From an uncultured virus (IMG/VR IMGVR_UViG_3300020438_000022) (lineage: Duplodnaviria; Heunggongvirae; Uroviricota; Caudoviricetes), in IMG/VR virus record IMGVR_UViG_3300020438_000022: a stretch of 64,000 bases of DNA. One strand, written 5' to 3'. Shown one piece after another: positions 1 through 64,000 of the stretch (position 1 is its first letter; each line of letters starts with the position of its first letter). The translations under genes were made by a program, and so were the position numbers. Under the pieces are notes generated by a model. That model was not told where the DNA came from, did not search any database, and worked only from the letters and a program-made list of their open reading frames with translations.

Positions 1-1
1 A

Positions 2-76
2 GGACTATATGTAAACGATGACGATCAGGATTGGGGTAGCGCTGGAATGAATGATATTCAAGAAGACTCAGAATAA
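2..76 (+). CDS. 3' end of an upstream ORF (partial, unknown product)
   Basis: Frame 2 reads GLYVNDDDQDWGSAGMNDIQEDSE* from the window edge to TAA at 74-76. Confidence 0.45.
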   Translation, partial: GLYVNDDDQDWGSAGMNDIQEDSE

Positions 77-132
77 AATCAAAAAGTTAATTTTAAATAC
101 ATTAAATATGAGCTCAAATATTAAATCTGGAA

Positions 133-516
133 ATGTATCATTTGAAAACACAGCGCAAATCTTGCTTCACAGCTCCATTAGCAGCTGGATACAATATCAA
201 TAGATTTGATTTACCTATTGTTGAAAGATTAAGTAGAAAATATAACAATACTAATAAAAATAATAACTCTAGTCTTTTTTATCCTCGTGATGTTCTAGAC
301 TTGATGAATATGATTTTTTATTGGTTCGAAAATGACTATGATCTTAAAAGCTATTCTATGGATAATCTTAGAGATTATCTTGGTATAGATAAGGAAGGGG
401 CTCATGACGCTTTAAAAGATGTTAGAGATACTGCTGAAATCTTAATACGTTTTATGAGACTGCATAGGAATATTGCGTCAAAAGTAAAGTTTAAAGGATC
501 ATTCTTTAATGAATAA
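133..516 (+). CDS. DEDDh 3'-5' exonuclease (DnaQ/epsilon-like), C-terminal portion only
   Basis: ExoII-like GYNINRFD and ExoIII HDALKD motifs are present and the ExoI DxE motif is absent. An in-frame TGA at 109-111 blocks upstream extension. Overlaps the dnaE start. Confidence 0.75.
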   Translation: MYHLKTQRKSCFTAPLAAGYNINRFDLPIVERLSRKYNNTNKNNNSSLFYPRDVLDLMNMIFYWFENDYDLKSYSMDNLRDYLGIDKEGAHDALKDVRDTAEILIRFMRLHRNIASKVKFKGSFFNE

Positions 517-2134
517 ATTTTATCAATTTGAGTGTGGGTGTAAATTCCCAGTTTTGGAAACAGATGATGAATTTCCTCATATAGATTTTATTGCTGATAT
601 AGAACACATATCTTTAGAATGTGCAAAGACATGGGATTTGATATCCGAAGGCAATACTAAAGGGTGTTTTCAATTAGAGTCACGCTTAGGTCAGTCTATA
701 TCTAAAAAACTTAAACCTTCAAACATAGAGCAACTATCAGCATTAATTAGTATATTAAGGCCAGGATGCTTAGAAGCATTTAGGAATGGCAAAAGCGTTA
801 CCAATCACTATATAGATAAGAAGAATGGTGCTGAGTCTGTAGATTATTATCATGATTCTCTAAAAGATATTCTGAATAGTACTTACGGAGAAATGATTTA
901 CCAAGAACAGGCTATGCAAATTACTCAAAAAATTGCTGGTTTTGATCTACAAGAAGCTGATATGCTAAGAAAAGCTATTGGTAAGAAAAAACCAGAAGAA
1001 ATGGCTAAAGTAAAGAAAAAGTTTTTATCTGGATGTGAGAAGTTAAGTGCAGTCAATCATGAACAAGCTATAGAAATTTTTACTTGGATCGAAAAAAGTC
1101 AAAGATATTCTTTCAATAAAAGTCATGCTATTTCGTATGCTATGAATGCATATCTTTCCGCTTACGCAAAAGCTCATTTCCCTAAAATATTTTTTGCTTC
1201 ATACCTAAGATTTGCTAAAGATAAAATTGATCCTCAACAGGAAATTAAGGAACTAACAAGAAACGCTTTAGAAATGGACGTTTTTGTTTCCATACCCGAT
1301 CTTAGAAACCTAAATAAATATTTTGTGTTAAAAAATAAAAAGATATATTTTGGACTTACAGACATCAAAGGTGTGGGAGAGTCTGTATACAATAAAATAC
1401 TTACTTTAGTAGAAGATAACAAACTTAATTTAACAGAAATAAATTGGGTGCAAGCATTATGTAAAATATTATTAAAAATAAATTCTACAGCAGCTAAAGC
1501 TTTAATCAGTTGCGGAGCACTGGACTTTTTAAAAAAGAGTAGGACAGAGATGTTGTTTGAATATGACATATGTAGTAGTTTAACAAAAAAGGAGCTGGAG
1601 TATTTTACCGAATATACTAAAGATACTTCTAATTTAATAAAATTATTACAACTTGTACAGAATACTAAACGAGTGAATAAGAACAGAAAAGAACACATAG
1701 CCACATTAATGTCCACAGTACATAAACCACCTTATTCTTTAATAGATAAAATAGAATGGCTTTCTGATTCTGAAAATTCTTTATTGGGTGTGGCAATTAC
1801 ATGCTCTAAGCTAGATACTTATAATATAGAAATGACTAATACTAATTGCAAAGATTTTAAAACTTCGGTTTCTGACAAGAACATTATTTTAGCAGCAGAA
1901 ATATCTAATGTTAATGTAACTAAAACTAAAAAAGGTAAAAACCCTGGATTAGAAATGTGTTTTGTAAGCGGCGAAGACCAATATGGTATGCTAGATTCAA
2001 TTATCATGTTTCCTGACCAATATGCTAAATATAAGGAGCATTTGTATAGTGGAAATGTTTTAATATTCATAGGAAATAGAAGTAAGGCTAAAGACTCTTT
2101 AATAGTCGATAAATGTTTTGCTCCTACAGCTTGA
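509..2134 (+). CDS. dnaE: DNA polymerase III alpha subunit, C-terminal half (fingers, HhH, OB fold)
   Basis: Family C motifs TKGCFQLES, ILRPG, TYGEMIYQEQAMQI, ADMLRKAIGKKK, YSFNKSHAISYA, FGLTDIKGVG, and C-terminal OB (TKKGK..MCFV..EDQYG). No PHP domain or palm aspartate motifs. Confidence 0.93.
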   Translation: MNKFYQFECGCKFPVLETDDEFPHIDFIADIEHISLECAKTWDLISEGNTKGCFQLESRLGQSISKKLKPSNIEQLSALISILRPGCLEAFRNGKSVTNHYIDKKNGAESVDYYHDSLKDILNSTYGEMIYQEQAMQITQKIAGFDLQEADMLRKAIGKKKPEEMAKVKKKFLSGCEKLSAVNHEQAIEIFTWIEKSQRYSFNKSHAISYAMNAYLSAYAKAHFPKIFFASYLRFAKDKIDPQQEIKELTRNALEMDVFVSIPDLRNLNKYFVLKNKKIYFGLTDIKGVGESVYNKILTLVEDNKLNLTEINWVQALCKILLKINSTAAKALISCGALDFLKKSRTEMLFEYDICSSLTKKELEYFTEYTKDTSNLIKLLQLVQNTKRVNKNRKEHIATLMSTVHKPPYSLIDKIEWLSDSENSLLGVAITCSKLDTYNIEMTNTNCKDFKTSVSDKNIILAAEISNVNVTKTKKGKNPGLEMCFVSGEDQYGMLDSIIMFPDQYAKYKEHLYSGNVLIFIGNRSKAKDSLIVDKCFAPTA

Positions 2135-2159
2135 CTACCGGTGTGGTTGAGCATATAAT
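2131..2159 (+). promoter_or_regulatory. sigma70-type promoter for ssb
   Basis: TTGACT (2131-2136), 17-nt spacer, TATAAT (2154-2159). Lies upstream of an AAGGAG RBS and the ATG at 2202. Confidence 0.8.
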
Positions 2160-2201
2160 AGTTATTGTTTGATGTTATTTTTTAAGGACAAGGAGTTGTG
2201 T

Positions 2202-2594
2202 ATGAATATCACATTACTAAGAGGTAATTTAGTTAGAGATCCAGAACTTAGAGTTGTAAATCCGTCAGGAAAGCAAACCTCTGTAGTGAATTTTACTATT
2301 GCTGTATCTAGAGAATATGTAAAAAACAGTGGAGAGAAAGACAAGATTACGTCTTTTATCAATTGTGAAGCCTGGGATACTGGAGCAGAGATTATTGCTG
2401 AATCATTTAAGAAGGGCGATTTAGCTATGGTTGAAGGTTCCTTAAGAAATGATTCTTGGGAAAAGGACGGGGTGAAGCACAGTACTCTAAAGGTTAGAGT
2501 GAACAATTTCTCTAAGATTACTAAGCTTAGTAGTAGGAGAAATAGCCAGCAACAGCAGGATAATAACCAAGAACAGCAGCCTGTTGCATTTTAA
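2202..2594 (+). CDS. ssb: single-stranded DNA-binding protein
   Basis: MNITLLRGNLVRDPELR...FINCEAW...KKGDLAMVEGSLRNDSWEKDG is the SSB OB signature. RBS AAGGAG at 2190-2195 supports a start at 2202 rather than 2169. Confidence 0.95.
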   Translation: MNITLLRGNLVRDPELRVVNPSGKQTSVVNFTIAVSREYVKNSGEKDKITSFINCEAWDTGAEIIAESFKKGDLAMVEGSLRNDSWEKDGVKHSTLKVRVNNFSKITKLSSRRNSQQQQDNNQEQQPVAF

Positions 2595-2617
2595 ATAAAA
2601 ACAATCACTCACAAACT

Positions 2618-2644
2618 GGGGGCGTAATGCCCCCTTTATTTTTA
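2618..2644 (+). terminator. intrinsic terminator after ssb
   Basis: Hairpin GGGGGC-GTAAT-GCCCCC followed by TTTATTTTT. Confidence 0.75.
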
Positions 2645-2645
2645 T

Positions 2646-4325
2646 ATGACAAATAATAAATTAAAAATCTTAATGTGTTCGGAAGCAAGTTTTTTAAGTT
2701 CAGGCTTTGGGACATATGCTAAAGAAATACTATCTAGATTACACGCCACAAACAAATATACCGTAGCTGAATTTGCATCTTACGGTATGGTAAATCATCC
2801 ACAAGATTCTAGTATAGATTGGATTTATTATGCCAATGCCGTTAGGTCAGACGATCCAAGACATAAAGAGTATAACGCGAGACAGGATAATCAGTTTGGT
2901 AGATGGCGATTTGAAAAAGTTTTAATAGATTTCAAACCAGATATAGTTATTGATGTTCGTGACTATTGGATGTCTGCATATCAACAGTTTAGTCCTTTAA
3001 GAAAATTTTTCCACTGGATCTTAATGCCTACAGTGGACTCTGAACCACAACAAGAACCGTGGCTAGATACATATATAAATGCTGATGCTATCTTTACGTA
3101 TTCCGATTGGGGTGCTGATGTTTTAAAGAAACAAACCTCTAATCATATTAACTACATTGATACTACATCTCCTGGAGTAGATTTAAAAACATTTAATATC
3201 AAGCACAATAAAAAAGAAATTAAAAACAAACTAGGTTTGCCTGAAGATTCTATAATTATAGGATCTGTAATGAGAAACCAAAAGCGCAAACTAATACCTG
3301 AATTACTAATTTCTTTCAGGAAATTATTAGATGACTTATATGAGAGTAACGACCCCAATAAAGATAAAGTATACTTATATTTACACACTAGCTACCCTGA
3401 CATGGGATGGGATATACCAGAATTAATTAGACATCATCGAGTAGCTAACAGAGTATTATTCACATATGTATGCAAGAACTGCAAGCATATACAAGCATCT
3501 ACCTTCAATGGTCCTGCAAGAAGATGTAGTAGATGTTTAGAAAAAACCAGTATGTTTCCTTCTGTTTCTACAGGTATATCTCAATCAGAATTAGCAGAAA
3601 TATATAATTGTTTTGATCTATACGTACAGTATGCAATATGTGAAGGTTTTGGTATGCCGCAAGTAGAAGCTGGTGCTTGTGGAGTTCCTGTTATTACAGT
3701 AAACTATAGTGCTATGTGCGACTTAGTAAATAAAATAGAAGCAATGCCTGTAAACCCTAGATCTTATTTTACAGAATTAGAAACTAAAGCTACAAGAGTA
3801 TATCCAGATAATGAACAACTAATTAAACATATCAAAGATTTTATTAAATTATCAGAAAAAGAGAAGACGAAGAAGAAAGAACATACTCGACTATTAACAG
3901 AAAAATATTATAATTGGGACGACGTTGCAAAAAAATGGGAATCATATTTAGATACTCTTGACAACAATGGATATAGAGCTAATTGGCATACTGCTCCTGC
4001 TAATATGGAGGATATAGGACCTATTAATTTTGATACCATCAATCCTTCCCAGTATTTTGACGTTATGGTAAATATTTGTCAAAAATCTCTAAGGAACATA
4101 GACGAAATAGGCGCTTATCATATGCTAGATATGTTGTGCCATGCAGACTATGGTTTTGTACTACAAGGAATGAATCCACAAAAAGTTGATAATATTGGCA
4201 ATCTGATAGAATATGTCAATACATTTATTAAAAATAATAATCTATCTGATCATGTAAGACATAATAATATTCCGATAGAAGAAGATTTTATCTCATATGC
4301 TAAAATTAAAAACGAGACCAAATGA
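2646..4325 (+). CDS. GT-B glycosyltransferase (GT4-like) with an inserted Zn-finger-like segment
   Basis: N-terminal SGFGTYAKE, RNQKRK donor-binding motif, EGFGMPQVEAGACGVPVI (Ex7E), YNWDDVAKKW. Internal CKNC...CSRC. Confidence 0.9.
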   Translation: MTNNKLKILMCSEASFLSSGFGTYAKEILSRLHATNKYTVAEFASYGMVNHPQDSSIDWIYYANAVRSDDPRHKEYNARQDNQFGRWRFEKVLIDFKPDIVIDVRDYWMSAYQQFSPLRKFFHWILMPTVDSEPQQEPWLDTYINADAIFTYSDWGADVLKKQTSNHINYIDTTSPGVDLKTFNIKHNKKEIKNKLGLPEDSIIIGSVMRNQKRKLIPELLISFRKLLDDLYESNDPNKDKVYLYLHTSYPDMGWDIPELIRHHRVANRVLFTYVCKNCKHIQASTFNGPARRCSRCLEKTSMFPSVSTGISQSELAEIYNCFDLYVQYAICEGFGMPQVEAGACGVPVITVNYSAMCDLVNKIEAMPVNPRSYFTELETKATRVYPDNEQLIKHIKDFIKLSEKEKTKKKEHTRLLTEKYYNWDDVAKKWESYLDTLDNNGYRANWHTAPANMEDIGPINFDTINPSQYFDVMVNICQKSLRNIDEIGAYHMLDMLCHADYGFVLQGMNPQKVDNIGNLIEYVNTFIKNNNLSDHVRHNNIPIEEDFISYAKIKNETK

Positions 4326-5284
4326 AAACACTTTTTTTAGGACCATATAGACATAACAACTTACTAGGCAAGGCATCAAGCGTATATCTTGCTAATTTAG
4401 CAGATAATGTGCCTGAATTAACTTCTAGACATATACCTGTTTCAGCAAATACAACTGATTCACAAAATGAAGCATATAATACAGAAAAAAATTATTATAA
4501 AAGTTATGACATAATATTACAGCATCTACCCGTAAATCTTTTAGGGTTTTCTAAAAGTCATAAAAATATCGCAATTCCTATTTTTGATACTAAAAATATA
4601 AATACAAAAGAAATTAAAATACTACGTCAATTCGATGAAGTATGGGCAGATACTAAATATATATATCAAACCCTACAAGATAAAGATATTAATGTTAAGT
4701 TTGTAAAACCTGTTTTAGATAATAAAAAGCTGTACTTTACTAAAGATAAAGAAAATTTTAGTTTCTGGAATTTTTATAAAAAAATGTACTTTATTGGGGA
4801 GTATACTCAGAATCTTGATACTGTTCAACAGATAATATTAGACTTTACGCTTTTTGCAACCCTGCAAAAGAAATGGTGCTTAGTACTTTATCTTCCCAAT
4901 ATTACATCAGAACAAAAAAATGATTTGTCAAAAACTTGTTTAGATATATTTAAAAAAGCAGGTTATGTATACAATAACATACCTGTAGTTATTGTTGATG
5001 ATGATTGTAGCTATCAGAATATTTCTAAAATACATAATAGTGGTGACGTATTATTAAATATCGGTGAAGTTTTTAATCCTATAAATTATTGGTACGCTAG
5101 TACTACATCTAATAAGATAGTAGATTTTGTTGATTGCAAACAATCTAATACTTTTATTAAAAATAGTTATTTAAATATGGATCAATATAATGTTGTTAAT
5201 AACCCGGTTACCGAAACAAAACCAAGCAACAAACAATTTTCTAATAGTTTACCCATTTCTGAGTTAATAAATGCTTTTAAGTAA
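4322..5284 (+). CDS. degenerate GT-B glycosyltransferase-like protein
   Basis: MKTLFLGPYR..., YDIILQHLP, FDEVW and IHNSGDV resemble phage GT4-like proteins, but there is no EGFG/Ex7E motif. ATGA overlap with the previous gene. Confidence 0.55.
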   Translation: MKTLFLGPYRHNNLLGKASSVYLANLADNVPELTSRHIPVSANTTDSQNEAYNTEKNYYKSYDIILQHLPVNLLGFSKSHKNIAIPIFDTKNINTKEIKILRQFDEVWADTKYIYQTLQDKDINVKFVKPVLDNKKLYFTKDKENFSFWNFYKKMYFIGEYTQNLDTVQQIILDFTLFATLQKKWCLVLYLPNITSEQKNDLSKTCLDIFKKAGYVYNNIPVVIVDDDCSYQNISKIHNSGDVLLNIGEVFNPINYWYASTTSNKIVDFVDCKQSNTFIKNSYLNMDQYNVVNNPVTETKPSNKQFSNSLPISELINAFK

Positions 5285-6095
5285 TAATACAATATTTAAA
5301 ACTATAAATAAAAAAATGTATGTAAAGTACTATAATCATAATACATTCTTTGATCAGATTATTAAACAAACAGACATACCTATTTTTGATATTTCTTTAG
5401 AAAAAACAGCTCTACCTTTTGGGTGTACTTTACACAATAATCCTTTTCAATATATAGATAGTAAAAAATATGCATACGATAATGTGATTTTTATGCATCA
5501 AAATAACTGGAGTCAAAAAATAAAAAAAGAAGATTTAGCCTTAATGCAATCTCATCTCCAGAGTAATTACAAGATTTGTTTTGATCCAAGTATTTTTTCT
5601 AAATTTCAATCAGATAATGTAACAAACTGTATTAAATACGGATTACCTAAGCCAGAAAAATTATCAGAAAAAAGAAATAAAGAAATTTTAGTTTTAAATA
5701 CTAATAAAAGTCAACCGTGTCAAATTGTTTATAAGCAACTAAAACATATTTATCCTAATACAGATATTTTAGATAATAACAACTTGTCGTATGATGAATT
5801 GTGCTACAAGCTATCTGAATACAAAACAGTATTTAGTGAAGGAATTACTATTAACGAAATAGTAGCCAATGTATGTGGATGTTATGTATTTAGTTCCGGA
5901 TTGTCTTATGAAGGGTCTATTGGTGCGTTTGAGACTTTAGATATGGATAATTTACTAAGAATAATCGAGAATAAAATAACAGAAGATATATCAGTATCTA
6001 CTGAACAAAAAGATAATTTACTGTCTATATATAATTTTGGTCGGTTTTCTATGAATCTAGAAGTATTTTTTAACAATCTAACCCAAAAGATTTAA
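5271..6095 (+). CDS. hypothetical protein, possible degenerate glycosyltransferase
   Basis: LSYDELCYKLSEYK...EIVANVCGCYV resembles the GT-B C-terminal 'EA..CG.PV' region. Cluster context. Confidence 0.45.
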   Translation: MLLSNNTIFKTINKKMYVKYYNHNTFFDQIIKQTDIPIFDISLEKTALPFGCTLHNNPFQYIDSKKYAYDNVIFMHQNNWSQKIKKEDLALMQSHLQSNYKICFDPSIFSKFQSDNVTNCIKYGLPKPEKLSEKRNKEILVLNTNKSQPCQIVYKQLKHIYPNTDILDNNNLSYDELCYKLSEYKTVFSEGITINEIVANVCGCYVFSSGLSYEGSIGAFETLDMDNLLRIIENKITEDISVSTEQKDNLLSIYNFGRFSMNLEVFFNNLTQKI

Positions 6096-6097
6096 TC

Positions 6098-6511
6098 ATG
6101 CACAGATCTATTAACTTATGCACGGATGACGCTAGAACAATTCTCTCTAATATGGATAATACCAATATTAATCAATTAAATAATATTGTAAACTTTTCTG
6201 TAGATACTATCAATTGCGAGATACTGGAGTATGTCATATCCAGTCATCTTAGTGAGGTATTGTCTGTAATCTATAATAAAATTAGAAAGAACGGTATACT
6301 AGTACTTAGATTTAAAGACTTTAAGGAAATTAGTCACAAATACTATCAAACAAAAATGTCAGACGAAGAATATTTGCAGAAAATCAGTAACACAGCTAGT
6401 ATTATTAGCATAGACAGGATTATTTCTACAATAGATAATAACTTATCTGTCCACAATATAGAATATAATAATGATTACATCACAATGATAATTAAAAGGC
6501 TTAAAAATTAA
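6098..6511 (+). CDS. degenerate SAM-methyltransferase-like protein
   Basis: SVDTINCEILEYV...LSVIYNKIRKNGILVL matches the class I MTase 'LEH...LKPGG.L' region. No glycine-rich motif I. Confidence 0.5.
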   Translation: MHRSINLCTDDARTILSNMDNTNINQLNNIVNFSVDTINCEILEYVISSHLSEVLSVIYNKIRKNGILVLRFKDFKEISHKYYQTKMSDEEYLQKISNTASIISIDRIISTIDNNLSVHNIEYNNDYITMIIKRLKN

Positions 6512-7275
6512 TGAAGAATACTTCGTGTAAAAAATGTATCTTTAGTAATATTGCTGATAGTAATAATGCTTGTGAATTGAATATAGTTGATGTTATAAAA
6601 GATACAAAAGATATATCTGTCGAGCAAGAATACAACTACATTAAAAACTATGAATGTCAATATGCGTTAGATGATAATTTTTATAAGGAAAATATTGCTG
6701 ATCATGTATCTAAAGAAGATTTGAAAGATCATATATTCTATAATAGAACTATAAATTATTGGCTAGTAATTAATTGTGATAGTATAGACGATATTGACAA
6801 TGCTTGTAAAGAGATAAATTCTTTTGATATTTTACCTAAGAAAATTTCTTTTTTTGTTTATTCTTTAGAAACAGAAGCTTTGGAACAAATAACTAAAAAA
6901 ATAGGAAATCAAATAAAAGATATCAAGTGGACAGTACACCAGATACTAGACCAAGATGAACTAGACAATATATTATATGCTACGATTAGCGTACTCAAAC
7001 AATCAGAAAATTTACATTATTTTTTGATAGCAGACATAGATAATATTGTATCTAAGAATATAAACAATCAATCTATAAGTCTTTTAAATCATATATGTAC
7101 TATAGAACAACCAGAAGACTGTAATGCTTTACGGCAACAAAATGCTAAAAAGGATAGCATCGATAGTTTATTTATGTCTATGGAATCATACAAATATTTC
7201 ACAAAACACTACAGTCAGTCTATTAGTTATTGTATTAATCGTGTACCAAATTTTTGTATGTGTAATTATGATTGA
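6511..7275 (+). CDS. hypothetical protein with N-terminal Cys cluster
   Basis: 254-aa ORF coupled (TAATG) to its neighbour. TSCKKCIFS...C...C. Confidence 0.7.
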   Translation: MKNTSCKKCIFSNIADSNNACELNIVDVIKDTKDISVEQEYNYIKNYECQYALDDNFYKENIADHVSKEDLKDHIFYNRTINYWLVINCDSIDDIDNACKEINSFDILPKKISFFVYSLETEALEQITKKIGNQIKDIKWTVHQILDQDELDNILYATISVLKQSENLHYFLIADIDNIVSKNINNQSISLLNHICTIEQPEDCNALRQQNAKKDSIDSLFMSMESYKYFTKHYSQSISYCINRVPNFCMCNYD

Positions 7276-7939
7276 TGCTATTATTAATATTTCTGAAATC
7301 ACTAAAGGCATGAAAAGCGTAGGAGCAAAAGCTCTATTAAAAATTAATAACATGTCAATTATAGAACATCAAATCTATCAATTAAAATCAATACACAGAA
7401 ATATAAAAATTAATGTTATTACTGGGTTTGAACACGAAAAGGTTAAGAAAACTTTATCAAAATATAGAAACATAAATATTATATATAATCCTGATTATCA
7501 AAACAGTAATGAAAGCATGGGTTTAAAATTATTATTTGAAAATAAATGTAATATAGAAAGATTATTTTGGCTGTCTAGTGGAGTTTTAATTAAACCTAAA
7601 AGTATCACTAGTAGCGTAGTTAGAAACGAATCTAAAATTTTTTTATTAGATAAACAGAAAAATAATTTCGGTCTGGGTTGCAGCAATAATACTAATATTG
7701 AATATATTTTTTATGATTTGCCTTTTACTTGGTCTGAATGCTTGTTTTTAAATGCAGAAGCTACAGCTAAGTTGCGTGGACTATTAAAATCTAATAGTAT
7801 AAAGCAAATGTTTTTTTTTGAATTGGTTAATAGTTTGATTGCTCATAATATTAATCTAAAATCTGAAAAAATATCCAAAAGCAAAGTTATAAAAATTACT
7901 ACCATAAAAGACTTACCTAAAATTAAGCGTTTCATATGA
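7268..7939 (+). CDS. sugar/choline-phosphate nucleotidyltransferase-like protein (NTP transferase fold, degenerate)
   Basis: GMKSVGAKALLKI....IIEHQI..L, VITGFEHEKV and IIYNPDYQNSN match LicC/GlmU-type NTases. The LAAGxGxR loop is replaced by ISEITKG. Start re-called at ATG 7268. Confidence 0.75.
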   Translation: MIDAIINISEITKGMKSVGAKALLKINNMSIIEHQIYQLKSIHRNIKINVITGFEHEKVKKTLSKYRNINIIYNPDYQNSNESMGLKLLFENKCNIERLFWLSSGVLIKPKSITSSVVRNESKIFLLDKQKNNFGLGCSNNTNIEYIFYDLPFTWSECLFLNAEATAKLRGLLKSNSIKQMFFFELVNSLIAHNINLKSEKISKSKVIKITTIKDLPKIKRFI

Positions 7940-8643
7940 ATATATTAGTACAAAAAAATTTAAATAAATTTACAAATAACATCAGTCTGCTCAACAACGA
8001 GCACACAATCTATAATCTTGATATAGAACATCAGTTATACAGACTGCATGATGTACTGAATATTAATTGTGCTATATTTACTATGTCTAAAATTACTACT
8101 GAAATTATTCAGTATATTGTTGAGTTTCATAATTCTGTCAAAATTATAGTTTACCATGATCATATAAATACAGACTTTATTGATACTTATCACAAACAGT
8201 GTGTTAATTTAGTACAAGACCACGACTCAAAAAACGCCCACAAAATACCTAATCTGTTAAATGAACAAGTATTCATTCCTAGTGTTCCAAAAAATATTAA
8301 ACATGAAATAGTAACATTTTTTGATAATACTACAGATATACCTGAAGAGTTATCTCCTTTTCTATATCCAGAAAACAAGTCATCAGAAATTAAAATTTTT
8401 AATGCGCCTAAGTTACAGCACATTCAAAATCTAGGTATGTTAAGCGAACCAGAAAAAAACACTATTTTAAATCATAGTAAATTTTTTGTAGCTGTTGATA
8501 ATGCCTATGTCGTCGAAGCTATCTATTTAGGTTGTAAGGTTTTGACTGTCTCAGAGCTAAATACAAAAAAAGCTGAAACATATACAAAAATTCCAGAATA
8601 TACAACGTATAACAACTATTTAAAGGTTTTACTCAATGAATAA
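7936..8643 (+). CDS. hypothetical protein, possible degenerate glycosyltransferase
   Basis: QNLGMLSEPEKNTILNHSKFF...VVEAIYLGCKVL resembles the GT-B C-terminal domain. ATGA overlap. Confidence 0.5.
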   Translation: MNILVQKNLNKFTNNISLLNNEHTIYNLDIEHQLYRLHDVLNINCAIFTMSKITTEIIQYIVEFHNSVKIIVYHDHINTDFIDTYHKQCVNLVQDHDSKNAHKIPNLLNEQVFIPSVPKNIKHEIVTFFDNTTDIPEELSPFLYPENKSSEIKIFNAPKLQHIQNLGMLSEPEKNTILNHSKFFVAVDNAYVVEAIYLGCKVLTVSELNTKKAETYTKIPEYTTYNNYLKVLLNE

Positions 8644-9103
8644 AACAGAACAAGATATAGGTTTTGTAATACCTAAATTGGAACATAATCCATTGTGTAA
8701 CAAAATTATTGATTGTATTAATCAGTTTATTGCTAACAACCCCAATAATCAATATATAATTTTTAATAGTTTTAACGATAGATATGACACTCACACTATT
8801 CCTGTTTTACATCTATCTGAATCCAAGTTTTTTTATGGTAAGCTATTTTTATTTGACTTGATATCAGTTATTTTAACTGAAAAATTTCCTAATGTATATC
8901 ACAGATTCTTATATTTACAAGATATTCCTTGGAAAGAAAATCCTACAACAGGTTATAAAAATCATGAAAAAGTATTTAATCAAAATAAGTTGGATTTTAT
9001 TTCTAAAAATAATCATATAAATGATATTTACAGCATATGTTGGAAAAAACCGCTATGTATATCAGAGGAGTTCGACTATGACACAATCAAAAAAATCGTA
9101 TAA
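8636..9103 (+). CDS. hypothetical protein of the glycosyltransferase cluster
   Basis: 155-aa ORF overlapping both neighbours. FLYLQDIPW resembles GT-B N-terminal-domain strands. Confidence 0.6.
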   Translation: MNKTEQDIGFVIPKLEHNPLCNKIIDCINQFIANNPNNQYIIFNSFNDRYDTHTIPVLHLSESKFFYGKLFLFDLISVILTEKFPNVYHRFLYLQDIPWKENPTTGYKNHEKVFNQNKLDFISKNNHINDIYSICWKKPLCISEEFDYDTIKKIV

Positions 9104-9878
9104 AGCTTTATCTAAAGCAGAAAAATTAAAATTAATAAAAGAATTATACGTTAACCAGAAACAAAGTTTTGCCCAAATAGCTGAAGAGTACGATACTTAT
9201 GCTAATAAGATTAGGAGAGATGCATCAGTATTAGGTATTAAAGTTAGAAACAAATCCCAAGCACAGAAAAACGCTTTAGCACAAGGCAAACATAAGCATC
9301 CTACCAAAGGAACAAAAAGATCTACAGAAACTAAAAGTAAAATAGGTAAAACTGTGATGCAAGCATGGGAAAACACAGACGAGGAAGAAAGAGAAAAAAG
9401 AAGACAGAAGAGCAAAGAGATTTGGAATAGTATGTCAGACTTTAAAAAACAGAATATGATCAAAGCTGCTAATATAGCAGTTAGAGAGAGTAGTAAAGAG
9501 GGGTCTAAGTTAGAAAAATATATACTAAAAGAACTTTTAAATGCTGGATACAAAGTAGATTTTCATAAGGAGCAAAGTCTAGTAACAACCAAATTGCAAA
9601 TTGACCTTTTTTTGCCTACTATGAATATAGCGATAGAGGTTGACGGACCATCACACTTCTTACCTGTATGGGGAGAAGAAGTATTACAAAGAAATATATC
9701 ATACGATAATAAAAAAACTGGACTGATAATAGGTAAAGGATTGAAACTTATCAGGATAAAACAAATTAATGATTTTTCTAATGCTAGAGCTAGTGTGATA
9801 TGTGAAAAATTATGTAAATTACTTTTGGAAATTAAACAAGGTCAACAAACTAAAAACAATTATACAATAGAGGATTAA
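9078..9878 (+). CDS. DUF559/Vsr-like PD-(D/E)XK endonuclease with N-terminal HTH and NUMOD3-like segment (homing-endonuclease-like)
   Basis: LYVNQKQSFAQIA (HTH), KRSTETKSKIG (NUMOD3-like), SKLEK...IDLFLPTMNIAIEVDGPSHF...D..K...LIRI. RBS GAGGAG before ATG 9078. Confidence 0.8.
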   Translation: MTQSKKSYKALSKAEKLKLIKELYVNQKQSFAQIAEEYDTYANKIRRDASVLGIKVRNKSQAQKNALAQGKHKHPTKGTKRSTETKSKIGKTVMQAWENTDEEEREKRRQKSKEIWNSMSDFKKQNMIKAANIAVRESSKEGSKLEKYILKELLNAGYKVDFHKEQSLVTTKLQIDLFLPTMNIAIEVDGPSHFLPVWGEEVLQRNISYDNKKTGLIIGKGLKLIRIKQINDFSNARASVICEKLCKLLLEIKQGQQTKNNYTIED

Positions 9879-10559
9879 ATGAGTAAGTCTAAAAAAGAAG
9901 CTACGCCCACAATTAATGACATCAACTGGACAGATCATGTATTGGAATTATTGTCTGATGATGAAAAAATTAAAGGTAATCCGACCACAGATGGTTTAAG
10001 AAGAGTTTTTGAAATAGCTTTAGATTGCACAATTACTGAATCTACATCACATATCTGTCAATCCCCAGAACCTGAAAATGGCAACAGAGCTACTGTGATT
10101 CATTCTCTAAGATATGTTTTAAATAACAAGTCTCTGGACGATAGTATTAAAACAAGGACTGTAGACGGCTCAGCAGACGTTTATTGGGGCAATTGTGATA
10201 AGATTTTTAGAAATCATCCAGTAGCAGTAGCTGAAACAAGAGCAGAAGGTCGAGCGTTAAGAAGAGCGCTCAGATTAAGAAAGGTCGTCGCAGCAGAAGA
10301 ATTAGCTGAAGAAGTGGAAGATCTCGATGGTAATACGGTCAATAAAATTACAAATAATCAAATAAATTTCATTGACGTAATGAGCAAACGACTTAATATA
10401 AATGTATCTAAGCTATTATCTCAAGAGAAACTAGATAGTAATATTTACACTGTGTCTCATACTGACGCAGTTGGAATTATTAGAATTTTATCTAAGTATC
10501 AACAAGATATGTCCGCTATTTCAGAAGATATTACAGGTTATAACAACGAATGGAAATAA
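9879..10559 (+). CDS. putative single-strand annealing recombinase (Rad52/Sak-like)
   Basis: AVAETRAEGRALRRAL resembles the AET.A.GRAL helix of phage Rad52-fold annealases. C-terminal ITNNQINFI helical domain. RBS GAGG. Confidence 0.55.
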   Translation: MSKSKKEATPTINDINWTDHVLELLSDDEKIKGNPTTDGLRRVFEIALDCTITESTSHICQSPEPENGNRATVIHSLRYVLNNKSLDDSIKTRTVDGSADVYWGNCDKIFRNHPVAVAETRAEGRALRRALRLRKVVAAEELAEEVEDLDGNTVNKITNNQINFIDVMSKRLNINVSKLLSQEKLDSNIYTVSHTDAVGIIRILSKYQQDMSAISEDITGYNNEWK

Positions 10560-10562
10560 ATT

Positions 10563-10883
10563 ATGAAATTAAAATTTAAGCCTAATGATAAATTAGAATT
10601 TGAATTAGAAGGTGCTGGACAGAAGGAAATTTTTAAAGAACTTGCAATGGTTCAAGAAATTTTTTCTGAAAAGAAGTGTGGAGTATGTGGATCTGAAAAT
10701 ATCAAATTTGTAGTAAGGATTGTAGACGACAACGAATATTATGAATTAAGATGCATGGATTGTGGAGCCGTTCTTTCATACGGACAACACAAAAAAGGCG
10801 GAACACTATTTCCCAAAAGAAAAGATGGTGACGGAAAATATCTACCAAATAATGGTTGGTATAAGTGGACGGGTAATAAATAA
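10563..10883 (+). CDS. small Zn-ribbon protein
   Basis: CGVCGS...CMDCGA. Last gene of the + strand arm. Confidence 0.75.
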   Translation: MKLKFKPNDKLEFELEGAGQKEIFKELAMVQEIFSEKKCGVCGSENIKFVVRIVDDNEYYELRCMDCGAVLSYGQHKKGGTLFPKRKDGDGKYLPNNGWYKWTGNK

Positions 10884-10884
10884 T

Positions 10885-13800
10885 TTAATTCTCGTACTCA
10901 TAAGGTATCCATTGCCAAAACTCATGAGCTTCCAGAGAAGACTGTTTATGTTCTATGCCATCAATGCTAGAATAAAAACATCTATACGTCATTTCATTCA
11001 TTAATTTGTAAAAATCTGGTAGCTCAGTGTGTTGGTAGGTATCTCCTCTAACAGCTAACCAATAAACTTCATTATAATAGATATTCATCCTGTCTTTGAC
11101 TACACCCTTTTGTAGTCTTGGTACGCCATCCTCGTCAGGGAAATATTTGTCATGATAATAATCTATATGCTTTAATTTTCTTGGAATTCTTAAAAATTTA
11201 ATATCTATAGCTCCTACCCCAGATAAATCTATAGTATTCATTACTCTATCACCTTGAGTGCTTTTATCTCCAAAAATTCCATCATCTCTCAACTCGATTT
11301 TTTCAGGTTTAGCTACTACGTATTTTTCTTTGACATCTACTCTTTTGTATCTTAAATTTTCATTGCCATCATCAGGCATCATAAATGTTTTATTAAAAAC
11401 CACCACCTTCCACTTCTGCGTATCTAATATATCAGCAGCTCCTGGTTTTATTCCTTCGGTTGTAGAACCGACTTGGAATTCCTTGTGGGATGTAGCAGTT
11501 GGGAATATCTTAGGATTACTAAAAACAAACTTGGTGCCATCTTGATGATAATAAACATCTGGTGAGAGACCCTCAGGAGTTGTTTTGACATCAAAATTAT
11601 TTACCATACTAAAATTGTCTCCACCACCGCCTCCATAAGCATCAATGACGCTATATTCTGTGCTAAGCCAAATTCTAGTAGAATTAACATTATCTTGTGA
11701 ACATCCTTGTTTAGGATCTATATTGATAAGATAAGAATTATCATTAATAGTCTCGAAGTCTATATTATCTATAACTCCTTCATCTGTGTAATTTATATTA
11801 AGTTCATAATAAGCGGAATCTTTAGTAGCATTCATAGGATTATCTAATGCCTCTAGAATCATATTTCTTTCTCTATATAACTCATATAACTTTTGTTTAG
11901 TCTCTTTTTTATAACATGTATCCCCCTTTAAAAGAAAACAAGTATCTGGATCATCAGGTAAAGCGTTTAAGTGCTTAGTAACCTCAGTAATACTGCCAAA
12001 ATCTATAACTTCTTCATGATTATTGACATCTCCAATAAAACTTTCATCTACATTTGATTCTCTAGTCAAAGCTGTTAATCTATTATTTAATACAGTTTTA
12101 TTTTGTTCACTACAATATACAGGAATAACTCTTTCGTAAACTCCGTCTATAGTCAAAATTCCCATCAGCCCATCTGGATTGTTTGCGTTTATTTGTTCCA
12201 CATCTGGTATGTTACAAATCTGATCACTACCAGGGAATGTTGCTCCGGGAGCTACAGGAATCAACTTGCTACCACCATTTACAGTTGTCCAACAACTCGA
12301 ACAACCTCCTTCTGGAGTTGCACATTCAGGGTCATTTGGATCATAAGGCTTCGAAACAAACGTATCCACTTGCAAACTAGCTCTTCCTCTAGCATACATA
12401 AAACTTGTACCATACTCTGTAACATTTCTTGGTTCGGGCCAAGTTTTAAATTTATAAGTGTCATATTCTAACTCATTTAAATCTGTAGCATCAGAAGCTA
12501 TAGCTTCTGCAATAGAATTACCATACAATATTTTATTCGATTCGTTGAAACTATATCCAAAAGCTTTTTGTATTGATAAGCCAGCTGAAGCCAAAGAACT
12601 TTCAGCATAATAACCACCTTCTGTATTATAGCTAGCAATTCTACCACTAGCTTGTATGTTATTGGGTGAAGTATGTGTTGAATTATCAAAAAGGTCGTAT
12701 ATTGTTTGCAGTTGGTTTGTGCTATAGTTTTCAGAAAGCACCCTTTTATTAACTAAAGGAGAAGAACTACCATAGTTGCCTGGTGCAGTGGTGGAGAAGG
12801 TGAGTTCTGGTGTCCCTGCGTCTATATAACCATTTTCCAAATCTAAACCCCAGTGACTAATAGCCTTTTGCGATATTTGGTCAGTAGTAGTTTTTCTGTC
12901 AAAGATTAGATATAATCTATCTGAATTATCATCGCTCATAAACATTTTGTTAAAAGACGATACATCTGCATCACTAGGTACTGCTAGTAAAGTATGCCAA
13001 GTATTATCTATATTATATAAATTTTTACTAAGAATAATAGTTTTTGATAAATCGCTGTCTTCATCATCAGGATTTTCTTTATATTTATCTGCTGTTTCAT
13101 TAGTAAATAAACAGATATCATCTCCTACTTCAAAAACGTCATATGGTATTCTACTACGTATTAGTATATATTGATCAGACCCGTCGTAGTCCTCGGTAAG
13201 GATTCTGTCTTTACCAAATCCTGGAAAATCTGTAATATTACCTCTGTCATATTCACCATCATTATTAATTCTGAATCCTTTACCTCCGTCAATCGATTCA
13301 TTTTCTTCGATGTCAGCTTTTAGATGTTCTATCGTATTGTTGTTTAGAATTTTAGTAAAAGGATCCTCTATTACTTCATAATCAAAAGAAGAAAAAGCTC
13401 TTGTAAATTTAGGTGTGAGCTGCATGAAATCATGCGTCTTCTTTTTTAAAATTGGTAAATTTTTATATTTATAGATACTAGCTTCTGCTTTATACCAAAT
13501 TCTAGGTGAATCTAGTGCGCTTTTTTCAGAAGGAACGGGACTAATTGAGCCAAATCTAGAAGAATCCATACCAGTACCTTCTGTGTAAGTAACTTTTGTT
13601 AGCTGATTAGACTTATTAGAAACACTAAACGAAATAATAGCCTTAGCTGGCCCTCCAAAAACTCTATCGTTATATATCGAACTATACAAGAAGTCTGCAA
13701 CTCCTTCATATAGTCTAGTTTGTCTTAGCTGTCCGAAATAATCAAAGATAGCTTGATAGCCAAGATTCGCCGCAACTTGCCCAACAGCCATACCAGCAAA

Positions 13801-16800
13801 CAAACCGCCTAGTCCAGCAAAAGCAAAACCTGCTATAGCAGCAGAAGCAGCGATCATATACACAATTGCTTCGCTAGGGAATCTGATAGGCCACATGTGT
13901 GGATTGTCTATTGATTCTGTGTCAGGAATAATACATCTAGAAACATCATCCAAATAAGTATAAGGAGCATTTACATTAACTTCTGGTATTAAAGCTGTAC
14001 TAGGAGTATCTAATTTAAAAGTAAACCCACCAAAAGACGCAGGTCTGCTATAATCTACCATCCCTAAAGCATCTCCCTGCTCTGGGGCTTTTTGTGGTTG
14101 AGTATGTATGATCAAATCCCAAGCACATAAAGATCCTGTGATATCTGTAGATCCTGGAGTCACTTCTGAACTTATAAAACCTGTAGTAACCTCATTGTCT
14201 TTTAATGTGTCATATATTCTCATATTATCTGGTTCATCAGCTACAGCGATATTCAAAGTAAAAGAAGTTGAACTTGAAGCTTCTTTTTCTGGTTTACCTC
14301 CTTCTACAACAGGCTCTGCGAATAGTTGTAATTGTTGAAATTTAGACAGTGAGATATTCGTGTAATTTTTATTGTTTATATCTAGTTGCGTTCTATGGTA
14401 TTGTGAATCATTGTCATTCTTTTCAGGTACAGAAGTAGTAGGTCTAACTTTTCCATTATTCTTTACGGCGTCTATAGGATATTCTGCAGGAAATTTTGGA
14501 GGTAAAAAGAATTCTGTATCATCAGCAACTAAACTTTTTGAATTATTTTCATCAGCATTTTTTCTTGATTTGTTGTTATATAATGTGTGTAGTCTGTTTT
14601 TTACCGGGGCGTCATCAGAAAAAACTACCGTAAAATTATATGTATTTGTTTCTATGGTATCTTTGTACGTTAAATATAATCTTAAACTATCTCTTTGAGT
14701 ATCATGTACATTATTATTAATCAGGTCTACATCATCTTGTCTGTGCTGTAATTCTAAATCAGAAAGACCTTGAATAGGAAGAGATTCACAAGACTCGTCT
14801 GGATGAAAACGGTCTCCTCTAATTGGGCATTGAGGTGGTTTCTTACCAGCAAATGAATCAGCACCATTGATTCTTTGCTTATCTCTTGCAGAAGGATTTA
14901 CATCTAGCCATATAATTAAATCTTTAGGATTAACATAATTTAAAAATTTTAATCTAACTTCCAAGCCATTAATACTAGCTTTTGCTATCTCTCCACCCTG
15001 TTGTATTATTAATCCATTTCTGTCTTCTGTAGGAAATTTAGGAACGCCTCTAACAGCAGCTACGTAGTTGATTGTTGGATCTTGACACATCACACCCATA
15101 TCAATTTTATTTTCAAAACTTCCTTCTATACCATACTCATCTCCATTAGGGAATCTACCCATAGTAGCATAACCTCTACTTAAGTGTCTATATCCATAAT
15201 CTTCATCATGATCTGATAGTTCTTTTTTTTCTTCATCGTTTCTCATTCTTTTAGATTGTTCGGCATCTCCAGTTCCTTCAATTGGCTCTTTTTGTATATC
15301 ACTATCAACAGTTAGTCGAATAGAACTAGAGAAAACTTTAGGTTTAATTTTCCTTCCTTCTTCAATATAATTAGTGTTTAAATTAACTATACCTAAACCC
15401 TGAAAAGTTCTAGTTGTTCTACCTGCAGGATTAAATTTTAAAAAAGGACAAAACATACCAGTATTACTAACAACAATTCCTTGATCAGGTTCAAAAACAA
15501 CTTTTTTACAATTAAATACGTGACCAGAAGTATAGTCTCTTTGGTAAAAAACTATAGGAGTACTGTCTGTCTTGTTGTCTGTAATTTTGTCGTTTTTAAT
15601 GTAAGCGTTTTTAGTAAAGTCATAACCTTTGACAACAGATTGATCTGAACTTCTCCAAATACCATCAAGCTCTTTCACAACACTAGTACTAGTGGTATTA
15701 TTATCAGAAGCTGGTTGTTTAACACCAAAAAAATCAGAATGTTGAGGTAGTCTACGGCCTGATACAATAGAAGGATCCCATCCTCCGTAAGCAGGAGTTT
15801 GAGGCATGTAGGTGTTACCTACTGTAGGACAATCAAATGTTTCTTGAGACATCTCAACTGCCATACCGTTAAATATGCCGAATCTTTTTAATGTAATTCC
15901 TCCATCGGGTGAATACCTAGACTCTACAAAACTTTGGGCACTATCTCCTGTCTTAGTTGTGGATAGGGTTCGTCTTTCAAAAAAAGACTGACAATTATCA
16001 GCTGGAACTATTTTACCTCCAGGTATTGAACTAGAAGTTCTACCATAAGAAAAAGTATAAGACTTTAATTTAATTGTTGTCGTACCAGGCTTATATAATA
16101 TAGATAAGATAGGTGTCTCATTATGTGAGGAGCTTTGTGAATAACCAAAGCTATACTTTTCATCTCCTCCTAAACTATCAAAATCTTGATCATAAGCAGC
16201 TTTAAGTACAGATACTTGCATATCAGTACTGATAGGCCAAAACAAACCAGTGTATGTATTAAGACCGGTTTGAGTGTTGAGGCCTATTACCTGACCAATT
16301 CCACAACTAGTTAAATTAGGACAGTTCGCTTTAAGAGCATCTGGAATTAAAACAGATTCCTTTGCTGGCAATAATGCAGGAGGTTCTACATTTTTACCAG
16401 GTTTTGTTATAGTTTTTTCTTGATATAAAACACCATAAGGAGTAGATACAGTACAAGATACCACATAATTACCTGGTTCTGTAACGTATACTGTAGGACT
16501 GTCTGAGTTTGAGGTAGCAAATTTTTTAAATCTATCTTTACCAAAATCAGAAAATTTAGCACAACCATCTTCAGGTACAGATTGTACCTCCCATAAAAAC
16601 GTAGGAATAACGCCTTCAATTTTGGTTTCGCTTACTCCTTCAATAGCGATTTCGCTTTCGTCTTTTGGTATTGTTTGATTGGTGCCAATACTAAATGTAT
16701 ATTTTTCAGGTGTTCTTCTAGCAACATCTGCTGTAGGTAGTATTGTATTAGAATCGCCATGCTTAAGCTCTATAAAGCTACCTCTACTAGATAATTTAGT

Positions 16801-18153
16801 TTCAACAGAAACGTTTCCAAAATTAATACGTTGATTATTACTAACTTGTCCTTGAGCTCCTCTAGAACATTCATTAGAAATGTCTTGACTAATAAATATA
16901 TTTGGATTATATAAAGTTTTATTATACGTAACAGTAGTATTAGACTTTATATTTAAATAGGGTTGATATTTTGAAACCAATTTGTTAAATAGGTCGCTTT
17001 TACTTGTAATTAAATTATGATTTAAAGTTCTATTGTTTATGCTACCAACAGGATTTAATTTTTCTACTTTTTTATATATATACGTTAAAGTATTGTAAAG
17101 TCTATTAGATGTTTGTGTTGAGTCCAGGAAGTCATCTCCTCTAATACCGTCTTCTGATAAAATTTCAGATATCTCTCGTACTAAAAAGTTTTCTGGTATA
17201 TCTAAAGTTATAGGACTTGTAGCTAATGCTTGAGCTATTCTTTTTGTAGTTCTTAGTGTTACTAAATCTAGTTCATCTTCTAATCTAGGTTTGTCATAAC
17301 GTAAAGTTAAAGCATTATAAATGCGATTATAAGAAGAATACAATGTGGGAGAAATATAGTTTTTTAAACCTAATTGACCCCCGGTATGTTTAAAATCTTT
17401 ATATGTAAAAAAGTCACCGTCAGGAATCCATAACTCAACAGGATTACCAGATGAGTCATTTAATAAACCAGTAGTTAATCTATCTACTAAATAAAATAAA
17501 TCTTCTCCAACTTCTAATAAAGTCTGTTTTGCAGAACCGTAATTAAAACTAAAAGTACCTTCATCTGTTTCTAGTTTAGAATCATCAGCATTAACATCAA
17601 CAAGCAAGTCTTCGCTTCCGTCATTTAATTTTATATATTGTTTGCCTGTTACATGTCTAACTCTAGCTCCGTTTGGGAACGTTGATAGTTTGCCAGAAAC
17701 CACAGGAGATTTTCTAGCCCAGCATAAGATACCGTAACATGCAGTTCCTGAGAAAAGCTTGTATCCTGTATTAAGTAACCAATCGACACTCATTTCTGTA
17801 CCAGCAGTAACTGTAAAGTTTTTAAACTGCGGATTAAATTTAATAAAGTTTTCTATGCCAAGTCTAGGTTTGTTCATAGAACTAAAGTTTTCAATAATTT
17901 TATTTCGAACTTTAGAATTAGAATCACTTACAAAAACAGGTTTCCAATATGAAAAAGTTTCTCCAATTAGTTCTGTTAAATTGTCTATGTCTATAGTAAC
18001 TGAGTTGCCGCCTCTACTGTCAGCGTAATTTAATTCTGTGTTATTACTATAGTCTATTTTTAGATTATTGCCATATTCTAGTAGTCTGTATGATGCAATA
18101 TCATCGAATAAAGACCCTGAGAATATTTGACAATTAGATTTGTCCTTAAACAT
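10885..18153 (-). CDS. very large tail-tip/virion protein (PKD-like domain, expanded P-proprotein-convertase-like domain, hydrophobic segment)
   Basis: 2422-aa ORF. FLWEVQSVP...PTVYVTEPGNYVVSCTVSTPYG is PKD-like. INGLEVRL...KDLIIWL...FSDDAP...GSLCAWDLII is P-domain-like. Lies at the distal end of the tail region. Confidence 0.7.
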   Translation of the reverse strand: MFKDKSNCQIFSGSLFDDIASYRLLEYGNNLKIDYSNNTELNYADSRGGNSVTIDIDNLTELIGETFSYWKPVFVSDSNSKVRNKIIENFSSMNKPRLGIENFIKFNPQFKNFTVTAGTEMSVDWLLNTGYKLFSGTACYGILCWARKSPVVSGKLSTFPNGARVRHVTGKQYIKLNDGSEDLLVDVNADDSKLETDEGTFSFNYGSAKQTLLEVGEDLFYLVDRLTTGLLNDSSGNPVELWIPDGDFFTYKDFKHTGGQLGLKNYISPTLYSSYNRIYNALTLRYDKPRLEDELDLVTLRTTKRIAQALATSPITLDIPENFLVREISEILSEDGIRGDDFLDSTQTSNRLYNTLTYIYKKVEKLNPVGSINNRTLNHNLITSKSDLFNKLVSKYQPYLNIKSNTTVTYNKTLYNPNIFISQDISNECSRGAQGQVSNNQRINFGNVSVETKLSSRGSFIELKHGDSNTILPTADVARRTPEKYTFSIGTNQTIPKDESEIAIEGVSETKIEGVIPTFLWEVQSVPEDGCAKFSDFGKDRFKKFATSNSDSPTVYVTEPGNYVVSCTVSTPYGVLYQEKTITKPGKNVEPPALLPAKESVLIPDALKANCPNLTSCGIGQVIGLNTQTGLNTYTGLFWPISTDMQVSVLKAAYDQDFDSLGGDEKYSFGYSQSSSHNETPILSILYKPGTTTIKLKSYTFSYGRTSSSIPGGKIVPADNCQSFFERRTLSTTKTGDSAQSFVESRYSPDGGITLKRFGIFNGMAVEMSQETFDCPTVGNTYMPQTPAYGGWDPSIVSGRRLPQHSDFFGVKQPASDNNTTSTSVVKELDGIWRSSDQSVVKGYDFTKNAYIKNDKITDNKTDSTPIVFYQRDYTSGHVFNCKKVVFEPDQGIVVSNTGMFCPFLKFNPAGRTTRTFQGLGIVNLNTNYIEEGRKIKPKVFSSSIRLTVDSDIQKEPIEGTGDAEQSKRMRNDEEKKELSDHDEDYGYRHLSRGYATMGRFPNGDEYGIEGSFENKIDMGVMCQDPTINYVAAVRGVPKFPTEDRNGLIIQQGGEIAKASINGLEVRLKFLNYVNPKDLIIWLDVNPSARDKQRINGADSFAGKKPPQCPIRGDRFHPDESCESLPIQGLSDLELQHRQDDVDLINNNVHDTQRDSLRLYLTYKDTIETNTYNFTVVFSDDAPVKNRLHTLYNNKSRKNADENNSKSLVADDTEFFLPPKFPAEYPIDAVKNNGKVRPTTSVPEKNDNDSQYHRTQLDINNKNYTNISLSKFQQLQLFAEPVVEGGKPEKEASSSTSFTLNIAVADEPDNMRIYDTLKDNEVTTGFISSEVTPGSTDITGSLCAWDLIIHTQPQKAPEQGDALGMVDYSRPASFGGFTFKLDTPSTALIPEVNVNAPYTYLDDVSRCIIPDTESIDNPHMWPIRFPSEAIVYMIAASAAIAGFAFAGLGGLFAGMAVGQVAANLGYQAIFDYFGQLRQTRLYEGVADFLYSSIYNDRVFGGPAKAIISFSVSNKSNQLTKVTYTEGTGMDSSRFGSISPVPSEKSALDSPRIWYKAEASIYKYKNLPILKKKTHDFMQLTPKFTRAFSSFDYEVIEDPFTKILNNNTIEHLKADIEENESIDGGKGFRINNDGEYDRGNITDFPGFGKDRILTEDYDGSDQYILIRSRIPYDVFEVGDDICLFTNETADKYKENPDDEDSDLSKTIILSKNLYNIDNTWHTLLAVPSDADVSSFNKMFMSDDNSDRLYLIFDRKTTTDQISQKAISHWGLDLENGYIDAGTPELTFSTTAPGNYGSSSPLVNKRVLSENYSTNQLQTIYDLFDNSTHTSPNNIQASGRIASYNTEGGYYAESSLASAGLSIQKAFGYSFNESNKILYGNSIAEAIASDATDLNELEYDTYKFKTWPEPRNVTEYGTSFMYARGRASLQVDTFVSKPYDPNDPECATPEGGCSSCWTTVNGGSKLIPVAPGATFPGSDQICNIPDVEQINANNPDGLMGILTIDGVYERVIPVYCSEQNKTVLNNRLTALTRESNVDESFIGDVNNHEEVIDFGSITEVTKHLNALPDDPDTCFLLKGDTCYKKETKQKLYELYRERNMILEALDNPMNATKDSAYYELNINYTDEGVIDNIDFETINDNSYLINIDPKQGCSQDNVNSTRIWLSTEYSVIDAYGGGGGDNFSMVNNFDVKTTPEGLSPDVYYHQDGTKFVFSNPKIFPTATSHKEFQVGSTTEGIKPGAADILDTQKWKVVVFNKTFMMPDDGNENLRYKRVDVKEKYVVAKPEKIELRDDGIFGDKSTQGDRVMNTIDLSGVGAIDIKFLRIPRKLKHIDYYHDKYFPDEDGVPRLQKGVVKDRMNIYYNEVYWLAVRGDTYQHTELPDFYKLMNEMTYRCFYSSIDGIEHKQSSLEAHEFWQWIPYEYEN

Positions 18154-18159
18154 TTGTCT

Positions 18160-21100
18160 TTAATTTGCGGAAGTTAAAGTCCACCTACCTCCTATAAAAG
18201 TAAACATCCCAGTCTGTCCTTTACTAACTGTAAAATTTAACTTACTGTTGTCATACGAAACAACATAAGTTGGTATTTGTCTGCTAGTTCTACCTTGTAC
18301 ATATGTCAGTTCTAGTCTAGCTTTTTGAGAATCTATAATTGTTCCTGTAGTCATGATAGTAGGTTTGCTAACAGGTTCATAAAACCCTGATTCCCTATCG
18401 TATCTACACAATAACTTGGTTCCTCTAGGTGCTGTAAATCCTGATCTATCCTTAACATACACCAATCTTCTAAAACCAGTTTCTAATTCATCTGTATCTA
18501 ATCCGCTATATTCTACGTCGTCCAAGAAACCCCTGGTAGGATAAGTCTCTACAAAATTATCATCTTCTGTAATAAGATCTTGTTCTAAAGTAACGTATAC
18601 CATTTTATATGTTGTGCCGCTACTACCACTACTAGTAACCCAAATTTTTCTAGAAGCATCCCAACGCAAATCAATCGGACCTACTGGCCAAAGTTCTGGA
18701 TGTTCAGCCCAATTTAAATAAAATTCTTTTAATTTAGTCTTTTTAGTCCACTTACCGTTTTCAAATTTTTGAGTTTTACTAATAATACTACCTAGTTCAC
18801 CTGATCCTAAATCATCTTGCGTGTAATATGTATCAGAATCTTCCATATCGTCTTCAATAGTTACTTTATAAATATCTGATTCGTCTGTAAGAGATGATGG
18901 CTCCCCTACTCCATTAATGGTTTTAGTAAAAAGCGGAGAGCCGCTTTCATCTCGAGAATATGCATCTCCAACTTTTAAAGTTTTATACTTAGCTGTATTG
19001 TTCGCTGTTTCTTTTTTAATTTTAAATCTTCTTGGGTTTCCGTGTTCATCTGTTTCATATGGTTCGTCAGCGGCATTAGGAACCGGATAACCTTGCGTAT
19101 CATATCCCCAGCCATGCATAACTATTGGACCGCGTAGGCCAAAAAATCTTTGATTCATTTCTGGTGCAGTATAGTCTACTTCACCATTACCTGTTCTCTG
19201 TAGGTCTTGTAGCATTAAATCATACTGAGCATAATCGAGATTATAATACTTATTAGCGTTTCTATTTAGATTATCTTTAATCTTAAGATTGCGACTTGTA
19301 GCGAGTCTATATGTATTATTTCCAGGATCTACAGAACCTCTGCCAACAATTTCTATACAATGTTTTAATCTATCTCTAAATTCTCTCTGTTCACCATCCT
19401 CAAGCTCGAATGAGTCATGAGCATCATTTGGATGAGCGCCGATATAATTTTGATGATTAGCATTTTTAAATTCACCTTGAGATACAACAATTGGATTTAA
19501 TGTTACCAAATTGATAGGAATATCAACACCTGATGAACCTCCGCTGTCTCCAGAGTCTTGAGCAGGAGCGGACGCTGTAGTGACAGCACCTCCAGTATTA
19601 TTAAATGTAAGTAAAGTTTCTAGATCTGTTTGATCTGTAACTATATATGGAGGTAATACATCTAAAGAAATACCTCCACCACCTTGACTTGTTGTGCTAG
19701 ATTTTAAAGAAGCATTCAGTTTTTGTTGATTAGATACGCACTTATCACAGTATACGGTTTGTGTTGCACTAGAAGTACTAGCAGGATTATCAGCGTCATA
19801 TACGCTGATTTGAACTTTTCTTTCTTTAGTACCTTGACAAAATGGACAGGTGCTAGTCTCATACTTACTAAAATTAAATGTAGAATTATGTAACGTAGGA
19901 TAAAAAGATACTGGAGACAATAACCCGTCTAAACTCATGACAGACTTTAGTCCATATTGAGCATTCATTTCAGCATGAGCATCTTTTTGTTCATATAGTC
20001 CAACTTGGGTTTTCATTCTAGAATGGTAGTGTAAGTTTCTGACACTAGATGAGCTGTCTAGTTTGGTTAAGCCTGCTGTGTCTTCTTGGTCTTTGTCTGC
20101 ATCGTCAACGCTATCATCTACAGCTTTTTTACCGGCAACCTTCCAAGACTTTGCAGAATAATCTTGACTTTCGAAATTACCGGGATTACTTTGCAGAGTA
20201 TTAGTGTCGTTAGAACTCATCGTATCAGGATCCCTAATAGGATCAATAAACGGAGCAGATCTACCCACTAAAACTAATCCAGGACTCCAGCCATGTAATT
20301 GGGTTTTAAAATCTTTGCTGCTAAAAGTTGTACTATCTAATCTACTGTCGTCGAGTGTTTTTAATTGTTGTTTTCTTGAATTGTTTAATTTTCTAGATAA
20401 TTCACTAACAACTTTAGCTGTTTGTATATTTTGTTTAAATGCTTTTCTAAATTTTTGATTTTCAATTTTATTAAATAGACCTAATGCTCTTGTGTATGTC
20501 CTGAAAGAATATGTAGTAGTAATACCTCCTTCTCCAAAAGAGGTAGAAATATTAGTAATAATAGGGCCTGAAGATATAGCGTTTGTAGATATTAGTTTTG
20601 TAACTTTAAAAGTTTTAGAGGATGTTGTGGCTGTTGGCGTATTGGGTAAGCTGGATATCTGACCTATCGCACTAGAATCATTTTTAGCTATAGCGTATTG
20701 TAATGGATCTAAACGGTTTTGAATTTTAACATCTGTATATATAAAATCGTCTGTTGCAGCAGTGTATAACATTTGTCCTATATTATTATAGCTAAAAGGA
20801 TTAGCTAAGTTAAATATTGGCAATCCAGGTATTTGTACTTGTGCGGTCTCTATTACTGGTTGATATTGTACTTTAGTGGCTAAATCATTTAATGCTACTT
20901 TATCTAAATTACACACTCCTCCATAATTCCAAGGCACTAAATCTTCTTTATACTCTATACTTATATCATTTATCCAATTAGATAATACGTTAGCATCATT
21001 ACTTCTGTCTGTAAGAGGTATGGAGTTTGAGCATTGAGGAGGTATATCATTTGTTTGTAATATTGCTTTTCCTGTAGGCAAAAAGCTTGCAGGAGTGTTG

Positions 21101-24100
21101 ACATAATCTAAATACGGATAATTTACCCAAGGACCATAAACATACTGATTAGATTTAATTGGGATACCAGCAAATATAGGATGAGCAGCTCTAGGAGCTA
21201 TTTCTACTTTTTGTGAAGCACTATTAGATCTCTTAGCATAAAGTCCTGCGGCAAAATCTTCCCAGTTGCCAGCTCCAGGTATCTTTATCATAGGCTGAAC
21301 CTGACTTAATAAGCCGTAAACCCAATTGTAATCAGGCTCGCTTGATATTCTTAAATGTACCGCAATATCTTCTATAGCACTATTAGCAGCAACAGTTCTA
21401 TTAGGATCTTGGTTGTATTTACTAGCAGAGCTTGTTAAATTAATTCCCGGAGCATCAATGATTACTTTCGGAAATTCAAAGGTGTTAGGTTTTAAAAAGT
21501 ATACCTGCTCATCTATTTGAGAGTTTATATAAAGTTTTTTTCGATTACCCCCCAAACCCAAATTACCATAAGCATCTGTTCCTACAGCCGGAGAGCCAAG
21601 AGTAATAGGATTGTGATTATTAAAACTTCTTAAGTCTAAAGGACTGCTTGATGTAGATATTGTATCAACTGTTACAAAATTGCTTTTGTCTAAACTACTA
21701 ATATCTAAAAGAGGAAAACGAAAATCTGTACTTACACAATCAAGTCTGGCTTGTTCTAATAAGGTTATGTAGCTATCATAATCCCAAGCAGGATTGCTCC
21801 ACTCACCTTTTTTGTACGCACTTGCTCTATCTTTTAATCCTTGGCAAACATTTTTTCTTAAAAAATCAAAATAATCATTATTATTATATCCAAGAATTGG
21901 TTGTATCTTTCCTTCGTTATTTACTAAATTTAACCATTTACTACCACCAACTACAATAGTATCGTCAATAAAATTACCATACTCTTCCCAAGCTCCATCA
22001 TTTACTGGATCAAAATTATACTTTGAATCACCAGGACCATTAAAAACAAAAACCGCACCCTGACTAGTAGATAAAGATTGTCCACTCCACACTCTTTCTT
22101 TATATGACTCTAAATATGGTAAGCCCACCATGTATTTTTTACCATAAAATCTACCAATATTAGCAATAAATTTATGTAAAACTTGAAGATCTTTCAAAGC
22201 GTCTTCCGAAATATTATTTTCTGATTCTTGTATATCAGCAGCAAAAAAACTAGGCCTAGGACCGTGGGCGTCTATTGCAGCAGCGGTTCCTCTGTTATCC
22301 CAGTACCATTTCACTTTTTCTTCTGCAATACGATTGGCATCGGCGCTTTGTGCTCCGTTAGCTACTAAAGCTTGGGCTATACGTATTTTGTATGCTCGTC
22401 TAACCATTTCTAGTAAATCTGGCTTATAATATTTAGATAAACTATAGACTAAAAAACTATCAAAACTTGTAATCGCAGCACGAATTTCGGACTCTGTTAG
22501 AATAAAATAATCTTCTGTATTACTTGATCCCGTAGAATTAAAACAAGCTGAACCAGCATCTGCATTTAATGCAAAAGTCACAGTCACTTCTTCTCCAGGC
22601 TTGTATTCAAAGCCATTAGCTTGTACAGACACTCGTCCGCCAATTACACTGACTCTAGGATTAGATATACCAGAACCTCCAGTGATTGTTACAGATGGAG
22701 TACCATTTATATTTTGTCCAGCGTTAGTCATATTAACACTTAAGGTGCCATCATCTTTTACTACAGCTCTAGCTGTTGGCATGCTTTGTCCTGCTGCACT
22801 GGCACATCTACTAGATTTATCATATGTTTTATCATAGATAGGAGATAATGGAACATTAGTTTCAGGTAGTTCTGATAATCTAATCACTATAACGACTTGT
22901 CCCGTCCATGTATCAAACCACACAGGTCGAATTTTTTTATTTTCTCCTAGTCCAACATCAGCTTCTTCTTCCTGAACAAAACCAAAAAAAGGACATATAG
23001 TATCTAAATGCAGAGGAAACCATCTGTCCGTAGCTGCGATATCTCCATGAACAAGAGATTGAGTCGGATTATAATTACCATAATAAACGTCCGTGTCTCC
23101 TCCTAATATTTTATCACCATCACCAGAAATAGGGTCCATGGCAGAAAAATTATTTTGAAGTTCATCTTCATCATCTAAAATTTCTGAATAAGCTGTAGAA
23201 TTTAATAATTGGTTTCTGGTTGTAAGAAAATTAGGAAATCTAATTTTACCATGTCCAAAGGCATCAACAGATTTTGGACTGACAACGGTGCCTTGTGTGA
23301 TGTAATTTACAAAATTACCTGTCTCATTATCAAAAATAAAATTAGCTTGAGTGTAGCCAAGTCTATAGCTTTTAGTTTGATATAGTCTTTGTTGAGGTCC
23401 ACCAATAAGCATAGCTCGTGTATTAGATTCATTTTTTTCTTTACCTATTGTATTGGCGGTAATTGCATAATTATTACATTCAAAAGTCTTTATGGTATTT
23501 TCTATTTGATTGGTAGTTGGTTGAGATAATCTAGAAATAGTTTTTACTTTAATAACAAATTTTTGACTAGTATCATAAATAGGTACACAATCAATAAAAA
23601 CATCTACCCCTGTTTCTTCTGCTACAGTATTAATTAAATCCATAATACTAACAACAGGGCCTTTTATTCTTAAATCTGCATAAGGAACAGATAATTCTGA
23701 TAAATCTAATAAAAATTCTGGATACCCACTACTGCCCAAAGGTATAAAACCATGTTGAGAAAATGTCGGGAAGGTGTTGTTGTCGCTAGCAGAACCAGAT
23801 ATTCCTGATTCAGATCTAGTGATAGTGCTTTTAAAATCTAAAATAGGAGCTTTGGTAATAATTCTACCAAATTGATTAAATGCTCTTTTAGGAGCATAAG
23901 AATCATTAGGTGTCCAATCAATAAAGTCAGAGGCATTTTTAGTAGAAGTCATTGCACTCAACGCAGATATAATCTGACCTGCCTGCATACCCTCTTCTGT
24001 ATTTCTAGCTCCTCCAAAAAAACCAGGTTGTAACGATTCCATAAATCCATATACATTAAATACATTATGTAAAGCACCTTGATTGACTCCTCCAACATAA

Positions 24101-24774
24101 TCACCAGCACTACCTAGATAGTTTTTTGGCGAACCATATAATGATCCTGAATTTTTACTAAATAAAGAACCTATATATTTGTCCACAATAACGTAAGAAG
24201 AATTTAAAATAGAAGACATACCGTCTATAGTGACAGTATAATTTTTACCACCTTGGTCTAAATTACGTTTCCAAGATTGCACGACACCTATAAAATTAAA
24301 ATCTTTCATTTTAAAAAATATAGGAGCACCAATAATATCATACTGATATCTTACGTCTGAACTTTGAGAATCACTACCATCCAATCCGATTCTAGTTTGT
24401 CTACCAAAAAAACCTGGGTCTGGAGTAGTCCAGTATTGTGATTGAGGTCCACTAGATCCATTAAAAGAATAATAAACTTTTCCTGGTATCATTCTATCTG
24501 TAACTGCATGTACGCTACGATCATAAGTACTACCATCTGCTACAGCGTAACAGGAATCACCGCTACAAGTATCATAATGACCAGGACTATAAGCACTAGC
24601 GCCAAATTGAGAGATGTTAACAGGACACGCTGTCTCATCCTCTACTAAATTAACTGTTAGTTGCGAAGGCTGAGAACCCCATCCTATGCTATTAGTAAAG
24701 CTAGTTACACTAGCTCCTAAAAACATTGTTTGCGCTATTATTTTGTCGTCATTTGAGCAAGGGGCTGTGGGCAT
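18160..24774 (-). CDS. large tail-tip/baseplate-hub-like protein
   Basis: 2204-aa ORF. N-terminal FLGASVTSFTNSIGWGSQPSQLTVNLVED and later ITNISTSFGEGGITTTYSFRT are hub-like strands. Position downstream of the tape measure. Confidence 0.6.
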   Translation of the reverse strand: MPTAPCSNDDKIIAQTMFLGASVTSFTNSIGWGSQPSQLTVNLVEDETACPVNISQFGASAYSPGHYDTCSGDSCYAVADGSTYDRSVHAVTDRMIPGKVYYSFNGSSGPQSQYWTTPDPGFFGRQTRIGLDGSDSQSSDVRYQYDIIGAPIFFKMKDFNFIGVVQSWKRNLDQGGKNYTVTIDGMSSILNSSYVIVDKYIGSLFSKNSGSLYGSPKNYLGSAGDYVGGVNQGALHNVFNVYGFMESLQPGFFGGARNTEEGMQAGQIISALSAMTSTKNASDFIDWTPNDSYAPKRAFNQFGRIITKAPILDFKSTITRSESGISGSASDNNTFPTFSQHGFIPLGSSGYPEFLLDLSELSVPYADLRIKGPVVSIMDLINTVAEETGVDVFIDCVPIYDTSQKFVIKVKTISRLSQPTTNQIENTIKTFECNNYAITANTIGKEKNESNTRAMLIGGPQQRLYQTKSYRLGYTQANFIFDNETGNFVNYITQGTVVSPKSVDAFGHGKIRFPNFLTTRNQLLNSTAYSEILDDEDELQNNFSAMDPISGDGDKILGGDTDVYYGNYNPTQSLVHGDIAATDRWFPLHLDTICPFFGFVQEEEADVGLGENKKIRPVWFDTWTGQVVIVIRLSELPETNVPLSPIYDKTYDKSSRCASAAGQSMPTARAVVKDDGTLSVNMTNAGQNINGTPSVTITGGSGISNPRVSVIGGRVSVQANGFEYKPGEEVTVTFALNADAGSACFNSTGSSNTEDYFILTESEIRAAITSFDSFLVYSLSKYYKPDLLEMVRRAYKIRIAQALVANGAQSADANRIAEEKVKWYWDNRGTAAAIDAHGPRPSFFAADIQESENNISEDALKDLQVLHKFIANIGRFYGKKYMVGLPYLESYKERVWSGQSLSTSQGAVFVFNGPGDSKYNFDPVNDGAWEEYGNFIDDTIVVGGSKWLNLVNNEGKIQPILGYNNNDYFDFLRKNVCQGLKDRASAYKKGEWSNPAWDYDSYITLLEQARLDCVSTDFRFPLLDISSLDKSNFVTVDTISTSSSPLDLRSFNNHNPITLGSPAVGTDAYGNLGLGGNRKKLYINSQIDEQVYFLKPNTFEFPKVIIDAPGINLTSSASKYNQDPNRTVAANSAIEDIAVHLRISSEPDYNWVYGLLSQVQPMIKIPGAGNWEDFAAGLYAKRSNSASQKVEIAPRAAHPIFAGIPIKSNQYVYGPWVNYPYLDYVNTPASFLPTGKAILQTNDIPPQCSNSIPLTDRSNDANVLSNWINDISIEYKEDLVPWNYGGVCNLDKVALNDLATKVQYQPVIETAQVQIPGLPIFNLANPFSYNNIGQMLYTAATDDFIYTDVKIQNRLDPLQYAIAKNDSSAIGQISSLPNTPTATTSSKTFKVTKLISTNAISSGPIITNISTSFGEGGITTTYSFRTYTRALGLFNKIENQKFRKAFKQNIQTAKVVSELSRKLNNSRKQQLKTLDDSRLDSTTFSSKDFKTQLHGWSPGLVLVGRSAPFIDPIRDPDTMSSNDTNTLQSNPGNFESQDYSAKSWKVAGKKAVDDSVDDADKDQEDTAGLTKLDSSSSVRNLHYHSRMKTQVGLYEQKDAHAEMNAQYGLKSVMSLDGLLSPVSFYPTLHNSTFNFSKYETSTCPFCQGTKERKVQISVYDADNPASTSSATQTVYCDKCVSNQQKLNASLKSSTTSQGGGGISLDVLPPYIVTDQTDLETLLTFNNTGGAVTTASAPAQDSGDSGGSSGVDIPINLVTLNPIVVSQGEFKNANHQNYIGAHPNDAHDSFELEDGEQREFRDRLKHCIEIVGRGSVDPGNNTYRLATSRNLKIKDNLNRNANKYYNLDYAQYDLMLQDLQRTGNGEVDYTAPEMNQRFFGLRGPIVMHGWGYDTQGYPVPNAADEPYETDEHGNPRRFKIKKETANNTAKYKTLKVGDAYSRDESGSPLFTKTINGVGEPSSLTDESDIYKVTIEDDMEDSDTYYTQDDLGSGELGSIISKTQKFENGKWTKKTKLKEFYLNWAEHPELWPVGPIDLRWDASRKIWVTSSGSSGTTYKMVYVTLEQDLITEDDNFVETYPTRGFLDDVEYSGLDTDELETGFRRLVYVKDRSGFTAPRGTKLLCRYDRESGFYEPVSKPTIMTTGTIIDSQKARLELTYVQGRTSRQIPTYVVSYDNSKLNFTVSKGQTGMFTFIGGRWTLTSAN

Positions 24775-24782
24775 ATTAAATC

Positions 24783-26750
24783 CTAATTATCTAAATAGGT
24801 TCTTGTATTACTGCAAGGTTGGTATAACCATGTAACAGTTTTAGAAAACCTTCCTTGTGTAGCATTCCATTGTTCCTCATCTCTTTTTATATACACCTGA
24901 CCTGCATCATTCACTATAGAGCTTCTTTGGTCAAAATTACCAAATAAATTCTGAGGTCTATCTCCATAAGGTTGTAAACCTGAAAATAAAGATTTTATAC
25001 TGTTATATAATTCACCTTGATGATACAAAGGACATTTATTGCTAGTTCTAACAACACCATCTATACTGCTAGGAGGCATCACACTAATTTCTAGAGTTGC
25101 AGTTTGTTCCGTACTAGTTCTAGATCCTAGATTCTGTATCACAGGACCTAGTCTTCGTCCTAATACAAAAGCTTCGTTAACTACATCTGAAGGACCTTTC
25201 ACATCAACACTTAAATTTTCATTTAAAACACCGCTTAAGTAACTAAATCGATTATCAAATTGATAATTATACTGCAAACTACCTTTTTGCATATTGTGGG
25301 TTTCGCTAGTGGAAACAGGTATTGCATTTAAAGGATGTTCTTTACTAAAAATAGGATTACGTTGATTGTGAGCATTACTTGGTTGATAATAGTCTGTTGT
25401 ACGCTCTATGCTACCTAAAACTGACGAAGCTCTACGATACATATAAGGTTTAATGTCTTCTATCCATCCATTCAGAGCTGTTGCATACCTATTTGAAGAT
25501 AATGATTGAGTACTAGCAGTTCCATTAGGATTAGTAGGTCCTACTGAAGGGTCAGATGCGCTGCCATTGGAGATAGATAAATCTAAATTTATTGAACCGC
25601 CACTTTCTTGGACATAACCTGAACCGTTTTTCATACTACTAAAACTATTCAAGTTAGAAACCTTTAACCCTTTAATTTCTCCTTGTACACTAACTGTTTT
25701 TATATGATTTTCATCTGTAGAAGATTCTATAGTGTAATCTTCTAAATAACTAACTGCAGAAGGCATAGCTAACCAGGTATCAACAATACTGTAAGTACCT
25801 TGACCAATACTAAAATTAACCGATCTTAAGTGATTGTACAAAAAAGTATTTTTGTCCATAGTGTTTATATTTGATATTGAATCTGTTGCTGCAGCAGGTA
25901 TGAAACTATTTACAGATCCGCTAAAAGCTGTTACGGCAGTACTCTCAACCCATGCCTTAGCCATTAGGTAAGCATTGTTTGTTGCTGGATTACCTGTACC
26001 ACTAGGTACCCCAGCAGCAGATAATGTTCTACTAATTTTAAATCTAGGTATATCTACTACAGTAAGACCTCCACCCCCGTCACCAAAATCACCTCCACCT
26101 AATCCATTAGCTGGTTGTGGTGCAGATGCGCTGGGAGCGGTCGGTTTTAATTTAGGATTATGAGTTTCTGAGCCAGGTATGTTTAATCCAGTAGTATAAC
26201 TAGTATATTGATATTCTTCTAAAGGTTCTATAGACCATTGATGGGTAGTAGATTTTACATAAGATAATTTATTATCATTGCCTGTTTCTACGTATTCCAG
26301 AACGGCATTAAATGGCACTGTCTGTATCCAATTATCTGTACTTTTTTCAAAATTTAAAGATACAAGTCTTACTCCACTAGCTTTAAATATTTCGGCACTA
26401 TCACACTTTACTTTTAAAACATCGTTATATGTTGCAAAATCTCCTGTTGGAGAACTAAATAAATCTTTTAAAGCTTCTACAGCTCCCATGATAGAAGTCA
26501 AACCAGTACCTGGTGGAGTTAGTCCAGTATCTACTCCATTCCTAACAATAGTACCTTCAAGATTTACATTAACAGTGGTACTTTGGATTTCTCTATTCTC
26601 ATTAAGATTCGAAGTTCTATTAAAAGTAATATATGGAGTAGCACCAGTAATTTTATGCAGACCTGTACCAGCGTAAATAACTTCTACAGGCTTAGTGGCT
26701 TCTTCTTGTGCGCGATATATATTATCTTGTGTAAATAATTCATAGGGCAT
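24783..26750 (-). CDS. tail-associated structural protein (distal-tail-like)
   Basis: 655-aa beta-rich ORF immediately upstream of the hub-like gene. The call is positional. Confidence 0.5.
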   Translation of the reverse strand: MPYELFTQDNIYRAQEEATKPVEVIYAGTGLHKITGATPYITFNRTSNLNENREIQSTTVNVNLEGTIVRNGVDTGLTPPGTGLTSIMGAVEALKDLFSSPTGDFATYNDVLKVKCDSAEIFKASGVRLVSLNFEKSTDNWIQTVPFNAVLEYVETGNDNKLSYVKSTTHQWSIEPLEEYQYTSYTTGLNIPGSETHNPKLKPTAPSASAPQPANGLGGGDFGDGGGGLTVVDIPRFKISRTLSAAGVPSGTGNPATNNAYLMAKAWVESTAVTAFSGSVNSFIPAAATDSISNINTMDKNTFLYNHLRSVNFSIGQGTYSIVDTWLAMPSAVSYLEDYTIESSTDENHIKTVSVQGEIKGLKVSNLNSFSSMKNGSGYVQESGGSINLDLSISNGSASDPSVGPTNPNGTASTQSLSSNRYATALNGWIEDIKPYMYRRASSVLGSIERTTDYYQPSNAHNQRNPIFSKEHPLNAIPVSTSETHNMQKGSLQYNYQFDNRFSYLSGVLNENLSVDVKGPSDVVNEAFVLGRRLGPVIQNLGSRTSTEQTATLEISVMPPSSIDGVVRTSNKCPLYHQGELYNSIKSLFSGLQPYGDRPQNLFGNFDQRSSIVNDAGQVYIKRDEEQWNATQGRFSKTVTWLYQPCSNTRTYLDN

Positions 26751-28073
26751 TTATATAACTTCTCCAATTAAAGATTCTGAATGAGGCAAAGAATATATAT
26801 TAGCTGTATTGAGCTTTATCAACATATAATGATCTGATGAAGCAGAAATACTTGATATATTTGTATCTGGACTAATGTTTTGTAAATCAGCCTTTATATG
26901 AACTCCATCATAAGATACGGGAGTTATGTAGTATACCTTAGTGTCGAAGCCTACATATAATGCTGTTCTAAATGTAGCATTTGGGTATTTTTGACAAGAA
27001 ACCCTAAACCCTTTAACGAACTCTAAAGTATTGCTATCTATTATTGGCATAGGAGTTTCTATTGTTTGTAGTGTTCCTTCATTGTCATAGAAAGTACCCC
27101 ACATAAAAAAACTATAATCTTTTAATATGGCTATATTTAAATCATTACCTGTACTCAAATATCTTACTCTTTGACCAGTTTCTACACGTTCTGTAACCAA
27201 AGGGTCTCCAGTTCTACCTAAAATATGTGGTGTTCCTGAAGTAGGATTGGTAGTATCTTGTACTCCTCCCCAACTATAAAGATCACCTAAGCTATCAATA
27301 GCAAAACAAGAATGGAATGAAGAATTGGTATAGATATGCGTTGCATTACTTACTCCAGAAACTACAGCTGCTTGATGATGCACATCAGTATCTTGTATAC
27401 TATTATTACCTAATTGTCCAACATTATTTCTGCCCCAGGCCCAAACATTACCGTCAGAGCCAATAGCTAAAGAATGAAACTCCCCGGCTTCTACTTCGGC
27501 ACCAATTAAATGTACACCTCCTGTTAGAGCAACTTGAGTGAATGATGCAGACTGTGCTGTGTGACCAGTTGATCCATAATTAAAATCATTAGAAAATCCA
27601 TACACAGCGCCGGTAGTACTTATCACTAGACTATGGTTTTCGTTGGTTGCTATTCTGTTCCATGTTGTAGAATCAGCGATATCTACAGTTAATTTAGTTG
27701 CAGTGTCTACGTAGACACCAGACTGACTTAATGTATCGTCATTAGTTCCCATGTAGTATATATCGCCATTATGTAATACAGCGCTATGCTCTCTACTAGT
27801 TTTAATAATAGTAGTAGCATTAGCGTCAAGAATTTTGTTTGGATACGTAACAGTTGGGGAAGTTGTACCTGCTCCCACCTGACCCTGATCATTAGCACCC
27901 CAAGCATATACTCCATCAATAGAAACATTAGCAGGAGTCACAACAGGTGTAGGAGTAGGAGTAACAGAAGGTACTGTAGGAACAATAAGATTATCTTGGC
28001 ATCGTTTAACAACTAATCGATCTGATGCGCTTTGAGGTCCTAGATTACTAGAAAAACTACTGATTGGTGGCAT
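26751..28073 (-). CDS. RCC1-repeat beta-propeller protein
   Basis: VYAWGANDQGQVG, AGEFHSLAIGSDGNVWAWGRNNVGQLG, GDLYSWGG. Short N-terminal TPTPTP linker. Confidence 0.88.
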   Translation of the reverse strand: MPPISSFSSNLGPQSASDRLVVKRCQDNLIVPTVPSVTPTPTPVVTPANVSIDGVYAWGANDQGQVGAGTTSPTVTYPNKILDANATTIIKTSREHSAVLHNGDIYYMGTNDDTLSQSGVYVDTATKLTVDIADSTTWNRIATNENHSLVISTTGAVYGFSNDFNYGSTGHTAQSASFTQVALTGGVHLIGAEVEAGEFHSLAIGSDGNVWAWGRNNVGQLGNNSIQDTDVHHQAAVVSGVSNATHIYTNSSFHSCFAIDSLGDLYSWGGVQDTTNPTSGTPHILGRTGDPLVTERVETGQRVRYLSTGNDLNIAILKDYSFFMWGTFYDNEGTLQTIETPMPIIDSNTLEFVKGFRVSCQKYPNATFRTALYVGFDTKVYYITPVSYDGVHIKADLQNISPDTNISSISASSDHYMLIKLNTANIYSLPHSESLIGEVI

Positions 28074-28100
28074 CCTTTAAACTCCTTGTATTGCTTTAAA

Positions 28101-29672
28101 TTAACATGTAGGATCACAAGTAATAGTTAAACTATCCATTGCACTAATATTAGAGTCTACATGTGTAACAGCAATAGTTATAATACCCATCTCGTTTTGA
28201 TCTAATGTAGTAGACATAATAGTATTAATTCTATTAGCCGTACTTGATGTTGAGCCAAAATATACTGTGCCTTGATTTGGTACAAATTTAATTTTATCGT
28301 TAGTGGATGTAATAGTATAAGTATATGCATCTCCAAGATAAACATTAGTAACAGTTGCTGATAAAGAAGTAGTTCCATTACAACAAGTTTCAACTAAATC
28401 TTTTTTTACGGTAGTACTACTAATATTAGTATTGCCAGCACTAGCCCATTGTGGATTAGGATATTTGAAAGCAGGTAAACAGCCATCACATTCAATATGC
28501 AAATTCTCACTAGTAATTGTTTCGTTATCACAACTAGTGTCAATAAGATTAATAGCCAAAGTAGTGTGTAGCAACTTATCTGTCATTTGTTTTTCTAGAT
28601 TTGATCCATAGTTATATGCTGTATATCCAAGTAAACCAGGTGTACCCTGCGGACAAAGAGCCGCGCTGTCGCAGAATAGTATTCTGTGTGTAGAGGAATA
28701 TTCTGTATCTGTAGCAATAAATGTACCTTGAGTTGGAGTTAATATCGTAGGCCATGTTGAACCACGATTTGTAAAATTGTAAGTATATGTTCTGCCTGGA
28801 GTTAAATTCCTAAAAGCAAAACTAATATCAGCAGCATTACTAGAGCTTAATCTTAGATTATTGTTGGTAGCAATTGTAGGCTGAGTTAAACAATTATTAC
28901 AATAAGTTGTAATTTTTTCACTATGAAAAGTCTTACCAGCATACAAGCTACAGTCTTTAGCACTAATTTCTACTCTTAAACATCTATAAATATTAGATTT
29001 ATCAGCACACGAGATTGCACCATGCGATAAATATCCAGGCAAGGTACTAGGACAAGCATTAGCAGAAGAACAAAAATGAAGCTTATGGGGAATCGTATAT
29101 TCTGTACCAGTAACAGTAAAGTCTCCTCCAGTAGGAGTAATTAATTGTGCTGGCCAGTTACCTCCTGCATCAACAACCTTATATGTATACTGAGCACCAG
29201 GATTTAAATTAGTAATTTTTGTAGTAAATTCTCTATGATCATTACCATTACCAGTTAATCTCAAAATTGGGGTAGGGGTAGATCCAGTACCTTGGTTGGT
29301 TGTTTCTATAGCAATACCTGTTGGAAAACCACTGGCTTCTACTAAAATATTAGGCGCATATACTTTTGAGTCATCTGCTATTCTAGTTAACTCTAAGCCA
29401 ACATTAGTAAATATGTTATTATTAGAAGTTCCACAATTATAACCAACAGAATACTCTAACACTTTAGGGTCTGTTGGAGGACACACTCCTGTATAATTAC
29501 AAAAAGCTATATTAGTATGTATGAATTCTTCACCTGATTGAGCTGTGAAAGTTCCCGACAAAGGTTCAGCAACTGCAGGCCAGTTACCTCCTTGTCCAAC
29601 AATTTTATAATTATAGTCTTGTCTTCTACTTAGACCTTTTAAAGCAAACTGGATGTTTTGATTATATGACAT
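28101..29672 (-). CDS. Cys-rich repeat virion protein (three 'NWP..P.SG.F' modules plus a CC module)
   Basis: Repeats GGNWPAVAEPLSGTF, GGNWPAQLITPTGGDF and GSTWPTILTPTQGTF, each followed by FC.....CP. Confidence 0.75.
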   Translation of the reverse strand: MSYNQNIQFALKGLSRRQDYNYKIVGQGGNWPAVAEPLSGTFTAQSGEEFIHTNIAFCNYTGVCPPTDPKVLEYSVGYNCGTSNNNIFTNVGLELTRIADDSKVYAPNILVEASGFPTGIAIETTNQGTGSTPTPILRLTGNGNDHREFTTKITNLNPGAQYTYKVVDAGGNWPAQLITPTGGDFTVTGTEYTIPHKLHFCSSANACPSTLPGYLSHGAISCADKSNIYRCLRVEISAKDCSLYAGKTFHSEKITTYCNNCLTQPTIATNNNLRLSSSNAADISFAFRNLTPGRTYTYNFTNRGSTWPTILTPTQGTFIATDTEYSSTHRILFCDSAALCPQGTPGLLGYTAYNYGSNLEKQMTDKLLHTTLAINLIDTSCDNETITSENLHIECDGCLPAFKYPNPQWASAGNTNISSTTVKKDLVETCCNGTTSLSATVTNVYLGDAYTYTITSTNDKIKFVPNQGTVYFGSTSSTANRINTIMSTTLDQNEMGIITIAVTHVDSNISAMDSLTITCDPTC

Positions 29673-29685
29673 GTTTTATGCGCCT

Positions 29686-30969
29686 TTATAGACAATCTTG
29701 ACAATAAACGGTAAATGGGTTACTAACTGCAGTTTCTGTGCCGTCTTCAGAACTTACAACTAGCTCTACAGTAGTAAATAAATTAGATAAGTCTGGTCCA
29801 GAGGCTAGGTTGTATGACAAAGATCCATTTTCTGGACAAAGACCTGTACTTAAACAAAAATTAATAGTACTGTTTAATGCAGTTTCTGTATTTAACGAAG
29901 ACAAAGATCCTGACATAGGCGTAGATATTCTTGCTGGCCAATTACCTTCTAAAGATCTATATTCGTAAGTATATTTCTTTTTAGTTTCTATATTTTGCAC
30001 ATTAGCTTTATAAGCGAAGAATCTATTATCTCCAGATACAGGAGCTAAATTTTCAACAACATTATTAGCCGAAATACCACTAGCCGAAATACCACTTAAA
30101 GCAGTATAAAATTGTGCCTCGGTATCTGTGCTAGTTTGTGCAGTGGTGGCTTGTGACGCACTACTTAAAACTCCAATATTGGGTAGGGTAACAGACAATC
30201 TTGGAATACAATCTTTACATCTAATCGTAATACTGTCGCCCTTTACCGAGTCTATTGCATTTGATTTTGGTGTAATTTCTAAATTTACTACAGCATACAA
30301 GTTATTAGAATTTATATCTGAACAGTCTAAGCTATTCTCTGGTATATTACTTTGTTCTCCACATGTTCCAGTACTTTTAATAAAATGAACAATAGAACTT
30401 AATTCTAAATCTTCATCTGACGGTTTAATTACACCAGACATAGGAGATATACTTACAGGCCAGTTAGCCGCATCGCAATTAATAGTATAATCATAATCTT
30501 CAAAAGGTTGCAATCCAGAAACTTTAAATTTTAAATAAGCATAATTATTGGTAGTTAGTACAGCTTCATCCTGACCATCATTAATACTATCAAATGTATC
30601 TGTTAATACAGTTTTAATACTTGGTAATAATGGTTGATCTCTAAATCCAGGAAGTATATTACCATTAATAGGTAAGTTTAAAGGTAATGCATTTTCATCT
30701 CTGGTAATAAAATAATAAGATTTTTTAGGTTCTAATTGTGTTAAAGTTGATTCTGGATTAGGTACAAATACTGTACCACTAAAAACTGTCCAAAAAAGAG
30801 GTATATTCCCTTCAGAATCTTGACTACCATAGATTGTGCTAATATTTTGAATAAATCTATTATAATCAGCATTTTTCCTAGTATCATCTCCAAAAGGAGA
30901 TTCTTCATGTAAAGGCAAAGCCTGAGACCCTGGATAATGTGTTAAAAAATTAGCCGTATTTATTCTCAT
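29686..30969 (-). CDS. Cys-rich repeat virion protein (two 'NWP..P.SG' modules), paralogous to its neighbour
   Basis: AANWPVSISPMSG and EGNWPARISTPMSG modules ending ITIRCKDCIP and TVYCQDCL. Confidence 0.75.
   Translation of the reverse strand: MRINTANFLTHYPGSQALPLHEESPFGDDTRKNADYNRFIQNISTIYGSQDSEGNIPLFWTVFSGTVFVPNPESTLTQLEPKKSYYFITRDENALPLNLPINGNILPGFRDQPLLPSIKTVLTDTFDSINDGQDEAVLTTNNYAYLKFKVSGLQPFEDYDYTINCDAANWPVSISPMSGVIKPSDEDLELSSIVHFIKSTGTCGEQSNIPENSLDCSDINSNNLYAVVNLEITPKSNAIDSVKGDSITIRCKDCIPRLSVTLPNIGVLSSASQATTAQTSTDTEAQFYTALSGISASGISANNVVENLAPVSGDNRFFAYKANVQNIETKKKYTYEYRSLEGNWPARISTPMSGSLSSLNTETALNSTINFCLSTGLCPENGSLSYNLASGPDLSNLFTTVELVVSSEDGTETAVSNPFTVYCQDCL
30066..30095. repeat. perfect 15-bp tandem duplication (encodes SGISA x2)
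   Basis: TAGCCGAAATACCAC twice, at 30066-30080 and 30081-30095. Confidence 0.9.
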
Positions 30970-31005
30970 AATTTATTCCATATTAATAAAATGCTATATA
31001 GTTCA

Positions 31006-31013
31006 TATACACC
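31006..31013 (-). promoter_or_regulatory. candidate phage late promoter motif GGTGTATA
   Basis: Intergenic TATACACC on the + strand, about 37 nt upstream of the start at 30969. The same 8-mer occurs in two other intergenic gaps. Confidence 0.6.
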
Positions 31014-31021
31014 GATTGTTT

Positions 31022-32440
31022 TTAAGGAGTACTGCTTGGGGTTGGAGATATTGAAGTTGTAGGAGTAGGAGTAGGAGGACTGCCTGTAGTAGGCTTATTA
31101 AATACTAAACTAACCCAATTAGCATCGGTTACAGATCTTTGTGTCCAAGTGCTACCGTCAGCAGAAGTTAATACAACAGTACCTTGACCTACCACAACAA
31201 ATAAACCTTCATCATAAATTATTTGATTCCATAATCCAGAAAGGATAGTAGATTCAGACCAAGTTGTGCCATCAGATGATGTTGCAAAGTATGAATCATT
31301 ATGAGGTACAACTACATACTTACCATTACCATAAGCGACAGATTTCCACATCCTACTACTTGGTAAAGTATTAGTAGTCCAACTAGTACCGTTAGTCGAT
31401 TCCAGTATTTTGTCTGTATTTGATGCAACCGCAATAAATTTATTACCACCATAAATAACGTCTTTGTAATTTAATGAGTCGCTAAAAGTTCTTGAGGTCC
31501 AAGTAGATAAATCAGTTGAGGTTTCATAATTATTAGTATTAGACGCTACAACAACATAAATACTATTTCCATAAGCAGAAGACAACCAATTTTCGTTATT
31601 TCCTAATGTGGCAGATACCCATGCATATCCGTAAGTAGAAGTTAAAGCAGTAGTGCCATCTCCTACTACTAAAAACTTATCTTTTAGATAACTAATATTA
31701 TTCCAGTAGCCTGTAGTACCTAAATCAAATTCGTACCAATTAGTACCATTGTAAGACTTAGTAGCAGACGAAGTATTGTATGCTACTGCAATAAATTTAT
31801 TAACACCATATGTAATCTTTGTCCAAAGTCTCGAAGCAGGTAATGTGAAATCTGACCAAGATGTTGCATTACTAGATTTCATACCGTCGTTAGAATCATA
31901 GACTACTGCTACATATAAAGGATTCACATTCGCTGTTGGACTAGGAGTAAACGATGGAGTAACCGTTAGAGATGGAGTTACGGGCATTGTAGCTGTTTGC
32001 GATGGGGTAACAGGCATTGTAGCTGTTTGCGATGGGGTAACAGGCATTGTAGCTGTTTGCGATGGCGTAACAGGCATCGTAGCTGTTTGCGATGGGGTGA
32101 AAGATGGAGTGACTGTGTTAGTAGGTGTTACTGATGGTGTTTCAGATACAGATACCGTAACTGAAGGAGTCACAGCAGGAGTAGCAGTTTGAGAAGCAGT
32201 GAAAGAAGGTGTCGGTGTAGGCGTCGATGTTTGATAAAAATTAAAACTAGGAGTTTGAGTAGGAGTAACTTCAGGGTTTTCTACTACACAAAATTCATTT
32301 GCTGCAATAACTCCACTTAATTTAAAATTATAATTTTCAGCACCATTATATGTGATATCTACTTCAGCGCCATCATAGACCTGAGAATTGAAAATTAATT
32401 CACCTAATTTCTTTTTTGGATTACTATTATTACAACTCAT
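31022..32440 (-). CDS. Thr/Pro-rich linker plus beta-propeller (S.DG.TW repeats) adhesin-like protein
   Basis: About 110 aa of TPS/TPT repeats, followed by blades 'W..(I/V).YG.(N/G)K(F/Y)(I/V)(A/V)V......S.(D/N)G..W'. Confidence 0.8.
   Translation of the reverse strand: MSCNNSNPKKKLGELIFNSQVYDGAEVDITYNGAENYNFKLSGVIAANEFCVVENPEVTPTQTPSFNFYQTSTPTPTPSFTASQTATPAVTPSVTVSVSETPSVTPTNTVTPSFTPSQTATMPVTPSQTATMPVTPSQTATMPVTPSQTATMPVTPSLTVTPSFTPSPTANVNPLYVAVVYDSNDGMKSSNATSWSDFTLPASRLWTKITYGVNKFIAVAYNTSSATKSYNGTNWYEFDLGTTGYWNNISYLKDKFLVVGDGTTALTSTYGYAWVSATLGNNENWLSSAYGNSIYVVVASNTNNYETSTDLSTWTSRTFSDSLNYKDVIYGGNKFIAVASNTDKILESTNGTSWTTNTLPSSRMWKSVAYGNGKYVVVPHNDSYFATSSDGTTWSESTILSGLWNQIIYDEGLFVVVGQGTVVLTSADGSTWTQRSVTDANWVSLVFNKPTTGSPPTPTPTTSISPTPSSTP
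31971..32098. repeat. 30-bp coding tandem repeat, about 4.3 copies (SQTATMPVTP)
   Basis: GATGGGGTAACAGGCATTGTAGCTGTTTGC units start at 31971, 32001, 32031 and 32061, with a partial unit at 32091. Confidence 0.92.
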
Positions 32441-32460
32441 TTTTATCTCTTTAATCTATT

Positions 32461-35400
32461 TTAGTTACCATCTGTAATTTCTTCCTCGTCATTAATCGTC
32501 CAACCATTTTGTAGTAATTTAAATTTATTTAAACGTGAAGCTAATGTTGTAGGTTTATTATTAGGTAGGTCGATTTTGCAGTTTCGAGCTAAACAGTTAG
32601 AGTTATTAGCCCAGTTTTGAAGCAGATTATCGTAATGAACATCGGTAATACTGGTGTCTGTTAAAAAGCGATCTAAATCTCTATCGCTATTGACTCCACT
32701 AAAGTTCCAATGAGTACCTAAATCTTGAGAAAAGCTCGTTGCCCCGAGAAACATGCTTCCAAAATTGTTTACATTACTAACGTCCCAACCTGTAATACTA
32801 GGATCATTAAAGTTTACAGCTCCTGCAAAAGTACCATACATACTTGTTACTGCAGAGGTGTTCCAATTAAGAGGTTTATTAAAGTTTGTAGCGTTCTGGA
32901 AAGCACTATTAAGACTTGTGATATTAGTAATATTCCAGTTACTAATATTAGAAGAATTAAATAAAGTACAATCTTTAAAAACATGCTCTAAACCTTCCGG
33001 CTCCCAATCATAAGTAAAAGACACAGGAACACTAACTAAATTACGCAATCCTTCAAAACACAATTGTTTAATAGTATGAGCTCCAAAAGTTAATACTTTA
33101 GTGATCATCTGGTCTCCATAAGTGAATCTAGCATTTAAACCAAAACCATACCCGCTATCAATACCGTCCCGACCTATCTCTAAAGCGCCTCTTTTGTCGT
33201 CCGGAAAACCTTTTTTACTCATCCCAGGTATTGTCACTTTAGCACTTACGAAACCTCTAAAATTACTTTCTGTATGATTAGATCCTCCCAAAACACTTAC
33301 ATATAACAATCCATCTCTAGTGACGTACTGACTATTTTGTATATAGCCTCGTTCAACAGAGTTTTTCGAAGAACTATATGATTCGAAATTAGTTTTGTAA
33401 TCAATAGTATCTGTATTAAGATCGAACATATCACCAGTATCAAACCTTTTTCTAATATCAGTAACGGGTTGAGAATATGTGACTATATAGCCACTAGTGG
33501 ATGTTGGAAAGATGTCCTCATTAAGTCTAGTATTCCAACCCAAAGTAAAGCCAGCAACAAGAAGGCTATACTGATTACCAAATGTTCTAGAAGGTGATGC
33601 ATATTGATTTTCGAGACTATTATTACTCAAAAGCAAACTATACCTACCCCACCAAGCATATTGACCCATGCTTCTATAAGCATATACTCCTTGGTTCAAC
33701 GCCTCGTTGAGGCTAGTGGTTGGCCCAGCACCAGGACTGGCGGAGAGAAATAACCCATCATCTATCTGACCCGTGGCCATATCAGTAATTTCTTGTATGC
33801 TAGGAACATACATATACTTTAGTTCATCAAAATCTTCATCAGTTTCACTAGCATTCACAATAAAATCAGACTCACTGCCTGCATAATAGTTATTTTTGTT
33901 TGCTTGTGTCATCAGTGTCAAGAATCTTGCTCTTTGATTTTGTCGACTAATGTTTTGATTACTACTAAGCTGATGTACTTTAAAAACTGCAGGTTTAGAA
34001 AATATATCCTCTACTGTAGTGTATAAAGGCATCTCTGTGTCTAATATAAAAATAGCATTATTTTGATCTAAAGGAGTTAAAGTTTGAGTAGGAGTATATG
34101 TATGAGTAGGTGTGAAGCTTTGCGATGGTGTGTGCGTAGGAGTGTACGTAGGAGTAGTTGCTGGCGTAGCACTCATAGTATAAGTAGGTGTAGGTGTTAA
34201 TGTTTCTGCTGGTGTAGCAGTAAAAGTCTGTGATGGAGTAACAGTAAAGCTAGGTGTTGGAGTTAAAGTTGCTGCTGGAGTTGCTGTAGGAGTGTAAGTA
34301 GGCGTTGAATTTGGAGTATGACTTACTGTTTGCGTCATTGTGTGCGTTGGAGTGTATGAAGGTGTTACAGACGCTGTGAAAGAGGGAGTAATTGTATATG
34401 TTGGAGTAAAACTTTGAGAAGGAGTATAAGTTTGTGTTGGAGTGTAAGAGGGAGTATAAGAAGGAGTTACAGTTTGTGTGTAAGTCGGAGTAACAGGTGG
34501 CGTATGTGTAGGAGTATGAGTCGGAGTATAAGATTGAGTAGGTGTATGTGTCTGAGTTATAGTAGGAGTTACAGCAGGAGTTGCGCTAACAGTTTGTGTA
34601 GGAGTATGAGATGGTGTTACTGTAAGTGTTTGAGTAGGAGTAAAGGTTTGAGTTAATGTTTGCGTAGGCGTATTTGTATAAGTAACTGAAGGAGTAACAG
34701 TTGTTGTATATGTAGGAGTAACAGTTGGTGATGCTGTATGAGACGGTGTGTAGGTCTGAGTTAATGTGTGTGTAACACTAGGAGTATTAGTGACTGTATG
34801 AGTTGGAGTTGAAGTGAACGTGGGTGTAACAGTAGGTGTTTGGGTAAATGTAGGCGTAAGTGTTGGAGTTGATGTAAGAGTAGGTGTAATAGACGGAGTT
34901 AAATTAGGTGTTGGTGTTATACTAGCAGTAGGCGTTAAAGTTTGGGTAGGAGTTGGTGTTATAAGTGCTAAAGAATCATTTAAGTTTACCATAGCTACAC
35001 GAGAAATTGATGCAGCTTCTACTTTGCTAGGTAGCTTTAGTGGATTTTCCAAAGGCAATTTAATACTAATATCATCGCCTTCAAAAGTTCTATTAAATTT
35101 AGCTACAATCTTGTCATTATACTTATATGTCCAATTATTACTTTTATCTAGCATAACATATCTTTCAGAAGCCTCTTGAGTAGGCAAGAAGCACTGTAAA
35201 GAATATGTAAATTCAAAGTTTCTATTAGAAGCAGCACTGCCAAAACCAGGTGATTGGGGAAAACTTTTTAATGCTAACTCTATTGTATTTTTATCTCTAA
35301 TTTCTAAAATAGTAGCTCCACCAGCTAAAACTTCAGGCTCAGCAATATCTTTAACTATCATACCCGGTTTTAAATCACGAGTATCAATATCAATTAATAT

Positions 35401-35835
35401 ACCGCCATTAGGACCTCTAGATTCTGTGACTGCAGAACTAGTCAAACCTCTGTAGTTACCTCTTCTGACTATTACTTCGGAAGGAGAACATACAACATTA
35501 TAGTAGTCTGTATATAGTATATTATTCGCAGTATCTTTAATATTTAGTTTAATTAAAGATTGACTTTCTCCTTGGTGGCTTGAAGTAACTTTAGCTACTA
35601 CCTGAGGAGTAAATTCGCTAACTTGATTAACAGTGTAGGTGTTTGGTGAGAGATCTACGTTAGCTTGGCTACTAGGAAACACAAATTCAGGTTCAAACTC
35701 TAGGACGTACGTAGATCTAGCTTCTATGTTAGGTGTACCACTTGGATCTGTTGTTTCAGAAAATACCTTATCAAAATTTAATAAAATTCCACATTCACAA
35801 TTTTGAATAGTATCACTATGTTGTTGAACTGTCAT
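32461..35835 (-). CDS. mucin-like Thr/Pro-repeat protein with C-terminal DUF285/BspA-like repeats
   Basis: About 300 aa of TPT/TPS/TQT/THT/TYT repeats. C-terminal FNKPLNWNTSAVTSMYGTFAGAVNFN..ITGWDVSNVNNFGSMFLGATSFSQDL. Confidence 0.85.
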   Translation of the reverse strand: MTVQQHSDTIQNCECGILLNFDKVFSETTDPSGTPNIEARSTYVLEFEPEFVFPSSQANVDLSPNTYTVNQVSEFTPQVVAKVTSSHQGESQSLIKLNIKDTANNILYTDYYNVVCSPSEVIVRRGNYRGLTSSAVTESRGPNGGILIDIDTRDLKPGMIVKDIAEPEVLAGGATILEIRDKNTIELALKSFPQSPGFGSAASNRNFEFTYSLQCFLPTQEASERYVMLDKSNNWTYKYNDKIVAKFNRTFEGDDISIKLPLENPLKLPSKVEAASISRVAMVNLNDSLALITPTPTQTLTPTASITPTPNLTPSITPTLTSTPTLTPTFTQTPTVTPTFTSTPTHTVTNTPSVTHTLTQTYTPSHTASPTVTPTYTTTVTPSVTYTNTPTQTLTQTFTPTQTLTVTPSHTPTQTVSATPAVTPTITQTHTPTQSYTPTHTPTHTPPVTPTYTQTVTPSYTPSYTPTQTYTPSQSFTPTYTITPSFTASVTPSYTPTHTMTQTVSHTPNSTPTYTPTATPAATLTPTPSFTVTPSQTFTATPAETLTPTPTYTMSATPATTPTYTPTHTPSQSFTPTHTYTPTQTLTPLDQNNAIFILDTEMPLYTTVEDIFSKPAVFKVHQLSSNQNISRQNQRARFLTLMTQANKNNYYAGSESDFIVNASETDEDFDELKYMYVPSIQEITDMATGQIDDGLFLSASPGAGPTTSLNEALNQGVYAYRSMGQYAWWGRYSLLLSNNSLENQYASPSRTFGNQYSLLVAGFTLGWNTRLNEDIFPTSTSGYIVTYSQPVTDIRKRFDTGDMFDLNTDTIDYKTNFESYSSSKNSVERGYIQNSQYVTRDGLLYVSVLGGSNHTESNFRGFVSAKVTIPGMSKKGFPDDKRGALEIGRDGIDSGYGFGLNARFTYGDQMITKVLTFGAHTIKQLCFEGLRNLVSVPVSFTYDWEPEGLEHVFKDCTLFNSSNISNWNITNITSLNSAFQNATNFNKPLNWNTSAVTSMYGTFAGAVNFNDPSITGWDVSNVNNFGSMFLGATSFSQDLGTHWNFSGVNSDRDLDRFLTDTSITDVHYDNLLQNWANNSNCLARNCKIDLPNNKPTTLASRLNKFKLLQNGWTINDEEEITDGN
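34070..34962 (-). repeat. degenerate low-complexity repeat encoding the Thr/Pro stalk
   Basis: Alternating Thr with Pro roughly every 6 residues. The DNA is dominated by GGAGT/AGGTGT/TGTGT on the + strand. Confidence 0.9.
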
Positions 35836-35844
35836 CTGTACTTC

Positions 35845-36369
35845 CTATGGACAAACATTACAAGGTATCGCTATAGTTTTTTCCGTTAAAGTATAATTAT
35901 CTGAAGAAACCGTAAATTTAAATATATTAATACTGTCAGCATCATTAATAGTTAAATTAACTGGAATGATTGCTTCTCTAAGTGTTGCGGTTTGTCCGCT
36001 TGGAATTCCATTTGTTCCAGATACGGTATAGTTTGTAAATGATGCAGAACTAATCGTACCAGAACCGCCATTGCCAGTTAATTCATCAAACGAAAAAGTA
36101 TATGTTTTAGGAGATGGTAAAAGATCTTTTACAGTAATATTCATTACGTCACCAAAACAACAAAAATCAGTAACATTAGGAAAAGTGATTGTAGGAGTAG
36201 GCCCAAAACAGACTGTTTGAGGTACAAATTCAACAAGTGTACCATCCATTAATTTTGTAAATAATTTTCCTGTAATACTATTCATTACTAATTCACCAAC
36301 ATCCACCTGTGCAGGATCAGGATTAGGTGACGAAGCTGAATTTTCTGTTCTTTTTAATAAAAGTTTCAT
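35845..36369 (-). CDS. short fibre-attachment-type protein with a Cys-containing C-terminal module
   Basis: N-terminal LLLKR......P......GELVMN..TGKLFTK is typical of phage fibre N-termini. Start re-called at 36369 (ATGA overlap). Confidence 0.7.
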   Translation of the reverse strand: MKLLLKRTENSASSPNPDPAQVDVGELVMNSITGKLFTKLMDGTLVEFVPQTVCFGPTPTITFPNVTDFCCFGDVMNITVKDLLPSPKTYTFSFDELTGNGGSGTISSASFTNYTVSGTNGIPSGQTATLREAIIPVNLTINDADSINIFKFTVSSDNYTLTEKTIAIPCNVCP

Positions 36370-39300
36370 GAACAAACTCCTGTGAATTGAATCTTACCGA
36401 AATCCCATATGCTAGTAACATCTTCAGTGTCAGATGGAGGTTCATACGGATCTGATCCTATACTCTCTATTTGTGTATAAGGTCCAAACCCATAAGAATT
36501 TTGAGCTTTAACCCTAAATAAATATCTAGGAGCATCTTGTATACCAGATAAAGTGGTTTTCTTTCCATCAGTAACTTCTGTATCATCTTCGATTGTAGGC
36601 GTTGGATATGTAGACCAAGTAGATGCGTTATCTGTACTGTATTCAATTACATAGTCTGTAAACGGAGAGCCAAAAGACGGTATAACCCATTTTATCATAG
36701 CTGACAATGTAGATCTAGTAGCTGTTAGATTTCTAACTTCTGAGGGATAATTGCTATTAGGAACAATTTGACTAGAACTCAGAGAAGGTTCTCCAGTGCC
36801 TACTGTGTTTACAGCAGATATTCTAAATATGTAAGTAGAACCATTTTGTAATCCAGTAAGACTAGCACTAGTGTCTATAGAACTTACTCTTTCGTATTTA
36901 GTCCAACTATCACCACCATCTAAAGAATATTCAATTATATAGTTTAGAACAACCCTACCTCCATCATTACTAGGAGCTAGCCAATTTAATGTAACTGAAG
37001 AGTTGCCGGTACTTCCTGTTACACTAGTTGGTTTACCTGGTACCGTAGCTGCTGTTTCAGGGACTTGTGAAATCACCTGACCTAAAGTATTAACAGTTAA
37101 CGGAGCATTAACTACATACGTACCATTGCCGCTTAAGTCTGGTTTAGGAGTAAAGTAAAGTTCTTGAGTAATTAAACCACTGGCATATGCATATCTGTTA
37201 ACAGTTAAATCGGCATAAGTTTGTAGTGCCTCACTACCACTAGTAACTGGATCTCCAATATTAAAAGGAGTATCGGTATTAATATATATTTTAGAAGTTT
37301 CATCAACATGAAATCCGCTAGGTAAACTTTCGCCCACATCTGTATACCCAGAAAACATTACGCCTGTCGCCATTGTTCCAGTAACAGAATTATGGATATT
37401 AGCATCAATCATAAAACCTGGTACTAAACCTACAGACTTACCTGATGCATCGACGCCATGGATCTCTGGCTCGTATCTATGAAAATCTGTCATCCTAGAA
37501 GGATATATGACAAAATCAATATTTTCTCCTAGTAAGTTAAAACTAGTAGAATAATCAGGACGAATACTAATGTGATTTAGGGTAGTTGGCTTGAACGCAT
37601 ATGGAGCAGCATCATTTTCCACCAAACCACCAGCACAAGTGAATCCACTGGTAGCTGCAGGGTCCATTTGCATGCTCATGTATGCACCCTTAGTTACCGA
37701 ATAAGCTAAACCACTCACAAAAGACAATCCGTTTTGTGGTCCCCAAGGTATAGATGGACAGACAGTAATGGTTGGTTTACCATCTTCTTCAGTAACAAAA
37801 TTAGCTGGATCAGGAGTAGCACCCGAACCGTGAATCACAAACATACCGTCAGAACCTTTAACATAGTAGGTCTCTGCGGTCATAAGATTGACTAAACCAA
37901 TAGTGTCTGTATATTTAAAAGCACCAGAAACTTCTTCGGCGCTGTTGCCAGAAAACTGTATTTTGTCATTGTATATCTCTACATTAAGTTTAGCTTCTCT
38001 TTCCCACAAAACACCTTCTGCATCTAAATAATTAGTAGGCGCCCATTCAGCGTAGCCTTCTCCTTGGTGTGTTAAAATATATCCGCTGTACAGCGGAATA
38101 TCTTCACCTATTTTAATTTTTGGAAGAGACACTTGAGTAGAACTTACAATCTCTCCAGAATCATATGTAATAGCAGAGAAAGTTTCAACATTCTTTTGGT
38201 CGGTTACATACAGCGGACTTTTCGAGTTTCCTCCTGGCATGTTCAAGACACCAGAAAGGAATTTAAATTGATCAGAAGAACCTGCTTCATGATCAGATAA
38301 CTTATAAATAACACTACCACTAGAACCAGGATAAGTAGCCGTTTCTACTCCCTCACTATTAATCTTAATAATATCTTCAGTTCTTACTTCAGATGCTTCA
38401 ATACCACTAACTTTAATAGGATAAGGAGAATATAATCTAATAAAACCATCTTGAGCTACTAAGTTTATATCTCCAGATTGACTAGATAAAGTAACTCCAG
38501 AATTGCTACTTAAGAAATTACCGTAAGTACCATCAAAATTAACATCATCCACGTCGACAGTAACATTATCTTGAGCACCTAAAGTAAATTTATACGAACC
38601 TCTTTCAAACTTAAATAAACCATCTAAGAATTCTATAGACTCAGCTCTACCATCTTTTCCAGTAGGACTAACAAAACTACCATCACCAACGTAAAGCTTA
38701 TCTGTATAAGTCCAACCACTTACGCTTAGGTTAGCAAATTCTTTAAAAGCACCTCCAATACCAGTAGATTCAAATACTGGGAAAGGATCATCTCGTTTGA
38801 TCATTATATTAGATGTACCAGATCTAATTGTGTATTCTTTGTATTCAAAGTAAGCAGCTTTATGCCATTCATGTATGTTGGGTAACCAATATTTATTATA
38901 TGAATTTTTGGTAACTTGATATGTATCTCCGCCCGTATTTATTAATGTGTACGAACCATCTTCAGTAGTATTTGAATTAACCGCACTACCTGTAGGAGCA
39001 CCATTGTGTAACCAGTTAGCAAATCTTAAACTAGATAAGTAATTTACAAACACTACAGGCTTATTGTCCATATCTGGTTTAGTATGATATGTGTAGGTTC
39101 CAGGAGAACCTGATCTTACAATACCTCCTACTTCCTCACCACTCATGGACGTCTGATATAAATTAAGGTTGTCTGTTGACGCTACAGCATTTAAAAATTC
39201 AATATATTGAGTATTAGTAACTTCTGTTTCAGATAGCCTATAGTTGTAATTAACAGTACCTAGATTATTGATGCCTGTAGCAAAAAGATTTAATCCGGTA

Positions 39301-41912
39301 GGAATGTCTGCTGTTCCACTAGTTGTATATAGGTCTGAATTATCTTCAATATTGAATGGATCAATAACAGACTTGAAAGATAAGTCTATATTGGCTCCAC
39401 TTTCTAGTGCAACTTCATCAGAAAGACCATATGAACTAGCAACCCTAAAACCTATGTCTTCAAAAATTCCACTACCTGATGCAGGAAGTAAACTTCTTAG
39501 AGTATTGCCTTCTTTGCTTTTGAAAGAACCACCAGCACTATATTCAATTAAAGGAGTATGAGTTGTATTACTATTTTCAATCCATTCTCTAACATTACCA
39601 TTTTGGTCTCTAGTTCCATAATAGCTACTAGCCCCATTAGTAGTAACGTCGGTGACTAATCCAGAAAAAGAACCAGAAGCAGCATAGTCATAATTAGAAC
39701 TATTATTTAAATTATTAAATCCTGCTCCACCACTGGTCACTGCAATAGTAAAAGGTCTAGAGCTTGTTTGTGTAGCATAAGTGTAATATATTCCAGAATT
39801 AAAAGACTGATTACCAGAACCATCAGCATTTATTTTAAGAGCAGGAACAGCATCGGTACCATATACAATAAAATCAATATTTTTTTGCTGATCATTAAAT
39901 ACTGTACTAATACCAGGCCTGATGCTTAAAGTATTATCTGTAGCATCTGCTAAAGTACCAGGAGCAGTGAACATCTTCATAGACAAGAAGCCACCACGAG
40001 TAATTGAGTAAACCTCTAAGTCTGTAACCGTATTATCACTTAAGTTTTGATCTACAACTAATCCTGTAATCTGATTATCGTCAATATCAATAGAATTAAT
40101 TCTACGATATTCTATAGTTCCATCAGCTAATTTAACAGCAACCTGATCTCCAACTTCAAATTCTGTAGTCTCTGGTAAAATAGCTTCTAAAGTAGGATCT
40201 TCTAAAAATACAATTTGTCTTAAACATATATTGGCTTTTCTAATAGGATATTGATTCCACAAAATATTCTGATTAGTTAAGAAATAATCAGTAATACTAT
40301 ATACTCCTGTTACAAATCCACCGTCTGTAGTAGTTAGGACTCTCCCAGAAGGAATAGATGCAAATTTAACATTTTCAGAACTAGCAGATAAAAATCCAGA
40401 ACTATCAACAGCTAATATACTATTCTCTGATACGTTATTAAGTTTAATTGTATTTGATTGCAGGTTTGTGGCGAACAAACTTGGAATGGTTATAGATCCT
40501 GTACCTCCACTACCTAATATAATAGATGTACTATTTAATTTAACACTAGGACTATTGATAGATATTTCGCTGTCAGATAAATTTATATTGCTCGTATCAT
40601 GACCTAAAACAGTATTACTACCACTAGCAATAGTTAAATTATTATCAGAATAACCTATAAATGTACTAGAATCATTACTTGTTAAGGTTTTCACTCCTGT
40701 ATTTGTAGTAGCAACTACAAGATCAAACTGCCCCTTAGGTGTAGTGGCAGCAGTATTATTTGCGGTAGATTTAAAAGACACATAATTTACTTTGTTTCCA
40801 TTAGTGTCTTTACCAGCTAAGTTTAATTCACCAACAACAGTACCATTAGATAACAAACCACTAGGCTTGTGATATAAAGTCATGTTGGCTGGATGACAGT
40901 AATTTCTGTTTTCTAATCTAAAACCTTCTTGACAGATATTATTAACAACATGGAAAACAGTAACAGGTCTACTACCAGAAGGAATATTTAAACCTAATCT
41001 ACCATCATATGCAAAAAACATATTATAATTAGATATACCTGTACCACTACCATATACTAAAAAGTCACTAGCTTCTCTGTCATTATTAAATACAGTATCG
41101 GCGGTACCGGATGTAGACAATATTGTATGGGCCGATGCTTCTGAGTCAGAACCCAATAGCATCTTATTAGTTCCACCAGGACTCCAATAAACTTCTGAAC
41201 CTTGAAATTCGCCCCCGCCACCATTAAATTGAAATGAATATGTATTACCAGAAGGATCACTTAAGATAGAGTATTCAGGATTAGATAAGGTAGAGAAGTC
41301 TGATGGTGGAACAACCACACCGATGATATGCCACTGATTATTAGCAAAACCAAGCTTTATGTAATTTTTTGCAGGAGACAACGTATGAGATGTGTGACCT
41401 TCTGATGATCTAATAATTACTGAATTATTACCAGATATAATTTTAAATTCTATTGCTAAATTTTTAGATTGTACATTAGTAGGTAGTAAAACGTCTATAG
41501 ATTTTTCTGATGTATCTATTAGGTAAGAGGCTTGTACTGGATCTGCTGTAAAGTGATCATCTCTTACAATAATATTATTAAACCCAGTATTAAACGAACT
41601 TTCATTAGCAAATATGAAAAACTCTTGACGTTTAGCATCTGGGAAGTTTATTGGTTCGTCATTACTAGAAGAGCGTACAACTCTGTCTCTCTTAACAATA
41701 ATGTCGTCGCCTTGTAAGTCTACATAACCCACACCTACTTCATATATAATGTTTGATTCGCCATAACTACGCACTATGTAAGGAATATAGTATCCGACAT
41801 GACTAGAATTTAAAGAATTGTAACCATTTAAAGGTTTTTGGACAACAAATACCCCGTCTTTAAATTTAAAATTAAAACCGATACTATCAAATACTTTTGT
41901 TACATTATTCAT
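36366..41912 (-). CDS. tail fibre/receptor-binding protein with FGE-sulfatase (C-type lectin fold) domain and two C-terminal fibronectin type III domains
   Basis: FGE motifs GTRDQNGNVREW, GGSF, DIGFRVA, ETEVTNTQYIEFLN, KPVVFVNY, LPNIHEWHKAAY. Fn3: VPGKPTSVTG..GNSSVTLNWLAPSNDGG...LTGLQNGSTYIFRISAVN.VGTG. Confidence 0.88.
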   Translation of the reverse strand: MNNVTKVFDSIGFNFKFKDGVFVVQKPLNGYNSLNSSHVGYYIPYIVRSYGESNIIYEVGVGYVDLQGDDIIVKRDRVVRSSSNDEPINFPDAKRQEFFIFANESSFNTGFNNIIVRDDHFTADPVQASYLIDTSEKSIDVLLPTNVQSKNLAIEFKIISGNNSVIIRSSEGHTSHTLSPAKNYIKLGFANNQWHIIGVVVPPSDFSTLSNPEYSILSDPSGNTYSFQFNGGGGEFQGSEVYWSPGGTNKMLLGSDSEASAHTILSTSGTADTVFNNDREASDFLVYGSGTGISNYNMFFAYDGRLGLNIPSGSRPVTVFHVVNNICQEGFRLENRNYCHPANMTLYHKPSGLLSNGTVVGELNLAGKDTNGNKVNYVSFKSTANNTAATTPKGQFDLVVATTNTGVKTLTSNDSSTFIGYSDNNLTIASGSNTVLGHDTSNINLSDSEISINSPSVKLNSTSIILGSGGTGSITIPSLFATNLQSNTIKLNNVSENSILAVDSSGFLSASSENVKFASIPSGRVLTTTDGGFVTGVYSITDYFLTNQNILWNQYPIRKANICLRQIVFLEDPTLEAILPETTEFEVGDQVAVKLADGTIEYRRINSIDIDDNQITGLVVDQNLSDNTVTDLEVYSITRGGFLSMKMFTAPGTLADATDNTLSIRPGISTVFNDQQKNIDFIVYGTDAVPALKINADGSGNQSFNSGIYYTYATQTSSRPFTIAVTSGGAGFNNLNNSSNYDYAASGSFSGLVTDVTTNGASSYYGTRDQNGNVREWIENSNTTHTPLIEYSAGGSFKSKEGNTLRSLLPASGSGIFEDIGFRVASSYGLSDEVALESGANIDLSFKSVIDPFNIEDNSDLYTTSGTADIPTGLNLFATGINNLGTVNYNYRLSETEVTNTQYIEFLNAVASTDNLNLYQTSMSGEEVGGIVRSGSPGTYTYHTKPDMDNKPVVFVNYLSSLRFANWLHNGAPTGSAVNSNTTEDGSYTLINTGGDTYQVTKNSYNKYWLPNIHEWHKAAYFEYKEYTIRSGTSNIMIKRDDPFPVFESTGIGGAFKEFANLSVSGWTYTDKLYVGDGSFVSPTGKDGRAESIEFLDGLFKFERGSYKFTLGAQDNVTVDVDDVNFDGTYGNFLSSNSGVTLSSQSGDINLVAQDGFIRLYSPYPIKVSGIEASEVRTEDIIKINSEGVETATYPGSSGSVIYKLSDHEAGSSDQFKFLSGVLNMPGGNSKSPLYVTDQKNVETFSAITYDSGEIVSSTQVSLPKIKIGEDIPLYSGYILTHQGEGYAEWAPTNYLDAEGVLWEREAKLNVEIYNDKIQFSGNSAEEVSGAFKYTDTIGLVNLMTAETYYVKGSDGMFVIHGSGATPDPANFVTEEDGKPTITVCPSIPWGPQNGLSFVSGLAYSVTKGAYMSMQMDPAATSGFTCAGGLVENDAAPYAFKPTTLNHISIRPDYSTSFNLLGENIDFVIYPSRMTDFHRYEPEIHGVDASGKSVGLVPGFMIDANIHNSVTGTMATGVMFSGYTDVGESLPSGFHVDETSKIYINTDTPFNIGDPVTSGSEALQTYADLTVNRYAYASGLITQELYFTPKPDLSGNGTYVVNAPLTVNTLGQVISQVPETAATVPGKPTSVTGSTGNSSVTLNWLAPSNDGGRVVLNYIIEYSLDGGDSWTKYERVSSIDTSASLTGLQNGSTYIFRISAVNTVGTGEPSLSSSQIVPNSNYPSEVRNLTATRSTLSAMIKWVIPSFGSPFTDYVIEYSTDNASTWSTYPTPTIEDDTEVTDGKKTTLSGIQDAPRYLFRVKAQNSYGFGPYTQIESIGSDPYEPPSDTEDVTSIWDFGKIQFTGVCS

Positions 41913-41914
41913 AA

Positions 41915-44900
41915 TTAAGAGTATTGACCCCCTCCCATAGGTGTCGAGTTTCTGCTCGTGTTAAGTCCACCCTCGAATTCAGTACGATCTAACCTAGACA
42001 TAGCGTTATGGTTAGTTAAAGAAGAGTTCTGGTCTGCCTGAGCAAGTATATTTTGACTTACGTTATCTGTAACGGCATCTAATCCGAAATGCTGAGTCTT
42101 AACTGTTTGATCCACCTTAGTGGTAAGTTGATTTGGCATATTGTCTACAGACTCAGAATACTGAGAAACTCCTTGATTGTACATTTCTGTTGATCCTGCA
42201 AATGTTTCTGTTCCTTGTGCGAATGTATTTACATGCTCCCCTAACTGTCCAACAAATTCTTGTAAATTGGTCAACTGGCTGGCTAAATTATCTAGTGCTG
42301 TAGTATCTATGCTTATATTAGGCTGGGCAATATTATTAGATACACCACCAACAGCGCCACCAATGTTATAATATCCAGGTTTTATGAAGCCACCTTGAGA
42401 TAAATATCTAGTCATATTAGAACTTTGAAGCTTACCATTATTTATATCATTTAATAATCCACCAAATTTTCTAGCTTGAGGAGCCCTAACCACAAATTCA
42501 TCAGGACTTAATGCTGCATTCATATTACTATTAGCAATATTGGCCAAAATACTGTCTGTACCCTTTGGTTTGGCCATGTTATTACCTATTCCAACATATC
42601 CACCATTAGCAAATTTAGGAATCTCTCCCTTAATTTTAGAAAATTTAGGAATGTCTCCCTTATATGGAGTTTGCAAAGCCCGTGACAAGCTTTTACCTTT
42701 AGGCAATTGTTCTAAGAGCATAAATAATTCTTGTTCGTCGCCACTATTTTGAATTTCTAGTAGTCTCTTCGTAAATTTTCTTCCTTTCATTCCTTCTGCA
42801 TATTCTATAACTCTATTCATAAAGCTACCAGAAGCACCTGGCTTATGACCAAATAAATCCAGACCATGAATTTTTGCTATTCGAGCTTCTTCTAGTATCA
42901 GTGGGGGCAACTGTCTAGCAAAGCTTTGATCAGCTGGTAGCGCTGTCGAGGCTTTTCGAGCTGAAGTAAGACTCTCTAATCCTGTATCCCCCATATATTT
43001 AACCATATCCGCATTTATTCCCATGCCTTCTACTAAATTATAATTTTTAACAAAAGCGTCAACTGCAGCGGCATCTTTTACGTCTAACTTTGATTCGTGA
43101 ATTAAATCAGTAATAGCATGAAGTCTTTCATGATGTAAGGTTCGTTTACCTTGACCGGTTAATTTACCCGCCCTCATCCCACCTTGGCGAGGATCTGCAT
43201 TAATCCGTACTGCCATCTTACCATCAGCATCAGGGGAGTAGCGACCTCGAGTATTGTTTAAACGTCGGTATTTTTTATTAAGCGCTGCATCGACCGACCC
43301 TTCTTTAAAAGTGTGATGGTTTCTTATATATTCTGGAAAATCTTTTTGAGGATAATAAGTTTTATAATCTAACATAGCATTATAAATTTCTTCAGCTCTA
43401 GGATTCCTCTGCGCAGCAGCAGCTGTCATCTGTCCCATGTTTGATAGTTTTTCTGCAGCTTCTCTGTTTGCTTGCTTCGTACTTTTCCTGAACGGTTTCT
43501 TTGCTGCCTCTTTTACATTACCCACAAATGTTGTTACTAGGCCAGGCTGTTGAAGACTTCCGGATGTAGTAGTTGCTGGAGCTACAGGAGCTGGGCGTGG
43601 TGTTGCAGGAAGCTGCGGACTTGTCAAAGTAGGATTAGAATAAAAGTTTGGAGGACCAGGAGGATGTGATTTTTGATAAGGTATTCTTCCTTGTTGAGTG
43701 GCGTTGTTAAAGAAATTTTGTCGCATCGACTCAACCATAGTCTCTTGATACGGATTATCGTATAAGCGTTGTAGTTGTTGAGCTGCTATTTGAGGATCAG
43801 TATCGAGATTAGATGCAACTATTCTAGCAGTTTCACTATCAAATCCGAAGTGTCTTCCCGTTAGGAAATCCATTGTTGCAAATGGCTTCTTTGCATCATG
43901 TGCTAAAAATCTATCACGTATTGTTTTTAGTCCTGAAGTACCTGCTCCTTCTTGAAACAAATTACCTAGTACTGCTAATGCTCCAGCTTCATCATCTCCA
44001 GATTCTATTAATTCTCTAATTTTTTCATCGGGAACACCTGATTTTCTAGCAAAATTAATAGCTGCTTCTCGTTCTCTTAATAAAGCTGCTCTTCTGGTCG
44101 TGGATCTTGCAGTGTTAGCAGCATCTATAGCGTTACTAGTGTCTCGTATGCGTGCTACTGCGTCTGATGCCGTGTTAATAACACCTCTAGTACCCCTTCG
44201 TAAAAAGCTAGGAGCCTTCATCGCACCTCTTACTCCCAACTCTATAGCATCAGGAGACATGAAATATGGAATTACACCAGCTGCTCCAGAACCTAGAGTC
44301 TCTAAGCCTCCACCTTCAAGGTTATTCTTTTTTAAGTAATCTTGATGTTCACTGTATGTTTTATTTATTTGTGCTTCTAATGCACCTATCTCTTTGTCTA
44401 CAGAACTAGAATATTCTGATGAATTAATACCTCCTGTTAGCATGCTAAATGATCTATATCCTTTTAAATCAGCTAATCTTGATTTTAGATCTCCCATCTT
44501 TGTAGCATATTGATCTTGAACTATATAGCCTTCTGCACCAGCATCACTAAGAAAATTACTGCCACCAATAGCTCTTAAGGGAGCTCTTCCTGATTTATAC
44601 AGCAACGATTGAAGACCTGTTCCTACAGTTTCAAATAACTCCTCAGTACCTCCGACAGTATTAGCTATGTAATTTCCTACGCCTGGAATAGACCTTGTTC
44701 CAGCTTCTAATTTCTCAAAAATATCCGGCATACGTTCTTTGTCTCTGTATCTTGATTCAATAGTAAAATCCTGCATAGTCATACCGTCTGTAAATGGTAT
44801 AACTTGATCACGAGCACTAGGCTGTTCTGAAGATAAAGGAGCAGTTGCTGTTGGTGGTGCTGGTGCTGTTGTTCGGAACATACCAGGCACTACAGCATTA

Positions 44901-47900
44901 TTTATTTCAGCTTGTTTGGCCGCTGCTTTTTCTTCTTTTGCTTTTTGTTGAGCTGCTGCAGTTTGTTTCATATTTTCATAAATTTGTGCTCCAGCATCCA
45001 TCGGCTTCTGTATAAAATTATCATACATCATACCAGGTACAGATGGCAGCATTTCCATCATCTGTCCTACGCCTTCTCTAATCTGAGCTTCTTGTCGTTT
45101 TCTTTCTTCGTCTCTATGATATTGTTCTAGTGCTAATCTTTCTTGTTGTTTTTCATACTGTTCATAAACACGCCTATAGCTATCTTTGTCTAATCTATCA
45201 AAAGGAACAGTAGCAGAACCAGTAATTTCTAAAGTTTTTGGATCTCTTGTATCAAAATGTATCAATCCTGTTTCAGGATCATATTTATGAAAACTTCCAT
45301 GTCTACTGTGTCCACTGTCAGTATAAAAAGTTTGTACGCCAGATATTTGATCAGGTTGTATGAATCCTTGCTTGATAGCATTTTGCTCTCTGGCTTTACG
45401 TTCAGCTTGCGCCTGATTATAATCAGCACTAGCTTGTGCTAAACGAGCATCATTTGCTGCATCTGCCGCTTGTTCAGTCTTAATACGTTCTGCTTCTTTT
45501 TGTTTTGCTGCTTGTGTTTGTGCAAAGTTCGCTCCTGCTAAATAATCTTTATTAGCTTGTTTTTCTCTAGCTTTTCTAGCTTCAGCAGTAAACATCTCAT
45601 CATATGCTGTAGTGCGAGGACCTTCTTTATGCAGTCTCATGTACTCGTTTCTACTTTCAGCCAAACTTCTTTTATGATTCTCTTTTTGTTCTGCAGTAGT
45701 AGCCATACTCAGTTGGTCTCTACTAAACGCCATACCTTCTTTATGCATCTGCATTTCTTCATGATGCATGCGTCTTTCTTCTGAAGACTGAAGCATTAAG
45801 TTTCTGTACTCGTTGTTTGAATTGTATACCTGATCAGGATCGATACGCTTACTCATATCGTATCCACCATATTTACTATAGCTATCTTTATAAATTTGAT
45901 TAGCTGCTTCTCTATCTCCTGTCTCAGCAAAATGCCTCTCAGATTCTGATTCAGCCATTGCTTTTGCTCTACCATTTGTTGAAGCAATAAGCATTCTACC
46001 TTGTTGATCATTATCGAAATCCATCATTGCAAGACCACCTCGTACAAATCCTTTAGCTTTAATCAAGCCTCCTTTATTTCCATACATAGCTTGAGATAAC
46101 GAACCGGTTTTATTTAAAATATCTAAGTTTCTAATACCAATTTGAGATACAGCATCCTGTTTTAAGACATACTCGCCATCTGCCAACATAGCAGGAATTC
46201 TATCTGGACCTTTAGGTTCATATTTTACATATGTGCCTTGTTGAGCATATACAGGCTTGATAACACCACCGCTTGCCGCTGCCACTATTGGTTGACCGCT
46301 ACCTGGGGCTGGACGACTTTGAACCGGCTGTCGACCCTGTCCTTGTCCTTGTGATGCTAAATACCCCTCTAAATTAGCTATAGAAGTAGAAAGACTTTCT
46401 AATACAGCAGGAAGGTTTGCCATATTTTCGTTCAATTGGGCCATAGCTTCGTTAGCTTGTCGTTGCATTTCAGATGCGTCTCTAGCTTCTTGTTCAGCTA
46501 GTCTTGCAGCAGAATCTGTACTAGGATCTTCTAAGCGTTTAATAGCCCTAAAGAACTCTGGGGCATTTTCTGGGGTTAATCCCATTTGAGCACCCATTTG
46601 TCTCATTAAGCCAGCTTGTTCTTTGTTGAAGTCTTCACGTATTTGTTCGTCTGTTAATTCAGCATTTTTAACTGCCTTTTGTTCGTCTGCTCTTTCCTGT
46701 GCTGTTAATGGACGATCTTTTATACCTAACTTTTCTCTTCTATCCATTATGAAATCAGCACGTTCATTTCTTTTATTTAATTCTCTAGAAGCACGCTGAC
46801 GATCTAGTGCATCAAACATTTCTCCTCTTTGTTGAGCTCTAACATTTTCAAATGCTAATCTAGCTTGTCTTGGGTCACCACCACTTCTTTGGAAAGCGTC
46901 TCTAGCAGCTGCTCTGGCTTCAGGAGTGTTGCTTTCTAATCTGCCTGTTTGTTGAAATTGTGCTAGTCTCTGATCAGCTCTAAAGTTTCTTAAGTTTTCT
47001 TCAGGACTTCTTGTTAATATACCTTTAGCTTGATTAATAGTTTGATCTTGTAATGCTCTAATCTCAGACAAGTCTCTTAATGCAGCTGCTGCTAATTCTC
47101 CACTAGCTGCGAGTCTTTCTAAAGCTGCTTTATTACGTGCTAATTCTCTATTGTTTTCATCTAGTTCTAAAGTATGTTTAGCATAAGCATCGGTATCGGT
47201 AGTTGCTGCCCTATCTCTTTTAAGCTCTAAGTCTTCTGATTTTTTATTAAGTCTTTCTATATTTTCTAAAATAGCAAAAGGATCTGTTCGACCTCCTGTG
47301 TCTCTACCTGTTCTACGAGCAGAGATTAGTGCTGTTTCACCAAAGCTGGCATCAACGCCGGTCATTACCTTTCTTAATTCTAACTCAAAGTCAGTACCAA
47401 TATCATCAGCTTTTTGTCTAAATCTTCTAGCTTCTTCTAATCTTTTCCCACTAGCTTGTACTTCTTTACTAAACGCATTTAATTCTTTTTCTAATGCATT
47501 CAAGATTTGTAGTAATGGTGATGAGGCTTTTTCTTGTTGTTCTCTTAAAGATTTATTAAAAGCATCTTCAAAAGCTAGTCTTTCGGATGCTTTGTCGGAG
47601 CCAGGTTGTGCTCTGCTTGCTTCGGCTGCACTTTGCCCCGCTTGAATTGCGGTTGTCATTATGTCATCAAATACTTGTTTTTGTTCCGGGTTTCTGATTC
47701 TAGCAGAGGCAGTGGCTTGTCTGGTCCTCAGCCTATCAGCAAGTAAATCACCACCTATATCCCCCTGTCCAACCATAGCGCTTTGAACAGTAAGATTTGG
47801 ATTTCTTTCTATAAATGAACCAGCTATAGCTGTGTTACGGGCTGATCTTCCAGCTCGACCAGGAATAAAACTACTAGCAAAACTAGCAGAATCTATAATA

Positions 47901-50900
47901 TCTCTGCGACTATATACTCCAGGATTTTCTAAAACATTATTAGCTCTAAAACGAGTATCTCGCATAGAAGCGTTACCATCAAGTCTATCTGCTCTAACGG
48001 ATCTAGCATTTCTAGCCCGATCAGTTTCGAACATAAATCTATTAACAGCATCACTCACAGTTTGTGTTAATTTATTAAGAGAGAAAGATAGCCTCATTGT
48101 GGCTTTAGCTGCTTCTTCCATCTTGATCGTCATATCAGATTGATTCTGAGCAGCTTCAACAGCAGCTATTCCTCCTTCTGCCATAGCTTTTGTTAGCGCA
48201 GCTTCACCTGCTGCACGAGCTTCTGTTTCACTTTTGCCCTCTTCCAAAGCTTTATTATAAGCGATAGCCATTTGAAGCTGTACTGACTGATCTGTTCTTG
48301 CTATCGTTTTTTCTACGGTAGAGTCAACAGCTTCTCCTCTTCTCATTTGTTTTAGCATAACTTGTTGTGCAGCAACTGCGCTTTCTCTGGCAGCAGCAGC
48401 TTGTGTTGCGGCAAACTCTTTAAGTTCAGGAGCTCCTAAAGTATTGCTTCGTGATGTACCAATTCCAAGGGTAACAAATCTACCTACACGTTCTGCAAAT
48501 GTGCCACTTTCGAGTTCTTGGTTTCTTGTTTTACTAAGTAATTCTTCAAAACTTGTTGAGGCAGAGGCAGCTAATGCGGGATTTTGAGCCGCTAAAGCAT
48601 CAATTAATCTAGACTCTAAACCAATATCATCGATATCTGCTTCAAAATTAGACAGTGCTCGCTTAACACCTTTGGTGGCTTTCTCTAGATCTTCACCAGC
48701 TTTAGCTTTTCTTAATTCTCTAGCAGCTTCTTCTTGAGCATCACTAAAATCACCAACAAAATCAGCAGCAGCATAAATCGCAGTACCGAATGCGATTACT
48801 CCAGCCGCAGCTGGACCTATACCAGGAATCATAGCAACTTGACCAGCAATAGCCAAACCTGTTCCTGCTTGAGTAGTTGCTCTCTCAAAACCTGTAACAT
48901 TTCGAGCGTTTGCTTCCGAACCTTCTCTATCCCCAAAAATACTTTCTCCAGCTCCTCCTAACATAGATATGGCACTACCAGCAAAAAATCCTGCCTGACC
49001 AGAAATACCTCTACCTACATTAGCTAATTTTTTACCAAAACCACCAACTAAAGGTATAGAGCTAATTCTATCACCAGCACGTTTAATGCTATTTACAATA
49101 GTGTTTGATAGTATTGCTGATCGTTGCTCAACTAATCTATTTGTAGCTGCACTCTTAGTATCTCTAAGTCTAGCTAGTGCATCTTCTTTCTGTTGCACTT
49201 CAATAAGAGAAGCACCTTGTCTTTTTAGTGCCTGAATATCACCCATAATAGCAGACTCTACTTGTTCAAAAGAAAGAGCTGCTCCATTAGCCTTTTGTCT
49301 TAATAAATCAAATTGAGTATTATTCTTTCCTAATCTATTAGAGACATCATTTAATAAATCTCCACTCACAGAAAGTGTGCTAGTGTATTTTTGTAAGCGT
49401 CCTGTTGTTAGTATAGTTGCTTTACCTATACCTGTAATACTTTTTTCTAATTTTTGTAAATCAATACTAGGACCGGTAGCTGATCCTTGCTTTAGAGATT
49501 GAGTAGCAAATTTGTCTATTTCAGGATCTACTCCTCCACCCGTATTAAATTTTTGAACGCCAACAAAACCACCCTTATTATATCCTTTAACTCTATCAGC
49601 ACGATTAAGATTATTCAGTTTCGCTGCTCCTAAACTCTTAGCAGCTTTTTTATTAACTACAAATTCACCAGGAGTTAGTAATGCAGGTACTGTGTCTTCT
49701 GAACTGCCACCTGTAGCAAATCTTCTGATAGTACCTCCAAAATAATTTTTGCTACGTCTGAGATTTTTTTGTTCATTTTTTTCTATTTCTGCTTGTGTGC
49801 GAGATGTTTTACCAGATTGCTTTAATCTTCCAGCGTCTTCAAGAACAGTTAAATCACCTATACTCAGAGTATCAGGTTTATTAGATAAAGCTTTTTTAGA
49901 AGCTACACTTGAAGCAGTACGATCGATATCACTTCTTGGTCTAAAAATAGAGCCAGCTACTTTATCTAGTAAATGAGATGTAGAAACTTGTTCTTGTGTG
50001 CTTTTTATCTCTGCAAAGTCAATATTGCTAATCATACCATCTAGTCTAGATGTAGAAGCGCCTCCTCCACCAACACCTCTTTCGGCGAGCTTAGCAACTT
50101 TCTTAGAATCAAGCAAAACTTGTTCAAAAGCTAATCCTCTAGCTTTATGAGCTTGTGAATTGAAAGCTTTATTATAGTCTTGTAAATTTTTATTACTTTT
50201 TGGTAAACCTAATGAGTTAGGGTCAATTTGCACACGTTCGATATTAGCATGTACTTTGTCTTTTCTATTAAGAACCAAAGGAGGACTTGATGCTACAGCT
50301 TCTGAGATAAGAGTATTTCTCTTTTTATCAAAAGTTGTTCTTACATTTTTAACATAAGGCTTTGATGATGGAATATCAACAACTCCACCTTGAGCATATC
50401 TATTCATTCGAGATAAATTTTGCATACCAACAGCTTGTACGGCTTTTTTCCTAATTACAAATTCGCCGGGCTCAAGCATTGCGGGTACAGTATCTCCACT
50501 ACCGGAACCTCCAACCACACCACCTCTAGCATATTTTTGTATAGCACCTCCTGCTGCGTTTCTTCGTAATCCGCCACCAAAACCCTTGGCGAAATTACCT
50601 AATGCTCCAATACCTTTAAACGCTAACACAGATCCAAGTATAGGAATCAATCCTTTAACACTATCAGCAATGCTAATCATAGCACTAGAAACACTAAGGG
50701 CTCCTTTTACTAAAACTTGAAAACTATCTGTGGCACCAATCTCTCTAACAAGACTTAAAAATTCTTCACGCACTTTAGATATTTGATTAGCTAAACTAAG
50801 TTGAGCAAGAGCGGCGTCTTTAGCTAGTGACCCTTGTCCTCGCTGGGCGACAGATAAAGCGTTTTGAGCAGTGGTAAACTGTTGTAGTAAAGGAATTACC

Positions 50901-52102
50901 TTTCCAATTTGACGGAAACCACCCAACTCTTCTACAATTTTACTAAATCTAATATCTCTAGGATCTAAACCACCTAGTCCTTTACTTAATAATTCAACAG
51001 CTTTATAAACACCAACAAATTTGCCTTCGGTATCTTGTAGATTAACACCAAACTCTTTTAGTGCTGTAATAGTGCTTTCTCTTTGCAGTCTAGTAAAAAT
51101 AGTTCTCAAACCAGTAGAAATAGTTTCAGCGCTTTCACGAGTAGTAGCACGAACACTAGTAAATACTGCTATAAATTCTTGTAATGCATCTATACCTTGA
51201 CTAACACCCTTACTAGAAGAAGCGAACACACCACCGGCACGCTGAACAGCACCAATAATGTCACCGGCTTCAACAGCAAACTTAGCAGAAACAGCATTAA
51301 TACTACCAAGAGCACTTTCTAGTTGATCAGCACCTATACCGAACTGTCTCATTAAGGCAATACTACCTTCAACCGTTCTGTTCAAGTCATCGAAGGTAGG
51401 AGCTAAGGCACTTTTAGCCAATGCGTCTAATGCTTGACTAGCTTCACGAGACCTTAGACCAGCCTGTGCTAAAGTAACAGATATTTTAGTTAACTCACTA
51501 GAACTAACACCTAATGAAGTTGCCAGATTACTAATTCTTGCTTCGAGCTTACCTATAGCATTAGCTCCATCACCAGTAACCTGCTGTAATCTAATAATCT
51601 CTTTGTTGTAATCTATAAAAGAAGATATACCACGAACTAAAGCATTGTTTAAAGCATATATACCTGTTGTAACTAAACTAAAAGCGGCAAATCTTCTAAC
51701 AGCTAAAGCTGATTGTTTACCAAACTCTTCCATTTGAGAAGTAGCAACTTTTAAATTTCGAGCAGCATTACCTGTACTACTAGATACATTCGATAAAGAT
51801 TGTGTTACCTGATTAATCTGTTGAGAAGCTTGACCAACAGATCTACCACCAGCAGCCTGACTAAATTGCTGCATAGCTCTAGCGGCGGCAGAAGCAGAAC
51901 CTTTAACATTTTTTAAGTTTTTATTTAAAGCAACCAAAGAGGCATTGAGTTGCGTAACATTTCTTGTAGTATTAGCATTGACTTTGACATTAACAGTAGC
52001 ATCAATAGTACCTATCTGTTTCCTGATCTGTGAAACAACTTGTCTAACGTTAGTTGGTCCACGTAAATTCAATTCAGCTGTTAGATTAAATGCTGATGCC
52101 AT
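41915..52102 (-). CDS. tail tape measure protein (TP901-like core) with long C-terminal extension
   Basis: 3395 aa, Ala/Gly/Gln-rich and helical. TP901-type core (TLAQAGL...INAVSAKFAVEAGDI...TRESAETISTGLRTIFTRL). Four '(F/Y)A.GG...D.VPA(M/L)L.PGEFV' motifs. Confidence 0.92.
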   Translation of the reverse strand: MASAFNLTAELNLRGPTNVRQVVSQIRKQIGTIDATVNVKVNANTTRNVTQLNASLVALNKNLKNVKGSASAAARAMQQFSQAAGGRSVGQASQQINQVTQSLSNVSSSTGNAARNLKVATSQMEEFGKQSALAVRRFAAFSLVTTGIYALNNALVRGISSFIDYNKEIIRLQQVTGDGANAIGKLEARISNLATSLGVSSSELTKISVTLAQAGLRSREASQALDALAKSALAPTFDDLNRTVEGSIALMRQFGIGADQLESALGSINAVSAKFAVEAGDIIGAVQRAGGVFASSSKGVSQGIDALQEFIAVFTSVRATTRESAETISTGLRTIFTRLQRESTITALKEFGVNLQDTEGKFVGVYKAVELLSKGLGGLDPRDIRFSKIVEELGGFRQIGKVIPLLQQFTTAQNALSVAQRGQGSLAKDAALAQLSLANQISKVREEFLSLVREIGATDSFQVLVKGALSVSSAMISIADSVKGLIPILGSVLAFKGIGALGNFAKGFGGGLRRNAAGGAIQKYARGGVVGGSGSGDTVPAMLEPGEFVIRKKAVQAVGMQNLSRMNRYAQGGVVDIPSSKPYVKNVRTTFDKKRNTLISEAVASSPPLVLNRKDKVHANIERVQIDPNSLGLPKSNKNLQDYNKAFNSQAHKARGLAFEQVLLDSKKVAKLAERGVGGGGASTSRLDGMISNIDFAEIKSTQEQVSTSHLLDKVAGSIFRPRSDIDRTASSVASKKALSNKPDTLSIGDLTVLEDAGRLKQSGKTSRTQAEIEKNEQKNLRRSKNYFGGTIRRFATGGSSEDTVPALLTPGEFVVNKKAAKSLGAAKLNNLNRADRVKGYNKGGFVGVQKFNTGGGVDPEIDKFATQSLKQGSATGPSIDLQKLEKSITGIGKATILTTGRLQKYTSTLSVSGDLLNDVSNRLGKNNTQFDLLRQKANGAALSFEQVESAIMGDIQALKRQGASLIEVQQKEDALARLRDTKSAATNRLVEQRSAILSNTIVNSIKRAGDRISSIPLVGGFGKKLANVGRGISGQAGFFAGSAISMLGGAGESIFGDREGSEANARNVTGFERATTQAGTGLAIAGQVAMIPGIGPAAAGVIAFGTAIYAAADFVGDFSDAQEEAARELRKAKAGEDLEKATKGVKRALSNFEADIDDIGLESRLIDALAAQNPALAASASTSFEELLSKTRNQELESGTFAERVGRFVTLGIGTSRSNTLGAPELKEFAATQAAAARESAVAAQQVMLKQMRRGEAVDSTVEKTIARTDQSVQLQMAIAYNKALEEGKSETEARAAGEAALTKAMAEGGIAAVEAAQNQSDMTIKMEEAAKATMRLSFSLNKLTQTVSDAVNRFMFETDRARNARSVRADRLDGNASMRDTRFRANNVLENPGVYSRRDIIDSASFASSFIPGRAGRSARNTAIAGSFIERNPNLTVQSAMVGQGDIGGDLLADRLRTRQATASARIRNPEQKQVFDDIMTTAIQAGQSAAEASRAQPGSDKASERLAFEDAFNKSLREQQEKASSPLLQILNALEKELNAFSKEVQASGKRLEEARRFRQKADDIGTDFELELRKVMTGVDASFGETALISARRTGRDTGGRTDPFAILENIERLNKKSEDLELKRDRAATTDTDAYAKHTLELDENNRELARNKAALERLAASGELAAAALRDLSEIRALQDQTINQAKGILTRSPEENLRNFRADQRLAQFQQTGRLESNTPEARAAARDAFQRSGGDPRQARLAFENVRAQQRGEMFDALDRQRASRELNKRNERADFIMDRREKLGIKDRPLTAQERADEQKAVKNAELTDEQIREDFNKEQAGLMRQMGAQMGLTPENAPEFFRAIKRLEDPSTDSAARLAEQEARDASEMQRQANEAMAQLNENMANLPAVLESLSTSIANLEGYLASQGQGQGRQPVQSRPAPGSGQPIVAAASGGVIKPVYAQQGTYVKYEPKGPDRIPAMLADGEYVLKQDAVSQIGIRNLDILNKTGSLSQAMYGNKGGLIKAKGFVRGGLAMMDFDNDQQGRMLIASTNGRAKAMAESESERHFAETGDREAANQIYKDSYSKYGGYDMSKRIDPDQVYNSNNEYRNLMLQSSEERRMHHEEMQMHKEGMAFSRDQLSMATTAEQKENHKRSLAESRNEYMRLHKEGPRTTAYDEMFTAEARKAREKQANKDYLAGANFAQTQAAKQKEAERIKTEQAADAANDARLAQASADYNQAQAERKAREQNAIKQGFIQPDQISGVQTFYTDSGHSRHGSFHKYDPETGLIHFDTRDPKTLEITGSATVPFDRLDKDSYRRVYEQYEKQQERLALEQYHRDEERKRQEAQIREGVGQMMEMLPSVPGMMYDNFIQKPMDAGAQIYENMKQTAAAQQKAKEEKAAAKQAEINNAVVPGMFRTTAPAPPTATAPLSSEQPSARDQVIPFTDGMTMQDFTIESRYRDKERMPDIFEKLEAGTRSIPGVGNYIANTVGGTEELFETVGTGLQSLLYKSGRAPLRAIGGSNFLSDAGAEGYIVQDQYATKMGDLKSRLADLKGYRSFSMLTGGINSSEYSSSVDKEIGALEAQINKTYSEHQDYLKKNNLEGGGLETLGSGAAGVIPYFMSPDAIELGVRGAMKAPSFLRRGTRGVINTASDAVARIRDTSNAIDAANTARSTTRRAALLREREAAINFARKSGVPDEKIRELIESGDDEAGALAVLGNLFQEGAGTSGLKTIRDRFLAHDAKKPFATMDFLTGRHFGFDSETARIVASNLDTDPQIAAQQLQRLYDNPYQETMVESMRQNFFNNATQQGRIPYQKSHPPGPPNFYSNPTLTSPQLPATPRPAPVAPATTTSGSLQQPGLVTTFVGNVKEAAKKPFRKSTKQANREAAEKLSNMGQMTAAAAQRNPRAEEIYNAMLDYKTYYPQKDFPEYIRNHHTFKEGSVDAALNKKYRRLNNTRGRYSPDADGKMAVRINADPRQGGMRAGKLTGQGKRTLHHERLHAITDLIHESKLDVKDAAAVDAFVKNYNLVEGMGINADMVKYMGDTGLESLTSARKASTALPADQSFARQLPPLILEEARIAKIHGLDLFGHKPGASGSFMNRVIEYAEGMKGRKFTKRLLEIQNSGDEQELFMLLEQLPKGKSLSRALQTPYKGDIPKFSKIKGEIPKFANGGYVGIGNNMAKPKGTDSILANIANSNMNAALSPDEFVVRAPQARKFGGLLNDINNGKLQSSNMTRYLSQGGFIKPGYYNIGGAVGGVSNNIAQPNISIDTTALDNLASQLTNLQEFVGQLGEHVNTFAQGTETFAGSTEMYNQGVSQYSESVDNMPNQLTTKVDQTVKTQHFGLDAVTDNVSQNILAQADQNSSLTNHNAMSRLDRTEFEGGLNTSRNSTPMGGGQYS

Positions 52103-52122
52103 TTATAATACCTTTGTAAATA

Positions 52123-52156
52123 GAAAATCCTCGTCCGATAACAGACGAGGACTCTC
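52123..52156 (-). terminator. stem-loop between the chaperone and tape measure genes
   Basis: On the - strand GAGAGTCCTCGTCTG-TTAT-CGGACGAGGATTTTC forms a 15-bp stem with G-U pairs, followed by TATTT. Confidence 0.7.
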
Positions 52157-52184
52157 AGAGATTATATAATACCAAAGATCTAAA

Positions 52185-53078
52185 CTAGGATTTAGTTGAG
52201 GCAGTCTTTTTCCTCTTAGGAGTGGTAGGTTTTTCTGATGCTTCTGCTTCTTCATCTTGGTCTTTGTCTTCTTGTGGTGTTTCATCTAAAATTACAGGAT
52301 TGCCTTCATCATCTAAAAACGGCTCGCTTTCAACAACGTAATCTCCCTCATCATCGATTAAGTTGCCAAACTTATCTACAAACTTACCATCATCATTAAT
52401 ATATCTTCCTTCTTCATTAATCAATCTTCCATCAGCATCAATTAGTCTACCCTGTTTATCCACATAACGTAAATCATTGTCTATAAATTTATATTTTTGT
52501 AAAAATTTATTTTCTGGTAAATTACGTTCATAATCATTATCCAAACCATACATCATATTGGCCAAATTCTGAGCACCTAATAAACCTACTGGATCAGTAG
52601 ATCTGTTAAGGTAGTCTTCCATACTGCTAAAATAGGGCTGTTTAGAATCATTATACACCACACAAACACTAACTAAATAATTAAATCTAGCATTATCAGC
52701 TTGTCCTTCTGCACTATGGTTATCCAAGCTAGTTCTTACACTAATTAAATCCCTCATATCATCTCTTAATTGTCTCATTTTAACAGCTAGGGTTCGGGCT
52801 TCTTTTAAACCAAAACCGCCTTTAGCCAGCCTTTTCTCGCCGTCTGAGATCTCTCTCTGTAGTGTATCGAATTGTGCTTGCTTCTCATCATCCCACAACC
52901 CCTGGTCTTTGAGCAGGTCATCTAACTTGGCTCGTACTACACTTTTGCTCTTTATAGCATCGGTGAAAGCTTGATTGTAAACCTTTTGTGCTTCTCTTTG
53001 CTGTTCTAAAGAAGGTGTTTGGATTAAAAACTCTTTATCTTTATCGTCTACATTAATAGTAAAAGTCTTAGTCTTCAT
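52185..53078 (-). CDS. putative tail assembly chaperone (G-like) with C-terminal 7-aa repeats
   Basis: Directly upstream of the tape measure, helical. Repeats (D/N)xxG(R/K/N)(L/Y/F)(I/V). RBS AGGAG. Confidence 0.65.
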   Translation of the reverse strand: MKTKTFTINVDDKDKEFLIQTPSLEQQREAQKVYNQAFTDAIKSKSVVRAKLDDLLKDQGLWDDEKQAQFDTLQREISDGEKRLAKGGFGLKEARTLAVKMRQLRDDMRDLISVRTSLDNHSAEGQADNARFNYLVSVCVVYNDSKQPYFSSMEDYLNRSTDPVGLLGAQNLANMMYGLDNDYERNLPENKFLQKYKFIDNDLRYVDKQGRLIDADGRLINEEGRYINDDGKFVDKFGNLIDDEGDYVVESEPFLDDEGNPVILDETPQEDKDQDEEAEASEKPTTPKRKKTASTKS

Positions 53079-53086
53079 GGTTTCTC

Positions 53087-53383
53087 CTAGTCTTCATCTT
53101 GATTAAAATAGAATTTATAGTGATATTTGGTATCCACTTGTTTAGTATTTAAAAATTTTAAAATATCGTTAATCGCACCCCTAAGTTGTTTATTTCCGTT
53201 ATTCAATATATTGTTTCTAGTGTATTCCCACTTGTCTTCAAATTTTAATCTATCTGGATGCTCGTCTTCCCACAAAAAAGCAAATGCTTCTTCAAATCTG
53301 GCTAAAGAACCAATCATAGTTGTTTGGAATTTTTTTTCTAAATTTTTTATTAATTGATCTACATCGGGATTACTCATAATCAT
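53087..53383 (-). CDS. hypothetical protein (tail region)
   Basis: 98-aa ORF with ATGA overlap with the upstream gene. Confidence 0.7.
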   Translation of the reverse strand: MIMSNPDVDQLIKNLEKKFQTTMIGSLARFEEAFAFLWEDEHPDRLKFEDKWEYTRNNILNNGNKQLRGAINDILKFLNTKQVDTKYHYKFYFNQDED

Positions 53384-54426
53384 TTCCTACTTTTCAGAAG
53401 TTCTGCTTGTTGGTTCATTAACTCTCGTTTTGTTTCCGGTAACTCGCTTTCTGTTACCTGTCCATGCTGATTAATATAACTGAATTTTTCTTTCATTCTG
53501 TTTCTGGCACCAGCATCATTTAAGTCTAAAATATCTTCTTTGCTCATTCCATCCTCACCAGCCATTAAAAAGACTTCACTAGCATTCGCTAGTTTAGAAT
53601 TTTGACTATCTATATTTTGTTGTTTCTTTTCTCTTTCTACTTTTCTTCTCTGATAAATCATCCATCCATCTAGCATATCGGAATCTTGTATTACAGTTTC
53701 AGGAGGAGATTCTGGATGTTCATAGACACTATCATACATTTGCGAAACACCAACTAATGTTCTTTGCTCATCAGTCCAATCTGAAACACAACCTTTAAAT
53801 ACTTGTGACTTGTTGCAGTTCCAGTATGCTCTCCAAAAAGCACTTCTAGCAATAGCTTTATGTGTCTCGTAATTTATAATATTACTATTAATCACATTAA
53901 CTAACTTTATAAATTTTTGATAAGAACATTTATCGCTTTGTTCTTGGTTTTTAAAAACAAGACGATTATCGGAATATAAAGTTTTAGAGATAATATATTC
54001 ATTTTTAATAGAAGAAGCATAACCCTCTAGAGTATTACTATAAAAGTCACTTTTTGTTGAAAGTAATTTGTTTAATTGATTTTTACTAAACTGCAGATTT
54101 TTTCTAGCAAACTGTACTCTACTTTTCATGTCTCTGGATTTATATAATTCTAACTTTTGATCGTCTACTTTTTTTTCTAGTTTTTTAATCATATCTAATG
54201 CATCTTTAGGCCATAATCCTAAGTGTATAATAATAGGTATTAAATTTTCTTCTCTAAACCAATCATTATACTTCTCTTGTTCTATAACTTTACTGTACAA
54301 TAAATTAGCTTTGTATCTAATCAAAGAAGACGGAGCATGTAATTCGTATTCACTATCATTATAAGTAAATAGTAGATTACCAGATATTATCCTGTGTATA
54401 TAGAATTCAATATCAGCATCAGTCAT
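53380..54426 (-). CDS. putative tail assembly chaperone (GT-like), N-terminal part paralogous to 52185-53078
   Basis: Lies between the tail tube and tape measure. Shares the PS......A...Y, GLW and (T/S).EG.A......Y(I/L).S pattern with the 297-aa gene. Confidence 0.6.
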   Translation of the reverse strand: MTDADIEFYIHRIISGNLLFTYNDSEYELHAPSSLIRYKANLLYSKVIEQEKYNDWFREENLIPIIIHLGLWPKDALDMIKKLEKKVDDQKLELYKSRDMKSRVQFARKNLQFSKNQLNKLLSTKSDFYSNTLEGYASSIKNEYIISKTLYSDNRLVFKNQEQSDKCSYQKFIKLVNVINSNIINYETHKAIARSAFWRAYWNCNKSQVFKGCVSDWTDEQRTLVGVSQMYDSVYEHPESPPETVIQDSDMLDGWMIYQRRKVEREKKQQNIDSQNSKLANASEVFLMAGEDGMSKEDILDLNDAGARNRMKEKFSYINQHGQVTESELPETKRELMNQQAELLKSRK

Positions 54427-54568
54427 CCTTCGTCCTAGATTTTTCTAATTCCAAAATAAGTTTATCTTTTTCTTCTATTTTGTTATGTAGCATCTCCAAC
54501 ACCTTTTGAGTGTTAGAGATATCCACATACATTCTACCTATAATACTATATAGGTCATTTTCATTCAT
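54419..54568 (-). CDS. small coiled-coil protein, 49 aa (missing from the ORF track)
   Basis: MNENDLYSIIGRMYVDISNTQKVLEMLHNKIEEKDKLILELEKSRTKDD*. AGGA upstream. The stop overlaps the next start (ATGACTGA). Confidence 0.75.
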   Translation of the reverse strand: MNENDLYSIIGRMYVDISNTQKVLEMLHNKIEEKDKLILELEKSRTKDD

Positions 54569-54613
54569 ATTCCTAGTCCTGTCTATCAATCCTGCTTCTA
54601 CAATTAATCTATA

Positions 54614-55738
54614 CTAGTCTTCTAGGTCAGCATCGTCTGTAGCATCTACAAAACCTGCGTCAACCCAGCTACCACTAGCATTCATAACAAAGTCGTTAAA
54701 GTTTCTAAAACTGTAAGTGATTGTAGCGTTTCCGCCTGTAGCATCACCACCAGTATAGTTAACACTTAATAGCTTGTTCTTGTTGCCTAAATCGAGCTGA
54801 CATTTGGCACTACCAGTAGTACAAACTGTAATTCTAGCTGGCTTATTGCTAACATTAGTATATGTTGTACCGCAACTACCAGCAACACTAGCAAAGTCAT
54901 TAGCTTCGATATGGTCACCATCACTAGCGACAACTTCGTAATCACTAGTTACTTCAACTGGGAAGTTAATATAACGATGATAAGGAGCAAAAGCACCGAA
55001 TTCGTTAATCTGCTCACGACCAAGGTCACTACTAACAGTAATAGTTTGAACATAAGGACGCTTAGGATCTCTAAAGCCACCGGGCCCGGAAGCATCACGT
55101 GGTACACGAATACCACCATCACCAGTTGGCAATACGGTTTCAGTGAAATCAATATTAAATCTACGAATAGGAGTAACAGGACTACCACTTCCAGTGAATC
55201 CGAAATCATTCTGGGCTGAGCCAGGAGCTCCAGTTACACCACTACCCCATAACTTATTATTTCCAACAAGAGTAATGTCTTCTGTAGCTGTTCCGTCTAC
55301 AGGAAAAGTATAAGTAAATGAAGACAAGTACATACCAGAGCAATCTACGTAATGATCAGGTGCTCCAGTAGCATTACTATGATCATCAGCAAAAATACCA
55401 AGTCTAAAGTTTACTCTATTGTTACCTAAGTTTGCTAAAGTTTTACCAACAGCACCAGTAATACCATCAGAACCACCCATAGACATTAGATATAGTGGTG
55501 GCGTACCATCCATTAACTTACTGACTGTAACTTCTACGTCAGGAGTCTGTTCTGGTTGATCGTAAACTTCCAACTGACCTAATTGGAATAACTGTTCAAG
55601 ATTGAAATTAGTGGTCATACCAACACTTTGTACACCTTTAGGCGAATAAAAAGTGGAGAAAGTCGATGTTCCATCTGAATTCTGTGGTTTTAAATTTACT
55701 GCTTGTGTAGCAAAATATACTCTGTTGATTGCTGCCAT
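54614..55738 (-). CDS. major tail (tube) protein
   Basis: GVQSVGMTTNFNLEQLFQLGQLEVY.......VEVTVSK and a second VQTITVSSDLGREQINEFG...FPVEVT half give a duplicated tube-like fold. Canonical position. Confidence 0.75.
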   Translation of the reverse strand: MAAINRVYFATQAVNLKPQNSDGTSTFSTFYSPKGVQSVGMTTNFNLEQLFQLGQLEVYDQPEQTPDVEVTVSKLMDGTPPLYLMSMGGSDGITGAVGKTLANLGNNRVNFRLGIFADDHSNATGAPDHYVDCSGMYLSSFTYTFPVDGTATEDITLVGNNKLWGSGVTGAPGSAQNDFGFTGSGSPVTPIRRFNIDFTETVLPTGDGGIRVPRDASGPGGFRDPKRPYVQTITVSSDLGREQINEFGAFAPYHRYINFPVEVTSDYEVVASDGDHIEANDFASVAGSCGTTYTNVSNKPARITVCTTGSAKCQLDLGNKNKLLSVNYTGGDATGGNATITYSFRNFNDFVMNASGSWVDAGFVDATDDADLED

Positions 55739-55816
55739 AATAAAAGACTCCGGTGTTGGTTTAAATTAGACTTAGATATTTTAGTTGGTATTATATAATT
55801 TTTGTAACATAACTTG

Positions 55817-55824
55817 TATACACC
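55817..55824 (-). promoter_or_regulatory. candidate phage late promoter motif GGTGTATA
   Basis: Intergenic, about 79 nt upstream of the tail tube start. Confidence 0.6.
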
Positions 55825-55834
55825 AATAATCGTA

Positions 55835-56758
55835 TTATTTAAAAATTTGTAGACTCCAACGAACAATAGCATTGAATAAATTATTACTTAAATTATTCAT
55901 CTCAGAAAGAGTACTATTGACAATATGACATTGATTTTGAACGTAATTAGAATCCCCATAAATTTGACCATAATATTGACCGTTAGGATTAATTTGACCA
56001 TATTTATCTAAAGGATTTTTGTCATCTTTAGTTATTTTAGTAATATCATGCAGGGCTATGAAGTTATCTTTTTGTTGTATTAAGATATCTACTAAATTAG
56101 ATCTAATTGTTGGATTTTCAGCAAATATATGTAGAAAGACATCTTGTACTATATGGTTATCTGAAGATCCAAGCTCTGCTGGAATTTGAAAATTTCTAGG
56201 TATAGTTTCTATCATAATAGACGGAAGTTGCATTCTGTGATTAGCAGTGATACTATTATCCCCATTAGGTTTTACTGGATTACTGTATGTATATTGCTGT
56301 ACTTCTTTCCACCAAGAAGATTCATTAGCTTTGTATGTTTGTACATATCTATACGAATATCCCATCTCTACTTTACTTGTACTAGATACTACTCGATTAA
56401 AATTAATACGACCTAATCTGTAGTCTATTGTATAGCCATAATTACCACTCCCTGTAGGAGCAGGTAAGAATGTGTTATTTAAATATAATCCACTAATTTC
56501 TACAGGCGAACCAATACCAGTTTCGTAAACCCAGTCTTTTCTAGGAGATTCCCACACTTTTGTTGTTTGTGAAGGATCTGAGACCGGTTTTAGTTTATGA
56601 AAATCATTACTATAAAGTCCAGAAGTAGGTATATTAACATTCACATAACCATCAACATTTAAAAAAGACCAATCTAAAAATCTTTTAAGATTATCCTCTA
56701 GATTAGATATAGCGCCTCTTTGACCTATTTTATTAGTATTTAAGAATGTGCTACTCAT
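55835..56758 (-). CDS. putative tail terminator/completion protein
   Basis: Directly upstream of the tube gene. LPSIMIE...QDVFLHIFAEN...R..LVDIL is a terminator-like pattern. Confidence 0.6.
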   Translation of the reverse strand: MSSTFLNTNKIGQRGAISNLEDNLKRFLDWSFLNVDGYVNVNIPTSGLYSNDFHKLKPVSDPSQTTKVWESPRKDWVYETGIGSPVEISGLYLNNTFLPAPTGSGNYGYTIDYRLGRINFNRVVSSTSKVEMGYSYRYVQTYKANESSWWKEVQQYTYSNPVKPNGDNSITANHRMQLPSIMIETIPRNFQIPAELGSSDNHIVQDVFLHIFAENPTIRSNLVDILIQQKDNFIALHDITKITKDDKNPLDKYGQINPNGQYYGQIYGDSNYVQNQCHIVNSTLSEMNNLSNNLFNAIVRWSLQIFK

Positions 56759-57396
56759 AAACTTTCCTCTATACGTTTTTTAATAATTGCATAAATTTTA
56801 GATTCTGTTCTGTCAATTGCTCTAGTAGTCCAGTTATTTTCTTCTTTACCTATGAACAAAGGAGGAACTCTCCAATCTCCCTCACTAGGTATCATTACAC
56901 CAAGCCCGGATCTAGACCTACCACTAGATGTATACTTTACGTCGTACTTTTTGACAATGGGCGCATTACCTTTAAGTAAAAGCCATTCAAGCCATGGTAA
57001 TGTTGCTCCTTTAGACGTTACTACAATAGCCGGACTAGAATATATAACACCAGACAAATCATCAGATTTCATCATGTTTAAGGTAAACCCACCAGATAGA
57101 GATCTGCTAGAGGCAATAATTTTATTTTGTTTAAACTGTATAGTATTTACTAAAGCGTCAACCACTTCGCCAACTTGAGAAGCGTCTGGTATACCAAATT
57201 CTATTTTAAGTGTGCCAGAGGTTAATGAGGTGTATTCTGGTTCTTGTATCAAGGCTTCTTTAACCGCTACTTTAATATCAGAAGCTATTTTAGGAACAGC
57301 TTTAGCAATAGATGCATTTAAATGATTGCGCAAGCCAGACATAATAGATCTGGTTATCTCAGCATCGCTTTCTAATAATTTAGCAGTGATTCTCAT
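56755..57396 (-). CDS. putative neck/tail-completion protein (HK97 gp10-like position)
   Basis: Position between adaptor and terminator. SGTLK, LPWLEWLL.G, NWTTRAID. Start re-called at 57396 (ATGA overlap). Confidence 0.5.
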   Translation of the reverse strand: MRITAKLLESDAEITRSIMSGLRNHLNASIAKAVPKIASDIKVAVKEALIQEPEYTSLTSGTLKIEFGIPDASQVGEVVDALVNTIQFKQNKIIASSRSLSGGFTLNMMKSDDLSGVIYSSPAIVVTSKGATLPWLEWLLLKGNAPIVKKYDVKYTSSGRSRSGLGVMIPSEGDWRVPPLFIGKEENNWTTRAIDRTESKIYAIIKKRIEESL

Positions 57397-57923
57397 TGTT
57401 TTTTCCACATTGTAATTACATATTTATTTTGACCTAATCCTACAGGAGTTGGATCTCCTGCTCGATAGTATACATAATTACCAGATGCAGAAATATCGGT
57501 ATCAAACACAACAGAATTAGCATTACGTATTTTAGGTAATTTGCTAATATCACAAATAGTTTGTGCCATTCCATCAGAAATATTAACGGCGTTTGAAGAA
57601 TAATTCAAGAAATATTTACTATCAAATATTACAGCCATATTAATAATTTCATTAGAGTCAGTCTTAACTGCTCCCATACCTAAACAAACAGGACACATCG
57701 TACCCTCTGTGAAAGGTGCTGGGCCAGTACCGTTATAGATATTAGTAGATAGTTTGGAAATAGGGTCATATATACAATTTTCACAAAATGAAACATTATC
57801 TTGGCCGCTGTATTCGAATTTACAAGGCACAGTTAGTCCGCTGTCAGATAAAATACCATCTATAGCATCTGTATACAACTTTTTAAATTCTTTAGAAATT
57901 ATATTGTCAAAAGGATTACTCAT
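57393..57923 (-). CDS. putative head-closure/stopper protein with Zn-finger insertion
   Basis: CENC...CPVCLGMG and a C-terminal beta-barrel-like Y.RAGDP.PVGLG..KYVITMW. Position in the neck module. Confidence 0.55.
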   Translation of the reverse strand: MSNPFDNIISKEFKKLYTDAIDGILSDSGLTVPCKFEYSGQDNVSFCENCIYDPISKLSTNIYNGTGPAPFTEGTMCPVCLGMGAVKTDSNEIINMAVIFDSKYFLNYSSNAVNISDGMAQTICDISKLPKIRNANSVVFDTDISASGNYVYYRAGDPTPVGLGQNKYVITMWKKQ

Positions 57924-58161
57924 TGTTTTTAATTGTAGTTGTTATGGTTTCGTCTTCTATTATTTTTATATTGGAACTAAATATGTTTTCTTCTGAGCCG
58001 TCATTGACTGTGGTGCTTGAAAACAGTCTTTGTGTTTGTAATATCTGGTCTTTAATAATATTTATACTAGTGTCATCCTGATCTATCTTGGCTATAGTAG
58101 GGTAAAATATTGTTAATTTAGATTCTTCTTGAGTGTCTAAAAGTTGATTGATAACAGACAT
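57916..58161 (-). CDS. hypothetical protein
   Basis: 81-aa ORF filling the gap and overlapping the next gene. Confidence 0.6.
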   Translation of the reverse strand: MSVINQLLDTQEESKLTIFYPTIAKIDQDDTSINIIKDQILQTQRLFSSTTVNDGSEENIFSSNIKIIEDETITTTIKNNE

Positions 58162-58163
58162 AA

Positions 58164-59162
58164 TTATGGCTCATAAGTAATAATAAGTTTCCACGAACCT
58201 ATAGAGCCTGAAGCTCCAATATCATCATCTCTGATATGTAAATACCAATCACCATTTACGGCATGACCAAACAAGTGATTAAAACTAGCATTTAAATTTT
58301 CACTACTATAATTATATCTATCTGTTCTATCAGTAATATTACAGATACCACCATGTGTTACATTATTTAATGTCTGGCTAACTAACGCTTTATTAGAAAA
58401 CATAAAACTAAAGTTATTATTGTAATTTGTAATCTTATCATGAGCAGACAGTAAGATTTTATCTCCAGAAGGAGGGGCTAGTAATAATGCTAAATCTTGA
58501 ACACCACTATGTTTTAAATTATTAATTGCTAGTTCTACATTTGTAATATTTCTAGAATCATTAACTTCTACATAGCCACTAACTTCAGAATTGTCTTCAA
58601 TATTAATACCGCTACCCGTATAAACAACAGAATAAACATCAAGCTCTATACAATCTTCAGGCAAACATAAATCAGTTACTTCCGTCGGTGTTGGCGTCGG
58701 TGTAACATCCGTACTGGTCTCTGATGTTTCTTCATCTATATTAAGAGAATCTGTGTCAGAAGATATTACTGAACAATCTGTGATAACATCAAAATTTCTT
58801 AAAACTAATGCTATATCACCAGTTAGTAATCTAGTATTCTTGTTCACAGAACCTATAGTTTCTAAAATGTCTAAGTCATAAGTAGCAGTAGAAAAACTAT
58901 AGTTTTTAGTAACTTCAGAACTAATTGTAAAATTAATAGAACCTGTATTATCTCCAGATAAAACATATCCTCCATTATTAGGATCTAAACTAGAGTTAGA
59001 TTGACTAGTAAAAACTTTTATATTATTACTCTCGTCTTTCCATCTAACAACAACACATTTAGAAGACAAATCTATACCATTATTATTATTGTCGTTATAT
59101 TGCACAATAATATTAAAATCAGAACCTTGTTCTATAGTAAAATTTAAATTAGCTGCGGGCAT
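58164..59162 (-). CDS. virion protein: N-terminal beta-sandwich, TP linker, proprotein convertase P-domain
   Basis: NFTIEQGSDF...YDLDI...RLLTG at the N-terminus, TPTPTPT, then ITNVELAINNLKHSGVQDLALLLAPPSG...NGDWYLHIRDD..GASGSIGSWKLII. Confidence 0.8.
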   Translation of the reverse strand: MPAANLNFTIEQGSDFNIIVQYNDNNNNGIDLSSKCVVVRWKDESNNIKVFTSQSNSSLDPNNGGYVLSGDNTGSINFTISSEVTKNYSFSTATYDLDILETIGSVNKNTRLLTGDIALVLRNFDVITDCSVISSDTDSLNIDEETSETSTDVTPTPTPTEVTDLCLPEDCIELDVYSVVYTGSGINIEDNSEVSGYVEVNDSRNITNVELAINNLKHSGVQDLALLLAPPSGDKILLSAHDKITNYNNNFSFMFSNKALVSQTLNNVTHGGICNITDRTDRYNYSSENLNASFNHLFGHAVNGDWYLHIRDDDIGASGSIGSWKLIITYEP

Positions 59163-59171
59163 TATTTATTC

Positions 59172-59696
59172 CTATGTGTAAAAGTCTCTATCGTGATGAT
59201 TGGCAGGATCTCGTAAAAAAGTTGGATCAAATTTATTACCAACAAAAGGACTAAGAATAGCTTTAATACCGTTGGCATTACCTACCTCATATTCCATTCT
59301 TAATTTATCATAAAGAGCGCAAGGACCTTCTTTCAATATTACTTCATATCCTCTTAAATTACCTCCTACAGACAATTGTGCTGGACCGAGTGCTGCTTTA
59401 ATACCTTCCATAGCTGCTCTAGTACGTAAAGTACTTTGATCTAACATACAGGCTGATTTAAGCGCAACAAAACCTATGAAGTCTATGTCTTTAGTAGATA
59501 AAGTACTAGGGTCGGGGGTGATCGAAGGATTTATAACATCAACAGTATATGTATTATTTAAGTTAATTTCTGTAGTAACGTATTGTGCTGCTACTACTAT
59601 CAACTGCTGGATTCTATCGTCAGAATAAGTAGGATTATCTGACAAATCATTTATCCAGGATCTAACAATCAAAGGTATTTCTACATTCCATGACAT
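59172..59696 (-). CDS. putative head-tail adaptor/connector
   Basis: VRSWINDL....YSDDRIQQLI N-terminus is typical of adaptor proteins. First gene of the neck module. Confidence 0.6.
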   Translation of the reverse strand: MSWNVEIPLIVRSWINDLSDNPTYSDDRIQQLIVVAAQYVTTEINLNNTYTVDVINPSITPDPSTLSTKDIDFIGFVALKSACMLDQSTLRTRAAMEGIKAALGPAQLSVGGNLRGYEVILKEGPCALYDKLRMEYEVGNANGIKAILSPFVGNKFDPTFLRDPANHHDRDFYT

Positions 59697-59748
59697 AATA
59701 TTTTAGCCTATTTAAAAAAGTAATATTCGCAAATGAATCTATTTGTTG

Positions 59749-59756
59749 TATACACC
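59749..59756 (-). promoter_or_regulatory. candidate phage late promoter motif GGTGTATA
   Basis: Intergenic, about 53 nt upstream of the start at 59696. Confidence 0.6.
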
Positions 59757-59764
59757 GCCCCTAA

Positions 59765-60073
59765 TTAAGACGATATAATATCATGATGCTGGCCTAATTT
59801 GTTGACATATGCTATTAAAGAACCCATGGCTACTGCTAAGTCAGCATCTGTATCTGATTCTGCTAACATGTTTTCTATTCTAATCCATTGACCACCATCT
59901 GGTTCTAACTCTGCAAGTCCATCAAACATGCCATATTTATGTAATTTGACTTCTCCAGATACCTCACCATTAGGATCTGGACCCTTAATAACAATTTCTT
60001 CTACCCATACTCTATCGTATACTTTTTCAGGTACGGTGGTTGGTGATGCTGCTGATAAAATTGGTAAAGACAT
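59765..60073 (-). CDS. hypothetical protein downstream of the fibre gene
   Basis: 102-aa ORF with an AAGGAG RBS. Confidence 0.75.
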   Translation of the reverse strand: MSLPILSAASPTTVPEKVYDRVWVEEIVIKGPDPNGEVSGEVKLHKYGMFDGLAELEPDGGQWIRIENMLAESDTDADLAVAMGSLIAYVNKLGQHHDIISS

Positions 60074-60084
60074 GCTTTTCTCCT

Positions 60085-63000
60085 TTATGGTATTATCTCG
60101 TTCTGAAAAGTATTCAATATATTAGATTCAGTATAGTTAGGTACGCTACCACCGACTTCTAACAATTCTAATTTAGCAACCCAATTAACATTTTTAGAAT
60201 TTGCACCTTTGCATTGTATATTAATTTGATCTGCTCCGCCAGCCCCAGCCCCTGTTACAGTAGCTTGAACATCCCAGCTGCTATCCGTCTCTGCTATAAC
60301 AGTTTTAGAAACACTACCCACCAATGCTGCTCCATAACCATCATTGTGTAAGCAGCCTTTTAATACGTATGCTGCGTTATCTGAATTAGAAGCATTAACT
60401 TGATCTGTTCTTCTACCTACTATATTAGCAGTAAACATCATAGTTCTATTTGAGGCTAATACAACATTAGCTCCATTATTTTGTATTGTGGTAAAAGAAG
60501 CATTAGTAGTAGCTCCTCTTAAAATATAAGTGGTATTTTGAGCATCTCCATCGGCTGCAAATCTACCATGAGACATAGATATGCCACCATCATTATATAT
60601 CCAACCATCAACACCTAATATTACGCCAGTAGAAGCAGCATAAAAACCCTCATTTGTTAATCCTATATTACCGTCTACATGCAAAGTATATGATGGAGAA
60701 TCTGTACCAATACCTACTTTATCCGCACTGCCGTCTACAAACAGTAAATGAGTATCAGTGTCACCTTCAACCCTAAAGTCTACAGCTGCTCCAGCCTCAT
60801 TCAATACTAGCGTAGATGTAGTCATCTTAGCAGAAGTAATAGCACCATCAGCGATAGATATATTAATTTCTGTATCTGGAGTTTCTCCAATAGTAAAGTC
60901 AGTAGCAAAATCTAAAGTAACAATGTCTGCACCACCAACTTGACTACCGTTGGCTTTAACGGTTGTCATGCTTCCACCACCTCCACCTCCACCATCAGCA
61001 GCCCAGGAGACAGCACCATTACCATCAGTTTTTAAGATCTGATTTGCAGAACCATCTGCTGTAGGGAAAGTGAATGCACCATTGATATTTAGTTTGCCAA
61101 TTTGCACAGTGTCTTCACTGCCATCCACAAACAACAAGTCAATATCTGTGTCACCTTCAACTCTAAAATCAACAGCTGCTCCACCTTCATTAAATACAGC
61201 CGCTCCTCTAACATCTAATGTTCCACCAAAATAATTTGTAGCAGCCGTATTGACTTGATAAACACCATATTCATTTGTCGGAGTTGTTCCACCAGCACCA
61301 GCATCACCTAAATATAACCCATAGTGATTTGTTACCGTGTTGTTTGTTCCTGCAAAGTGAGGAACAGTCTTAATATCGTATGCGTTTGTAACAGTAACAT
61401 TAGAAGCAGCACTGTTAATAGACGGGTTGCATCGAAAAGCTGTTACCTCAGCTAAAACATTGGTTCCATCTGGAGAATAAATAACAGGAGCAGCATTAAC
61501 TCCTATGGCATATCCGCCATCAGTAGTTGATGCGCTTAAATATTTCTCTGCCCTAATCTCTGTACCTACATGATAATATGTTCCATCAGTACTAGAATAA
61601 CCTCTTCCAAGAACATTGATAGTTCTAGAGTATGTAGTATTTGTATTGGCTACCTCATAAACATGTAGTTTAGAATTAACGCCTCCATCTGTAGTGGCTC
61701 CAATTAGAATAGAGTCTTTGCTTGCGTCTAAGAATAGTAGATTTGCATCAGTATCACCTTCTACTCTAAAGTCGTAATTTGCTCCAGCTTCATTGAAGAC
61801 AAATGTACCAACTCCTATTTTAGCAGGAGTAATAGCTGCATCTTTAATTCTTAAAGCATCACTATTAATTTCTATAGTACTATCATCAACGCTAACAGCA
61901 AATGTTCTATTGGCACTAATATCCCCACCACCAGTAAGGCCATCACCAGCAGTTAAAGTAACACTTGTATGATCTATATGTTCATTGGCTACAAAATTAT
62001 TGGCTGCATCATGATCTACTACAAACTCTAAATTACCATTAGTATCATCATAAGTAACAGAAATGCCTGTTTCTGTGTCATCAACCATTCCTCCTACTAT
62101 ATCTTGAACTTGTTCAGTTGTTAGTGCAGGAACGATGGTTGCATCTACGTAAGCCTTTACTGATTGTTGAGTAGGAACCTTAGTATCTGAATCAGAGGAC
62201 ATATTATCTTCATCTACAACAAAACTCATTCCAGCGGTAGTGCTATCGCTGTTCATTACAGCACCAGCAGCATTAACATTAGTTGCATCAGTTACATCTG
62301 CTGAAGCCTCAATAGCGTCTAACTTAGTTTTATCTCCGTTGGCAAAGGCACCTTCTGATGGCTTGACTTGTAAGGTAGAAATAGTAACGCCTTTAACACC
62401 TGCAAGGTCAGTTAATTCACTGTCCATCAATGCACCGGCGCTAGTAACGTTTGCAGTATCAGTCACATCCGCGCTACTCTCTACTGAATCTAATTTAGTT
62501 TCCTGAGCATCTGTCATAAATCTTTTATTAGATGCATCTGTCATATTTGTAGTGACGAGATTAGGCGAAGCTCCAGCTATTACTGATTGGTCTAGTGCTT
62601 TAACATCAGTAATACTTGCTAATTCGCTATCCATTAACGCACCGGCTGAGGTTACATTAGCTGTATCTGTTACGTCTGCAGAAGCCTCAATTGCATCTAG
62701 CTTTGTCTTGTCTCCATCGGCAAAAGCACCCTCTGAAGGTTTAACTTGCAATGTAGAAATTGTAACACCTTTAACGCCTGCTAGATCTGTCAATTCGCTA
62801 TCCATTAAAGCACCGGCACTGGTAACATTAGCTGTGTCAGTAACGTCAGCAGATGCTTCAATACCATCTAGCTTAGTCTTGTCACCATTGGCAAAAGCTC
62901 CTTCTGACGGTGGCTGTTGTGCGCTATCGGCCTTAGTTCCTTGAGCAGCTGTTGCGTAATCTGAAGAGTCAAATGCCTTGACCTGCGACAAGTTTGTAAC

Positions 63001-63924
63001 TTCTGAATCCATTAATGCGCCAGCTGAGGTTACATTAGCGGTATCTGTAACGTCTGCACTAGCTTCAATAGCATCTAACTTTGTCTTGTCTCCATCAGAG
63101 AATGCTCCTTCAGATGGTTTAACTTGTAATGTAGAGATTGTCACTCCTTTGACGCCAGCTAAGTCTGTTAGCTCACTATCCATTAATGCCCCAGCTGAAG
63201 TCACATTGGCCGTGTCTGTAACATCTGCAGAGGCTTCAATGCCGTCTAGCTTGCTATGATCTGCCGTGGTAAAGTTTTCATCTGTTTGACTAGCTACTAC
63301 AAAGTCTATAGTTCCATCATCATCTTGATACGTAACAGCAATCCCTGTCTCTGTATTTCCTGTAAGCATACCGCCAACAAAATCTTCTACCTGTTCTTCG
63401 GTAAGCTGTGTGTCTGTAGTAGAATATGTGCTAGTATCAACACTGCCATCAGCTTTTAAAAACTGACTAGATGTTCCGCCATCTTTAATAAAACTATTAG
63501 CAGTAATATTAGAAGAAAAATGTCCAGAACCAGCTATGTCTATATGACCAGTACCTGTAAGATTTTTAGAATTAAGATCTAAATTACCTCCGAGTTGTGG
63601 GGTTGTATCTTCTACGACATTAGATATTCCTCCGCCACCTCCTTCACTAGCGGTACCAACAGCAATACCTGTAACGTGACCATTATCGTCTAATAACAAA
63701 TCTTGAATAAATGTATTACTACTATTATCAGAAGAACTTGCAGCAGCTATGATAGGATGCACTAAACCACTATTGACAGGCTGCAAAAGGTTCCATGCTG
63801 TTGAACCATCTCCTATCTTTAAGGTATTAGTAGAAGTATCAAAACCCGGTTCACCTTCTGCTAAAGTAGGATTACTGCTCCAGTCACTACCTCTTCTTAA
63901 CTTAATTAAATTATTTACAGCCAT
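60085..63924 (-). CDS. fibre protein with Mtd-N/hyaluronidase-type N-terminal domain and internal repeats
   Basis: IKLRRG..W..NPTLAEGEPGFDT.T..LKIGDG.TAWN.L; DTTPQLGGNLDLN; six KLD.IE.SADVTD repeats; three NE.GA..DFRVEGDTD..LLF.D repeats; KVGIGTDSPSYTLHVDG. Confidence 0.88.
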   Translation of the reverse strand: MAVNNLIKLRRGSDWSSNPTLAEGEPGFDTSTNTLKIGDGSTAWNLLQPVNSGLVHPIIAAASSSDNSSNTFIQDLLLDDNGHVTGIAVGTASEGGGGGISNVVEDTTPQLGGNLDLNSKNLTGTGHIDIAGSGHFSSNITANSFIKDGGTSSQFLKADGSVDTSTYSTTDTQLTEEQVEDFVGGMLTGNTETGIAVTYQDDDGTIDFVVASQTDENFTTADHSKLDGIEASADVTDTANVTSAGALMDSELTDLAGVKGVTISTLQVKPSEGAFSDGDKTKLDAIEASADVTDTANVTSAGALMDSEVTNLSQVKAFDSSDYATAAQGTKADSAQQPPSEGAFANGDKTKLDGIEASADVTDTANVTSAGALMDSELTDLAGVKGVTISTLQVKPSEGAFADGDKTKLDAIEASADVTDTANVTSAGALMDSELASITDVKALDQSVIAGASPNLVTTNMTDASNKRFMTDAQETKLDSVESSADVTDTANVTSAGALMDSELTDLAGVKGVTISTLQVKPSEGAFANGDKTKLDAIEASADVTDATNVNAAGAVMNSDSTTAGMSFVVDEDNMSSDSDTKVPTQQSVKAYVDATIVPALTTEQVQDIVGGMVDDTETGISVTYDDTNGNLEFVVDHDAANNFVANEHIDHTSVTLTAGDGLTGGGDISANRTFAVSVDDSTIEINSDALRIKDAAITPAKIGVGTFVFNEAGANYDFRVEGDTDANLLFLDASKDSILIGATTDGGVNSKLHVYEVANTNTTYSRTINVLGRGYSSTDGTYYHVGTEIRAEKYLSASTTDGGYAIGVNAAPVIYSPDGTNVLAEVTAFRCNPSINSAASNVTVTNAYDIKTVPHFAGTNNTVTNHYGLYLGDAGAGGTTPTNEYGVYQVNTAATNYFGGTLDVRGAAVFNEGGAAVDFRVEGDTDIDLLFVDGSEDTVQIGKLNINGAFTFPTADGSANQILKTDGNGAVSWAADGGGGGGGSMTTVKANGSQVGGADIVTLDFATDFTIGETPDTEINISIADGAITSAKMTTSTLVLNEAGAAVDFRVEGDTDTHLLFVDGSADKVGIGTDSPSYTLHVDGNIGLTNEGFYAASTGVILGVDGWIYNDGGISMSHGRFAADGDAQNTTYILRGATTNASFTTIQNNGANVVLASNRTMMFTANIVGRRTDQVNASNSDNAAYVLKGCLHNDGYGAALVGSVSKTVIAETDSSWDVQATVTGAGAGGADQINIQCKGANSKNVNWVAKLELLEVGGSVPNYTESNILNTFQNEIIP
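62245..63262 (-). repeat. six protein-level repeats of KLDxIEASADVTDTANVTSAGALMDSE with alternating spacers
   Basis: Read from the translation, spacer order A-B-A-C-A-end. The DNA copies differ at synonymous sites. Confidence 0.9.
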
Positions 63925-63950
63925 TAAATTTAGTCCTTATGAATTTAAAA

Positions 63951-63998
63951 CTATGGAGAACCACCATCAAGCACAGCATTATGTATGTAAGTTGGACT
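63951..63998 (-). CDS. 3' end of an upstream fibre-like gene (partial)
   Basis: Reads SPTYIHNAVLDGGSP* to TAG at 63951. A terminal (I/L)DGG motif is common in phage fibre proteins. Confidence 0.6.
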   Translation of the reverse strand, partial: SPTYIHNAVLDGGSP

Positions 63999-64000
63999 TC

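Follow-up and report, generated by a model that had tools for sequence, protein, structure and literature searches.

Reversed order of the FGE-sulfatase halves in a tail protein of an uncultured phage and a probable permuted host-binding head

The two halves of an FGE-sulfatase/C-type-lectin (CLec) domain stand in reversed order in P0001, an 1848-aa tail protein encoded in a 64,000-nucleotide stretch of DNA from an uncultured virus (the window). Residues ~703-1024 of this protein probably constitute a single compact, non-enzymatic, circularly permuted domain of the FGE-sulfatase/C-type-lectin-like fold, which would be plugged in through a hairpin and serve as a host-binding head. In the proposed arrangement, the chain would begin with the canonical C-terminal half, up to GFRVAS, and pass through a linker of ~18 residues between the former ends into the canonical N-terminal half. 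Paired with each other, the terminal strands would serve as a two-stranded stalk by which the domain is seated in a loop of a host module recurring three times. Displayed laterally in this way, the permuted head would bind the host surface (probably a glycan) during adsorption. The features on which the description is based are as follows.

41915..52102, minus strand: upstream 3395-aa ORF, tape-measure-like (N-terminal ~530 residues match tape-measure families)
36366..41912, minus strand: tail protein gene P0001, 1848 aa (ORF list and translation; Pfam FGE-sulfatase and fn3)
39813..40010, minus strand: left flank of the interrupted host module, residues ~635-700 (matches the later copy; DNA repeat D10)
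38841..39806, minus strand: circularly permuted FGE-sulfatase/CLec-fold domain, residues ~703-1024 (reversed profile order, predicted fold)
39435..39806, minus strand: first part, the canonical C-terminal half, residues 703-826, YYTYATQ ... YGTRDQNGNVREW ... GGSF ... GFRVAS (Pfam profile 150-203)
39381..39434, minus strand: linker between the former ends, GFRVAS (C-terminal) and LSFKSVIDP (N-terminal), residues 827-844 (between the matched halves)
38841..39380, minus strand: second part, the canonical N-terminal half, residues 845-1024 (Pfam profile 35-124)
38688..38840, minus strand: right flank of the interrupted host module, residues ~1025-1075, ...SNIMIKRDDPF...ANLSVSGWTY (matches 1539-1580)
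37173..37703, minus strand: uninterrupted later copy of the host module, residues ~1404-1580 (pairwise flank matches)
36771..37031, minus strand: fibronectin type III domain, best stretch residues 1628-1714, with a second stretch after it (Pfam fn3)

The P0001 gene lies directly downstream of the tape-measure-like gene, which is the position expected of a siphophage Dit/tail-tip gene. Residues 20-528 of the 3395-aa ORF gave PHROG tail length tape measure matches and residues 190-382 matched Pfam PhageMin_Tail. In P0001 itself, Pfam fn3 was found in two stretches with an E value of 1.8e-21. A PHROG search of P0001 gave no match, and no Pfam or PHROG family, Dit included, matched its N-terminal ~600 residues. 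The protein had no tblastn match in 50,697 deposited phage records, and the gene is absent from the nearest record (G001), a 59.5-kb fragment.

Order of the two halves

The whole protein matched the Pfam FGE-sulfatase family (PF03781) in two stretches, with 39.4 bits and an E value of 7.4e-10 (cut-off 23.3). When the pieces were scanned apart, residues 738-792 matched profile positions 150-203 (18.8 bits) and residues 889-1022 matched profile positions 35-124 (30.9 bits); jointly, both pieces reached 43.7 bits (E 3.5e-11). The initial annotation had predicted two hmmscan matches in reversed model order, and this was borne out, with 150-203 standing before 35-124. In the PF03781 order, EVTN..Y, PV..V and LP.E.EW..AA precede GNV.EW, GGS and GFR. 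P0001 is not collinear with this order, and its second part, which follows GFRVAS, contains FKSVIDPFN ... YRLSETEVTNTQY ... KPVVFV ... NWLHNG ... YWLPNIHEWHKAAYF. The motif strings that had been quoted for the 1848-aa protein are all present in the translation, and the observation spans residues ~706-1023.

A phmmer search of the 343-aa segment against PDB sequences gave nothing at E ≤ 0.01. A profile search then gave matches to CarF, pFGE and PorK, in all of which the halves are in the opposite order to the query. Of the solved structures, none was matched more strongly in sequence than CarF (PDB 5AOH; E 4.2e-10). Positions 316-390 of the family profile fell on residues 81-153 of the CarF chain and positions 138-201 on residues 199-262, so the order is canonical in CarF and reversed in P0001. 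The same relation holds for the canonical single-domain proteins P0249 and P0241, in which the later half of the query is matched first and the earlier half directly afterwards. These two are secreted bacterial FGE-sulfatase proteins from the Planctomycetota/Verrucomicrobiota loci (L074-L150), in which canonical domains are single or tandem; their 'IPEP' tails may be PEP-CTERM anchors. The canonical bacterial domains are 40-55% identical to the query over the N-half and have in common with P0001 the motifs EVTN.QY, NWLHNG, EW.KAAY, DQNGNV.EW and GFR. They differ from it in that the N-half comes before the C-half and the hairpin KAxFY...YxYAT is continuous.

The earlier proposal that the FGE-sulfatase/CLec fold is genuinely circularly permuted here is supported, and the chain is broken between KAAYF and YYTYATQ. 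The linker at residues 827-844 is variable and gappy across 87 homologues (H 2.43, gaps 0.19). The cut is predicted to open a beta-hairpin at its turn, where the canonical relatives have an unbroken chain (KAxFY-turn-YxYATx), so that the new N- and C-termini would be the paired hairpin strands, lying side by side. When the halves were modelled as a complex, Y709/Y710 were predicted to contact Y1021/F1022, forming this hairpin.

The interrupted host module

The left flank carries the motifs YSITRGG...SIRPGISTVFN...NIDFIVYG...VPALKINAD. Residues 635-685 of this flank match residues 1404-1470 (pairwise E 2e-11) and residues 1033-1073 of the right flank match residues 1539-1580 (E 4e-5), in agreement with the earlier claim that the flanks resemble an uninterrupted later copy. 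The left motif also matches residues 254-289 (E 1e-5), DNA repeat D10 pairs positions 39857-39906 with 41048-41097, and the uninterrupted copy of the host module is kept in homologues (alignment A2). Because the flanks match an uninterrupted copy, the permuted domain is established, as far as these repeats go, as an insertion into a repeated module of P0001.

The host module was poorly predicted, with pLDDT values of 50-62 in the model of residues 630-1080. Taken alone, the uninterrupted module (residues 1390-1610, 24-row alignment) had a pLDDT of 47.3 and a pTM of 0.25. It had no family match, and the ESM Atlas search with residues 1395-1600 gave scores of at most 0.86 with no family in common and weak leads to Mtd_N, BppL_N and PTL_trimer. 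With a pLDDT of 47 and no matching family, the 'fibre shaft' of the initial annotation stays unproven; since the fold of the host module is poorly predicted, the expression 'loop of a fibre module' takes its meaning from the sequence repeats. In 'evolved' siphophage distal tail proteins (Dit), carbohydrate-binding modules are inserted in a loop. P0001 is similar to them in that the gene comes directly after the tape measure and its product, a structural tail protein, holds a putative binding module within it. The differences are that the insert of P0001 has another fold, which is permuted, and that P0001 has no Dit sequence or family match.

Predicted fold and function

The permuted domain is most likely a non-enzymatic host-binding head, a function that we infer from gene position and relatives. 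The position of the gene after the tape measure, the lack of conserved Cys or His and the fact that the most variable blocks take in the counterpart of the ligand-binding variable region (VR) of lectin-fold proteins diversified by diversity-generating retroelements (DGRs) together point to binding of the host surface. The most variable blocks are residues 780-789 (H 2.85) and 800-819 (H 2.3-2.4), and the VR-equivalent block is no more variable than several other loops. The structure closest to the permuted domain is that of TvpA (Treponema denticola variable protein 1, PDB 2Y3C), a DGR variable protein with the FGE-type C-type-lectin fold that is also matched by the family profile (E 0.0046); it represents the FGE-type fold in non-enzymatic binding use.

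If the tail carried a working enzyme of the FGE/EgtB/PvdO type, modifying for instance a surface molecule of the host, this would account for the Pfam family and for several source annotations that read 'formylglycine-generating enzyme', and EgtB, OvoA, SenA and PvdO are among the fold matches. We consider this very unlikely. Catalytic FGE needs a conserved cysteine pair. In the alignment of 31 family members, none of the 35 invariant columns holds Cys or His, neither residue is nearly invariant, and no Cys corresponding to the FGE/SUMF1 catalytic pair occurs in any invariant or ≥90% column. The closest solved matches, TvpA and CarF, are non-enzymatic.

For the putative binding head, the models predict a single compact domain. 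AF2 modelling of residues 630-1080 (451 residues) gave a pTM of 0.69, with pLDDT values of 70-96 across the permuted domain. When the halves were given as separate chains, the ipSAE values were 0.95, 0.94 and 0.95, as against 0.01 for the best of three controls, although 0.95 may stem from the model's memory of solved FGE-fold domains and not from P0001 itself. The ipSAE mark was reached by 116 of 157 solved complexes versus two of 215 mismatched pairs, counts that hold only approximately for the P0001 halves because the alignment is our own. The predicted half-half complex has ~300 contacts, at least 93% of which are shared between runs, and the partner pLDDT is at least 91.

Structure comparison of the model gave 16 chains with Z ≥ 2, of which 14 are of the FGE/CLec type, each matching one half only. 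The sequential matches are modest for the permuted domain, the best being TvpA with a Z of 5.3 over model positions 199-395 (rmsd 3.7, 140 aligned), and OvsA reached a Z of 3.7 over positions 75-199. The first part (703-826) aligns with the C-terminal parts of CarF, pFGE, PorK and TvpA and with OvsA 330-449; the second part (845-1024) aligns with TvpA 53-213 (Z 5.3) and CarF 2-163 (Z 5.2). With Foldseek, no PDB entry was matched by the model at E ≤ 0.001, and the hints were limited to 59 columns of CarF and 133 columns of TvpA at an rmsd of 10.

The reversed order could also be left over from FGE domains in tandem, with one copy's C-half standing beside the N-half of the next as two separate incomplete domains that form no single fold. 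Reading a tandem array in a shifted window would give precisely the CN order, and tandem-array proteins are collinear with the query across their domain junctions (P0003, q13-334, 35% identity; P0018; P0116). Nevertheless, the predicted packing of the halves and the conserved arrangement make such leftovers highly improbable. A pTM of 0.69 over 451 residues would be incompatible with independent pieces of 125 and 180 residues, and the arrangement is kept without flanking partner halves in 87 stored proteins, collinear with the query over residues 630-1080, and in 40 viral ORFs of the P0001 type. One compact domain rather than two remnants, as the initial annotation had it, is what the ipSAE, the pTM and the fold matches predict, and its suggested check for the same arrangement in homologues was answered by the 87 stored proteins.

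Distribution, origin and diversification

PF03781 was found in 104 of the 105 proteins homologous to residues 1-680. The canonical pattern occurred in none of 92 ORFs in viral contigs versus 29 of 85 ORFs in bacterial-genome loci, where 27 were NC and two NCNC. The YxYAT strand ahead of the C-half was judged from alignment A1 of the P0001 type, in which G78 is invariant and Y80 is present in at least 90%, a regular expression being too strict (16 of 96 units). The permuted form is typical of related phages. A second register of FGE modules (ORFs of L047, L059 and L042) shares with P0001 the CN order and the phage lineages; these modules are also found in tail-region proteins of the same phage group, and some contigs carry both types. 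Their break lies ~25 residues further on, with the strand YxYATQ after KAAYY at the module end. They often begin at about residue 10 of the ORF or occur two to four times per protein and, unlike the domain of P0001, they are not nested.

It had been suggested that permutation allowed the head to be grafted into the shaft. This is unproven, since permuted modules of related phages begin at about residue 10 and are not loop insertions, which means that permutation also occurs independently of insertion. What sets the inserted form apart is solely the position of its break, within the hairpin. The domain of P0001 may have originated by re-registering of a permuted module, the usual form of the FGE fold in related phages, and ultimately from tandem FGE arrays; tandem FGE-sulfatase paralogues are already described in excerpts of PMC3521204. 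A broader proposition, the chances of which we judge to be evenly balanced, is that the permuted FGE/C-type-lectin fold is the standard phage-specific form of this fold in a large group of uncultured 120-240-kb phages, a plug-in adhesin re-registered at least twice, one register being free-standing or N-terminal and the other cut in the hairpin and nested in a loop. If true, it would be a natural permutation of the lectin fold not described before, and it would give phages a way to deploy and vary this fold for host recognition that does not depend on DGRs.

The initial annotation had remarked that the permutation moves the region varied by DGRs to an internal position. The positional part of the remark stands. 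The equivalent segment (residues ~790-826) aligns to the C-terminal residues 198-292 of TvpA and is followed by ~1000 more residues, whereas TvpA has the canonical order, a C-terminal variable region and diversification by a DGR; P0001 has swapped halves, an internal equivalent region that does not occupy the C-terminal VR position of DGR variable proteins, and no DGR found. That the permuted lectin fold is an actual DGR target, with its variable region moved inside the protein, would be in keeping with this alignment, with an Mtd_N domain on another ORF of the window and with excerpts of PMC3521204, which describe FGE-type CLec folds as common DGR targets. We hold it to be extremely doubtful. 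No RVT_1 match was found among the 32 window ORFs of 120 aa or more, and none of four related complete genomes (197-244 kb, CheckV 100% complete) has a reverse transcriptase. Within the window, no repeat family of at least 40 nt pairs with positions 38793-39821 except for a 43-nt match at 65% identity, which is the chance level. With neither a reverse transcriptase nor a template repeat found in the sequences searched, the functional part of the remark is without support. As for the possibility that pieces were joined or shuffled by mistake during assembly or gene calling, the window does derive from an uncultured assembly, but the same order and position recur in independently sourced proteins (ena, jgi, lgn, ncbi) and in 40 viral contigs, and the reading frame is open through 1848 codons, which leaves this explanation a negligible chance.

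The FGE-type C-type-lectin fold is a classic scaffold for massive sequence variation in receptor-binding proteins of phages and bacteria. Permuted heads are seen by searches as fragments, here two weak out-of-order Pfam matches and none by Foldseek, and since profile searches catch only fragments, such heads would be under-annotated in viral metagenomes. For a large group of uncultured phages, the permuted domains are candidates for the modules that bind the receptor. The fold would tolerate new termini in the hairpin, allowing it to be nested in other domains, which may be useful for the engineering of display scaffolds.

Full-text literature searches returned no description of a permuted FGE/CLec domain, and in the excerpts of PMC7824862, PMC3521204 and PMC8195603 the string 'permut' is used of other matters. 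A survey of jumbo phages reported none of these domains (PMC7824862); in contrast with that survey, three of the four related complete genomes are larger than 200 kb.

Reversed halves and their predicted packing

We matched P0001, the 1848-aa tail protein, to the Pfam FGE-sulfatase profile (PF03781), which gave 39.4 bits (E 7.4e-10) over two stretches. In a piecewise scan, residues 738-792 corresponded to profile positions 150-203 and residues 889-1022 to positions 35-124, the reversed model order that the initial annotation had predicted for a circularly permuted domain (residues ~703-1024). Combining both pieces raised the score to 43.7 bits (E 3.5e-11). P0249 (343 aa) and P0241 (366 aa), both small and canonical, match first the later part of the query (183-326 of the 343-aa segment) and immediately thereafter 9-107, the earlier part. 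The halves of CarF (5aoh), pFGE and PorK likewise stand in the opposite order to those of the P0001 domain. A profile of 31 family members met these solved structures in an order opposite to the query, with CarF chain residues 81-153 on profile 316-390 and 199-262 on profile 138-201 (E 4.2e-10), and with pFGE and PorK showing the same arrangement. Full-text literature searches brought up no account of an FGE/CLec domain in permuted form. Tandem FGE-sulfatase paralogues have already been reported (PMC3521204), and a jumbo phage survey states that it detected FGS domains in none of these phages (PMC7824862).

An AlphaFold2 model of P0001 residues 630-1080, built with a 31-row family alignment (A1), had a mean pLDDT of 73.3 and a pTM of 0.69, with pLDDT values of 70-96 over the insert and 50-62 on either side of it. 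Foldseek returned no match to this model at E<=0.001. A structural search against all representatives gave 16 chains with Z>=2, of which 14 were FGE/CLec-type, each aligned to one half only. The N-terminal parts of TvpA (2y3c; Z 5.3, rmsd 3.7 over 140 aligned positions) and CarF (Z 5.2) fell on model residues 199-398, and the C-terminal parts of OvsA (330-449; Z 3.7, rmsd 2.8, 98 aligned), EgtB-IV and TaqVP fell on 74-201. Such half-by-half matches are what a sequential aligner should give for a modelled domain that is permuted.

The packing of the two halves into one domain is supported by complex prediction, in which the halves (A1 residues 74-205 and 212-398) were supplied as separate chains together with three controls. 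The ipSAE values were 0.95, 0.94 and 0.95 for the halves and 0.01 for the best control; 116 of 157 solved complexes score as high as the halves, as do 2 of 215 mismatched pairs, a calibration that is only roughly valid with our own alignment. At least 93% of contacts agreed between the runs, with a partner pLDDT of at least 91. The score may reflect the predictor's memory of solved FGE-fold domains.

Predicted opening of a hairpin, inside a recurring module

Among the most confident contacts predicted between the separate chains were those of Y709/Y710 with Y1021/F1022. The same strands are consecutive in canonical proteins (KAGFYDGGSDAYFNYATMS in P0249, KAAYYDPGKADNWWIYATRY in P0243), and therefore the permutation cuts a beta-hairpin at its turn. 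The two strands of this hairpin, still paired in the prediction, form the new ends of the domain. The old termini (GFRVAS ... LSFKSVIDP) are bridged by ~18 residues.

Both flanks match the later, uninterrupted copy of the host module, as had been claimed: residues 635-685 match 1404-1470 (E 2e-11) and residues 1033-1073 match 1539-1580 (E 4e-5). The left-flank motif also matches residues 254-289 (E 1e-5). The gap between the two flank motifs is ~36-68 residues in the later copy versus ~350 around the domain, which therefore represents a ~320-residue insertion into a recurring module. Permutation and insertion are both real. The further proposal that permutation allowed the graft is not supported. 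Because related phages use permuted modules without nesting, permutation as such was neither needed for the graft nor caused by it; what distinguishes the nested form is that its cut lies within the hairpin.

Distribution and the second register

Querying a word index with residues 690-1040 retrieved 115 proteins; exhaustive HMMER searching gave 5510 representatives with E<=0.001, the best 150 of which were listed. The permutation described from P0001 recurs in its homologues: 87 of 251 collected proteins aligned with residues 630-1080 over their full length and kept this order, and 96 had a single C-half followed by an N-half. PF03781 was present in 104 of 105 homologues retrieved with P0001 residues 1-680. 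The sole exception, P0303 (1151 aa), is a natural family member that aligned to P0001 2-424 and 1220-1848, without the whole ~800-residue middle block including the lectin-fold head.

Relatives were encoded in 260 IMG/VR stretches, of which 72 loci were kept. The canonical N-then-C pattern occurred in none of their 92 viral ORFs with half-domain matches (CN 69, CNCN 10, N 8, and five others once each). In the bacterial and archaeal set (contigs, one genome per species), the 85 ORFs came from 78 loci and had the patterns N 52, NC 27, NCNC 2, NNCN 1, C 1 and CN 2. The only two CN loci there, L073 (a 3.8-kb contig of an Alphaproteobacteria MAG) and L088 (141 kb, from a 'bacterium' MAG that is unclassified), may represent phage sequence that was binned among bacteria. 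Some related viral contigs, at 197-244 kb, have been rated as complete. In a related 197-kb phage (L040, 8075-11646) the orthologous gene lies in two frames, an 840-aa ORF ending in the C-half and a 406-aa ORF with the N-half, which suggests that a frameshift or a sequencing error occurred close to the linker of the old termini.

The second strand of the hairpin, after KAAY, was absent in all 40 P0001-type viral ORFs and kept in most other viral modules, which have a different break. An ORF of locus L047 exemplifies this second register: it reads ...NEWYKAAYYNPIDSRYYRYATQ, and the module begins only at ...DYAFIVTTVGTNG. Second-register modules often start from ORF residue ~10 or occur in 2-4 copies per protein, and some contigs carry both registers. 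In a related 152-kb phage (L042, 6476-21950), neighbouring giant ORFs of 2443 aa and more than 2696 aa each hold three to four separate permuted FGE modules in the second register.

A short unrooted FastTree tree was computed from 152 N-halves over 141 columns. The L040 unit and 26 of the 28 insertion-type rows, which were assigned by a crude rule, lay on the same side of a branch whose local support was 97%, the remaining two rows being hairpin-minus units of other proteins. Other phage modules lay between this group and a mostly bacterial cluster. The topology agrees with the inserted form having arisen once; its ancestry is not settled by so short an unrooted tree.

Genomic setting and probable function

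Window features
133-2134, plus strand: 127-aa ORF with an RNase_T-type exonuclease match, then a 541-aa ORF
10885-18153 and 18160-24774, minus strand: giant neighbouring ORFs of 2422 and 2204 aa, structural block
26751-28073, minus strand: RCC1-repeat (beta-propeller) protein of 440 aa, within the block of tail genes
32461..35835, minus strand: 1124-aa protein, DUF285 domain at residues 949-1050
36366..41912, minus strand: P0001 ORF, 5547 nt, 1848 aa
41915-52102, minus strand: 3395-aa ORF, tape-measure families matching the first ~530 residues only
60085-63924, minus strand: 1279-aa tail-fibre-like ORF, Mtd_N (PF18454) at residues 7-42

The window is a phage-like region of ~35% GC. Its minus strand has a long block of very large structural genes, and its plus strand carries DNA polymerase III-alpha-like, SSB and glycosyltransferase genes. 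P0001 starts 3 nt past the stop of the 3395-aa ORF, in which the other ~2850 residues show hardly any family matches. If this whole protein is the tail ruler, an exceptionally long tail would be expected.

FGE catalysis requires a Cys pair. None of the 35 invariant columns of A1 holds Cys or His, which argues against FGE-like catalysis. The most variable blocks of the folded domain among 87 homologues were 780-789, 800-819, 860-879 and 990-999, and block 800-819 lies between GGS and GFR and aligns to the C-terminal part of TvpA. Neither the 32 window ORFs nor any of four complete related genomes yielded a reverse transcriptase, and no template-like repeat paired with the domain was found in the window. 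Given the lack of invariant Cys or His, the variable blocks, the position after the tape-measure gene and two fn3 domains detected by Pfam at the C-terminal side of P0001, the domain is best read as a putative non-enzymatic host-surface binding head displayed from a tail-tip or fibre protein.

Elsewhere in the window, the giant ORFs at 10885-18153 and 18160-24774 had no Pfam or PHROG match. The 1279-aa Mtd_N ORF contains three ~300-nt internal repeats spaced by 378 nt (62205-63260), and no lectin-fold domain was detected in it. Within the ORF of the DUF285 protein, degenerate 6/12/18-nt periodic repeats at 34050-34950 encode a Thr/Pro-rich stretch and bring the local GC skew to +0.32, whereas the sign is reversed in the windows around them. 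Of DNA polymerase III alpha, the 541-aa ORF has just the finger and HhH parts; the polymerase seems to be split or truncated at the edge of the window.
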